Of a stretch of DNA of 64,000 nt, positions 1 through 64,000 are shown piece after piece. The DNA comes from Lepidodermella squamata. Taxonomy: Eukaryota; Animalia; Gastrotricha. Below the pieces are notes generated by a model, which had not been told where the DNA came from, made no database searches, and worked only from the letters and a program-made list of their open reading frames with translations. How positions within the stretch are numbered: the stretch's first letter is position 1; every line of letters starts with the position of its first letter. Location: assembly GCA_047495785.1 (NCBI GenBank), contig JBLDXI010000030.1, positions 1,364,001 through 1,428,000 on the forward strand, read 5' to 3'. Made by a program: the position numbers and the translations under genes.

Positions 1-2204
1 TCGATTTGATTCGATTTTAGCCCAAACGTCGCAAGCAAATTGATGAAATAATCGGCCGTACAAAAATAAATTTGAAGAATCGCGCAATTGGAACAAATAA
101 TTGTAATAATCCAGATCCGTCAGTTTCTCATCGCATGTCAATGACTTCTTCATGTTATAAGTCCAACCGGGATTCCCCTCGGGAAACAACAAAACGTAAT
201 GAAGCGGATCGTAAAGAGGAGAATTTTCATTAACACGTTGAAGACCGCCTTCACGTAAACGCAATACAACATCGCGCGGCTGTCAACGTGAAAAGAATTA
301 TTAATGGTGTAAAATAGCATCTTTTGAAATATCAACTCACTTCTTTAATTCCAGGGTCATCAGGAATTAGAGCAGCGACTTCTGAAGACGTCGGTAAATT
401 GTATCGCCTCTTATCCATTTCATTAGGATCGCAACGTAAAAATAAATTCAAATTCGGAGAGTTTCGAAGAATTTCATGAGCTTGTTTGTAAATGGCCACG
501 TAAGGATTGAAATTATGAAGTTCCGCTTGGATTTCAGCGACCAAGACAGGATTCAAGTTCTTCAAGTGTCGCAATCGATTAGTAGCTTCATTATCGCTAT
601 CGATAATGTACAGCTGAGCAAACTTGGGAATGTCTCCTGGAACAGGTTCAAGTGCGCCGTGTGAATGGTGTAGGCTTCCACAAAACCTGAAGGTTGACCA
701 TTCCACACTTCTATCGAGACCGGGTACCCCCAAAGACGTGAAAGCGAAGGCTGAATTGAACGCGCGTACTTCACTGCGAAATGTCTTGCCAAGAGGCGAA
801 TTTTCGAAGAGCAGCTTTTTGAACAGCGGTGTAGGCTGAGGGAACGGTGGAAGTACGATTTTCCCATTAGCACAGCAACGAAATGAAGGGTTGCCAATGG
901 TTGACTTGTCAATTTTTTCCTTCATGAAGAATATAGCATTGCAGTGGCGACATTTCGACGATAACTGTCCAATATTGTTTTGGTTAACTTTCCGCTCGTC
1001 ATTGAACTCTTTCCGAGCAGCAAGACGTAACCTCTTCACGCCTTTAGGGCGACCAGCGACTGGAGCCGCTTCGTTGACGAAGTTCTCTAACTCCAAATCA
1101 TCTACAGAAATGAACAATTGATAAAAACGGAGGGTCTCGAAATGGAGACATTATACCTCCTTCCAAAAGTCCGTCGATGGCCGGAGCAGAAGGCAGGGGA
1201 GTTTCTTGGCGTTCGATTCCGCCAATGCCGGGAATGTCCATTTCATCGTCAGACAATTCTACTGGATCTACATAACATGGTTAACGGAATTTAGGATTTT
1301 TTATAAACAATGAAATCTCACCATGAACGTATCTGCTAGTGGAAGGGGCGTCAAGCATAGAAGTTGGTCTCTTGACAGCTGAATAGGAAAAAGGGTAAAA
1401 AAAAAAAGATATCGTTTCGACCAATCATTACCAGTTATAGTGGGTGAAGCAGACTTAGGGTTTACAGGTGTGAACCTGAACCTTGGCTGAGGCGAGGGCG
1501 AGGACGCCGGTGAGGACAGGCGAAGCGATGCTATTGGAATAATAGGAGTTTGGGGTCGGGGAGAAACTAAAACAAAAAACAAAAAATCTTAAACGCTTAG
1601 GATTCTAGGATGAAAGCACCTTTACCTGACAATATAGGTCTCGGTTGTCTGAAACATGCTGCAGATTGAGGCCTTACAGTCACAGGCGTACCAGGATTAA
1701 GTGCTCGCAAGTACTGCGGGGGGTTGAACGCTGGAGGAGAAGCCAGTACTGAACAATCGACATACAAAGAATCACTCTGTTGAAATGATTAAATTGTGAT
1801 CCTACTTTCATCATCTACTGCTGTATTGCTCCTCTTCGGCGGAGGGCCTATAACAACGGGACCGCTAACATTACGCTGAACGGCGACCAATGATGACGGT
1901 CGAATTGGGGGAATAGCGGGAGGGGAAGGCAATTCTAATTTGAGAAATCGAGTGAACACATTTCATGAACTGAATTGATGTGCTTACCTTCATCTTCGCG
2001 AAAGGGTGTTGCCCTTTTAGGCGGAGGTCTAATCATCACAGAGGTGGGAGGGTTCATGGGCCTGAGCACGACCTTTGGAGATGCAGTAGATGCTGTAGCT
2101 AAATTCAGGCTTGTTAAGTTAGTAGATTATATTGGTGAAACATGTCTACCTCCATCTTCTGCTACTGCTTGCAACAATCGAAAAGGAACCGGTTTTCGTG
2201 ACAT
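1..2204 (-). mobile_element. Helitron Rep/helicase gene, 5' part, spliced; runs off the left edge
   Basis: Exon 341..1101 encodes CRHCNA...CCANGKIVLPP...RAFNSAFAFTSLG...PKFAQLYIID...RRYNLPTSSEVAALIP. After a 61-nt GT-AG intron (280..340), exon 1..279 encodes PRDVVLRLREGGLQRVNENSPLYDPLHYVLLFPEGNPGW...YYNYLFQLR...GRLFHQFACDVWAKIE. These are hallmark Helitron helicase-like N-terminal motifs. Upstream Pro/Ser-rich exons and the ATG at 2204 are less certain. Confidence 0.9.
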
Positions 2205-3511
2205 GGCCACGAATGTCAGCAATACAACTGTACAAATGATGTCACGCAGACGAACAGACATATGCACACGTAGACACACACACATGTACACACATAGGGT
2301 TAAGAGTTAACATAACCAGAACTGAGAAGCCAACTATACAAAGCTGAAAGTTAAGGTTGAGAAACTTTAACAACTCAGAACTGAGCTAAGAGCTAAGAAC
2401 TATACAAAACTGTACACCTGCCTGCTCGCAGTAAACAAAAAGCAAAGAAACAAATATAATACACTAAGTACTCAGTACTCGATACTCGATAGTCGTAAGT
2501 AGTCAGCAGTCAATGGTTGGATCGTCCTTAAACCGTGATTAACGCAAGACAACGGGCGGAGCCGTTTAATGTAACAATTTAAACTCCTATATATAAACGC
2601 AAGTTAAAATTGTCATTCTCTCTGCATAGAGAAGCTGTGCAAGAGGCCTGAGGACATGAAGTCCTTCTTGAGGTATCCATAACACACGGACGCTAGACGG
2701 CGGTTCAAAACTGCCGCTGCGCGCCGCCGAAATCAAAATTTAAACTTTTCAGTTTTTAACACATGTTTGATTAAATTTTAATTTTACAAATTAAAAAAAA
2801 TTATTGATCAAATTATTCAATTTAAAAAATTTATTTTAGGAAATCGGGGGTAAGAAGCGCTTTTCGAAAGGGAAGTATTTTCTTAGTAGATTAGATTACA
2901 CCCAAAGAGGGAAGCTTGACAAAGTATAAGGAAAACAACATATAATTGCAGGACAGGATCACATTTAGGACAGGAAAGGTGTTGTAGAAGAAACAAAGTT
3001 ATAGAATTAGGATTAGAAATACACGTCAATGTGTATATATAAAAATATATATAAATAAAAAAACAAAATGCATTTCAGCAGTATAAAAATAAAGTGTATT
3101 CAATCAGGTCCATTTCAGTATCAGGAATTAAAGTATATAAATCACAACAAAGTGTATCAAAATCAGAACCAAAATGATGATCACTGGGATAATTTAGCGG
3201 CATTCATTCCGTAGTAGTACTGGTAAACTACCTCGCGACAATTCTCGGCCGTTTCAGATTGCTGTGCCTCAAGAGGAAGTTGGTTTCTTTTCATTACAAC
3301 TGCTTTGTCCCAAAAGCGATTGGTGTTAATAGAAAAGATATGTAAGCCGGTGTTAACTTCCACGAGTTTCAACTGAGAAGGATTAATTATGCAGAACTTC
3401 TATTATATAGGCCGCTTCAGGTCTACTAAATGATAGATCATGAAACTAAATGACAGGGCAATTAATGATCAACACCAATCGTGTGCGATATTTTGCAACA
3501 ATATTCTAACT

Positions 3512-3660
3512 CAGTGGTTCTCAAACTATTTTCGCTCCCGGCCAAAAACGGCGGCCGGCTGGCGAGCATTCCGGCCGCATTGCCTCTTGAACCCTCAACC
3601 GGCCGCTTGTAATGATAAAATAGAACCTTTCCGGCCGCACGCCTCTAAAATCGAGAATTG
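3512..3660 (+). mobile_element. hAT-like element terminus (CAGTGGTTCTCAAAC), truncated
   Basis: Starts with CAGTGGTTCTCAAACT, a hAT/Charlie-type end. A homologous reverse-complement copy lies at ~61940..62075 and a shorter one ends at ~56995. Confidence 0.6.
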
Positions 3661-3707
3661 AAGTTTTCGAGTGCGCTTTATAGGGAAGATTGGTTATTAA
3701 ATTAGGG

Positions 3708-3957
3708 CAGTGTGCGACTTTCAGGGGGGATGGGGGAGGGGGTCATCCCCCCCAGCTCGGCCAGGCCAGACGACAAAATGAGAATTATTCCCCCTATTTC
3801 GTCAATTTTGAGAGGTTCTGGAGCGTGTTTTAGTGAAAAATCTGCAAAATTTTCTCTCCTCGCTCGGTTATCCGCCAAAATAACTAGTAATTTTGGCAAA
3901 TACAAGAAAAAGATTTTTTCCATCCCTGGCAGCTCGAGGATCCAAGATCGCACCCTG
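3708..3957. mobile_element. Non-autonomous hAT-type MITE with 8-bp TSD
   Basis: Ends are CAGTGTGCGA and TCGCACCCTG, with perfect TSD AATTAGGG at 3700..3707 and 3958..3965. Related pieces occur at ~13405..13437, ~23040..23200 and ~58944..59042. Confidence 0.85.
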
Positions 3958-4949
3958 AATTAGGGTTCATTTACTCGTAAGTGAAAATGCAATGCCTTGC
4001 ATTTGTCAACATTCAATGCAATTATGCCAAAATTGAGATTGAAGCAAGAAATTATTTCGGCCCACAAGAAGGTCCGATAACATCCGGATGATGCATACAT
4101 AGACGCCAAAAATCAGCTTGAAGAATTTATGAACTATCAGGGTTTTTATTAAGCAAACGATTGGTTGTTACAAACGATTTTTTGGTAGCTACCTTTCTCG
4201 AAAGTGAAAATGTCATGTAATTTTTACCAATAACGCCAAAAAACGCAAATACTTTTGCCAAAATAGCGTTACTTTTAATTTCTTCAGTAACGCGTTACTT
4301 TTGCCACAAATACAGTGTGGTTGTTACATTGCAACATGCGCAACATGCTTAAAAAAACACTGGAAGTATGGAATGGCTCAGGTATGATATCTTATTCCTA
4401 ATTTCATTATATCTAGAAGCTAATATTAAAAAAGAGGCGATGGTTACTACTTATTGCTAAAAAATAAAGTATCATAAATTGTCAAATTTCAATCGAAAGG
4501 AATTGGGAGATTCTAAAGTGAAATCAGCGAGCGACGCTAGAAATGTTTCAGAAAATTGTGTCTATTTATCAACCGGATATGTCGAATTTTGCTCAAAATT
4601 TGCACATGCAATTTGTGAAATCCTGTGATTTCCTGCATTGCATTGAGTCCAGTGAGACGGACAAATGTTTAACGACGAAGCATTCATGACCAATCTTCTT
4701 TTTTATTTAAAACAAGTCATAAGGTGTAAAAATCGTAATTCGGATGTAAAAAAGTCACAATTTGGATCGACGCGAGAAATAAGCATGTAAATGTTCTAAT
4801 CACGATACACATGTTCACTTAGGAGTAACTGAGACCAGGTCAGGGTGAATATCGAGAACAAGAATGTCTGACAAATATAGAATTGTCGTCAGAAATATAG
4901 GTCGAGTCGCTATGACAAATCGATATTTTACGGTATAACATTCGTAAAT

Positions 4950-5049
4950 CGTTCATATCTGAACTCGCCGCACTCGATTTACTCGTCGCAACTCGCCTCC
5001 GGCTCGTTCCGACTCGTAAATCTCGGGCGGCTCCGTACAGATATAAACG
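4950..5049. repeat. ~100-nt imperfect palindrome with periodic CTC(G) motifs
   Basis: Arms pair around a GCC-TCC-GGC loop with four symmetric TC/TC internal mismatches. Confidence 0.8.
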
Positions 5050-5089
5050 TTTTACTCATGTCCAATGGAAATTCGGACGGAAATGTGCG

Positions 5090-5300
5090 AGCAACCCCAA
5101 TCCGCTACTCCTCGTACCCAGTGTGCGAAGTAGGATGCGGGAGCTGAGTTTTCTACTTGTTTTCAAAGACCCAGCCGAAGAAACCAAAGGGTCCCCCTGT
5201 GGTTTTTTCAGCCTTTCTCTGGCTGGAGTCCCGGAGCTGGGATGTCGTGACACCCCAGCACCCCTGTACTTCACACCCTGCTCGTACCGTCGTAGAGCTT
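5090..5300 (+). pseudogene. Frameshifted homologue of the unknown ORF at 14061..14483
   Basis: Correcting small frameshifts gives PLLLVPSVRSRMREL...QRVP(P)VVFSAFLWLESRSW...P(P)VLHTL. This aligns with PLVLNSARSRILEL...QRVPPVVFWGIFHLGLVNW...PPVLRAL. Confidence 0.5.
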
Positions 5301-6344
5301 GCGCCAAGGGTTCGCCAGGCCCATCGATAAAAAGCTGGATGGCCAACTCTTCGACGGCTCTTTCCATTGGAAGCTGCAGGTGAGTTTGCCTCATGTGGCC
5401 CCGACACGTGTCGCCGAAGATAACGATTGATTCGTCGGCGCCCTGTTTCGGCCGTTCGTCCAGAGCCGTAGAAAGCACGCGACGTAATTCTTTGAACAAC
5501 TGATCTATCACCGGGACTCGAGACGCAGTGATAAGGCTATTCAGGTCTGCCTAGTTCAGCAAACCGTGGATCTGCTTAATGACCACCGGGGATGTCTTTC
5601 AAGGTCTTGCGGCATCCGGCGGCGAATCAAGTAGTTTTTCGAGCAGGTCCTTCACCTTGATCGGTGCAGTCGACGAGATGACCGACGGGGCTAAGTGGTG
5701 GCGACACGACGGGGCGTTTGCGGTCTTAGTAAGGTCGGAGGTCGAGGCAGGTCGAGTTAGCGATCCTATTCATAACGAACTGGATCGTTTTCGGCGAGAC
5801 GAATGGTCGCGATATTGCCGAGCAAACTAGTCGATGGCGATCAACCGTCCTAAGAGCTAGCGATCCAGCGGCTTTTCTTCTTCTCTTTCCAGAATATCCA
5901 GGAGTCGAAGCTGGTAAGTTGATAGTCGCGCTCCGGGCCGTCGGGAATGGCTTCGATAGCCGATAGCTCCTTGGCTAGGAACCAAGCGAAAGTGGATGGA
6001 GGAACAGCTTTGCCCTGCCCTGTGTACAAATTATTCGTTATAATTAACTCATAAACGAGAAACGAGAAATCGGGTTGGCATACCGGGTTCGAAGCAAGTC
6101 AGGCGGGCAGAAGCAAGAAGCAGTGGATGTCCTTCAATTGAAATATTATTGTTGTAGGAACGAGCATTCGGAAATCGCAATGGATCCTTACTTTTACTTC
6201 GATCGCGAAGTATTAATATTGAAGCTGAATATTAATTAAACCTCGGTCTGGAAGTGAACGAGAGTTAAAACATACTTCACGTAATAAAATAATTACCATT
6301 GCGCTAGACAGGAGGGCAGTAGGAAGTTTGAAAGCACGGCGATC

Positions 6345-8000
6345 ACAAAGGTCCCGGTCTCTGGCGGAGAACTGCGCCGAACCCCAGGTCAGCCTCAAGT
6401 CGCTTTCAATCTGGGCCCGCCAAGTAGTTCTTGGCCGTTCGACCGCCGGTTTGCCCTGTGGCGTCTACCAAAGTCGGCGGAGTCTGATGTCGGCCGAAAT
6501 TGGCCGGTATTAGCAGATGTGATGGAGCATTTTATCAGGGACGCCGTAGTGACGAAGGATTTTCCAAAAGGTTTCGCGGTGTACGCTGTCGAAGGTCTTT
6601 TGAAGTCACGAAATTAATAAGCGCTGGAGTGTTCCACAGGAGACACTGCTCGACGATATTCCGCAAGGCAAAGATTTGGCCGATTCACCCATGAAGCGAA
6701 CAAAAACCAGCCTGTTCTGCTCGCAACAGCTTATCAATCTGGTTCCTTATGCGGCACAAGATGACCCGGCAAAACACCTTGCTGGGAATAAAGATTGGGG
6801 TGATGCCTCGCCAGTTGTCGCAGTTGGCGAGATCTCCCTTTTTGGGATCTTCACGATCGCTCCGGTCTGCTAATCGCTTGGTGCTCGCTCTTCGTGTTAG
6901 ATCTTTCGAAATAGACTCGAGCGCGCTGGCTGTGCTATCAACATTGGCATTGAGCATTTCGGCAGTAATTGCGTCGCACCTGGGAGCTTCCCAGTTCTTC
7001 ATGGCAAGGAATGCCGCTAAGAGATGGTACCTCAGTGGACATTTCCAGGTCGACTGATCTAATGGATGGCTGAGCTTTGATCTCAGTCTCTGGCATGTTA
7101 AGCAACTGGTTGAAGTGCTTGACTCACCGCGCCATCTGCTCCCGTTCGGTTGTCACCAGTTTACCATCTCTGCTTTTGATGGGCGCCGATCACTCGCCTC
7201 GCTTGTCACCTCCAGAGGTTTGATCACTTTATACAGCTTTCGGAGATCGATTTTCGCATTTGCTTCTTCCGTTTTAGCCGCCAGATCGTTCATGAACTGA
7301 CGTTTGTCGTGCCTCGCGCTCCTATTAACCTGATTGCAAGCATGTTCGTGAGCCGCCCCAGCTTGCTCAAGGATTTGTGGAGTCGAAGCTTTGAGACGCT
7401 CGGCCTGCAAACGCGCCCTATTCTTAATTAACGCTCAAGATTTATCGCTTCCTCTTGTTCTCCCTCCAGCCCAAGGCCCCCCTCAGCAGATTCTGTGACG
7501 AATCCCTTGAAAGACGCCACTTTCCATCCACACGTTCATCAGTGTTTTGAGTCCGCGGACCGCCAGTCGCCAGTCAGACTTTGCGAGAACTTTGACCTTA
7601 CTTCGGGATTCCTCAGCTTGCCAACGTCGATTTTCGTGCGCAGGGTTTCAGGCGTACAGAGCCCACAACTAGCATGTGGTCATTGCCCATGTTGGCCCCG
7701 CGATGGACTTTAGCATCCTCAAGAGCACTTGGCGGTTGACCGTAGTGTCGTCGATCTGGTTCAGCATCCTTTTGTCGTTGGACCGCCACGTGAATCTCCT
7801 TGTGCGGAAACAAAGAGCCACCGATCACCGCAGTTAGTTGGTTGCGCAAAGTTCAACGAAGCGCTCACCGTTTTCGTTTCGGGAGCCCGGCGATTGTTTC
7901 ACCATGCACTGTTCGTAGCCGGGATTGTCCGATCCAACCTTAGCGTTCAAGTCCCCCATGACCATGAGATCATCATGTCTTGGCACAAGCTCAACTTGCG
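6345..8000 (-). mobile_element. Degenerate RTE-clade LINE (endonuclease + RT fragments)
   Basis: Endonuclease motif MGDLNAKVGSDN (~7925-7960); RT motifs ITAEML and PKKGDLANCDNWRGIT..IPSKVFCRVILCRIRNQIDKLLRAEQAGF; C-terminal PQGK..RPRTTW. Many stops and deletions. Confidence 0.9.
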
Positions 8001-8702
8001 CTCGCTTCTACGACAAGCATCGACGCAAGGAATTAAAGAATAAATGTTCTAATAGCAAAGAATTGAGTGAAATTGCAAATAAATTGAAGCCAGGTTCTTG
8101 TTACTGCATCAGGGTAAAATTCTTGATTCTCTTTACAAATTGGCAATTTACATATTTTGAAATAAACCTAATTTTCTGAATTCAATCTACCCTTTCACGG
8201 CGGGAAGGTCGATTCGGAATTTCGGCTTTGACGGTGCACATTTCAATTTCATGAATTTGTTATTGCCCTTTTGAGCAACATTAACTGGTCGAAATCGCCC
8301 TATCCGCCCAGACTTATACAGGCGGAGTGCGTAATTTTTGTGCTTCAAAAGCTGTCGCGAGGAAAAACTGGAATAGCTGAATGAGCGTCTAAAACTTTGT
8401 GAACTGAATTTTTTTGGCAATATGAATAATGAGGGAGAATCTTAGGGACTCTCATGGGAGTGAGTTGGAATCTGAATTTCCTAAGTTGAAAGCACCAGAT
8501 ACAGAAATTAGGGTGAAATCGTCTGAAATCAGCTGGGCGGATAGAGCAATTACGACCACTTTTCATACATTCTTAGCGGTGATAGATAGAGAAAAACGGG
8601 TTTCAAAATCGTGATCTGAAGCCCCTAAAACTTTATCAAACATTTTTTCTCCAGGAGATGAATAATTCCGCCATGAGAAGGCTAAATTGTATTTTTTGAA
8701 TA

Positions 8703-9512
8703 CCGTAAGGCGGTCTTACTTCGGACAAAAACGTGTTTTTGGGGCTTAGTTTTTCGAGGTGAACGAATTTTTTGACGGGCTTTATGTCAAAAGATGCGCC
8801 CTGAAAAACTGCATATTCTAGTATCAACTCCGGAAAAATAATAATTTTTCCCGTACAGGTATTAAAGGAAAACTGGTCCGGATAACTTCGGACTCAACTG
8901 GGGTAATTTCGGACAGCTCAATGTGAATATTTAGATTGGGGTCAAAGTTCACATTAAAGCGAGATAAAATTTGTGAGCAGATTTAAGAAAAAAACTTAAA
9001 AAAAAACAAAATGCATGATGAGGGATTCGAACCCTCAATATTGAATTGTGCTCCAAACGCAGCTTAGTGCTGTTCTCAATAAAATATGGAGTTTAAAAAA
9101 TGTCAAGGTCAATTGACATCTTTTTGAATTTCCCGTAGTTTGAAGCTGTCCGAACTTAGCCCGGACAAAATTTGTTTTCTAAAGTATTTCCTGATCAAAA
9201 TTTTCGTTAAAAATTGGTTTGAACAAGACAGCATTACTAAATCGATGATGCTCTATCTTTTCCGCTTCTCTCCAGCAAAAAATACCTACCTGGTGAAAAG
9301 CTAGCAATTTTGGGTCGCGGGACATGACTGCCAAGAAGTTGGACTATTCTTCGCATACTTATCTGTTTTCAATGGTTTCATTTGAAAGCCAAGACTCAGG
9401 GCTATCTTTTGCAATTTGAACGGTCTCTATATTCACCGGGGTTGAGGAGAAATTCCAGTTCAAAGTCAAAAGTGTCCGAAATTACGCTGTCCGAAGTAAG
9501 ACCGCCTTACGG
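8703..9512. mobile_element. Tc1/mariner(pogo)-like MITE
   Basis: TIRs CCGTAAGGCGGTCTTACTTCGGACA and TGTCCGAAGTAAGACCGCCTTACGG, flanked by TA. The paralogous backbone at ~48950 lacks the insert. Confidence 0.85.
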
Positions 9513-10238
9513 TACGCAACACAAAATAAGAGCTGAAATACAATTGAAAAATGATTTTATAAGTAGAGATTCGTCGGGAAATTCAAGAAGATTTAGAGGT
9601 TTTCTGTTAGGAAAGTTCAATTAGCGTCGCGAGAAAACAAATCATACCACGCATGCAAGGCACTGGCAGCTGTTGCCGAGACTCGGTTACGATGCAACCA
9701 ACAACCAACGAGTATACATTAAGATTTAGCCATTGTTATTTTTGAAATAAAGTAGCATTTCTCTTTGTAGCAAAAAACAACGAAACGGCCGCTTCCTCTC
9801 ACAGTAAAAAAAACGTTTTTTACCTTGATATCCATGCAAACAAAATGTTGCATGGGACATGCCAGCGGACGATTGCGGTTTTTGCGGTCCAGAACAGAAT
9901 TAACAGCTCTATATTGCTATTAACTCGCGTAAAGCAAGTTTGTCGTTGAGCCTATTATGCTCAAATGAGAATGACTGGGTCATAGGGCATGCTTTCAGTC
10001 AGTCAGTTAGATTTAATTAGTGGCTTTTAGAGGTGGCAAAAATGTCGGCTCACCACCACAGCGTAACAGAAATAACCAAAGTGCCACACAAAATTTAATA
10101 TTTTGCAGCACACATTTTTGCAACACACGACCTTGTTTTTGGCTTTAGTGAAACAAGTAAAATTCAGGCATACCAACAGATGTTATCGGGGGCGCGGAAT
10201 ACGACCGTGGTAATTGTTTGAATGTCAGGGACGTTGGT

Positions 10239-10331
10239 ACCGGGTAAACCGGGTAAAAACCGGGTAAAACCGGGTAAAACCGGGTAAAAACCGGGTAAAA
10301 CCGGGTAAAACCGGGTACTACCCGGGTAAAA
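10239..10331. repeat. Minisatellite (ACCGGGTAAA)n, 9 units
   Basis: Nine CCGGGT cores at 9-11-nt spacing, with no unique spacers. Confidence 0.9.
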
Positions 10332-12468
10332 ATTGAAAATCGTCCCTTTCGGTTATCATATTCGGATTGAGCGTAAAAAACCGCCCCTATCCTATATCTT
10401 CTTGTTATATCGAACTTACAAGTTACAAAAATAAGTTATGTGTTGCAATTTTATCCTGCTGCAAATAGGTGTTTTGTGTTGCGCTGTGGTTTTAAGTGAA
10501 AAATGTCTTTTATCCGTTTCAAGGGTCCTGGCAAACATATTTCGTATTCTCTTGAAATACTTCAAATTATTGTATTTGTGTACTTCAAATAGAAAGTAAT
10601 TTGAATGAACGTAAATTATCGATAGGAATGATGTTTGATAACTTCACCCTTGAAAAATGAAAAATGATAGATGATAGATTAAACTAAATGACAGGGCAAT
10701 AAATGATCAACACCAATCGAGTGCGATATGTTGCAACAACATTCTAACTCGGCCTGTGGAAAGCTGTGTTCCGGATTGGAGATAGTGATAATGTAGTTAG
10801 CAGTTCCATTTCATTATCGTGTTCAGCTGGATTTTACATCCAATTTTACAAGAAAAAGCAATTTGAGTTGAATTATTTCCAGGTTCATGTTTGTTTTGTT
10901 TTGCAGCGACATTAGGGCAACCCCTCGCTTATCCAAAAATTTTCAAAATTAATTTTCAGTTTCTTGAAAAAATTGAGTGGAGCTTATTGTCAAACCAGTT
11001 CCAATATCTCAGGAATTTGAAATGTCATCTTAGGAGGTTTTACCAGAAACGCAGTATATCATTAACAGTGTTCCCGTCACGATGTGAGTACCTAACACTT
11101 TATCTCTATTGACCACGTTCTTCAGCGTGTTTCAAAGTGCAATTCCCGAAATTGATAGCCCGAAAGCGCCCAAATTGAGCGATTATGCAGTTTAGGTTCA
11201 GAAGTGAAGCTTTTATGCAGATTTATGGCACCCTCGAGCAATTTTGGATGTTTGCCTTTTTTGACTTTCAGCAACGATGGCTCTCTAACGGTGAGGAATT
11301 GGCTCATGAGATTTCGCGAGCTTACTGGAATGGGTTCTGACTGTTCATGGTTTAAATATGAGCCCGGAGAACCTCATGGTTATGGAATGAAAAACGTTTG
11401 AAAAAAGTGAAATTGTTTTATGCAGGTTTATGTAACCTTACCCTATTATTTGCATAAAAAGATTACAAGGATTTCCACGGCGCGTTTATATAGGGGGAAT
11501 GAGGTTTAGGCATGGAGTATAATTTAATTTAATTTAAGTGTTGGCTTGAGGCCAACTACCAACTTTCATGGCTGGTTGCCAACGACGTTATTTCATTCCC
11601 TTGGCCGACGGCCGATTGTACATGAGTACTGGAAACACAGTCATCTAAGCACTGGTGTAAACATTCCTTACCTCTTTACTCTTTTGCTCTTTCCCCTTAG
11701 TTTATATTACAATGACAGAAAAGTGATATCGTATATATTGTATACGAAAAACGAAAAGCTTTTTATTTTGTCCTTTTTTCCAGATAAAACGAACGAAAAT
11801 TTACAATTTGGAAGGACGTGTTCATCAGCGACACGGTACCATCTCTGTGGAGCCATGTGTTATTCCTTTGAAAGTGCTGCCGGAATAAAGCGTCTCGATC
11901 GTCGTCTTGTGGCGAAGGTGGTGATGGCGGATCGCTGTTTGTGCTGGAATCGGCATTCGCATTCGGGTATGGCGGTGAAGGCGGAGAATATTCCACTACA
12001 GATTTGTCATCAGAAAATAAATTTTTAGAAAATAAATGTTCGTATTGGATTGAATAAAATGTTCGTTGATTTTGAAAAACCCAGCGAGTGGCAGCACGTA
12101 TGCTCCTTGGCTTGCTTAGACCGAGCAAGAGCAACAAAATGAGCGTTGGCATACATCATTTTTCGGTGAGTTTCACAGTTTCCTGGGTAGACGAAGTCTA
12201 TTGAGCGCGTGATTATTTTCCGCATAAACGTAGAAAATTCGTCGAAATTGACCCAATTCATCGATTCTATCTGGCGACGATAACTGTTGGCTACTTCTTT
12301 AGTCATCGGAGAATGATCGGGGTGGAAGACATAGTTCTTGGCCTCGTGGTACTTCACGCCACTGTCATGCCGCAATCTAGCCTCGGCCCAACGCGTGCCG
12401 TTATGATTTTTGGAACTAATAGTATATATTGGATTCGAAGGAGTACATAACGCAGTTATTGTACTCGG

Positions 12469-12523
12469 ATATTGGCCGAGAGGCGTCCGGCTCGCGAAAG
12501 CGAGCCAGCCTCGAGTCCAATAT
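12469..12523. repeat. GC-rich nested hairpin, probably a transposon subterminal structure
   Basis: GATATTGG...GGCTCGC-GAAA-GCGAGCC...CCAATATC. Confidence 0.6.
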
Positions 12524-14060
12524 CAAATAAGGGTTATTCAAATGGAATAGTTTTATAAGGAATTACTTGATCTCACCACAAGTCTCTGAACCACTAAATT
12601 AACTCCAACGAAAAATGTGAGTCTCCACTAGCTCAGTGGCATTATCAATTGTTGAAACATTCCCAGAGACTACGCTCGAATGATAGTCTGAAATTAAGTT
12701 TCTCATCCCAGAACCAATGCAACTCAGTTATCATCACAAACATTTCATATCATGGTCTTTGCAAATGAGGTCGGCAACGCTGGCAATAATTAAGCGTGTT
12801 GATATCGTTAGCGTCGTTAAATAACTCGTTGAATAACTCGTTTACATCCGTTTGAAGTTTGACGGGTGGCAAGAAAAAGCGGGATTTTTTAACGTGAATG
12901 AAGAGGCAAAAACAATAAACTTTTAACTTGTCACCTCTCACTTTCAAATTGACGCAAAAAACCTAAATCCGAGTTATTCAACGACGCTACCGATATGTTT
13001 TCAACTCGTTGTTGAGCCAAATAATATGGAATTGCACGCAGTAATACGAGACCGTCCGCAAGAAAAGCAATAACATGTTTTTTACGATTTGTCATGGAGT
13101 CCACACACAATGGTTGCCCGCTTGTGTATCAAAACAAATAAGCCATGAGCATCGCGTCACTGAGCTGTTGTTGAGTCATTAGCGGCTTTTGCATTGGCTT
13201 TTTTGACAGTGTTTCTTCAAAACAATTGACGTTTTAAACCTAATTAGCGTATAATAGCCGTTGTAAAATGTCGTCGATTACACGCAAGGTTGCTTAAAAT
13301 TACGTTAAAGCGGAATGAAAGCAGTAAACCTTTCTGGCTTCGCTCGCTTTGAGTTAAAATGACAAGTCATTTCGGTAAAAACAGCGAAAAAAATGTTTTC
13401 CATTCCTGGCAGCTCCGATCAATGATCGCACCCTGAATGAAAATATTTTTTTTAACAACGGCTTGCAATTATCGCATACGCGAAAGTAGCAAAATTTTAT
13501 ATTTAAGATAAATAAAGAGAGAATTAAAGAGGAATGAAAGGAGAAGCAGGATTGAAACATTTCACCTAGCTCGGATAATTTAAATGTCAAGCCGAAGTAA
13601 TCCTGTCATTGCTTAAGAACAATGTTAATAATTTTTAGGTACATTAATTCTGGATAATTCTGAGAAGCGGACATGATTTTGCTACTACAAAAACTTCGCG
13701 AAGCAAAACTTTGACAGTTGTGGTGGCCAGTTGGATAGTAAATTTTTTGCAGCGATTCCCAGAGCATATTGTGGTGAAAATTTATATTTTCATTAAAATT
13801 ATCTCAAAACCTTAGCGAAGCATAATTTATCAAAGATTTTGCACATAATGCGAGGATTTCTGTGTGGATCCTTATCATGCCATCAACATGTTTGAGAAAT
13901 TTGCAAACTTTTTTCAAGAGTAAATATTAAATCTTGTAAACTTCTGTATTACAAAATTCGAAGATAGATAGGAAATATCTCAGCACGTCAGTTTTCACTG
14001 ATTCCGATTGGTATGCGTTGCTATTTGATCAACTCACTTCAGGTGTAGTTTTAATTTTTC

Positions 14061-14483
14061 ATGCTCACAAGTCGCCAATTAGAAGCAGCAGTTGAAGCAA
14101 AAAACTTCGAATGGAAGCCGTTGGTCCTGAACAGTGCGCGAAGTAGGATCCTGGAGCTAGGGGGTATTTTCGGGCCCAAATTTTATGACCAAAGGGTCCC
14201 CCCTGTGGTTTTTTGGGGGATTTTCCACTTAGGCCTTGTGAACTGGGGGGTACGATACCCCTCATTCCCCCCCGTACTTCGCGCACTGAATCGTTTTCTG
14301 AAGTCTTTCGGAACAGCCGAGCTTCGCGCCTGGTGCGAATCTCGAACACAAAAGCCCTTCGAGGATAAACAACCCTACGGAGTCGACGAATTGACATCAG
14401 AAAGGAGAAAGGATAGGAAGCAGCTAATGACAATTCTGGGCAATTGTCATAAGCTGCACGTTCCTCCTTATGGGCGTTGCTAG
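14061..14483 (+). CDS. Unknown 140-aa ORF with a diverged homologue at ~5090-5300
   Basis: Protein-level similarity between the two loci on the + strand; no recognisable domain. Confidence 0.35.
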   Translation: MLTSRQLEAAVEAKNFEWKPLVLNSARSRILELGGIFGPKFYDQRVPPVVFWGIFHLGLVNWGVRYPSFPPVLRALNRFLKSFGTAELRAWCESRTQKPFEDKQPYGVDELTSERRKDRKQLMTILGNCHKLHVPPYGRC

Positions 14484-16329
14484 AAGTTTTCAAATTGATG
14501 CCACACGCAAGATGATCCAGGGTGGCCACAATGTCTATATTGGTGGTCATTTTTGAGGAAGTTCATGCCGCTTCATCTTCCGATGGCGGTAATAGTAATT
14601 TCTCGGTTTTGCAATATTCTTCTTTGCTTGACGTTATTTTCTTATTATTTGAAAATGCACTCGAATTAATTGCGGTTTATTTCAGGTTGGCTCGAATGGC
14701 TCGATTAGCTCGATTGGTGGAACAAAAGCATCATACAAAGGGCTTCCATCCCTAACTAATGATTGTTGTCATTTATTCGCGTTTTTACATCAGAACTTGT
14801 GAACAAAATTCGTTTTGATGATGAAATACAAATTGATAATTGTAATATGAATTTTATGCCTACGGGTTAAATGAATACCTGCGAAGAAAAGCATATAGCG
14901 CAAAGTTAAGAGCGGGGATAAATCATCAAAATATATCATAAACCTTTTCGCTTGCTGATAATGGAACAAATTCAGTTTAAATATCCGGAAATCTGAAGCA
15001 TCAATTCCGACCTCGCAACCATTGATAAAAACCCGTCAATGATGCAGGGTATTCTCGAATGAATTATCGTATACGAAGCTGTATGCCATCCCCTGTCGGA
15101 AACGGATAGCCCAACTTAGGCTATTTTTGGAGCGAAAATTTTTGGGCCCAAATACACTCCAGTTTTTGTCCAACTATTTTAGCCTATGGTGAGCCTAAAA
15201 AATTCAGAACTATTATTTCTGCTATTTAACCACCAATTTAGCCTATTTTAGGCTTCTGATAAAGAATTTGAAAATATAATAAAAATATTACCGAAAGCGT
15301 CGAAGTTAGGCCATTCTGGAGGTTCGCAACTGCCATGTTAGGCTAAGTTAGACTTTCAGCTTTTCCGTTGGCAAATATGTGCGAAATTAACGTCCAATTC
15401 AGCCTAAACTGAAGGTTCACCTTTCATTTAAATAGGCTATTAAAGGCCCTCTACTTCCTTTCCGCTCGCTGCTTTCCTCGCCACTTTAGACCCGAAACGA
15501 GACATTAAATCCACATTAATAATTTTTATATTTCATCAATCAAACGATTCGTTTAATTAGTTCAACAAGTCATGATTTAAAAAGGCGAATAGTAGCGACA
15601 GTCAAAAGTTAGGCATCAAAGCCTGTTTATGATGTTCTTGCTCCGGCTGGCCGCTGATAGCCGTCGCTGAGAATAGCTGCTGTAGAGCCAGCTGCTCGGA
15701 AACCAAATTTGCATCGCTAGAAGCCAATCGAGCCATCCTAGCCAATCTGAAATAAACCGGAATTATAAATCGAGTGAATAGTAAAACAACGAGAAATTAA
15801 ATTCAAGCGAAAATTCGCACACATTTTCGAATAATATTATATAACAATTTGATTCTTTCAAACTTTTTCGAATTTTATGAAAAGCTAAATTTGAATGATA
15901 AAAACGGAAAAAATTTGAAAAGCGAAAAAATGGTGTCTTCAACTTTCCCAATGCAAGTTTCCCAATGCAAGTTTACCAATGTGTAAAACTCACTCCAAAA
16001 TGCAATTGAACCGTTACGCTAGCATTTCCTTCCAATCCGCTTCCCAATCTGCAGATTTTATTCAAGTTTACCCAGAACCATTAGCAACAAAATTGCTTAT
16101 TAGGGGGGAAGCTTGCATCGTATCATTTTAATGCGCTATTCATTAACTTTATTATGGCGATCATACTTGGCGATTCATGTCATGAAAATAGTACTCAAAA
16201 CGAATAAGCGTATTCAATCATGCTAATTTTTTAACAGCCATCATCGTTGTTAATAAGAGCCGTGCGCTTCTTCGAGTATTTCGCCGTAATTTTCTTGAAA
16301 GCGGCGTCGATTCGGCGGTATCTCGCCGT

Positions 16330-16450
16330 CTGAGACGCGCGGCACGGTTGTAGCGGCTGTTATTGCCCTCCACGCCGTTGTTCGTGTGAACAACGTCCGT
16401 AAACGCAGTCTTGGTACATTTGTGTTGGGCTATGCCGCGGCCATAATTAA
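16330..16450 (-). mobile_element. Possible MULE transposase remnant
   Basis: HTNNGVEGNNSRYN resembles the MULE TNNxxE motif; no other motifs seen. Confidence 0.3.
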
Positions 16451-16474
16451 GATGCCATAATTCGGCCATACGTC

Positions 16475-17223
16475 CTATGTTCGGCCGGAGAATGGATTCG
16501 GCACGACGATGTACACGTATCTAGTAAGAGAGGTATACAGAACCTGTTAAAGGGCTCATATATAACTTACGATGCATTGCAGCCGGCCACCTCCTGGAAT
16601 TCTAACTTCAACAGGAGTTGATATCGATCTCGGTAGACTTCATCACTCAGAAGCACATCGTATTTCTTGTCCCGATTGAAACGAATTGTTGAGCCGATGA
16701 AATTTTCTTCTGCTGATATCGAAACAGCATGGAAATAGGTTCGCTTGTAACGAAAACCACAGCCGTGATATGAGCTGATGTTGATACCTCGCTCAGTCGT
16801 GAGCAACTCTTGCCAAATTCCAATTGTTTGATAGAAACGATACTTTCTATCAGTGATCTTCTCTAATTGCCCATCAACTTCGATCGATTCTATTTTGAAT
16901 ACAGCATAGTTAGGCACGGGCAGTCTTCTGATGTAGCCAGAATCGTTGTGAAAAAACGATGACAGGTAAATCGATTCCTAGAACAACTTTAAGATGCAAT
17001 AATTTATCAATCAATTTTTACGAACGTTATAGATGGCTGTTCCTATCCTGCCTGATACAAGCTCTGGCAGCAGGTCCGTATCGTCAAAATTGAAATTCGA
17101 CCCGACTTCCGTGTAATCGATTCCAGCCAGAATTTGCGCTATCCATCTGTCTTCGGCTGTAACGATCGATGAAGTTCGCAGCAGTAGGAGTGTAAGTATG
17201 AATATTAATTCTGAAAGTTTCAT
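16475..17223 (-). CDS. Orphan secreted protein, ~216 aa, 3 exons (17026..17223, 16571..16977, 16475..16520)
   Basis: Signal peptide MKLSELIFILTLLLLRTSSIVTA. Two ~50-nt GT-AG introns join the exons into an open 651-nt frame. Confidence 0.7.
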
Positions 17224-17849
17224 TTCCAGTTGTTAGCTTAGCTTTTCTTGTCGAAAAAAGGAGAATAGGGTAACAGATGTTGGAAATCACGAACACGTGT
17301 AAATCGATATTTGCTACTTCAAGATAAGGCTGCTGTAATAATTTAGATTGAGATGGAGTATCAAAGCATCAAAAGAATGTAATTTAGTTAAATCTTTTGA
17401 TAACACGATAAGCTGCATATGCTTCGTTCTGATTTTGTGATTCATTCCTAGCTGAAGCATTTCTGTCATCAAAAGGTCCATACGGTTTGGCTGATCTGAG
17501 ATATCATGGACTTTGAATCGAACATATCGTCTGAGTCTGACAAGACTTGACATTTCAGTCAAGTGAGAGGGTCTCCAAATCAAGTGGAGTATATGAAGCT
17601 CACTTATGATCTCCTCGTTTCGGTAATACTCTATACTCTGATTATACACTTTTTTCATGTTTCGGCGTTTTGAAAATTGAAAATTGTTTGCTTATATTGC
17701 AAATCATGAATCTTGAATTGGATGAGGAGGGGTATTTTCCAATCAGAATTTATCGACTCAAGGCTTGCCCAGACCTGTCGAACTGGAGGTCCCATTGCCC
17801 ATCCCCCTGATCTTCGAAAACAGGATTTTTCTCCCTTTCCAGCCGCCCT

Positions 17850-18175
17850 CTGATCAAGCTGATATTGCTCTGTTTTTGTGAACATCGGTTTATTCGGAAA
17901 TTAAAGTAAGATGCTTGAAATAGCATGAGTAAACAATCCGGAATCCGGAAAGGTTCGTGAGAATTTCGAATTTCGACAACAATTTCAATTATAAGCGAGA
18001 TCAGCCCCACGGATGCGCGGTATCTCACTTCAGCCATTCACTGATCAAGCAGATAATTGCGAAATTTTGTGAGCTTCGGTTTGTTCGGAAACGGAAAAGT
18101 GACGTAAAAATAGCATTGACAATATCCGGGAAGTTTCATGCAAGTTTCTCGGATGCGCGGGTCTCATAGTTCAGT
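17850..18175. repeat. Degenerate ~190-bp tandem duplication immediately upstream of the ATG at 18181
   Basis: CTGATCAAGC..TTTTGTGA..CGGTTT.TTCGGAAA..AATCCGG..GGATGCGCGG recurs at ~17850 and ~18041. Confidence 0.65.
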
Positions 18176-18180
18176 CAATC

Positions 18181-21100
18181 ATGTGGTTTCGAAGTGCGGT
18201 AACCCTACTTGTGACTTTGCAGCTAGCCCTCGAAGGTAGACTCAAATTTTGTCGAATTGTCCTCACAAGATTTAAATATCCTTTCCAGGCCAATCAGCAT
18301 GCCTTGGATTCAGAACTGTACCCGGACAGTACCAATACATGAATGGCTCAAGCGAGGCAACGTCCTATATTTGGAAAAACGTAGCTGAGGAAGATGTGAT
18401 GAAGTCGAAAAACTTCAATGACACGATTCGAGTGATGCTGAACAGTCACGTTGTAAGCACACATCGATGCCAGATCGATGATACATGGGACGTGCCGCCG
18501 AGAAATTGCATACCTGGTGGTAAGACATTTACTGAGAATTTTTCGAAGAAGATAATTTGTCTTCCAGAATCGTGTCCTAATTCCGGAATTTGTGATAATA
18601 GCGGTATATGCAAGTGCCGGTTTGGGTTTCAAGGCTCATATTGCGATAGCAGTAAGAGGAATTGCTTCGAAGTAATGTGCAATTTATAAAAATTTTGCAT
18701 ACAGCTGAGTTCTTTGGTATATGCATGTCGTCTTGTGGCACGATTGATTGCCTGAGTAGTTTTGTTTGCCAATGCCCTGGTAATAGATTCGGCCCAGCCT
18801 GTAAACATGATGCGGAAAAACGATTCAGCAACGCTTTTTGGTACATCGCACCGTGGACTACAATTCGTGGCGTTCAAAGTGGTGTACTTCAAAATTCATC
18901 CTTCGGAAACAATTCCCTTAACCAATGGCGAATTTTCGCAGATGCTGGGAAGGTTCTGAGGTTTTCAAAGATGTACCTGGTAGCAGTTAATGAGAGTGGG
19001 GATCAAATTACAGAAGATGAGGTTCGTATCGAATTTTACGAGGCTAGCTACACTGTCTCCTCTGGCTATGGAAGACGTTTTGCTTCGTTCAAGGCCAGCG
19101 ATCTTGGACCTGGGAATGACGCTAACATCACCAGCGTAGGCTCTTCAGTTCTCGTTTGGATCACCACAAGTGTGAATTCAGTTTACTCCCGTTACGAAAT
19201 TTTTTTCGAACAAGTAGATGCCGAAGTTCCAACCCCTCCAAGTGCAAAGAAAGTCCCGGATATCTATGAAGCCTGTAACGCCTTGGTAACTATCGATTGG
19301 CCCTTCGATGAAACGATCATCGGCGTCGAACCGACAACTCTTGTCAATAAATTCTCTAACAAATGTACTTGGCGCTTTAAAATTCCAGACGGGAGTTCAC
19401 TTGAGTAATTCGATTTTCTATCCCGTTTTCAAGATTAATATCATAAATTTTTCAGGTATGCTTTGCTTAACTACACGGCCAAGGGTGATAACGGTTTTTA
19501 CCTGGAAATGAATACGATAAACTACGACACTGGCAACGTTTTCACATGGATCTCATCAAATGACATCAAGAACAGCGAGAGGATGCTACCAGGGAAGATG
19601 ATGGCCGTTAATTTTGTGAATTCCCATCGCGAGTTTCATGTCTTCTACACGTCAAGAGGCAGCAACTCGGAAAAAACAAATGGATTCTACATCAAGCTGA
19701 AAATGAGTTTCGTTATGCTTTTTTATGTTGCTTATTGATTATCTTCCATCCAAAGCATCGAGCACTACAACGGTTGCGAATTCAAGCACAACAACGACGA
19801 GTCTTGCTTCGCTGAAGAGTAATGTATCGAGTACTACAACATCATTAACAGCGGTTGTGAGTTCAAGCTCTACGACGACGAGTTTCGGGTCGCTGAAGAG
19901 TAACGTATCGATTACTACGACAGCGATCTTGGATTCAAGCTTCACAACAAAGAACCTCGCGCTGATAACGAGTAATGCAAGAAATTCACAGATCAAGGAA
20001 GCGACGGCGATTGATCAAGTTTCATTGTCCGGGCAAATGTCGGTGATTGAAAAGGCTGCGGCTGCTTTTCCAACGCTACCCGAGGAAACAGCCACGCCGA
20101 GGCTGCGAGATTCAGATATTTTGAATGGGAAGTGCCACGACTTCACGGCTGACAGGAGCGCTCCTCCTAACAACGGTAATGCAACTGATATCGGGACGAT
20201 TTTCGTCATTGATCAGTTCTTCGGAATCAAAGAGGTTGATGAGACTATTACGATATCGGGAATCATTCAGCTCCGATGGAACGTGACGACGTGCAAGCGA
20301 GAAGATATTCCTGTCAAAATAGAAGGGCCGGAACGTGTGTTTGTTGGCGATATGTCAAAATTTTGGCTGCCTCCGTTAACATTCAGATCAAGCCCAGACA
20401 ATGTGTACATGATCGACAGCCAACTAGGGGACGATTTCGTATTCGTTGTCAGGCCTACTGATGACATTTTCCTAAACATGCAGTTCTACTGGTCGAAGAT
20501 AGGTGTTTTCGAGTCAACCTGCGATATGGACCTTCGAAAGTTCCCTTTCGATACGCAAACTTGCGAGATCGAGTTCGGCATTCATCGCTCTGTCAATTTG
20601 ACGGCATTTTCTGAGCTAAAAATCATACCACCAGATGACCTGTCCCCCGTTGCCCAGTGGCAGATTCTGCCTGAGGAAACAAAATCCAAAATCAAACTGT
20701 TGTCTGCTCCGACCATTGGTAGCAAAGTCAGCGTGGCTGTTTTCTCGCTGACTTTCCGTAGAAGGCCCAACTACTATCTGTTGAACATCATTGGGCCTTG
20801 CTTGGTTCTAACATTCTTAGAACTGGCTGCTTTCCTCATGCAAGCCAACAAGCCAGATCGAGTGATGTTCGTAGTCACTATCCTGCTGGCTCTTACAGTT
20901 GCCCAGAATCAGGTCTTGCAAGATGTCCCGAAAAGTGCAGCGATGATCCTCTTGACCGAGTACATTTTCTACATGTCGATCTACACTGGGCTGGTCAGTA
21001 TGTACAACCTGTTTCTCGGCTATTTCGCGACTGAAATGGCAAAAGCAGCCAACAAGATGCTGAAATTCGGCTGTCTCCGCATTTCCGTCTTGAGTTCGCT

Positions 21101-21182
21101 GAATGCAATCGGCTTCGCAATGGCAGTTGCTTTTTTCTTCGGAATCAACATGTACGCGATGTATATTCTCAAATACGAATAA
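18181..21182 (+). CDS. EGF/CUB/mucin-fused Cys-loop ligand-gated ion channel subunit, paralogue A1 (~915 aa; exons 18181..18235, 18289..18519, 18568..18651, 18705..19404, 19456..19706, 19756..21182)
   Basis: All five introns are GT-AG, 48-53 nt, and the exons sum to 2748 nt in frame. Signal peptide; EGF-like CKCRFGFQGSYCD and CQCPGNRFGPAC; CUB-like WRIFADAGK...ITSVGSSVLVWITT and CTWRFKIPDG...VFYTSRGS..GFYIK; S/T stalk; Cys-loop CDMDLRKFPFDTQTC; RRPNYYLLNIIGPC (M1) and four TM helices. Confidence 0.92.
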
Positions 21183-21567
21183 GGCTGATTGATGAGACTT
21201 AAAACCTAATTTTCATAATTGGACTCATTCTATATTCGGTGATATCAGCGATGACGAGCTGGCTAATGCCCAGCTCTGAACTTAATTCTCGATCTATTCA
21301 TGCTATTTCTATGCTATTGTATACTATGTTTCGTCCAAGATTTAATATAATCCTTCTCGAAGAAATAACAGACCTGTTTAGAATCGGAAATATTCTAAAA
21401 TATTATCATCAGATTGTTATTGGATTCGGACAAAAGTAGGAAATCGATTGGTAAAATTACGTTTTCATCCACAACATTCAATCAATTGGAGTTACGATAT
21501 AGAACTTCATATCATCGACATTTGCTATTATGGCTAAAGAAGTAACGATTCCTACGCAGAGGTGAGA

Positions 21568-22793
21568 TTAAAATAACATTTCTCTAAAAAGTAAGAAGTC
21601 AGGTATTGTAACAGCCAGACAAATGATTACAAAAGCCGCTATATCCAGAGCTCTGATGTAGGTCAGTTTAGAGCTGGTAAAGCATCTCCGACACCAGGCG
21701 AGATTAGCCACGCCACATGTGACAATCGTGTAGATAGTCAAAACGCCGCCAGCGACGAATTTCCACGTAATCAAAACAGAGATGAAGACGACCTCAGAGG
21801 ATTCTGGAGTCAGCGATGTGATGGCGCTCAAAGTCATTGAATTCGCTAGCACAGCTGTTATGTTTATCGCAGATCTAGGAAAATAATCAATAACAATTCG
21901 AGATTAAGTACTTCTAAATAGATTTCTTACCTATTAGGGTCACTTGGGTCGATGATTAGGGCGATCATTTGAATGAAGAATAGCGTGAAAGGTGGTATGA
22001 AAATTAAAGGCACGTAGTAGATCGCGCGGCGTTGCAGCGTTACATTGTAATTAATTTGGTCGTAAGATGAATGTCTACCAGTTCTTAGATAATCATTAAC
22101 CTGCACGATTGAGACGAATTGCCAAACTTCAGCGCTGCTGAGGAACTTCGGAGTCACATCATAAGGTTGCATAGTGAAGTTGTCGTCGCTTGTCAAGTGG
22201 CTTGAAACGAATTTCAGACCGCAAGAAAACTTGTCGAAAGGAAATTTACTAAGCGAAACGTCCATACAACTGGATACAAAGTTGCCGATTGCAATGATTG
22301 ACGCAGTGAAAACTCGATTTTTGCTCGTCACTTTGATCCAATCGCTCTTCGTTGCCATGACATTAGGCTCGCCATTAGCTGTATTCTCATGCAGGACTTT
22401 CGGGTACCAAATTGGCCGGTCCTCCGGGCGGCCAACTGGTAGGTTCAAGGTGATTTGGTCTTTCCTGCATACGATCTTAGATTGGTTGTTAGTTAGCACG
22501 GAGCATTCGACTGGTTTCTCGCAATTGTAACGCCAATCGAATTGAAGCGCGCCGAAAATTGTCATCGTTCGTTCTACGTCATTGATGTCAACGAGACGGA
22601 GGAAAGTGAACGAAGCATTTACCGCCAATGGTTGCGGATTAGGGCAGCGTAGCTTCACATCGACGGGTAGATCGGGCGATGTCATGTCGGGGTAACTGTT
22701 GGTTAAATCGTCCCATACCTGAGAGATAGTCGGCTTTGTTGAGGCACAAACTGGGGCAAACAGAGATAGAATAAAAGCTAGTCGAAATTTCAT
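21568..22793 (-). CDS. Divergent Cys-loop channel subunit, clade B1 (~389 aa; exons 21931..22793, 21568..21874)
   Basis: Signal peptide MKFRLAFILSLFAPVCA; loop CMDVSLSKFPFDKFSC; LQRRAIYYVPLIFIP (M1); PNR|SAINITAVLANS (M2); the intron splits the Arg codon. Confidence 0.9.
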
Positions 22794-23497
22794 TGCAAAA
22801 TGCGGAATTGAAGCACTGGAAAAAATTAGGGTTGATTGGAGCAGCGATGAGCAAGGCGGAAGTTGGCAATTTTTCAAATATTTACTCGTATAAGCGGAAT
22901 CATTCAGTGAGGCCATTATTTTCAGTAAAACTCGAAGCCGGAAATCCGACAGAACCTCTCCTCTGGGATTCGGAATTAGAAGTTCATGAACTAGGCCAGG
23001 GATCATGTTTATTAACCCTAAAAGCTTCAGCATTTCAAGTAGGGTGCGATCTTGGATTCTGGAGCTGCCAGGGATGGACAAAAATTTGTTGCTGCATTTG
23101 CCGAAGTCATTTCAGGTAAAAAATCGAGCGAAGCGAGAAAATTTGAAGTTTTTCCACTAACACACGCTCCAAAATCTCTGAAAATTTACGAATCAGTGGG
23201 AATCAGTGAGAACTCTTCAGAACTGTCGCGTCTGATTTTTCTGACCGGCTCCTGTCCGTGTTTGCAGTCATAAAAGAGAATTTAGGGACCTTAGTGGGAC
23301 TAATTGAGTAATTTTGAATCTGAAAGTCCTATTTTGAAAGCATATTATTCTTAGAAATCAGGGTGCTTGGTGCTCAATAAATCCTGAAATCAGCCGGGCC
23401 GAGAGAGCGATATCGACAACATTTCAAACAGTCTTAACTGGGATAGCTAGAGACATGCAGGTTTGAAAATCTTGATCAGGGCCTTCGTAAACTACTA

Positions 23498-24568
23498 CAG
23501 TGTGGTCTGAAAATAGTAAAGGAACGCGCATTTCTTCAAATAATTGCGTTTTCAGATAATGATCACGAGGCTAATCAATTTCTTCAATCTATTGATCAAC
23601 TTCAATTCAATGGCGCACATCAGATTAGACAATTTCGACGGGGAAAAGGAAATCAGTCCGTATAATTTAAAAATCATAAAAACAAAATCGTAATTTGAAA
23701 TAAGGATTAAGAGAGGAGAGGCTATGTTAAAGAGAAGGTTCCTGGTTGCACCTGCGAAAGATGACCCAAAATATCAAAGACCTTTCCTATATGTATATAG
23801 TTGGCTCCAAGCATAGCCCTGTAAGCAGAAAAGCCATATTTAGACTAACCCTTACGGAGTCATCGTGCAGGTGGATCTTCGCTAAGCATGTGTCCCTACC
23901 GCCAATGTCGCCGAATTCACTAATATTTCAATGATAAAAAAGCAGATTTTCAGGTCAAGAAATTTTAACGAAGGAAATTTCCCAGGTTCTCAAACTGTTA
24001 ATAACAAGTTCAACAACACCTTAAAAGGCACTTTAAATTCGTCTTCTACCGAAGAATTCCAATTAATTTGGAGTTCAAACCTTTCGTAAATACTTTGACG
24101 TTTACGTAGAATTAGCTCTTTTTTCCTAGATTCGCGTCTTCACCTTCACTTATGCCTCACCTCAATAACTAACTAGGCCAGATAATTGAAGGTATGAAAA
24201 GGCATATTATTTTTTCTGTCACAAAAATAAGTCCTAATCATTGTGCTAGAACATTTCACTTTTTCAAATTTTCTTCCGGGCTCTTCTCTTACTGCGTGTC
24301 TCCTTCACGGATATGTAATTAGGTAACTCTAAACCGCGTTAGTTTATAGCTTCGATAAACAAGTTTCTGAATTCTTTTTAATAAAGTCAATTTCCATTTA
24401 AAATAATAATTTTTTTGAAAATGAAAAAAGCTGATGGAGAAAATGAACTCCAACTACTGCGTAGATACAAGTTCATGTGCCCATCACATGATAACCATCA
24501 TTCAGTTTAATTTTCAACTACGATTCGCGAATTTTAAGTCGCAGCTTTACTAGTTTCAGACCACACTG
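23498..24568. mobile_element. Tc1/mariner-like non-autonomous element
   Basis: 24-bp TIR CAGTGTGGTCTGAAA(A/C)TAGTAAAG with TA on both sides. Confidence 0.85.
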
Positions 24569-24857
24569 TATAAATGCTATTACTACTGGAATCTGAAAAA
24601 TATTTTTCCCTACCTGATATCAAGACTTCTGCCGTGGTTTGCGAAGGATTTTCTGAATCCGTTTGGCCTGTCCTTTTCGCGAGGTCAAATGGATGTTTTT
24701 CTCCGATATTATTATTGCTGTTGACTCTGCGGCTATTCCTGTAGTAATAACACATTTATGAAATACGAAAATAGCTCTGAAACTTGCAATATCCTGTTTT
24801 ACAGCTGGGATTCATCTAAGCCTACCCTGCGTGTCAGAACGCATTTTTGATTTGAAA

Positions 24858-27800
24858 ATGTCGTTCAAAAAATTGTTCACCGTTGTTGCAATGGCGCAGC
24901 TAGCCTGCAAAGGTGATCTTAAGAATTATAGAAAATACCTGAGTACTTCATACATTTATTTCCAGCTCTCTCGGCTTGCCCTGCGTTTCGAACAGCTCTC
25001 GCCAGATACAAGTACATGAATGGTTCAAGCGTAGCAAAATCTTACGATTGGCAGGATATTCCGGAGAGTGATATCCCTAAATACACCAACTTCAACGATA
25101 CAATTCAGGTTTTGCTCAACAACAAAAATGTCAGCCAGCATCGATGCCTTCAAAATAATTTGTGGGACGTGCAACCATCGAACTGTGTTGCAGGCGGTAG
25201 GTGACCTGAACATTTATAAGTATTATAAAGGATAATATATGCCGTACCGTAAAAGGCGAGATCTCCCAATTGCCAATTGAGGTATCTCAATGAACAATCC
25301 GAATCGTCCCCAACGTCATTTTCAGTTATTTTAAGAAGTTTTAAGAATATGGAAACCAAACAACTTTGCAGAATCGCCCTTCGCCTATCCAACAGATACC
25401 ATTTTCCCTAATAACTTGTAAGGTATTTGTGTGTTTTATGAGTTTTTAAAAAGTTGGCGGATTTTCGCTGTAATTGGGCTCTGTTATTGGGCCTCCTCGG
25501 CTCATCTAAACTCTTTAGTAGTCTGTTAGCAGACCAATCGATAGGACTATTCGGGCTCTCTGATATGTGCTAGGTTTTCATTCAATAACCTGAAGACTGA
25601 TGAAAACAAAAGACGAAAAGAAATTTTCAGATTGCTCATTGAGATATCTCAATCGGCAATTGGGAGGATTGCCTTTAACGGTACGACATATATGTCATAT
25701 TAAAGATTGGTGTGTCAGTTACGGGAAGTGTAACAGCACTGGTTTCTGCAATTGTGCTTATGGCTACAGTGGCGATTATTGCGATAGCCGTGAGTGAATT
25801 TTCTATGTATTTCGAGTGAAATTTGTCCTTTTCAAGTTTATCCGGCAAATCAATGCTCCCCGCAGTGTGGCAACGGCCAATGTATCAACGGATTCTCCTG
25901 CAAGTGCCCTGATAAGACCTTCGGCCCGTCATGTCAGTATTCAGCCGATAACCGAATCACTTCGCAATACTGGTTCATCTCACGGAGCACAACAATCAGA
26001 GGTTTGCAAAATGGCGTCATCGACATTGAATGGCTTGGATATCTGGCGCAACATCAGTGGAGAATCTTCGCCGATACAGGAAAAGCTCTGAAATTTTCAA
26101 AATTGTATGTTGTCATGGTAGATGTCGATGGGAAACGGGTGGATGGTAACGCAAGTCGCACGGAATTTCTCGACGCAGGCTACTCGGGTGTTGCACCCAG
26201 CCTAGGGCTTTTCAGCACTAGCCAGATGGGACCTGACAATACAATATCTTTCACCAGCAAAAGCTCTGCAGTACTGGTCACTTTCAACACAAATGAAATC
26301 TCATGCTATGTGCATCTTCAAATATATTTCGAACAAGTTAGCGCTGAAGGCTCTCAGTCAGCTCTCGGTTCTCAAGTGTTTCCTGAGATCCCAGGTTATT
26401 GCAACCCCCTGACAACTATCGACTGGACATTTGATGAAGCCATAATTGGTGTCAAACCAACTACACTTGTGGATAAAATGAGCAGAATATGCTCGTGGAG
26501 AATCAAAATACCAGACGATCGGTTACTTCAGTAAGTCCTTTTGCGAGCCTTGTTACATATTCCCTATATCGCATCCCCTTACAGATATGCGGTACTTAAC
26601 TACTCGGTTTCGAGTGGATCAGCAAGAATCCTAGCCTTGCATCCCATAAATTATGAAACAGGGGAAGAGTTCGTCCCGTCCTACTTTTACACAGATTCAT
26701 CATCGGAAGCGAAAACTACCGAGCAATTAACGTCAAGCCTCTCAAATGCTGACAGAAGTCGGGAATTGCAAGTTTTCTACCATCCAAGGGGCGGCTCGCA
26801 AAGTCAACTCAGCGGATTCTATGTCAAATTGAAAATGAGTTCCGTTTGAAATTTGCATAACATTTTTGATTCACTTGTTAATTTCCAGTAAAACTGAACA
26901 TCTCAACAACAAGCACAACTTCGAGCGTTGCAACCTCAACTTCGTCCATTCAGACTAGTACAACTTCAAAGACCTTGACCACGACTGTTATTGCATCGAC
27001 TATTCCAACCACAAGGCCAACAGCCAATATTGCATTTTTTAAGGCAGTTGCGAATACTACGACACGTTCGATTGCTGTTACGTCACCAATGCAAACAACG
27101 ACTCGTGCTGTTAATACAACTTTAGCTCCAACCACGACTCGAGTAATCGAAACAACAACCGCTCCAACAACTACTACGACAACTCCTGCCCCACCACCGC
27201 AGACACTCTCTGTGGAGCAGAAGGCAGAAGCTGCGATGCCTCAGCTAGCTAAAGAAACTGCTACGCCGAAAATTCGAGACTCGGACATTGCGAAGAGCTC
27301 ATGCCACGACTTCTCGGCTGACAGAAGCGCTCCGCCCAACAACGGCAGTGCAACTGACGTCTCAGCAATTTTCGTAGTCGACCAATTTTTCAAGATCGAC
27401 GAAGTTGCTGAGACAATCACTTTGTCGGGTATAATTCAGCTGCATTGGAACGTTTCGACTTGCAAAAAGGAGGATATCCCAGTTGACGTTGACGGTCCTT
27501 CTCGAGTGTTTGTGGGCAGTAAAGAAGACTACTGGCTGCCCCCACTCACATTCAGATCAAGCCCTGATAACGTCTACATGGTCAACAGCCAACTTGGAGA
27601 CGACTTTGTCTTCATAATCAAGCCGTTCGATGAAACTTATCTGAACATGCAGTTCTACTGGTCGAGAGTGGGTGTGTACACGTCAACCTGTGAAATGGAC
27701 CTTCGAAAGTTCCCGTTCGATACCCAGACTTGCGAGATCAAGTTTGGCATCCATCGCTCTGTCAATCTTACTGCATTCTCCGAGCTGAATATGATAACGC

Positions 27801-28351
27801 CTGATGCTCTGTCGCCAGTTGCCCAGTGGGAGATTCTGCCTAAGGAAACGAAATGGGAAATCAAACTGCTGTCTGCTCCGACCATTGGAAGCAAAGTCAG
27901 CGTGGCTGTTTTCTCGCTAAGCTTTAGGAGGAGGCCCAACTACTATCTGTTGAACATCATCGGACCTTGTTTGGTTCTCACTTTCTTGGAATTAGCTGCT
28001 TTCCTGATGCAAGCAAACAAGCCAGATCGAGTGATGTTCGTTGTCACGATCCTACTCGCGCTGACAGTAGCCCAGAATCAGGTTTTGGAAGATGTCCCGA
28101 AAAGTGCTGCGATGATCCTTTTGACCGAGTACATTTTCTACATGTCGGTCTACACTGGATTGGTCAGCTTCTACAGCCTCCTGCTTGGCTATATTGCGAC
28201 TGATATGGCAAAATCGGCTAACAAAGTGCTGAAGTTCGGCTGCCTACGCATTTCAGTCGTGAATCTGCTGAATGCACTCGGTTTCGTTATGGCTGTGGCT
28301 TTTTTCTTCGGAATCAATCTTTATGCGTTGTACGTTCTCAAGTACGAATAA
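24858..28351 (+). CDS. EGF/CUB/mucin-fused Cys-loop channel subunit, paralogue A2 (~926 aa; exons 24858..24912, 24966..25196, 25706..25789, 25837..26530, 26585..26838, 26889..28351)
   Basis: Exons 1-3 have the same lengths as A1 (55/231/84 nt) and intron phases match; total 2781 nt in frame. Cys-loop CEMDLRKFPFDTQTC; TM region nearly identical to A1. Confidence 0.92.
25236..25693. mobile_element. MITE inserted in intron 2 of paralogue A2
   Basis: ~65-bp imperfect TIRs (ATATATG(C/T)CGTACCGT(A/T)AAAGGC...CTCAATGA.CAATC.GAA). The equivalent intron in A1 is only 48 nt. Confidence 0.85.
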
Positions 28352-29203
28352 TGCGAAGTTGAGCTGGTATTTTCTTCAGTAATATACTATTACCTTAAGG
28401 AACTTGAAGTTGGTTATTAACATCTGTTATTCAGAAATCCGTTAAGTCAGTTTGATAGATTGTTCTGGAATGACAACTGAAGTTGACGGGTTCGATTTAT
28501 GATAGCTTTAAAACAGCTTGATTTTATTTTTATATTAGATGTTTTGCCTCCAATCTCTATTTTTCGCTTTGATACATCCGAAAAGTGAAAATAAATCATA
28601 ATCCGTGACTCTTGAAGATGATGAAACAAATGTAATGAAACAAATTCCAAAATATCTGGAAATCTGAAACGTCAATTCCGATCTAGCAACCATTGCTACA
28701 AACCAGTCTTTGAGGCTTTGAATGACGGCCCTAAGCGAAGCCCTTACGCCATTGGCTTGCAGAAAAAATAAGTTGAGAGTTGAGGCAGTGCCAGTGGATG
28801 CAGCCTAAGCCATATGTATAATTCATAAGAAATGTAATCAACATTTTTCAGAGCGTCAGCAATTTTCAAAGTATTTCGGAGATCACGTGACAAATGCAGT
28901 CTTTTGTATTCCTAACACGGTGTTTATAATGGCAAGTTTTTTGCTTGAGGAAAAAAATAAACATGAAAAAAGTATTCTCTTGAAGAAACAATTTTTTTTC
29001 TGATGAAAAAGTAAAATTACCGTGTTTCAGCAAGCCTCCAAAATATCATTGTCAGCATAGTTGAATAACGCGGATTAAATCTTCTTCTTGAGAGTTTTAC
29101 GAGAAATTCCACAGAAACTACAAGTCGAGCTACAGGAAAACCTCACTAAAGTCTATACAATTCCAGGCTCTATTCTCCTACAATTTATATCTGGGCGTTA
29201 TTG

Positions 29204-30645
29204 ATGGGGAAAGTATCCCAATGGCTAATTTTAGGTCTTGGAGTTTCAATGTTGATCTTTCTTACCTCCGCACTGCCGAACGAACACACGGTACTAAATG
29301 AAATTTAGCATTATTTTAAAGTGAAAGGATCATATTTTCTTAGATTTTCATAGAAGCTGTGGTAGATGGCAACATTACCCTGGTAAGAGAACTTCTCGCT
29401 AAGAACAGATCACTGGCAAAAACTCGATACTTGACATTGCCAGTGCCGGAAGAATTGCGTTATCACTCCCCTTTCTCTGGGCTATCTGCAAGCATCCCGG
29501 TTCTAGAAGCCACTGTTGGATACAACCAAAGCTACGAACTGGTCAAGCTGTTACTTGACAACGGGGCTGACGTGGATGCAGGTGATGGTGGAGTTGAGAG
29601 CCTTTCAAGAACAGCTTTACACTGGGCGGTCCTGAATGGCAGATCAGATCTTGTTGAGCTTCTTCTCAGCTACAACGCCACCATAGACAAGAGGGATAAA
29701 GCTGGCCATGACGCCCTGTACTACGCTGTTGAGTCTGATAATCTTGGCATCGTACAATTACTTCTCTCGAAAGGGGCCAAAATCAACACAACGTACGATG
29801 GAATGAATTTAGTCCATGTCGCAGCTCTAAAATGTAAAGCATCAGTTTTGCAGTACTTCCTATCGCAACATTTATCAGCCGATGCCGAGACGAGGAGCAA
29901 AAATCGAGCAATATGCTTTTGCCCCCAGAATTCGAATATAGCACAGGTGTTACTATCGAAAGGTGCTCAAGTGAATGGCTTGTGTGGCGATGAACCTCTC
30001 ATTACCTACGTGATGCATCAGGGTTTAGCAGTTGCCACCCTTCGAGTTTTGATCGAAAATGGCGCGAACATCAACGCTGTTTCGAGTCGTGGCGAGACTG
30101 CGTTACAAAAGGCTGCTTCTCTCACTAACGCTGGCGTCGTGCGACTTTTGATTGAATCGGGCGCAAGAAAGACGTTGGACTCACGTGGCTATTCACTGTC
30201 GCTGAGAGCTGCCTTTGGCCAGCTGCCTGCTGATAAAACTAGGTTTGTCGAGATCTTGAATTACCTCTTGGATGAAGGTGATGCGATTGATGGGAATTTG
30301 AGAAATAACGAAACATTCCTATCGATGGTGCTCAAGAATACTGACAGCTACAGCATCATGTTGCCTTTCGTCAAGCTTGCCGTTGAAAAGGGCAAGGCGA
30401 ATGTTAACAAGACTGATTCGAATGGACGCAATGCTCTGCACCTAGCAGTTTTGAATGACTCGTACGGATACGCTGATGATAAGGTGGATACTATCAAATA
30501 TTTGGTCTCCGCGGGTGTGAACCTTGAAGCCAAGGACAATCGCGGGAGAACAGCTCTGCAATACGTCCAGGAGAGCCGGTATTATGCACAATATCAGGCT
30601 GATCGTCAGGCTATTATCGACATTTTTCCGAAGTTGGTAGTTTAG
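29204..30645 (+). CDS. Predicted secreted ankyrin-repeat protein (~462 aa; exons 29204..29290, 29344..30645)
   Basis: Exon 1 encodes MGKVSQWLILGLGVSMLIFLTSALPNEHT (signal peptide-like) and splices in phase 0 to many ankyrin repeats (GADVD..RTALHWAVLNGRSDLVELLL; GETALQKAA; GRNALHLAV; GRTALQY). Confidence 0.85.
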
Positions 30646-30736
30646 CGAGACAATTGGATTTTTTATTTTTAAGATAATTGTTAGGAAAAAAATTATCCAA
30701 AGAGATTACGATGATTTGAACAACTCTTCTTCGGGA

Positions 30737-31951
30737 TTAGTTAAGCATTAATTTAAAAAGAATAAAGTCTGTGATCGTAACAGCCGATCCAATGATGAGA
30801 TATGTTGCTAGATCAAAAGCCCGCATATACGTCAACTTTGTTTGACCAACACATTTCTTGAACCAAGCAACATTAGCCAGGCCACATGTGACAATCGTGT
30901 ACAGGGTCAAGACGCCGCCGGCCAATAATTTCCACGCAACCATGACAGTGATATAGACGACCTCGGAAGATTCCGGAATCATCGACGTGATTGCAGCAAT
31001 AGTCATCGAATTCGCTAGAACAGCTGTAATGTTCAAAGCAGATCTTTTGAAAGAGAAAATGATCACTTTCCGTGGACAACAATTCATATGACATCTCTAC
31101 CTATTAGGATCAGCTGGGTCGATTATTAAGGCGACCATTTGGATGAAAAACAACGTATAGGGTGGTATGAAAAGGATAGCTAGATAGTAGATGGAATCGC
31201 GTTGTAGCGTGATTGTATACTTAATTCGGTCGTAAAACTTGTTGCCGCTTTTAGAATAATCATTTTCCGTATCGATCGAGACAAAATTCCAAATTTCTGC
31301 TTCGTTTATGAAAGTTGGAAGAACCCTAAACGGCTGCATCGTAAAGTTGACGTCGCTTGTAGGATGGCTCGATACAAATTTCAGCCCACAAGAGAATCGA
31401 TCAAACGGGAATTTTCGAAACGAAACATCCATACAGCTAGATAGGAAATTTCCTGTCGCTTCCATCGTTGCTGAGAACACTCGATTTTCACTCGTTACCT
31501 GTATCCATTCGCTTTTTGAGGAGATTATGTACGGCTCGCCGTTTGCTGTGTTCCCGTGAACAGCTCTCGGGTACCAGACTGGTCTCTCTTCTGGGAAGCC
31601 AACTGGCAATTCGAAGGCGATACTGTCGTTTTTGCAGGCAGTTATCGAATGGTTGCTTTCCAGCAATGAGCAATCAACTGGCTGCTCGCAATTGTATAGC
31701 CAGGTGAATTGCATCTTTCCATGGATTGTCATCGACCTTTCCACGTCATTGATATCGACGAGTCGGATAAACGTGAATGAAGCGTAGACTACCAGAGGTT
31801 GAAGATTTCGGCAGCTTAATCTAGCATCGACGGGGAGATTTGGCGATACTATGTCCGGGTATTTGTTGGTAAGATCGTCCCAAATCTGCGAAATAGTACA
31901 TGCACAGTTGTCTGCGAACAGTGAGAATGCAAAAACAATGCCTAGTCTCAT
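30737..31951 (-). CDS. Divergent Cys-loop channel subunit, clade B2 (~385 aa; exons 31101..31951, 30737..31043)
   Basis: Signal peptide; CMDVSFRKFPFDRFSC; same intron position as B1; four TM helices. Confidence 0.9.
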
Positions 31952-33526
31952 TGCAAAAAATTGAAAGTACTAACTGGTCAATTTTATCCAAACGACCGTG
32001 CTGATATTTAAGCTCTAGATAGAGCGGATGTAGGCGATTTTCAAATATTTGCGCACGAATAATACATCGTTTTTTACCACTATAAGCGAAGTATCCCTTC
32101 CGGAAAATCCATCCTGTTCTGAGCTTTGCCATCATTTGTCGAGTGCTCCAGCGATTACTCATCGGTATCCACGCGATTTCTCTTCTCTCAATAAATTGGA
32201 ATTCAATCACATATAAATTATCTTATTCAATTGAATTTTATAAGTATAAATGATGAATAAAGCACGAGCAGTTAACCTCGAAAGATGATTCCACGCCGCT
32301 ACCGATATTCCCACTTATCAAAGTCATAACTGCGACTTTGATAACCTCAACTTTCCAAAGATGTCTTGATATCACGAATCAAATGACCTGCGCGGACATG
32401 AGCCAAGGGTCCTGCGTGACTAGGCGAAGTAAAAACGCAACGCCTAGTATCTTCATGGTCCCATGTGCGAAATGCGTCAATTATCAATGCCGGCAGTGTC
32501 ATAGTCGCACATAGGCTTCGTATCATTTTCTCACGAACTCAAAAATGTGAAAAGTAAAACAATTGTGAATTTTGCAATTGTGGGTAAGGAAATATTTTTC
32601 CTTCATCTGCATTTCTCGTTCCTTGTTTGCTATTGAAAAGGACTAAGGCCTATTCATATAAGCTACAGTTTGATGAAGGCAGTCGGAAAACAGTAGCCGT
32701 GAAAGAACGGCATGAGCGAACAAAGATCTATCAACCATGATAGTGGAGAAGATTCGATCACAGCAAAGCCGAGGCGACCATTCCCATAGCCCGAATCATG
32801 TTAATTGCGACTATACCTACTATAGATCTAGGATCGTTGATCGCCCCTAGGTTCAGGCTCATCGTAATTATTCGAACAATTTAATTCGCACATCGAAAAC
32901 AACAACAGCTGAACAACAAACGGCACCCACTCCATCGAGGGATAACGAACATGGGCGGTAAAAAACCGAGCTATCAACTCTTCTCTCGAATTTCCTTTTT
33001 CAGCGGTCAATTTATGCTGTTTTTCAATTTAATCAACATGTCTTTGCCACAATTTTCGCCATCGTCGTGAGTTTGCCATCAATTACCGAAGATTTTTCAC
33101 AATTTTATTTGTTGTCTAAGTTATATGTCACCGCTGCCAGCGTGAAGGATTTCGGCCTGAGTTGAACTTGCGGAAATCGCTGTCCAAAGATCTGCGTAAC
33201 GTTAAAGGCGATTTCGGAAGACTAATGGATGTCGTAGCCCCGAAACAGAGAGCTGCTGCTTTGTTCTATAGGTACATAAGTTCAATCGGTCCTTAGAGGT
33301 GTACATGGCCAAATTCCAAACGGGAGACCCTTACGACGACTGTCCTTATCCTTACCATTTCAGCTGTCCTACTTGGCTATGCATTTTCGCTTGATTTTCG
33401 CAAATAGTATGCGGTAGACGCATATGCCCAACTTCAGTTGTGCCAACATGGTTCTGCCGCTGTCAGCATCATCTTTCATCCTTCCATTTAGATAATTTTT
33501 GGAATTATAATTTCCCATAGAGCGAA

Positions 33527-33927
33527 ATGAACAAGCTAGTTTTATTGACCGTTACTGTGGTAAGTTTTTGAAATGAAACATTCAACAGCTAAATTCTTGA
33601 TTTTGTAATCTATTCAAGGCATTGATTGTTGTGTGGACCGTCGAACTGGGAGAAGGAAAGAAACATACGAAAGACGATTCTGTTGTCAAGCCTGTTTCAG
33701 GAGAGGATGCTTCGAATGGGAAGGCTGGAAACGCAAAGAATGTAAAGGGAAAGGGTGGGAAGCAGGCTGGGAAAACGGCTGGAAACAGCAAATCGAAAAA
33801 CGGCGGAAAGTCGAAAAAAGAGCATAAGAGTGACAAATCAGGACACAGCCATAAAGGTGGGAAATCGAAAACGAATCATAAAGGCGGGAAAAGGGGAAAA
33901 TTCACATCAACACAAACAATGAAATGA
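33527..33927 (+). CDS. Small secreted Lys/Gly-rich basic protein (~113 aa; exons 33527..33559, 33619..33927)
   Basis: Spliced N-terminus MNKLVLLTVTVALIVVWTVELGEG, followed by a Cys-free mature region with about 24 Lys and GGK repeats. Confidence 0.8.
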
Positions 33928-34617
33928 GTCATGACTGGTCGTCCTACACATCAGGAATATGCTATGATGCGGATCGATCGAAATCACTGAACATTTCGGT
34001 TTTGTGTCGGCTTTTATGTGGTAAGGTAAGGTGACGGTTAGTTTTACTCTTTGTGAAATATTATTGAGTAAGATCTGAAGATTGAACCTTGAATAAGTTC
34101 CTCCCATAACCCGGAATAACTCGAATCTGCTTTCCATATTGCTTATACTTGTTTTCATTGTCTCTTGCGCATAGTAAAATTGGAAAAAGAATCTTCATTT
34201 CAGCAAGAAGATGTCTTCTAAGGGTGTCTTTTGTTTTCATCGTATTGCGAAATTCATGATGCCGAAGCTGCCATTGAACCTTCACAATTTGGAAATTCGC
34301 AAGGCGTGATAGGCCAAAGCTGCAATGTGTTTTGCTCCTTGCTGCTTGTTTCACCCGTTTTATGGCCAGCATGGTTTCGGTATCCCCTTCGACTACCGAC
34401 TTCGACTACGTGTGGATTTTGTGACTCGGTTGTAATATATTTTAGTTGAAGGTATCTAATATAGATTTCCAAACACGAATTCGCTGAGTGTGGCGGTGAA
34501 AAAGCTCCATGAAAACAAACATTGAATTTTGATTTACTCACGCACTCGAAAAATGGACACGTTTAAAAGTCTATAGCCGTTACGTTTAGCAAAGCTAAAT
34601 TTCGTAGGAGCGGGGCG

Positions 34618-35836
34618 TCAACTTAGCATTAATTGAAACAAGATACAGTCAATGACTAAAATCGTAACGCCAATCACTAGGCCTGCCCCCCAAGTCGATA
34701 GCTCGAATGTACTTAGTTCATGTTCAAGACAGGAATGAGTTTCAGATACGTCAGATCATTCGCCTTGCCACATGCGACTATAGTATGGAAAGTTAGCAAT
34801 CCTCCAGCTCCAAACTTCAAAGCAACCATAAGAACTATGTAGACCAACTCGGAGGTCTCGGGAATCATGGCTGAAATCATGCCAAGGGTGACAGAATTCG
34901 CAAGGACAGCCGTTATATTCAAAGCAGACCTGAAAAAATTGTTAAATTCTTGCAAAGAATTAGTGTATCAACCCACCGATTCGCGTCGGCTGGGTCCATT
35001 ATCAGAACAGCTAATTGAAGAAGGAACAAAATGTAGGTCGGTAAGAACAATGTAGGCAGGTAATAGAAGTAATCACGTTGAAGGGTGACCTTATAGGAAA
35101 ATCGAAACAGGGGTGCAGGGCCGATGAGCTCCGACTCACTCTCCGATGTAATCGAAACAAACTTCCATATGTCTGCGCCGGAGATGAAATCTTTAGAAAT
35201 TAGAGGCGGATATAATAGAAAGATGATAACATCACTGCGTTGATAGGTCGTTATGAAGCTCAAAGCGCATGAGAATTGGTCGAAAGGAAATTTTCGAAAG
35301 GAAACAGCCTTGCAGCTTGACTCGAAGTTACCACTAGCTGAAAGGAATGCTTGAAACGTTTGATTCATACTCGTGATTTCAATCATCTCTGACTTGGTCG
35401 ACATAACGTAGGGCTCGCCACTTGCAGTGTTTTCGTGATAGATTCGCGGGAACCAAACTGGCCGCTCGTCTGGGAAATTGATTGGCAAATTGAAGGCTAT
35501 GAGGTCATTGCGACACGCCTCCTGTGATTGGCTGTATTGCAGCCTCGAACAATTAACAGGCTGCTCGCAGTTGTGGAGCCAAGACAACATCATAGATCCG
35601 ACTACGACCATACTTTTTTCGACGTCCTTGACATCAACGAATCGGTAGAAACTAAACATAGTGTTAACTGTTACAGGCTTAGGCTGTGGGCAGAGAAGCT
35701 TCACGTCGACTGGCAGATTTGGCGAGAGGATGCTAGGGTAGGTTGCGGTGAGATCATCCCAGATTTGTGAGATCGTAAGTGGCGGGGTGTCACTTGCAGA
35801 TACACTCACAACGGCGAGAATCACCAGCAAATTCAT
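34618..35836 (-). pseudogene. Clade B3 Cys-loop subunit with two frameshifts before and in M4 (exons 34977..35836, 34618..34929)
   Basis: CKAVSFRKFPFDQFSC. A 4-nt insertion (AACT) gives a stop at 34713, and there is an extra G in a G6 run. Correcting both restores KYIRAIDLGAGLVIGVTILVIDCILFQLMLS, matching the paralogues. Confidence 0.8.
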
Positions 35837-36309
35837 CGTTAAATCCGCGACACCGAAAGAAAAAATGATCAAAATCTGCATTGCCAAGCATTTTTCGTGA
35901 TTCAAGCTACCGGATATTGGCGATTTTCGCAATATATCTCTATATTGACATTGGGCTATTGAATTTTTACAAATTCCTAGCCTTAGAGTTGTGCTCAAAT
36001 GAAAAAAAAATCAACGTGGTGTTTCTGGGCCAAATTTTTGGACTCCGCCCTCTCCTGGATTGTGGAACCACGCGAATTAAAGGTTCCGGAAAACCGAACA
36101 GCTGCATTTTTCGTTGATTGAGCACACCCTAATTCTTGGGACTACTATTAGTCCCAACCCCAAATTACGAAATAACAAGTACATAAATTCAGCAAAAGAA
36201 TGAATTCCTGGGTGCCATGCCTCCCCTGAATCTATTGACCTTCCTTCTCTATCCAGATCAGCCAACTTCAAATCCATGGTCCAAGTATACAGTTAGTAAG
36301 GAGAGGAGG

Positions 36310-36427
36310 CCTGGAGCGAAGACCGCGGAACTGGTAGGGATAGCAAAATCGAGTCCCCCTTTGCTCTTTGACAGAGCTCACCATGTGGAACTGGTAGGGA
36401 TGATTCCTAGCAGTACTTCGCTCTCTA
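36310..36427. mobile_element. P-element-family MITE
   Basis: Ends GAGCGAAG.../...TACTTCGCTCTCTA; 8-bp TSD AGAGGAGG at 36302..36309 and 36428..36435. Confidence 0.75.
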
Positions 36428-36709
36428 AGAGGAGGGACCTATCGTTCGACCATCTTCAAATTTTGCGAAAAACTTAAAGGGTCCTCCATGATTATTTGCA
36501 AATGTTGGGCTCAGAATGCTCGATTTACCGCTGAGACCCAATCGGACCATTGCTTCAGTGCCCATTCGTTGAACAGATTTGATGGCATTATCGCATACTG
36601 ACTAAAATAAAATTCGGAAAAAAATATGTTGGTTATTTCCATCATCCCCTATTTATTAGGTGGATTTCATCATAATTAAAGATTGTTTTATTTTACTCAG
36701 GAATTAATT

Positions 36710-36919
36710 TCACGATAACATCAAAGCGAAAAGTAATACATCAACTATGAAAACAGAAATTCCAATAACAAGCGCCACGACGCAATCCAACCAAGCCCCG
36801 GATGTAAGTCATATTCGTATCTGGGCAGCGCTGTTGAGCCCGTGGGAAAGTCGATAGGCCACACGCGACGATCGTGTACAAAGTCAACAAGCCGCCGACT
36901 CCGAACTTGGCAGATACCA
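36710..36919 (-). pseudogene. Duplicated M3-M4 fragment of a clade B subunit
   Basis: Near-identical to 37173..37378, with a 4-nt duplication. Confidence 0.8.
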
Positions 36920-37172
36920 CGGAAATTAACGGAAATTACAAAGTAGAAGAAAAATTTAGCCAAAAGTTCTGCCTTTCTTTGAATCTGTTGAGCTTCGTTA
37001 TTAGCCAACTTTTTATGCCTATTCTTTGGATATTTCTGATGGATTCGTCGCATGGAAGGTAAAATATAACCCATAATTATCGGGAAAATGTCGGAAATAT
37101 TATCATACTATTATCCTTTCATCAAAAAACGTTCGTATTTTTTATTTTTCTTCTTTTAATCGGGAATGAATT

Positions 37173-37535
37173 TTACGATAACATTAAAGCGAAGAGTATT
37201 ACATCGACTATGAATACGGAAATTCCAATAACAAGCGCCACTACGCAATCCAGGCCCCGGATGTAAGTCATATTCGTATCTGGGCAGCGCTGTTGAGCCC
37301 GTGGGAAAGTCGATAGGCCACACGCGACGATCGTGTACAAAGTCAACAAGCCGCCGACTCCGAACTTGGCAGATACCATCACTAAGACATAGACAACTTC
37401 AGAGGTCCAAGGTTTCATAGTGAAAACCATGCCCAAGGTGACTTGAATTCACTAGAACAGCGATGATATTGAAAGCAGACCTGGAAAATCAATTCAGAAT
37501 TAAACTCGATACTCAAATCCAACCTTACCAGTCAG
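37173..37535 (-). pseudogene. Clade B4 remnant: exon 2 plus intron only
   Basis: SAFNIIAVLVNS (+1 frameshift) VTLGM...YIRGLDCVVALVIGISVFIVDVILFALMLS. The intron donor at ~37528 abuts RTE sequence. Confidence 0.8.
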
Positions 37536-38160
37536 GATTGCCTTTCTTCGGTAGCTTGACGATCAGCCCGTGGAGCCAATAATCCGGCATTTCTTCATCG
37601 TTCCAAATTCGTTCGAATAATTCACGGGAAACGAAAGGTTGACATCGGCCTTCAAAAGTTCGGCTACTATTCCATCATTGCCAGCTGTTTTTCCATTTTT
37701 CAGTGCCAGGATCGCTTTGGTTGTCACGTTTAATTGATATCTGATATATAGATCTGCAGCTTTTGGCACAGGAGCGATCCTAATTTCGAGTTCGGGCATG
37801 TTGAGCACTTTTTGAAAGTTTGCTCTAGTTCCGTGGCCAACAATCGGCCGTCTGCATCCCTCACAAATTTCGAGCTATCTTTGGTCGCTCCTCCCGTAAG
37901 TTGTTTTGCGAGTCGAAACGGCTTCGACGACTTTTGCGAGTCGACTTGACGCCAAGTTGCTAGCGTACTTGCGTCATCACGCCTCGCAATTTTCTTGACC
38001 TCCTTACTTTTCGCCTCATACTTCGCTTGGAGAGATTCCCGGTCAGCCTGGTTCGCTTGTTGTAAAGCTCCGCTCTCATCGATTCGGGCCCAGGTCTCGT
38101 TCGACATCCACGGTTTACGTTTTATCGACATGTAACTGATGGTTGTGCCGGCCGTACTGG
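37536..38160 (-). mobile_element. RTE LINE fragment
   Basis: KRKPWMSNETWARID, EVKKIARRD, LKNGKTAGNDGIVAELLK and GLIVKLPKKGN motifs. Confidence 0.85.
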
Positions 38161-38945
38161 TAAAGGTAAAGGTTTGCATTTGTCGCAACTCGAAGGACAA
38201 GTAAAAAGTATTTTGCTTTTGCATCTAAATTCTCGTTGAAAACCCTTTTTTACTTGACACATGTCACATTAAAATAGATTTAAACAAGCCTTTTTTTTAC
38301 AACTTATAGTCGCAGTGAACACTCCACTCCACTCCACTAAAGCCATTCATAATTCCGCGTCGTGACCAAATCAATTCAACATGTCGTTTGCGTTGTTGAA
38401 TAACTCAGATTTAGATTGTTTGGGTCAGTTTGAAGGTGGACGATGGCAAGAAACAAGTAATTTGCTATAACTTTTTCATTCACGTGAAAAAACTATGCTT
38501 TTTACGTGTAACCCGTCTCATTTCAAGTGACGTAAATAAACCTATATCAGAGTTATTTTATGGCGCTAATAATGATGTTTTTTACTCCAAGGCAAAAAAT
38601 GCCGAGAGCTAATTTCATTATTACTATATGAAATATTACAAAACTAATAGCCACGAAAGTAATTTGAATGAACGTAAACTTTTCATTGAAATGATCGTAG
38701 ATAGTTTTTATTGCACGAAGTTTGGAAATCATACAGATTTCATCGTTAGGTGAATTGAGTTTGAAAGTAAACAGAAAAGATAAGTGACCATTTTGATCAT
38801 AGATAATAGTAACTATGAACTATAACAATGATGGTTGAAAGTTGATAAATTTGCCCGATAAAAATATGAAAACATTTAATTTCTCGCAAACAGCTTGGTC
38901 CCAAAATCGATCAGTATTGATAGAAACAAACGTGTTGTCTCTACT

Positions 38946-39715
38946 CAGGGCCGGATTAACATTCGGGTGGCCCCTGGGCACTATTTGGTTGGAGGCCCTA
39001 CCCTTCATATTTTTCCGCTAAAACTAGTTTTTTCATACCTAAAGCCATGATCGAAGTCAATTTCCTCAATTTTCTGATAGAATAGAGATTCATTGAAACA
39101 AAAATTCCTTTTATAATTCAATTTTGCGTTGTATTTTGTTGCTACAAGCCGCCTGATATTGATAAATAGCCGGAGGTAACGTTAATAAGTTATTTCCCTT
39201 TTCCAACAGAATAAGCGCAATTTTGGAATATTTTCACCTTAACACGTGCGAAGCGAGAAATTTTCCAAGAAAATGACCTGAAAATCGTTTTTCTCATTCA
39301 GAAAAATCCTTGCTTTTCCCGTATCAATCTGACAGAGTCAACTCGGAAAACATTGAGGCAAGAGGATTCAACTCTAATTCATTTTTCATTCAACCCCCAA
39401 ATTATTTTACGCTTGTTCAAAATAAATTGAATAGGGAATAGGGGTGGTACCAAGTTATAAACTAAGGAAATACATGAACTGTAGAAGTTGAGGAACTAGC
39501 GAGCGCAGCAAGCAAACTTTTAGCAATATCAAAAAATACGCCCATTCGGATTATTGGAAAGGTTCTCCATTGCAAAGCTTAACGACCTAATGGAAGCCTA
39601 TACAACTTTCGGAAATTTTCAGTAAAAGGGAACATTTCACCATTTTCTGGCGGCCCCTTTTCACTGGCGGCCCCTGGGCACGTGCCCTCTGTGCCTATGC
39701 GTTAATCCGGCCCTG
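38946..39715. mobile_element. Non-autonomous hAT element
   Basis: 15-bp TIR CAGGGCCGGATTAAC; 8-bp TSD TCTCTACT at 38938..38945 and 39716..39723. Confidence 0.92.
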
Positions 39716-40789
39716 TCTCTACTCTCCGAAGTATTCGCGAAAACGGTGATCGAGAAGCTTCGGCAAATGCTATGGCCTCGCTGGATATTTCATCAAGCGA
39801 ATTCGTTGTTGGAACCGCCGCTCTTTCTGTGACTATTGAGTTGGCGAAAAAACTGCAATCCGTGCAAATGGATCTAATTGGTTGCCTACAGGAAGTTTAT
39901 ATAGGTTACCCAAATTACGCAACGATCAACAGTTCAACGATGTTCAACGACCTTGCTCGAGTTAGATATCACTAAACCACGCGGAGCTGATTATTTCGAC
40001 TCATTTCAGTGATGAAAGAGCGATTTGTTGCTTTTGCTGAATGAAAAAACACGCCTCTGCTGGAAGCAGCTCTGTTGGGGTGAGGGACGAGCCTTTCAGT
40101 GATGCCTTCAGACCGTGTTACACTAGCTCGTATAAAGCAAGTTTCTCATATGTTCGAGCCCGAGGGCCGTTTCGATGGGACGTCGGCCGGCCATTTGGAC
40201 GAAAATGTGGCGGTTGAGAAGTGAGTTGTAACCCGGTTTGGAATTCGCCAGGAGGTAGGATCGAAACAGACTAGCCCTGCGCGACATGTCAAAAGGTAAG
40301 GCCATATGTACAATTAACAATAATTTGTTATACTTACGTCACATTCGAGGAATCCGGGTGGCATACCGGGTTCGATGCAAGTCACAATTGTGTTTCAAGT
40401 AGTAAGTTAAGCTTTGACCCACCTCAGCTCAGCCTTGAGACTAATACACTATGGACTCGACACGCGATTACGCATCAAAAGAAGCGAGGCGAACAGCGCG
40501 CGCGCACTCATTATATCCAACAAATTTACACTAGATTTTGTATTATTTGTGCGCGGAACTCCTCCTCGGCAACACCTGTTATTCTGAAAAAAAAATTCAT
40601 AACAATGAAATTCAGGACTTTATCTAGCGACTGATATAAATTTTGCTTAAAATTATTGCTCCAAAATATTTGATTTCAACTCTTGAAATAACAACATCTG
40701 AGACAAAATTACACTGTTGCAAAGGCTTGTGGCCCTGAAAAGAGCTGGTCATTTCACGCCATTGAGGCGAAAAAACAACTCCTAGCCAC

Positions 40790-43584
40790 CTACTGCTTCT
40801 TGCCACGACCTAGCCCTGAAGGCCTGAAGACGAAGAACTGCCAGTTGCATTGTAAAGCCGCACTCGCAACGGCAACGCGTCGATCGCCTCGTGGTCTCGG
40901 TTGTAGAGGACGGCGCGCGATTGCGACCAAGGTCGGCTGGAAGACACACTTTGAGCAAATTAGCAGCTTTGATTTTTGCAAGCGCTTCCTTCTTCAGCTT
41001 ACGCATGGTGGTATTAAAGCGAATGCCGCCGGTGTGTTTTTCCACACTGACATTAGAGCCACCATGAATGCCAAACTGGCGATTAGCCACTTAGCCGCGT
41101 AAACCAAAATGTCAAAAACTGGTTGGTTTCCCGCCCCCGCATTGGCGAAATTGGCTAAAGAGCTGCTCGAGACCGTCTTGATTAAATCGATTAGCCATCA
41201 CAAACGGAACGTTCAGTTGAAGACATAATCGGGCGACTTTGGGAAAATTGGTCGATGTTAGAATGAACCCCTTGAATTTGGCTTCATTAAAAGCCGTACT
41301 ATAATTTCGCTGGCTGTTTTCGCGATTCCTATCTTGCAATGCTGTTAGTCGATGAACGAACTCAGTCTCCAGCCAAGCGAGACGAGGGTCGTCGCCAGAG
41401 GTGTAAGGCTCAAGGGCTGGATTTCTCCTTCGCCCGTTCGTAGGTAGAACCGTTCAAACAATCAAACCAGTCATTGAAGAGTTGGCAAAATTCGGCTGTG
41501 GCTTTCTCATTTTTGAGGGGAAGCAGCGTTGAGAAAGATGGTGTGGACGTGGTGGCGAGTGACACGAGGAATCATTCGCCACTGCTGCTTTTTGTCCCAA
41601 TCGAAAAGCGCTCGAATAAGGTCCCAGCTGACGCAGCCGCCGTTAGTCATCATAAACCGCTTGTGAAGAACGTTATTTCGAGCACATTTCAATAGATGGG
41701 GAACATCTATTAAAATGTAGATGTCCCACTCGGGGTTGCAAGGGTGCTTGAACCAGTCGCCACCAACGCTGTTGATCCATGACCAATTGGTTCCACCGCC
41801 ACCCATGACAGTGCAAATTACGCGCGAGCAGCCGATCTCGTACAAACGACAGCATGACTCGGGGATAGCTTGGTGCATAAATGCAGCGCCGCATTTTTTG
41901 GTGACTGGGTAGTCGGCGATGTTGACTTGCAAGCCAGTTTGAACATAAGTCGCAATGAAACTGAGCATGTTTTCAGCTCGTTGATTCGGATCGTCCAATG
42001 CCATTCTGACAGTTTGGCCATCTCGGGTTGGGGTGGATTTCACGGCCCTTGAAACACTGACTTAATCGCACGACAGAATGAAGAGGCCTTTTTTGCTGTT
42101 GAAGTCGCCGTTCATTTCTGCTTATTCTTAAAGCAGCTTGTAAGCAACATCGGACTGCCCGCCCCAATACTCAACGGCTAAAAGGCTGTAGATAACGCTC
42201 GGACGGCAAGACGAAGCGTACAAATAGTAGGAAGCCGAGGGACTTCGTAAATGAAGCGCCATCGCGTAGGCAACAAATTTGTCACTGAAATGGTGGTGCT
42301 TAGGATCTTTAACGCGAAGTTCTAGTTGTTCTTCGAAAAATTCTAAATTCTGAATCTTGAATTTCGGCGGTGGATTGCGTCAGTTTTGCCTCCAGCTCCG
42401 CAACGCGAGATACTAAAAACAGAATTTTTGAATTAATTAAAAAATTAAATTAAATTAAGGAAAACTAAGGTTGATTTTTTAAGGAACAAACTAACCTGGA
42501 TAGCCAAAAGAAGACATATGCGACACAAAATCGGCAACAATAGCCAACGTATCGACGGACGATGATGGAGGTGGCGTGGGAAATGGGGTCGAGCAAAATC
42601 GAGGGATGGAATTGACGGTTTCACCGAGCGGAACTGTAAAAAATAAATCGAAATTAATCGAAATAGACCTTTAAAAATTCACCCAACTTGCTATTCAATT
42701 TTTGTTTTAATTTTGAAAGACAGCGTCCGAATTGTTAATCACCACCTTTACTCAAATTATCAACAATCGAAACTCAAATAATTAATGAAACATACCAATC
42801 TATATTATAAATTAATTACATACTCCTGTGTCTATAAGGCAATGTTAATGTAAATACCCGCAACACAGACCACCAATAAATCCGTTTCTCTCTCTAATTT
42901 TAAATATTTGAAAAATAATTTCAAAGACTAGAATATCAGAATATCAGTATATAAGAAATATCATTCAAAATTTTATAAATATATAAATGCAACATAATTT
43001 ATCTAAAAATTATCAGAGCGCAATATTTCAAAATTTACATGCATTTTCTAACCGGCTTCGTTTCGGCTTTGCGAAGAAACCGTAATCTGGAGTTTCAGCT
43101 GTCGATGATATTAGCGAAAACAACAAGCTTTCTCGGTCACTCAGGGCCGCGTTACACAGCTCAAGTAAATCAGGGCGAGAGACGGAAAGCGGCGTAGGTG
43201 TAGGTGTCAGCCTGTATTCAGAGGTGGACTCATCCTCGTGGGCAAGGCGTTTTAAAACCCTGGCCGTGTAACAAGGACGAGGTTCCCTATCAGCATCGGT
43301 CTTTTCTACTCGTGAAGCCTTGACCTTCCCTTTCAGGAGGCATAACGATGCAAGAATCGTGCAAGAAAGTTGGCAACAATGAATGTTACGGCAAATTTAA
43401 ACTCAGCCTTCGGCTCGCTAGTTTTGACAAAGCGCAGCGCTAACATGAAAGCCTAACCGCGGCGGTGGCGGCGTAACTTACGTCCGTACGGTCCGTACGG
43501 TGAGCTCATTCACAGACCAAAGGGGGGACCCTTATGTCGATTTTTCCAGTCCCTACCAGTTCCGCGGGCCTACTTCGCTCTACG
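40790..43584 (-). mobile_element. Degenerate P-element (THAP9-like) transposon
   Basis: DVPHLLKCARNN and FVMANRFNQDGLEQLFSQFRQCGG are P-transposase motifs, with multiple frameshifts. The terminus at ~43490..43584 matches the MITEs at 53577 and 36310. The left boundary is undefined. Confidence 0.85.
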
Positions 43585-43734
43585 GGCGTAACCATGCCTA
43601 TTTCTGATCAAGATTTCATTCATTTATTTGTCTCGAATAGCTGTGAAATCATTAGAACACTTCCTTCTCTACTGAATGATATCAATCACACGTCAATTAC
43701 ATGGTACTTTTGACGTACAATTTTGTGACTAATA

Positions 43735-43821
43735 TGCGTGCAAGCGCGCCGGGTTGCTAGTGCGCGAGGCTGGCAGCGTAACAGGGAGGCGGGTGCGCGC
43801 CTTCGCCTCGCGCCGCCTAGT
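43735..43821 (+). mobile_element. Two tandem Helitron-like 3' ends
   Basis: A GC-rich hairpin followed by CTAG|T at 43757..43760 and again at 43817..43820. Confidence 0.5.
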
Positions 43822-43869
43822 ACATTCATGTAATCAGTGAGTCCGCGTGTCGAGTAAGCAGTGTATCAG

Positions 43870-44540
43870 TCTCAAGAGCTCAGCCCCATCTCACGCAAGT
43901 CGCTTTCAGTCGTTGCCCACCAAGTAGTTCTTGGCCGCCCGACCGCTCGTTTGCCCTGTGGTGTCCACCGAAGGGATGTCGGCCGATATTGGCCGGCATT
44001 TGCAGATATGCTGGAGATCCTCATTTTAGACGATCTTCGGCCAGAAAATGCCTTGAATTCGTCGGAGACGGCGGTTGTGGAATAATTCCAGCTTTTTCAC
44101 GTCAGTCCCTTCCCCAACTCTCGTGAGCACTTCGAACCGTACACCAAGACTGCCTTGACCGTGCACTTGTAAATACGCTTCTTGGTCGCCTTGCTGAGCT
44201 GTTTCGATCGCCAGACCGCCTTCAGCGAGGAGAGAGCGTGCTTTTCTTTCTTGAATCGAGAGACGATATCTGCGTGAGCTTCGTCAAGGCTGATAACACT
44301 GCCAAGGTACGGAAACGTCCTGGATGATGATCGGCCTCTTGTCGCTGGTGGCGATACGCATGGCCTTGCTGGGAATTGAGAGAAGAGTGATGCCTCGCCA
44401 ATTGTCGCTTTGGTATCTTCAAGATCAATCAGCCAAGCTTGGTGCTCGCTCTTCGAGTTAGATCTCTCGAAATAAACACTTAAGCGCGCTGGCAGTGGTA
44501 TCAACAGCAGCCTTGAGCATTTCGACCGTAATTGCGGCCG
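43870..44540 (-). mobile_element. RTE LINE 3' fragment
   Basis: FPYLGSVIS...VWRSKQLSKATKKRIYKCTVKAVLVYGS; similar to 6345..6975. Confidence 0.85.
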
Positions 44541-44542
44541 TA

Positions 44543-44886
44543 ATCTTGAGTCATCGTAGTCATCTCTCTGATCTCTAACCATAGCACCTGGAAGCATCTA
44601 ATATTGATTTTCGAATTCCTCGCACTTGATTTAGTAATGAATGAAATGATCTTGTATAGAGAAGAGCTTTACTCTGTTGGTCTCAAAAGATCTTCTTCCC
44701 CCATCACAGGACACGATGATCTCCCTAGCTTGCCATACAAGCTCGTCAAATGACTTTGGGCGAATATGATCTCGAAAAAAGATCATTTCATTACTAAATC
44801 AAGTGCGAGGAATTCGAAAATCAATATTAGAAGCTTCCAGGTGTTATGGTTAGAGATCCAGAGAGATGACTAAGATGACTCAAGAT
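44543..44886. mobile_element. MITE with ~105-bp inverted arms
   Basis: ATCTTGAGTCATC...GAAATGATCTT is mirrored at ~44779..44886. Confidence 0.8.
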
Positions 44887-46266
44887 CTCCCCTAAGGGGC
44901 TACTCCAGCGCCGGAGGGGCAAAAAAGTCGCATTTTCTGACCTATTACCACTGTCGGCCTGCGGCCTTTGACAGTTGACCGGGAACTCCGTGACTTTGTC
45001 AAGCACGCGGGCGCGTCTGACTTTAAACATGGATAACCTACGTATAACTTTTTCGTGCACACCCATGATGGTTGACTTGGCATGAGGGTCCATATCACGC
45101 ATCTTATCAAGTTACGTAGTAGCCCGGGCTATTATTTGAGATGGGCTTGCAAGTCAATGTATCGTTGCTCAGGGGGCTTCAATTCAGGATGAGCTACAAA
45201 TCAAGAATGTGCAAATATATGAACATTTACGTGTTAGTCACATTTGCTTACTCAGTAAAAATAGAGCGCATACGTAGCGTAAGGGTTTTTACCAAACTTG
45301 AGCGGGTCAGGGGCCAGGGAACGTGCTACCACCGCTAGTCGCAGGCCAAAAGTTGCAATGTCACACAAGCCGAAAAACAGTACGAATTGCATGTGCCTTA
45401 TGTCGTTCAACGGTCGTTCATTCCTTATGACTCTTTAAATTAGCCCAAACAATTTTAGTCGCTCTTCATTTTCTGAACTAGATTTTACGCCATTATTTTT
45501 CTTTGCCCATGACCTCGTTGGAAAACAAATGAGAAACTTTCCTTCAAGTATTCCTACATCGAATTCCTATAAGTGGCTTGACGATACTGATGACCTGGGC
45601 ACCTAACTACCACATTCGGCACTAATTTAAGTACGACTTGAGTACTACTCACTTTTCGACTTTTCCATAGCGACAGTGTCGAAAGGCGAGGGTTCTTATT
45701 TTTCCTTAAAATTTTGATCCAATCTGATAACGACATGTCTAGTGAAGCGCGGTAATACGGTAGGAATGCGATTGCTCAATAATCTTCACCATCAAATTCG
45801 AAATTCGCCTGACAAATTTGAAGTTATGGTGTAGTACCAACTGCGTAAGGTGAAGACCACAGTCAAAGACGCGAGAAAGGAATACGCTTATGTATGCTCA
45901 TTAGACATGTATGCGAGCGAAGCGAGCAGAAAAATTTAGCATTTTAAAGGTATTTTAGGATAGGTCCAATTTTAACGTTAAAAATGCTTGAGATGAGAGA
46001 GTTAGCAAGTTTCCGGACTAAGCTTTACAGGCGCGCAGGCAGGTTTTGGATTTCGGTGTTTACATTGTAAACCCTGTCAACCCCTTAAAAATAACACTGG
46101 CTCTATCTATCATAGTTATTGCGCTACAAGATAGAGGAGGTCAGGCGACGCGGCGACCGGAATTTGCAAAATTTCAAATTTCCCCCCGTAATTGCGTTAC
46201 CATGGGAAATATTTGAAAAAATTCTAAATTGTATTTAATTATATATTTTTAGTAATAATTGGACGA

Positions 46267-47187
46267 TACTTCTTTCCGCAGCAATTTTTTTCTTTTCGCA
46301 GCAAATTTATTCTTTCCGCATCAATTTTTTTTCTCGCAGTATCGCTTTATTTTCGCAGCAAATGAACGGTTTTTCTGCAGCAATTTATTTTTATTAGCTA
46401 AAATGGGAAAAGACCGGGTAATATAAACATTAGTAAACGAAAATGAAAATCTAGGACGGCTTACAACCTTGAAATATCCTCATACCATAATATACCAATC
46501 CGTTCAAAGTCCCCGATTTTAAGACCCAGCATCTAATCTCTAACCCTAACCCTAACCCTAACCCTAACCCTAACCCTAACCAGTTGAATAACCGACTAAA
46601 CTGGTTAGGTATTGAATTAAATGAAATTTCGTACCGCATTAAGATTTGCCCAACGAGAAACATTGTGGGGCTATTTCTTTAAGGTTTTTGGGGCATTTCT
46701 TCACGGGATACATGTACATGTACGGAGACATAGGGGATACATGTACGGGGTGGGGTACATGTAGTTAGATACATTTGACCCTCGAGCATTCGCTGCCTCC
46801 CGTAGGAAGAGCTTACAATTGTTGATGGAGACGGCATAAATAATTCATATATTTTAGTAATTGAATTTGGCAGTTAATCAAGTCGCGATGTTTAAAATGT
46901 GAAAAACAATTTGTTAACGACCTTAGGCCGTCGTTCCACTCGCTCAAGTCGCGTCAAATTTTGGGCGCGTGCTTGCTACAATCACCTGGCGTGATTTTAA
47001 ATATTGAATAGTGAATAGCCTTAATATAGTTTGGTGGCTATATTATTTCAATTAGTTATTCAATTAGCATTTACTGCGGAAAATACGTTGATTTGCTGCG
47101 AAAAGAAAGTGATACTGCGAGAAAAAAAAATGCTGCGGAAAGAACAAATTTGCTGCGAAAAGAAAAAAATTGCTGCGGAAAGAAGTA
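46267..47187. mobile_element. Foldback-like MITE with ~115-bp arms built of ~21-bp subrepeats
   Basis: TACTTCTTTCCGCAGCAATT... is mirrored as ...AATTGCTGCGGAAAGAAGTA, with TA at both ends. Confidence 0.8.
46541..46581 (-). repeat. Interstitial (TTAGGG)n tract, ~7 units
   Basis: TAACCC x6 plus TAACC on the + strand, inside the foldback element. Confidence 0.9.
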
Positions 47188-47299
47188 TAATTTAATTTAT
47201 AATTTAATAAAATTATTGAACTTGCGTGAAGAAAATGAAGGAAAAGGCAGAATTTTTAAACTTTTACCTGCACGGAACTAAGCGGGGTCCGGGATTAAG

Positions 47300-47870
47300 C
47301 CGCGCCATCTGCTCCCGTTCGCTTGTCAGCAGCTTACCATCTTTGTTTTTGATGGGCGCCGAACACCCGCCTCGCTTGTCACCTACAAGAAGCTTGATCA
47401 CTTTATACAGCTTTCGGAGATCAATTTTCGCATTTGCTTCTTCCGCTTCAGCCGCCAGATCGTTCATGAACTGTCGTTTGTCGTGCCTCGTGCTCCTATT
47501 AACTGACATGTTCGTAAGCCGCCTCAGCTTGCTCAAGGATTTGCGGAGTCGAAGTTTAGAGACGTTACTCCTGCAAACGCGCCCTACTCTCGATTAACGC
47601 TCATGTTTTATCGGAGATCCAAGGCTTCCTCGTGTTCTTCCTCCAGCCCAAGAGCCCCTCAGCAGATGTGACGATCGCGAATCCAAAGAGCCACTTCCAG
47701 TCCGTTGATTGCGCAAAATTCAACGAAACGCTCAGCATTATCGTTTCGGGTCACCGGTGAGTATTTACCCAGGCACTGATCGTAGGCGAAGTTGTCCGAT
47801 CCAACCTTACCGTTCAAGTCCCCCACGGCCATAAGATTTCTTGGCACAAGCTCAACTTGCACGTGGTAGG
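47300..47870 (-). mobile_element. RTE LINE fragment, paralogous to 7130..8000
   Basis: RHDKRQFMNDLAAEAEEA and VGDLNGKVGSDN; high nucleotide similarity to the first copy. Confidence 0.85.
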
Positions 47871-48554
47871 TCCTACGACATGCATCGATACAAGGAACAA
47901 TAAATGTTCTAATAACAAACGATTGAAGAAAATTGCAAATAAAAGGAAGCCAGGTTCTTGTTACTGCATCAGGGTAAAATGTAAATTTTTTTATTCTCGT
48001 TACAAATAGAACGGCAATTTACTTATTTTGAAATTAACATAACCGGAAAGGGCGATTTCGTAATTTCGACTTTGACAGTGCACCAACATTTTGATTTGAT
48101 CAATTTTTGATCGCCCTTTTGAGCGAATGTTAATTTGTGATTTTGGCTACCTATAAGACTTAGAAATAGACTACTATCTAAAACCGTTTGGAAACTGTGG
48201 CCAATTCAAAATTGGTAACGGGGATGTGAAATTTCGATTTTTTTTCAATTCAAAATTAAGGTGATTTCACTTCATCAATCGAGCAATTTAAAAGCTACTA
48301 AAGTGTCATATTCTCATTGACCTGTGTGTAAATTTATTCGAATTTCTGATGAAAAATGACTGCTCCATGCGAATGTTATCAAACCGGCCGAAACCGACCT
48401 ATCCGCCTGGACTTATACAGGCGGAGCGCGTAATTTTTGTGCTTAAAAAACTGACGCCAGGAAAAACTTGCATGGCCGAATATGGAATAGCTGAAATGAT
48501 CTGAATACTGAGCCTCTAAAACTTTTTTAAACTGAATTTCTTTGGATATATGAA

Positions 48555-48717
48555 AACAGTTTTGCGACCTCGAGTAATTTTATTCCGACAGCGTGGAGAT
48601 TCAGCAACGTTTCGAGTACCAATCATATTAGCTAATATTAGCCTGATGATGGGTACGTGGTCCCCGAAACGTCGCTGGTCCGAACTGTCGGAATAAAATT
48701 ACTCGAGCAAAACTGTT
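48555..48717. mobile_element. Short MITE or inverted repeat
   Basis: AACAGTTTTGC..CTCGAGTAATTTTATTCCGACAG is mirrored at the right end. Confidence 0.65.
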
Positions 48718-49956
48718 GTCATATATTTAAATTATGTGTTCCGGGTGCTGAAATCAGCTGGGCCGAAAGAGCGATTTCGACCACTTTTCACACAATCTTA
48801 ACGGTGATAGTCATTCATGAACAAACGGGTTTCAAAATCGTGATCTCCGGCCCCTAAAATTCCTAACAATTCTATCAAATATTTTATCTCTCGGATAATT
48901 CATCCATGAAAAGGTTAAATATGCGAACGGGAAATTATGTTATTGTGATTACGCAACACAAAATCAGAGCTGAGAAACCAATTGAAAAATGATTTTGTAA
49001 GTAAGGATTCGTAAGGAAATTCAAAAGTTGTAGAGGTGTTCTGTTGGTAAAAATCAAGGGCGTCCTTAATTAGCAAGTTCAATAAGCGTCGCGAGAAACG
49101 AGAAACCACGCATGAAAGGCAGTGACAGTTGGCAGCAGTTGCCGGTGGTCATCTTGGTTACGATGCAACCAACAACCATAAACCATAAGTATACATTAAG
49201 ATTTAACCTTTGTTAGTTAGAAATAAAGAAACTCTTAAAAACAACGAAACGGCGTATAGCCGCTTCCTCTCATAGTTAAAAAAACGTTGTTTATCTTAAT
49301 ATCCATGCAAAAAAATGTTTACGAGTCATTCGTACGGTGCATAATACCACATGGATCATATGGTTTTTTTCTAGGAAAAATCAAGGGCGTCGTTAATTAA
49401 CAAGTTTAATAAGCGTCAAGGGAAACCAATCATAACACGCACGAAAGGCACTGGCAGCTGGCTGCAGTTGCTGAGTGATCAACTCCGTTACGATGCAACC
49501 AACAACTATCCTGGTAGCACAACTAAGTATACATTATACCATTGTTATTTATAAATGAAGAAGCATTTCTCTAAAAAAACATCAAAACGGCGTATTGCCG
49601 CTTCCTCTCGCAAACGTTCAAAAAAAACGTTGTAGGCGTAAGAGATCCATGCACAACGAAAAACGTTTACAATTTATTTGTACCGTGGCAACACTACCTG
49701 AGACAAGCCCGCGGACGAGTCTTTTTGTTATTGTTCTATTTTGATTTAGTCATTCGTGAATAATTTCCTTTGCTTTTTGTAATCGTTTGAGAATTGTCCT
49801 TCAGTTCATTCAGAAATCACATGATGGGATCAGTTGGGACGTCCTGGTTTCGTGTATCTGCGCCACTACAGTGTATATCTTGCGTTGCATGTAAATTACC
49901 TGAGGGAAGTTATCGAGTTGAGATGACATAAACGGAGTGCAATCATGAGTGCTTAA

Positions 49957-50465
49957 CACTTTAACTGCCAAAATACACTGCGAGATCCGATATTTGGATT
50001 CAAATCCTGAGTCTGTCAAAAGTCCTTTTTTCGGGTCAACCATGCATCGTATTGCGAAATGGCCGACGACAAAGTGTAGGCCATGACCCGGCGGTTCTTT
50101 TGACACCGAATTTGGGGACTCAACGTCTGAGCAGGTCTTTGAAAATGACTGTGAAAAAACGTCGAAATTTTGGATTAGAGCCAAAAAGCAGACCCAAGAA
50201 CTGGACCTAATTATTAGACCCAGATTATATGGCGCAACAATCAAAATTTCACTGTTTTTACAAGTTGATTTCTGTGCGTTCCTTGAAGTCTTAAGTCTTT
50301 GGCCCCAAATTTGGTGTCAAAAGAACCGCCGGGTCATGGCCTACACTTTGTCGTCGGCCATTTTGCCGTACGACGCATCGTTTACCCGAAAAAGAGGACT
50401 TTTGACAGGCCCAGGATTTGGATCCAAATATCGGATCTCGCAGGCTATTTTTGGCAGTTAAAGTG
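49957..50465. mobile_element. piggyBac-like MITE
   Basis: ~155-bp inverted arms starting CACTTTAACTGCC, with TTAA on both sides (49953..49956 and 50466..50469). Confidence 0.88.
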
Positions 50466-51413
50466 TTAATAAGAGAGATTAACAAGTCTATGTTGAAAGT
50501 CGGTTGAAGATAGTTTCTCGTTGAGCTTATAATGCTCAAATGAAAATAACTGGGGCATAGGGCATGCTTTCTGTCAGTCAGTCAGATCTAATTGGTGGTG
50601 TTTGAAGATGGCAAAAACTTCTTCTTTTGCGTTTCATGGGTCAAAGTCCCTCCCAACAGTTCGAATTCTCATAGCTCGAAGTTCGTCATTCGTAGTTCGA
50701 AATAGTTCGAATTCTCTAGAAATGTTTCAAATGACAATTTCTCGTGTTTCACCAAAGAAGGGGGTCACCAAAGAAGCTAAATAAATGCAGGATTAATGTT
50801 AAATAAAATACGCGGAAGTTACTAATGCTTTTTTTAATTCATCAATCATCAACACTTATTCCTTTTTGTAACTGTAAGATGGTCGCAATGAACACTAAGC
50901 TTGCATTCATGCATTCATAATTCTGCGTGGTAGTGACCCAATTATTCCATCATGTCGTTAGCGTTGTTGAACAACTCAGATTCAGGCTTTTTTGCGTCAG
51001 TTTGAAGGTGGATGGTGGCAAGTAGAAAGTAATTTGCTGTAACGTCTTCATTCACGTAAACCTGCCGTATATACAAGCCTAAAATATCAGAGTTATTCTA
51101 CGGCGCTAATGATGTTTTTGTACCGCAAATAGATAATAATTAAGAGCTAATTTCATTACTGTATGTAAAAACCATAACCATGAGGGTAATGTGAATGAAG
51201 GTAATTTGTTTATTACAATGATGTATGATAACCTCGCCAAGGAAACAATCATGTATGAAAAATGAAAAAAAAAAATTTCTCTTATCCCTGCACGAGCGCC
51301 ATCCCTGCTTTGTCCAGAAATCGATTGGTATTGAACCTAAAGATATTATGTTAGCCCGTGTTAAAATTCAACCGGTTTTAACTGAGAGAAGGATAATCAG
51401 CTGAGAACCGCGA

Positions 51414-52549
51414 TACCGCGCTCTCTTCGCGCTGGATCACGCGACTGAGTGAGCGTGCGGGTGAGCACGGGCAGCGGCGTTGCGTAACTCTCAGCTGAGA
51501 AACTTGGTTATTATTACGGCGAAACGAAGCGAATTCGTCCGCGCGGCATCGGGATCGGTGGTTTACAAATGTTCATTCCATGAAATGGGATGAAAGATGG
51601 TAATTAAGCTAGTAGCCGGTTACACAATTGCGTGTAATGGGAAGATTAAGAGCTAAAATTCGCGATTAGGTGGTAGCTCATTTTAAGGAAGAACGTCCCC
51701 CAATTCTCGTAGTGCGCAAAACGCCAAAGTCGAAGTTGGTTATAAAGTAAAGGCAGCGCGCGCTGATGTCACACATGAAATTTGAAAATTTGAATAAAAT
51801 AATTGAATATTAAACTAGGACGTGGTTCATTAATTGTTAGTAAATGTTTGGCTGAATTTTCCAACACACATCGCACCACCTTGTAAAGTTTTTGATGGCG
51901 AGGAATTTTAAGAAACACATGAGATATTTGGATTTAGCGTGAAAATATCATCTTTTTTCACAAATTTGCGCGTGATTGTGATTCAACATGGAGGAAAATT
52001 GCGCGGAAAAAGAATTGAAATGTTGTTCTCGTGCGCGCGTGTTTGTGTGTTTGTGTGTTGATTGTGTCGACTCGCGCGCACAACCTCTCGCGTTTATACT
52101 GCGCAGTGTTGAGAGAACACGCACTATTTTTAAACGCGCGCATTAAAACAGATGAACATTTCTGCCCCATTTCTCGCTCATTTTGAAAGATAAACGCGCG
52201 TAAATTGGCAGATAAATCTAACTTTTCACGATGAATCAGATTATCTAATTTGTTTCTTGAAATTCCTTACCATTAAGAAATTAATATTCATATAGCCAAA
52301 TTCTTGTATCACTTAGACATTTATCACGAGCGCGCGCGCTTATGAAAATGTATACCATAGGTAAAATGTTTACTCTGCAGGTATGAGCAGTATTCACAGA
52401 TAATTCACGCACATCAAGCGACGCATCAAGAAGGGCATCAGGGTGCGCCGCTTTCGCACGAGTATCAGCGTAATAATATCAAATTCTCAGCTGAGAATTA
52501 CCCCGGCGCTCACTCGGTCACGTGATACAGCGGGAAGGGAGCCGTAGTA
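51414..52549. mobile_element. Non-autonomous DNA element with imperfect TIRs
   Basis: GCTCTCTTCGCGCTGGATCACGCGACTGAGTGAGCG versus CGCTCACTCGGTCACGTGATACAGCGGGAAGGGAGC. Confidence 0.55.
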
Positions 52550-53576
52550 CATTTTATATTATAGGCTGAGAATAGACTGAGAACAGACCGAATGTCGGCC
52601 GAGAATAGGGCGTAAGACAATATCGGAGTCTCGCCTAACGTAACATTTTGATAAGAATGATGAATGATATGAATTCACCCTTGAGAAATGAGAAATGATA
52701 GATCTCATAATACTAAATGAACAAATAATTAACACCATTCGTGCGCGATATTTTGCAACAATATTTCAACTCGACCTGTGGCTAGCTGTATTCCAGATTG
52801 CAGATGGTGATAATAGATAATAGAGTCAGCAGTTCTTTTTTACTATCGTGTCCAGCTGGATTTGACATTTTACGTCCAATTCTACGAGAAAAAGCTCATT
52901 TGAGTTGAATTATTTCCAGAATCACTAATGACAGGCCCCTGTAGTCTATGTTCTTCCATCTTCTTTTCAGGGGGACGAATTGCCAGCCAAGAGGCAAGTT
53001 TCTCGCAGGGCTATTTTACTCAAATGAAAAGTAGCTCATGCTTTTGTGTCGGTCAGTCAGTTCTAATTGATATGTTTTTTCACGTGGCATAATATTGGTT
53101 TGTTTGCACTTCAGGGATCAAAGTCCTGACTGAACAATTTCGTATCCCCTCGAAACTTGACACGCATTCCAGTCGTAAATATTAACCTCCAAATGAAAAA
53201 AAAACATGAAGAAACTCTGCAGGATCTAAGAAGAATGCCCCCATTATTTTCCGATACCGTCTGATACCGAGCACCCTAGGGCTTTTCAAATGGAATAGTT
53301 TTAATAGTTGTTGCTTGATCGGTCCAGATCGCCCAACAATTCGGGAGTTTCCATTAGATCAGTGCACTTGCATTAGGTATCACTTGTTGAAACATTCCTA
53401 AGAGACCGAATGATAGTCTGAAACGACTTTTTCATCCCAGAATCAATGCAACTCAATTATCATTGCAAACATTTCATATCCTGGCCTTTGCAAATGAGTT
53501 CGCTAACGCTGGCAATAATTGAGCGGGTTTTTTTTCAACCCATTTTTGGGCAAAATAATGTAGAATTGCACGCAAT

Positions 53577-53724
53577 CAGAGAGCGAAGTATCGCTAGGGA
53601 TGGTAGGGATCATCCCTACCAGTTCCACCGGTCCGTACGGTGAGCTCATTCACAGACCAAAGGGGGGACCCTTATGTCGATTTTTGCAATCCCAACCAGT
53701 TCCGCGATCCTACTTCGCTCTATG
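53577..53724. mobile_element. P-element-family MITE (148 bp)
   Basis: TIR CA(G/T)AGAGCGAAGTA; 8-bp TSD CACGCAAT; an empty paralogous site lies at ~13035. Confidence 0.85.
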
Positions 53725-56700
53725 CACGCAATAATATGTGCGACCGTCCGCGAGAAATGCAATAACATATTATTTAGCTATTTGTCAAAGAGTCAACACA
53801 CATTGGTGTCATCTTGAGTATCAAAACAAATTAGCCATGCTCACCGCATCACTGAGCCTTTGACTCATTAGTGGCTTTTATACTGGCTTTTTGGTTTTTT
53901 GTCATTCAACTTCAAAACAATTGACGCGCGTATCAAGTAAATTGCACGTAATGTGTGGATCTACACCATTCTATTGAAGTCTATTGTCGCCAAAGCCAAA
54001 CAGCCAAAAACAGCTATTCTGATGTCAAACGGCCTGATCTTCAGCCATCTTAATTTTGGAGAGCGACAACGTCGCATCGGCTCCTATCAACTCGAGATTG
54101 CGCCGTTCGATTCATCTGCGGCGCTCATCCTCTCGCCGACGCAGCATCTCTTCTACGTCGCCTCGGTTGGGTTAGCGTGAAATTCATTCGGCAACTTTCG
54201 TATGGAAATGCCTCAACGGTCAAGCCCCTGCTGCGATGCAGGCCATGTTCCAGCTGAATGAACCGAGCCAGTATGAAATGCGTCACTCCGAACCGATCTT
54301 CGAACCGCCCTTCGATTCTCTGCGCGGAACGTTGAGTCTGGGTTATCGAGGGGCCGATGGATTTATGGAACCAACTTCCTCTGGAGGCACAAAAAACCCG
54401 CCGAGGTATGTCGCGAGGCTGTCTGCCAGTACTATCGTGGATAAATACCTCAGTTATCGTTTTTGTTGAATGTATTTTACTACTTATTTTATTGCTTTGA
54501 TTGTTGTTTTGACTTTTGACTATGCTTTGTTGTTATGCTTATTATTCTCTGTTACGGCTATAATGAATCCGGTCTATAACTTTGTTGTTTTCTCCTGCTC
54601 CACCTTCCCTGTTGTAGCTGAATCTGTCCTGCATTATATATGCCGTTTTCTCTAACATTGTTGATCTGCCCTCTCCTGGGTGTAGCAGCTTCAAAATAAA
54701 ATAAATACTATAATAAATAATAGTATATTTTCACCAACCTTAAATTTACAACGAGTGTGATTTTTGCACCCACGCACGGGTGCATCCGATTGGCCGCGTG
54801 TTAACTGAAGTAAACAAGGGTGAAATGCAAGATATATAAAATCTATCAGCTGATGCCGAGACGATCAGCTTTGGCCCCAGAATTCGAATATAGTGAACAT
54901 TTTGCAGCGAGCGGATGACCGCGGATGTCCTCCACTACTCTCTGGAACCCCTTGATTCGTTTGGCTGCGCCAAACTCACTCAGGGTTCGGGATCGGCGGG
55001 AAATTTTATTTCTCCATGGCTAGCTATTCCCTTATTGGAAACTTGAAGTTTTAATTCGTTTGCCGATTTTCGTAAAATTTCATTATGGCGGATATTTTTG
55101 AAACTCGTGCATACATGTCTACATGTAAAAAGGGTGTTTTCCACGCGCTATACCCAAAATAGCCCATCATGAAATTTCGATTCTTTAATTGGGGACGATG
55201 GGGATTGGTTTTAACAACCACCAGTTCAGAGGATTTCGTACGGAAATGAACGGTTTTGACGTCATAGCGGTTTTCCCGAAGGTCTTTTTGGGGGGTTTTG
55301 AAAATAGGTGTTTTTGCCTTGACTCCATACCGCCACATTCTTGATCGGACTATTGCTTTGGTATTTGGTGGAAATGATAGAACTGAGAACTGAGTCCATA
55401 CCTATTATAAGCATGTGAAATTATTTGTTTACGAAAGCCACCGTTCAAAAATTATTCGTGGGTTTCGGATGCATTTTTTTTGGATTACATGCTTTATACC
55501 TATACTACCCATTGCCATGCCAAAATTTCAATTAAATAAAAATGGACGTTTCAAAGATTGGTCACAGCCGACGCCGAATTTCGGAACAATACTCAAGCAG
55601 GAGTTTTCTATCTTTTCTCACTTATTCATCTATGATCTATGGGTTACAACAAAGATCAAGCCACAAGGAGTAGATTGATATCTGAACGGCATTAGTATAT
55701 TAGTATATGGGTGATATGAAAAAATGCAATTGCCATCCACGGTTTTTTGGAGGTGCACAAGCCTGAAGGCTGGAAAACGCCATTTTTTTACTTTTTCTTG
55801 GGTTTTATGAAGATTTTTTTTCTTTTTTCATTCTTCATCATTTTGTCCGGAAGTCTTGGCAACCTACTTTCGTGGGAAATTGTATTTATTATCCACAAAA
55901 TTAAGTTGCTACGTCGGGCACATTTAATGAACTGCAAACCTTGATTTTCGTTCTCTACTGGCCATAGAACATTTGTGGGTGGATGTAAGTACGTCAATTT
56001 TTCTCAAGTCTTGCAGTTGGTATCCTGTATTCATGCAACGTGAAAAAATGTTGATGCTTAGGCAGGAGACTAATAACCAACGATTTATCGACAAATTCAA
56101 CATCAAGTCTATTCAGAATTTTCTCAGAAAAATCCCGTTTTTGATAAATCCAGCCACGGAAATTGAGAAATTCTTTTGAAACCTTTAGCTTCCCAATTCC
56201 CAATCAATCAGCTTTTTTCAAAAACACATTACATCCAGTGTGCTGTTGTTGCCGACATCCTCGAAGTGAAAAAGATTTTCAATTAAACCTAGCTCAAATT
56301 CATCGATGCTCGAAGGTTTCCGCCAGAAAATAGGTACGGTAGTGCTATTATGTGTGTTTTACATGTGTTACGTTTATCGTATAGGCTTTTAGTGCTTTTA
56401 TAGTGCTATGTAACGTATGGTACATTTATACTCGGTATATGCATTTCTACGTATAACTATAAACACGGTGCGCACACATTTGCTGAAGGTTATTCCTAGT
56501 GCCAGAGTTCTGAAACACCCTCTGTATATCTGCGGAAAGCTTGTTTCACGAAGAATCTTACAGTATCCAAACAGGGACACAGGTAACTAGTAACTGCTAA
56601 TAGCCAAGTGAGTGAGGGCGATCTCATAGGGAATGATTCAATATCCACTCGAAAATCGCAAGAATAGGTACTACTGGCTACTACCACGTGAAAGAGCAGG

Positions 56701-56959
56701 TTTGAATTCTTTGAAAAGTGTGACTTGAAAGAAAAAACGTGACGGCCGATTTCCACGTAAAAATGTTGAGAACACAAAATTACGATGCGCGCACACAAAA
56801 AAGTTGTTGTTTCAAGAAAAAAAGGTGGGTGCGCACTCTGATCACTACGTTCTCTATGACTTGAAATTGCCTTGTTTTTCAGGATCAACTAATTTGCATA
56901 ATTAATTATACAGGAAACTCAAGTTCCCATGGGATTCTAGCCGGACAGTTTTGGTTATT

Positions 56960-58926
56960 TCTGGCCGGGAGCAAAAAATCGTTTGAGAACCACTGATGAT
57001 AATTTTATTGTTGATCCGGAGCCGAACTTAAGGAGTAGAAGCCCAACAAGTCTCCAAGGCCAAGCCGTAGAGCGTGAATGTTGCGTAACCTCCCCTGTTA
57101 TTAACAGGCCCTTGAATGGCATTACAGCAGGCTTGATAGGTAGAGTAAGGGGCGGGTGAGTCGACGGTCTGTACAGGAAAAGGGAATATTAAAAAAAGGT
57201 TCGGCTCTTTGAGCAGCAAAAAATACCAAAACGGGAGGAGCAGCAACAGTATTAGTTGGTCGGATATTGTCAGCGTCTTTAACACTGGTGTGCGGGAAAC
57301 GGACACAGTAGCCAACCCTGCTCATTGGTGGGGGGTCATTGTTAAACTCAGCGACGGAGTAAGCTTTGTCAGTAGTAGCACCGATGCAGGCAACAGTCGG
57401 GTTCAATGTGTTGTCCTTGGCTGGCAGGAGCTCATACTTGAGGTTCGTAGATCCGACAGCAGTGCAGCAGGCAGCAAAGGTATCGTAGGCAGCCGCAACA
57501 GTAGGGGTGGCAGTAATCTGTGTAAAGACGGAGGGGAAGAATGCCGCGCAGGTTACGCCGCTGTTCAAGCACAGCTTGATGTTAGATTGCTTAATAGAGG
57601 CTCCACCTACAGTATTTCCTGTGCAAATCTGATAAGCGCTCTGTGATGGAACAGTTGAAGATTAGTTGATGCATCAATTTTCAAATAAGTTTATACCGTA
57701 GCCGTAGCAGAACAGGCTTGATTGGCTGGGCAGGGATTAGCGGTTGTCAAGCAGCTCTTCGTGGAATCGGTACAGGCCTGGGCAGTAGGAACGCAGCTGC
57801 TTCCCGTTGGGCACGTAGGCGGCGGTGGGCACGTAGACGGCGTTGGGCACGGCGTGGTCGTGGTCGATACAGGGCAGGCGGTGACTGCGACGCAGGAAGC
57901 AGCGAGTAGAATTAAAGTGGAATACATTTCGCAAATGGTAATAGATACTTGGAGTGGAGAGCAGCGATGCCTAATCAGCCTTTCATGCAGCTAATTTATC
58001 TCGAAACCAACGACTGTCCGACCCGATTCGCCAGAATGGGGGTGAGCAATAGACCGGCCTTTAGCAGCAAAATCATCTATACGCTAATTGTCAGCCGGGA
58101 TGCCTTTCATAGGCACCTCCAACTAAGAGCAGTTTTTCTATTTGACACTAGTAAGCAATGTGGCCAATCTTTTCGGAAGTGAAACATAGTAAAATCTTTC
58201 AAGTCTTTACGGAGTTGGCATCAATTCGCGTAGTCTGGAGGTGAGGTGGGCGTCTTTCAGTGATGCCTTCAAACCGTGTTACATTAGCTTGAGTATGAGC
58301 GATCATGGAGCTTATTTTGCTCAAATGAAGACCGTGGCAAAATCTTGTTTTTTTTGCTTTTCAGGGTTCAAAGTCTCGACTGAAAAATTGCAAAATGATC
58401 ACATTTTAAAATCGCATTAGGGGATCCCAAAAAGGTTTGTCCCTGGCTACAGCTGGGCATCGTCTCGGGTCGGCCATTCATAATTCTGCGTGGTAGTGAC
58501 CCAGTTATTCCATCATGTCGTTAGCGTTGTTGAACAACTCAGGTTTAGGCTTTTTGCGTCAGTTTGAAGGTGGATGGTGGCAAGTAGAAAGTAATTTGCT
58601 GTAACCTCTTCATTCACGCAAAAACGCCGCTTTTTACATGCCACCAGCCACATTTTAACTGGCGTATATACAAGCCTATAATATCAGAGTTATTCTACGG
58701 CGCTAATGATGGTTTTGTACCGCAAATAGATTATAATTAAGAGCTAATTTCATTATTATATGTAAAAAAACTACGACCACGAAGGCAATGTGGACGAAGG
58801 TATATCTTTATTACAATTAACAATTATGTTTGATAACTTTGCCCATGAAAAATAAAAAAAAATGTTTGTCATAAACACGAGCGCTACACCTGATTCTTCC
58901 CGAAATCGATTGGTATTGATCTAAGA
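56960..58926. repeat. Recent segmental duplication unit 1 (partner 62040..64000+, offset ~5064)
   Basis: Near-identical gene and upstream non-coding sequence. Confidence 0.92.
57028..57927 (-). CDS. Secreted Cys/Thr/Pro-rich protein, copy 1 (~261 aa; exons 57697..57927, 57227..57640, 57028..57168)
   Basis: Signal peptide MYSTLILLAASCVAVTA; PxxPTC repeats; two phase-0 GT-AG introns give an open frame ending ...LETCWASTP. Confidence 0.85.
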
Positions 58927-60379
58927 GATACCATGGCAGGCCGTGTAGAGTGCGTTCTTGGATCTCGGAGCTGCCAGAGATGGAATTTTTCCCGTAGCAG
59001 AGCTGGGGGGATGATCCCCGCACCCCTGAAAGTCGCACACTGAGCGTCAGCCAGTAAACCATCAGTTTCAACTGAGAACAGAAAGATCACAAAACTAAGT
59101 GATGAGGAAAAATGATCAGCTCCAATCGTGTGCGTTATTTTGCATCAACATTCTAACTCGACCTGTGGAAAGCTGTGTTCCGGATTGCCGATTGTGATAA
59201 TATAGTCAGCAGTTCTATTTCACTATCGTGTCCGGCTGGATTTTACATTTTGCGTCCAATTTTACGAGAAAATGAGTTTAATTATTTCCAGGTTGCATAT
59301 CACTAGAGACAGGCCATTTGCCGGCGATATAAAACATCGATTCTTTCGGGGGGACGAATTGCCAGCTCTATATTGAAATTGCTCGTTTAAGGCAAGAGGC
59401 AAGTTTCTCGTAGGGCTATTTTATTCAAATGAAAAGTAGCTCATGCTTTTGCGCCGGTCAGTCAGATCTAATTGATGTTTTGCACGTGGCATGATAGTGG
59501 TTTTTTTGCTCTTCAGGGTTCAAAGTTCTTTCCGAAAAAATGTCGTATTCATTCGAAACGTGACACGCCTAGTTATTGCATTAAATGTATATTATTAACA
59601 TTGACTGATGTCTTTCGCCAAAATATATCTACGTACGAGGGCGTTTTTCAGCAGCTATGATGGCTGGCTCAACCGTAATAGCATTCTAAAGCCAGCTGAA
59701 TTCTCAGATCGCATACGGGGCTTCACAAGAACTATGTCTGCCATGATGCGAAGTTTTAACTCCTGGTTGAAACTAACCATGGGCATCAGTCTTTTTGCTT
59801 TCATAAAACCTCGGGATGGCTCACCTTACGCTGGCAATCATCGCAGGAAGCAAGGCGTACTGTGTTCGTTTTCCCTACAATGCTACCAATGCTGCTACAT
59901 GATCGGCGGAGCGAATGGAAGAATAACAGGTGAATTCCCAATAGGCGCTCATGGAGTGAACACGGAAAACTGCGTTGCAAGCAGTTGATGTAAGAAACGA
60001 TCCACTCAAATTCATCAATTCGATCGAACAACTGTGAACGTCAACCGACATCACGGATATATTTTACGCAATGCTTTATGCTTCATGCAGCACATTCTTT
60101 CTATTCGTAATAAAATACTTGGCATTTGAATGGGTGGCCTAAGTTGTGTCAAGACGTGCGTGTGTGTAGTCTCGCAAATTGACAAGTGTCATTCAAAGTG
60201 CGTGCGCGCGCTACCTTAATCCGCAAATCGTAAACAAAATATGCGACGCGCCACCTTAACCAGTGTTTTGTGGACAAGGCGTGTAAATCGTGTAAATCGG
60301 AAACTTGTAGTCGCCGCCGAAAACCGTAATCCACACTCATAAAATCGCAGTTGATAATTGAAACAAAGTAGACTTGTGA

Positions 60380-61345
60380 TGGATGAGCAACAATACGATC
60401 CTGACCCGGAGGACATTGTGTTGGAAGGAGATGCCGAGGCGGAAAATGTTGATGGCCGAGACCAAGACCACGACAACGAGAACCTTATGGTACCCGCCGA
60501 ACAGCCGACTAAAACTGTGACCAAGAAGACCTGGTTTCACGTGCAAACATTCGACAGTTACGATCTGGCGCATGAGCATGCCAAGGCCATGGCAGCCGAA
60601 CATGGCTTCAGTGACTGGAGGCTGGAGCTACAGTAAGGTCACAGTTCTTAAAGATGGAACGACCAAACATTAGCGTCATTGCCCGTTGGGTGGCCGGGGC
60701 GGCGGTGACGCTGGCCGGACGTGTTTTGCCGGAATCTGCTACCACCTACACCCCGACAAGCAGGCGGTTTCACTTTACGCGACTGAATGCGACCACTCTG
60801 GGCATGAGTCATGTGGTCGTGGTCTACTGGCAAATGTGGTCGAGAAAATCAAAGAAGTTTGTTCAATTTCGTTAAATTCTCAACATCAAAATTGAAAATC
60901 ATTCAATTTCAAGGGCTATCAAAAAGCCGGAAGACATGAAGCATGAAGAATTATCTTGGCAAAATTCCTGCTTTGAGCGAAATTATTGATACAATATCAA
61001 CCGAAAAAATCGCTTATGACCTCAGAAAATTGCGAAATGGCGGTCAAATATACGCTGAACCGTTCAGCTCGAGGATTTCGTCGATTTTGCAGAAACCCGC
61101 CGAATCGTTCCGACTTCCGACCGATCCTGAGAAGGCTAACGTGTTACACGTGGAGACGAAGCCCAGCTTTGCCCAACCGATAAGCAGGAATTTCGGATTG
61201 TCATTTCTTCTCCTCGCCTTCTCGCCTTTCACAAGCATGACGGGCCATTACATGCCGACGGAACATACACGCTCACCTGGATGGGCTTCCCGGTTTTCAT
61301 GGTTGGGACTAATGACCAGAACAATCAGTTTCATCCGAGATCATT
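60380..61345 (+). mobile_element. MULE (Mutator-like) transposase pseudogene fragment
   Basis: LHADGTYTLTWMGFPVFMVGTNDQNNQFHP matches the first catalytic Asp region of MULE DDE domains; the reading frame is broken. Confidence 0.75.
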
Positions 61346-62109
61346 GAGTGGCAATTTAATTGTTTCGGCTTGCAATTTACTACATCTGGCTACAGCTTCA
61401 CATTTGTGTTTACACTTTACACGATTTGTTTACATAGTGCGTTCACAGGTGACACTTTACAGTTCGGCTACGATTTACAGGGTTAGGACTACGCAATTTA
61501 TTTTAGCGAACTAAAAATAAGATTGCATCTGAAATGCCCAGGTATTGTGTAGCAGAGTTGGCCAACTGCTTCATTCCCTCGTATTCAGCACCCGAAAGGC
61601 AAACCATCCGGTCAGAATGGCTCCAAAGCAAACGGATTGCGACTTCTTCCCTTTAGCAATTAGCAATGTCTAATCACTATAAATTAACCAAGAAGTAAAA
61701 GAAGATCAATATCAAATGACGTGGGAATCTGAGGTAACGCCAATAAAAAGTTTGCACATGGCTTGCTGATCATGCGCTTCTATGAAATATAATTACAGGA
61801 ACATGTTAATCAAGTTATTTCAGCTCCTATTTCGTTTATTTGCGTTACTTTTGGGACACACTGTAGTGCCTAATTTACGCACCAAAGCGTGCTCAAAAGT
61901 ACGCTGCCATCTATCGCTTAAAAGCGCTCAAAAGCTTCATCACTCGATAATTGATGCTTGCGGCCGGGAGGGTCGTATTTGATTATTGCAAGCTGCCGGT
62001 TTAAGGTTCAAGCGACTATGCGGCCGTAAAGTTCTGGCCATTTCTGGCCGGGACAAAATAGTTTGAGAACCACTGATCTAATAATGTTATTGTTTATCCG
62101 AATCCGAAC

Positions 62110-62991
62110 TTAAGAAGCAGCTGAACATCTCTCCAAGGCCAAGCCGTAGAGCGTCACTGTTGTGTAACCTCCCCTGTTATTAATAGGCCTTTGAATGCCA
62201 ATACAGCAGGCTTGATAGGTAGAGTAAGGGGCGGGTGAGTCGACGGTCTGTACAGGAAAAGGGAATATTAAAAAAGGTTCGGCCCTTTAAGCAGCAAAAA
62301 ATACCAAACTACCAAATCCACCAACAGTATTAGTTACTGCGATATCGTCAGAGGCTTGAGCACTGGTGTGCGGGAAACGGACACAGTAGCCAGTCTGCGA
62401 GCCGGCAGCGGGAGAATAAGCGACGAAGTAAGCTTTGTCAGTAGTAGCACCGATGCAGGCAACAGTCGGGTTCAATGTGTTTTCCTTGGCTGGCAGGAGC
62501 TCATACTTGAGGTTCGTAGATCCGACAGCAGTGCAGCAGGCAGCAAAGGTATCGTAGGCAGCCGCAACAGTAGGGGTGGCAGTAATCTGTGTAAAGACGG
62601 AGGGGAAGAATGCCGCGCAGGTTACGCCGCTGTTCAAGCACAGCTTGATGTTAGATTGCTTAATAGAGGCTCCACCTACAGTATTTCCTGTGCAAATCTG
62701 AAAAGGGCTCTGTGATGGAACAGTTAAAAGTTTAGTTGATGCATCAATTTTCAAATAAGTCAATACCGTAACAGAACAGGCTTGATTGGCTGGGCAGGGA
62801 TTAGCGGTTGTCAAGCAGCTCTTCGTGGAATCGGTACAGGCCTGGGCAGTAGGAACGCAGCTACTTACCGTTGGGCAAGTAGGCGGCGTTTGGCACGTAG
62901 GCGGCGTTGGGCACGGCGTGGTCGTGGTCGATGCAGGGCAGGCGGTGACTGCGACGCAGGAAGCAGCGAGTAGGATTAAAGTGGAATACAT
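62110..62991 (-). CDS. Secreted Cys/Thr/Pro-rich protein, copy 2 (~255 aa; exons 62767..62991, 62305..62709, 62110..62247)
   Basis: Same intron positions as copy 1; open frame ending ...LERCSAAS. Confidence 0.85.
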
Positions 62992-64000
62992 TTCGCAAAT
63001 GATAATAGATACTTGGAGTGGAGAGCAGCGATGCCTAATCAGCCTTTCATGCAGCTAATTTATCTCGAAACCACCGACTGTCCGACCCGATTCGCCAGAA
63101 TGGGGGTGAGCAATAGACCGGCCTTTAGCAGCAAAATCATCTATACGCTAATTGTCAGCCGGGATGCCTTTCATAGGCACCTCCAACTAAGAGCAGTTTT
63201 TCTATTTGACACTAGTAAGCAATGTGGCCAATCTTTTCGGAAGTGAAACATAGTAAAATCTTTCAAGTCTTTACGGAGTTGGCATCAATTCGCGTAGTCT
63301 GGAGGTGAGGTGGGCGTCTTTCAGTGATGCCTTCAGACCGTGTTACATTAGCTTGTGTATGAGCAAGTATCTCATGGAGCTTATTTTGCTCAAATGAAGA
63401 CCGTGGCAAAATCTTGTTTTTTTTTTGCTTTTCAGGGTTCAAAGTCTCGACTGAAAAATTGCAAAATGGTCAAATTTTAAAATCGCATCAGGGGATCCCA
63501 AAAAGGTTTGTCCCTGGCTATAGCTGGGCATCGTCTCGGGTCGGCCATTCATAATTCTGCGTGGTAGTGACCCAGTTATTCCATCATGTCGTTAGCGTTG
63601 TTGAACAACTCAGATTTAGGCTTTTTTGCGTCAGTTTGAAGGTGGATGGTGGCAAGTAGAAAGTAATTTGCTGTAACCTCTTCATTCACGCAAAAAACGC
63701 CGCTTTTTACATGCCACCAGCCACATTTTAACTGGCGTATATACAAGCCTATAATATCAGAGTTATTCTACGGCGCTAATGATGGTTTTGTACCGCAAAT
63801 AGATTATAATTAAGAGCTAATTTCATTATTATATGTAAAAAAACTACGACCACGAAGGCAATGTGGACGAAGGTATATCTTTATTACAATTAACAATTAT
63901 GTTTGATAACTTTGCCCATGAAAAATAAAAAAAAATGTTTGTCATAAACACGAGCGCTACACCTGATTCTTCCCGAAATCGATTGGTATTGATCTAAGAG

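Follow-up and report, generated by a model that had tools for sequence, protein, structure and literature searches.

Two neighbouring genes in the 64,000-nucleotide stretch of the Lepidodermella squamata genome analysed here (the window; contig JBLDXI010000030.1, positions 1,364,001 to 1,428,000) are predicted to encode Cys-loop ion channel subunits that carry a large extracellular head on a mucin-like stalk. At the level of sequence the fused reading of head and channel is upheld. The genes, A (18181-21182) and B (24858-28351), are paralogues on the + strand, and their products have the same order of parts: a signal peptide, a module of ~70 amino acids, two EGF modules, a CUB-fold domain and a second module, then a Ser/Thr stalk, the ligand-binding domain (LBD) and M1-M4. 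The head amounts to ~440 residues. The features are, in positions of the window:

18181-18235, + strand: gene A (915 aa), exon 1, with the start codon and the signal peptide in 18 codons and one further base (ATG, hydrophobic leader, GT donor at 18236)
18289-18519, + strand: A exon 2, N-terminal module (aa 19-95) and first Cys of EGF1
18568-18651, + strand: A exon 3, EGF1 (Cys92-Cys121, across the exon 2/3 junction; Pfam EGF_2)
18705-19404, + strand: A exon 4, EGF2 (Cys130-Cys156), CUB-fold module, linker and first third of module 2 (from Cys314)
18815-19243, + strand: CUB-fold module of A, ~aa 165-295, predicted from an AlphaFold2 model and structure comparison
19456-19706, + strand: A exon 5, rest of module 2 (aa 357-440)
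19756-21182, + strand: A exon 6, consisting of the next three features
19756-20069, + strand: mucin-like Ser/Thr stalk (aa 441-545)
20070-20759, + strand: pre-LBD segment and Cys-loop LBD (aa 546-775)
20760-21182, + strand: M1-M4 with an M3-M4 loop of ~20 residues, and stop codon
24858-24912, + strand: gene B (926 aa), exon 1, signal peptide, from the gene model
24966-25196, + strand: B exon 2, N-terminal module, equal to A in length (231 nt) and phase
25263-25666, no strand assigned: inserted element with 41-nt terminal inverted repeats, inside intron 2 of B (25197-25705)
25706-25789, + strand: B exon 3, EGF1, equal to A in length (84 nt) and phase, with weak EGF-family Pfam matches
25837-26530, + strand: B exon 4, EGF2, CUB-fold module and start of module 2, 45% identical to A exon 4
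26585-26838, + strand: B exon 5, rest of module 2, from the gene model
26889-28351, + strand: B exon 6, stalk (aa 440-556), LBD and M1-M4

An earlier note on this DNA had read the two genes as proteins of about 915-926 amino acids, spliced through GT-AG introns at matching positions. The rebuilt models give exactly 915 and 926 amino acids, contain no internal stops, and reproduce to the nucleotide the exon 5-6 junctions that had been proposed (19706/19756 and 26838/26889). All ten introns, five per gene, have GT..AG ends, and their phases (1,1,1,2,1) are common to A and B, with the residues aligned. Nine of them are 47-54 nt long; the exception is intron 2 of B (509 nt), where a repeat search found the arms of the inserted element (25263-25303 and 25626-25666) to be 90% complementary. 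A and B are evidently old tandem duplicates, and synonymous sites are saturated between them. No Rfam match was found in the window, and a scan of the intron 5 region with bacterial-type promoter and terminator models, which are not suited to an animal gene, was empty.

A and B are predicted pLGIC subunits of the cation-selective acetylcholine-receptor branch, expected to form pentamers. The LBD and M1-M4 named in the earlier note were checked with profile HMMs: Neur_chan_LBD was well above its cut-off of 26 (47.2 bits in A, 50.4 bits in B), whereas Neur_chan_memb, with 27.4 and 26.0 bits, remained just below the cut-off of 28.1. Among solved structures the Torpedo nAChR delta chain is the best match (2bg9_C, E 1.3e-21), with an alignment that takes in the LBD and M1-M3, and nAChR alpha-6 and alpha-7 are further top solved relatives. 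In a Kyte-Doolittle scan M1, M2 and M4 exceeded the threshold, and M3 is supported by the alignment with nAChR M1-M3 (E 1e-21). The Cys-loop has C-x13-C spacing (Cys696-Cys710 in A, Cys707-Cys721 in B) and in both proteins reads RKFPFDTQTC with FPFD intact; an acidic residue before M2 (KPDR) and the mid-pore Leu are also kept. Identity between A and B is 76% in the LBD and reaches 88% in the TMD, the part conserved best (dN/dS 0.09). Our first homology search with the channel was flooded by Ser/Thr words. When it was repeated with the channel part it returned only two mollusc proteins (25-26% identity), the protein collections evidently lacking this genome.

The predicted core differs from that of a classical receptor in that the acetylcholine-binding residues are lost and the M3-M4 loop is nearly absent. 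With loops B and C of A assigned by position after nAChR alignments, the aromatic box of the acetylcholine agonist site (loop-B Trp, loop-C Tyr and the vicinal Cys pair) was not found. There is no Cys between the Cys-loop and M1, loop C included, in the sequences of A and B. In A, Trp and Tyr are absent from the segment that leads from the Cys-loop to beta-9 (residues 711-741), and loop C reads KLLSAPTIGSKVS.

In the head, the N-terminal module of A contains Cys23, Cys79 and two N-glycosylation sequons, is 49% identical to that of B, and is without a Pfam match up to E 10. A Sushi-like identity considered for this ~70-aa module was dropped, because just two Cys remain in it after the assignment of EGF1. 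The EGF-like repeats that had been suspected can be recognized as two six-Cys patterns per protein in both A and B (C-x-C-x-C-x-CxC-x8-C; Cys92-121 and Cys130-156), and the spacing of EGF1 in A becomes canonical only once the 48-nt intron is removed. Pfam EGF_2 passes in A only, and barely (22.5 bits, cut-off 22.1); B and the second repeat fall under the cut-off.

Two CUB-like modules had also been proposed, and here the agreement was partial: module 1 is predicted to be a CUB domain at the level of the fold only, it has no sequence match to CUB, and module 2 matches no family. The AlphaFold2 model of module 1 (18815-19243; pLDDT 74.8, pTM 0.73) resembles the spermadhesin 1spp_B (Foldseek E 1e-5, TM 0.70) and CUB clusters of the ESM Atlas (TM 0.64-0.67). 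The top Foldseek matches were CUB domains throughout. With VIA-align the top 50 entries were CUB domains without exception (Z 9.5-12.3), the best match (Z 12.3) comprising 110 of 112 residues at 2.3 A, and by protein-language-model features 67 of the 100 nearest clusters were CUB (score 0.83). A first structure model, of the whole of exon 4, had a pLDDT of 45 and non-significant CUB matches; it was superseded by the model of module 1 on its own. In sequence searches Pfam CUB (PF00431) did not match the head pieces of A and B even at E up to 10, a search of the entire PDB with the module 1 profile was empty up to E 10, and phmmer with exon 4, the largest head exon, gave 0 matches among 1.84 billion representative proteins. 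The four Cys of the two conserved CUB disulfides were not found, there being no Cys in module 1 of A and one in that of B. If the model is correct, module 1 would be an example of a CUB fold invisible to sequence methods.

Module 2 (aa 313-440) is 48% identical between A and B. Its pieces, split by intron 4, had no match in Pfam (E up to 10), among PDB profiles or among Atlas families. The Cys pair Cys314/Cys344 has the spacing of the first CUB disulfide and is followed by x-W-R-x-K-I-P. An internal duplication relating modules 1 and 2 was considered and rejected, as hhalign between them found nothing. Since the head has no detectable relatives, functions cannot be transferred to it from homologues.

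The Ser/Thr stalk postulated in the earlier note proved to be a distinct segment of 105 residues in A and 117 in B, with a Ser+Thr fraction of 0.45 and 0.44, respectively, against 0.15-0.16 elsewhere in the protein. It is of low complexity, 25% identical between A and B, and presumably O-glycosylated.

We tentatively regard A and B as nAChR-branch subunits with anchoring or address heads acting in cis, in which gating would still take place at the LBD; our confidence in this reading falls a little short of even. Each polypeptide would bear its own head on its stalk, and the five heads of a pentamer would work in cis, giving the channel an address or an anchor outside the cell by binding a partner in the matrix, on a cell surface or in secreted form. 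Binding of the partner would position or cluster the channel without an intracellular scaffold-binding loop, while gating would stay with the conserved LBD, through a small ligand or an ion. The anchoring role was deduced from the missing intracellular loop, the types of the modules and the poor conservation of the stalk, and it is plausible as one among several ideas compatible with the anatomy.

It is possible, though not very likely, that the head is a sensor: binding of a protein, glycan, surface or matrix, or tension on the stalk, would open the channel, and the pentamer would be a contact, chemotactile or mechanical sensor, not a transmitter receptor. The missing classical agonist-site residues would fit this idea, as would the avidity that five recognition heads per channel would provide, and the head is under purifying selection (see below). 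However, a stalk of 105-117 low-complexity residues with 25% identity between the paralogues makes gating via the head less likely: it could transmit tension, but hardly a conformational signal. Moreover, the LBD, loop C included, is 76% identical between A and B, which suggests that it retains a function of its own. Of the two ideas, we prefer an extracellular head that anchors the channel or recognizes a partner in cis to one that gates it by way of the stalk. An unlikely reading is that a Cys-loop channel has been turned into a modular surface receptor family, with interchangeable adhesion or lectin heads on mucin stalks, in which a macromolecule, a glycan, the matrix or force would open or ready the pentamer. 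If true, it would mean ionotropic contact, immune or gamete sensing without a neurotransmitter.

That the fusion is artefactual, exons 1-5 encoding a secreted EGF-CUB protein and exon 6 belonging to a separate channel gene or fragment, seems to us very unlikely. The gap between exons 5 and 6 is 49-50 nt, with a GT donor, an AG acceptor and equal phase in A and B despite the saturated synonymous sites, and the frame of the Ser/Thr stalk opens right at the acceptor. Exon 6 has no signal peptide in either gene, and in B it has no usable in-frame ATG 5' of the LBD; the frame of B starts at a TAA (26879-26881) 7 nt before the acceptor. Because the channel exons have no signal peptide of their own, the fusion is the sole reading that would place the LBD outside the cell. 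In the conventional channel gene that lies between A and B the signal peptide immediately precedes the LBD. The pN (0.30-0.45) and pS (0.66-0.79) values of the head exons between the paralogues indicate that every one of them is under purifying selection.

RNA-type reads were available from one small run, and it must be noted that this run is tiny, that its records look chimeric and that DNA carry-over is possible. Coverage was restricted to 19086-21252, with depth 0 on both flanks; it spans exons 4, 5 and 6 of gene A and ends where the gene ends, which argues against two genes. So do the joints of the RNA records that straddle introns 4 and 5, which are longer (153 and 173, against a median of 102) than the other nine; the excess over the median is 51 nt at intron 4, exactly the length of the intron, and 71 nt at intron 5, compared with an intron length of 49 nt. 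On the other hand, a clean spliced read across 19706/19756 was not seen in this run, and databases do contain merged gene models, apparently including an Adineta NHL+channel protein. Read-through at the exon 5 donor meets a stop 10 codons on in A and 3 in B, thus a retained intron could give a soluble head. An exact search of metagenome contigs for the spliced exon 5-6 junction found 0 matches, a result made uninformative by the exon control, which likewise gave 0.

It is also highly improbable that the proteins are not ion channels in practice, but adhesion or scaffold proteins whose degenerate pLGIC body serves to anchor them in the membrane as pentamers: the loss of the agonist-site aromatics, the minimal intracellular loop and the low Pfam scores of both channel domains would agree with this, but no other part is as conserved as the TMD (88% identity, dN/dS 0.09), pore-lining features persist, namely the Leu at mid-pore and an acidic ring ahead of M2, and the Cys-loop FPFD motif, which serves LBD-pore coupling, is intact.

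Animal Cys-loop receptors have, in textbooks, a fixed two-domain design, and to our knowledge accessory domains before the LBD have been studied in bacteria only (DeCLIC). If transcripts confirm the gene models, A and B would be a eukaryotic case, with adhesion-type modules within the channel subunit and five of them per receptor. Whether an N-terminal appendage can position, modulate or gate such a channel would then become a simple experimental question, and so would the question whether an extracellular address can substitute for the intracellular M3-M4 scaffold loop.

With the nAChR branch (Torpedo delta, 2bg9_C; human alpha-7) A and B share the LBD signature, the C-x13-C loop with FPFD and the cation-type residue before M2, and their M1-M3 can be aligned at E 1e-21 to 1e-17. 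They differ from it by carrying ~545 residues before the LBD region, by lacking the loop-C Cys pair and the loop-B aromatic, and by an M3-M4 loop of ~20 residues instead of 80-250; their identity to any database channel is merely 25-30%. Cephalopod chemotactile receptors, which derive from nAChRs, no longer bind acetylcholine and have become sensory channels whose LBD detects small hydrophobic molecules. They would resemble A and B as nAChR-branch channels without acetylcholine binding, but they are not known to have added N-terminal modules.

According to two papers, extra N-terminal domains are known in some prokaryotic channels, and only that of DeCLIC has been solved (PMC9897478, PMC12664993). 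Like DeCLIC and other prokaryotic pLGICs, A and B have a short M3-M4 loop and an accessory domain that precedes the LBD, but there is no sequence relation (module 1 profile against the whole PDB, E up to 10). Moreover, the DeCLIC N-terminal domain sits directly upon the LBD, whereas A and B carry modules of animal extracellular types (EGF, CUB fold), with the mucin-like stalk between these and the LBD.

To claim that animals have nothing of this kind would go too far. In predicted arthropod proteins, which form ESM Atlas clusters of 63-252 members, Neur_chan_LBD occurs together with Ldl_recept_a, Pentaxin or Lectin_C; they have other module types and come from another phylum. They were reached only as structural neighbours of a hit in the Atlas, rather than of A or B, and are known by their domain combination alone. 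We found no paper on arthropod channels with LDLa, pentraxin or lectin domains and an LBD. The NHL-repeat and channel protein P0003 of Adineta steineri was not counted as a precedent; we take it for a merged gene model, because relatives 72-88% identical to it are channels of 493-497 aa without NHL, and another has RING domains. As far as the searched literature reaches, no paper describes an EGF/CUB-headed animal Cys-loop channel, and to this extent the architecture, called undescribed in the note, has kept that status. An EGF-CUB-mucin head on an animal Cys-loop subunit thus appears to be a layout not described so far, with heads of other kinds predicted in arthropods.

The in-cis role proposed for the heads would resemble the role that CUB/Sushi auxiliary proteins have in trans at other ligand-gated channels. 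LEV-10, LEV-9, NETO and SOL-1 are CUB/Sushi proteins that cluster or modulate such channels, the partner of LEV-10 and LEV-9 being the C. elegans muscle AChR and that of SOL-1 being GLR-1. The head shows no sequence similarity to these proteins. In both cases, however, CUB-fold modules are found on the extracellular side of a ligand-gated channel, and the Neto2 CUB in the Neto2-GluK2 structures (9n4q, 7f59) matches the module 1 model with Z 10-10.9. The auxiliary proteins are separate polypeptides acting in trans, whereas the modules of A and B lie within the subunit itself, predicted at five per pentamer.

The window is animal DNA whose introns are very short, and two series of open reading frames of identical layout lie on its plus strand at 18181-28351. 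Splicing of these frames at GT..AG sites, read through from the DNA, gave two tandem paralogues, A and B, each a predicted Cys-loop channel subunit of the nAChR branch. Both coding sequences are complete and have no internal stops after splicing, and the junction coordinates and protein sizes proposed in the earlier note match the spliced models exactly.

Gene models and neighbouring features
18181-18235, 18289-18519, 18568-18651, 18705-19404, 19456-19706, 19756-21182, plus strand, exons of gene A (915 aa)
24858-24912, 24966-25196, 25706-25789, 25837-26530, 26585-26838, 26889-28351, plus strand, exons of gene B (926 aa)
25263-25666, inside intron 2 of B, element of ~400 nt flanked by terminal inverted repeats of 41 nt (90% complementary)
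21568-23081, minus strand, Cys-loop channel gene, Neur_chan_LBD by Pfam
30764-31951, minus strand, Cys-loop channel gene, Neur_chan_LBD by Pfam
34919-35998, minus strand, Cys-loop channel gene, Neur_chan_LBD by Pfam

The intron phases (1,1,1,2,1) are the same in A and B, all five introns fall at aligned residues, and A and B share the lengths of exons 1, 2 and 3 (55, 231 and 84 nt). Nine of the ten introns measure 47-54 nt; the exception, intron 2 of B, is 509 nt long as opposed to 48 nt in A because of the insertion of the 25263-25666 element, which looks like a miniature transposon. In the intergenic stretch 23026-24000 the word depth in a DNA run leaps from ~100 to 1000-3600 with many loose ends, indicating a high-copy repeat, and two minus-strand open frames (41507-42043 and 44097-44597), weakly matching the TNP-like GTP-binding insertion domain and DUF6451, are probably mobile-element remnants. 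On the plus strand, ankyrin repeats fill nearly the whole of a 428-aa open frame at 29359-30645 (Ank_2, E 2e-40). The three minus-strand channel genes belong to another clade and share 19-30% identity with A in the channel segments that align.

In all likelihood the exons encoding the head, i.e. the ~440 residues ahead of the stalk, and exon 6, which encodes the channel, form one gene. That the frames splice into single proteins, as the earlier note claimed, is borne out at the DNA level by four kinds of sequence evidence. A signal peptide is missing from exon 6, though the ligand-binding domain (LBD) has to be extracellular; the sole upstream in-frame ATG of A exon 6 is intronic and followed by a polar Ser/Thr run, and B exon 6 is without any usable start, its frame opening at a TAA 7 nt ahead of the acceptor AG. 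The conventional, headless channel gene situated between A and B (21568-23081) begins with an ordinary signal peptide, immediately followed by the LBD. Synonymous sites of the head are saturated between A and B (pS 0.66-0.79), thus the paralogues are old, and non-synonymous differences are far lower in every head exon (pN 0.30-0.45), hence the head frames are translated and constrained. The cysteine spacing of EGF1 is canonical only once the intron between exons 2 and 3 is spliced out. Donor, acceptor and phase of intron 5 (49-50 nt) are kept in both genes. On this evidence it is quite improbable that the head exons and the channel exon are two separate genes. Beyond the exon 5 donor the frame ends within 10 codons in A (19707-19738) and 3 in B (26839-26849), so a transcript retaining intron 5 could encode a secreted head lacking both stalk and channel, which may exist as a soluble isoform.

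RNA support for the fused gene model is weak. The sequence is contained in one small RNA-type run, whose coverage is confined to 19086-21252 (A exons 4-6), while neither flank nor the neighbouring gene has any depth. The depth climbs toward the 3' end of A, part of which may be cross-mapping from B, as the transmembrane domains (TMD) are 88% identical at the protein level. The records are short, with odd opposite-strand joints, and no clean GT-AG skip was found among the records of this single run. Nine joints not straddling an intron span 67-115 nt (median 102). The two across introns 4 and 5 are longer, 153 and 173 nt; the first exceeds the median by 51 nt, exactly the length of intron 4, and the second by 71 nt, versus 49 nt for intron 5. 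As a sign of splicing, these longer joints are suggestive only.

The head begins, after the signal peptide, with a ~70-aa module containing one Cys pair, for which no family match was found. It is followed by two six-cysteine EGF modules, in agreement with the EGF-like repeats noticed earlier (EGF_2 barely passes the Pfam cut-off in A), then by module 1 (~130 aa, cysteine-free in A, one Cys in B), a short linker that is rich in proline in A, and module 2 (~127 aa, one Cys pair, split by intron 4). The stalk (105-117 aa, 44-45% Ser+Thr) is of low complexity and only 25% identical between A and B. Of the two CUB-like modules described in the earlier note, neither has sequence support: Pfam gave no CUB match in the head at E up to 10, exon 4 had zero matches among 1.84 billion representative proteins, and the module 1 profile found no match in the PDB. 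Judged by its predicted structure, module 1 is nevertheless a domain of CUB fold, from which the disulfides and sequence signature of the family have been lost. Its model (18815-19243, from an alignment whose single further row was the B copy; pLDDT 74.8, pTM 0.73) was matched best by Foldseek to the CUB domains of spermadhesin, PCPE-1, C1r, Kremen, neuropilin and TSG-6 (E down to 1e-5, TM 0.70). In VIA-align each of the 50 best matches was a CUB domain (Z 9.5-12.3, 95-119 residues aligned), and an ESM Atlas shape search and a protein-language-model feature search also led to CUB. The pieces of module 2, each searched separately, had no matches in the Pfam, PDB-profile and Atlas searches, and no kinship to module 1 was detected; its opening, Cys-x29-Cys-x-W-R-x-K-I-P, looks in our own reading like a CUB start.

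As to the channel part, the LBD anticipated from the sequence is recognised by Pfam (Neur_chan_LBD, 47-50 bits), while Neur_chan_memb, for M1-M4, stays slightly below the cut-off. In a PDB search the best solved relatives were nicotinic subunits (Torpedo delta, E 1.3e-21, then alpha-6 and alpha-7), with GABA receptors matching much more weakly; identity to database channels is 25-30% at most. The Cys-loop is C-x13-C with FPFD, KPDR ahead of M2 places an acidic residue at the position marking cation channels, and the mid-pore Leu is kept. In the sequences, loop C lacks a Cys pair, and neither Trp nor Tyr stands where loop B is expected, loops which we presume from nAChR alignments, thus the classical acetylcholine site is absent. 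LBD (76% identical between A and B) and TMD are the best-conserved parts, and strong constraint on the channel body is clear from their dN/dS (0.14 and 0.09, respectively). The pS of the channel half (20070-21182 vs. 27239-28351) is 0.46-0.58, much lower than in the head, which may stem from gene conversion in the 3' half or from codon usage being more constrained in that part.

We tentatively favour the possibility that the head serves in cis as an extracellular address or anchor, gating still taking place at the conserved LBD by a small ligand or ion. Five heads per pentamer would stand well above the LBD on extended, probably O-glycosylated tethers, which could bear tension or merely hold the head. 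The sensor-head or force-gated channel suggested in the earlier note appears rather unlikely; a long, low-complexity tether that is poorly conserved between A and B would hardly transmit a conformational signal. That the pentamer is a non-conducting anchor is improbable. Classical receptors bind intracellular clustering proteins at the M3-M4 loop, which in A and B has only ~20 residues; the proposed address or anchor would place anchoring at the extracellular head of a channel without such a clustering loop. Module types of the head also occur in stand-alone proteins by which other ligand-gated channels are positioned or modulated, namely Neto2, LEV-10, LEV-9 and SOL-1. Of these, Neto2 was among the VIA-align matches of module 1. 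In these four such modules are separate proteins, whereas in A and B they are built into the channel subunit.

Extra N-terminal domains on pentameric ligand-gated channels have been described for prokaryotes, DeCLIC being reported as the sole solved case. A broad inventory of these channels (PMC4795631) makes no mention of N-terminal, fused, EGF or CUB domains, and a full-text literature search found no publication on an animal Cys-loop channel fused to EGF, CUB, lectin or LDLa modules. An 849-aa protein of the rotifer Adineta steineri, with NHL repeats before a nicotinic-type channel, was rejected as a precedent; its close relatives are channel-only, and it most likely represents two merged gene models. 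ESM Atlas clusters (63-252 members) contain predicted arthropod proteins in which Neur_chan_LBD occurs together with Ldl_recept_a, Pentaxin or Lectin_C, whereas in A and B the LBD is joined to EGF modules and a CUB-fold domain. The architecture put forward earlier as a candidate for an undescribed system holds at the DNA level, with one CUB by fold only, and A and B are uncharacterised, lineage-specific, predicted eukaryotic channels of this family with a built-in adhesion-type head.
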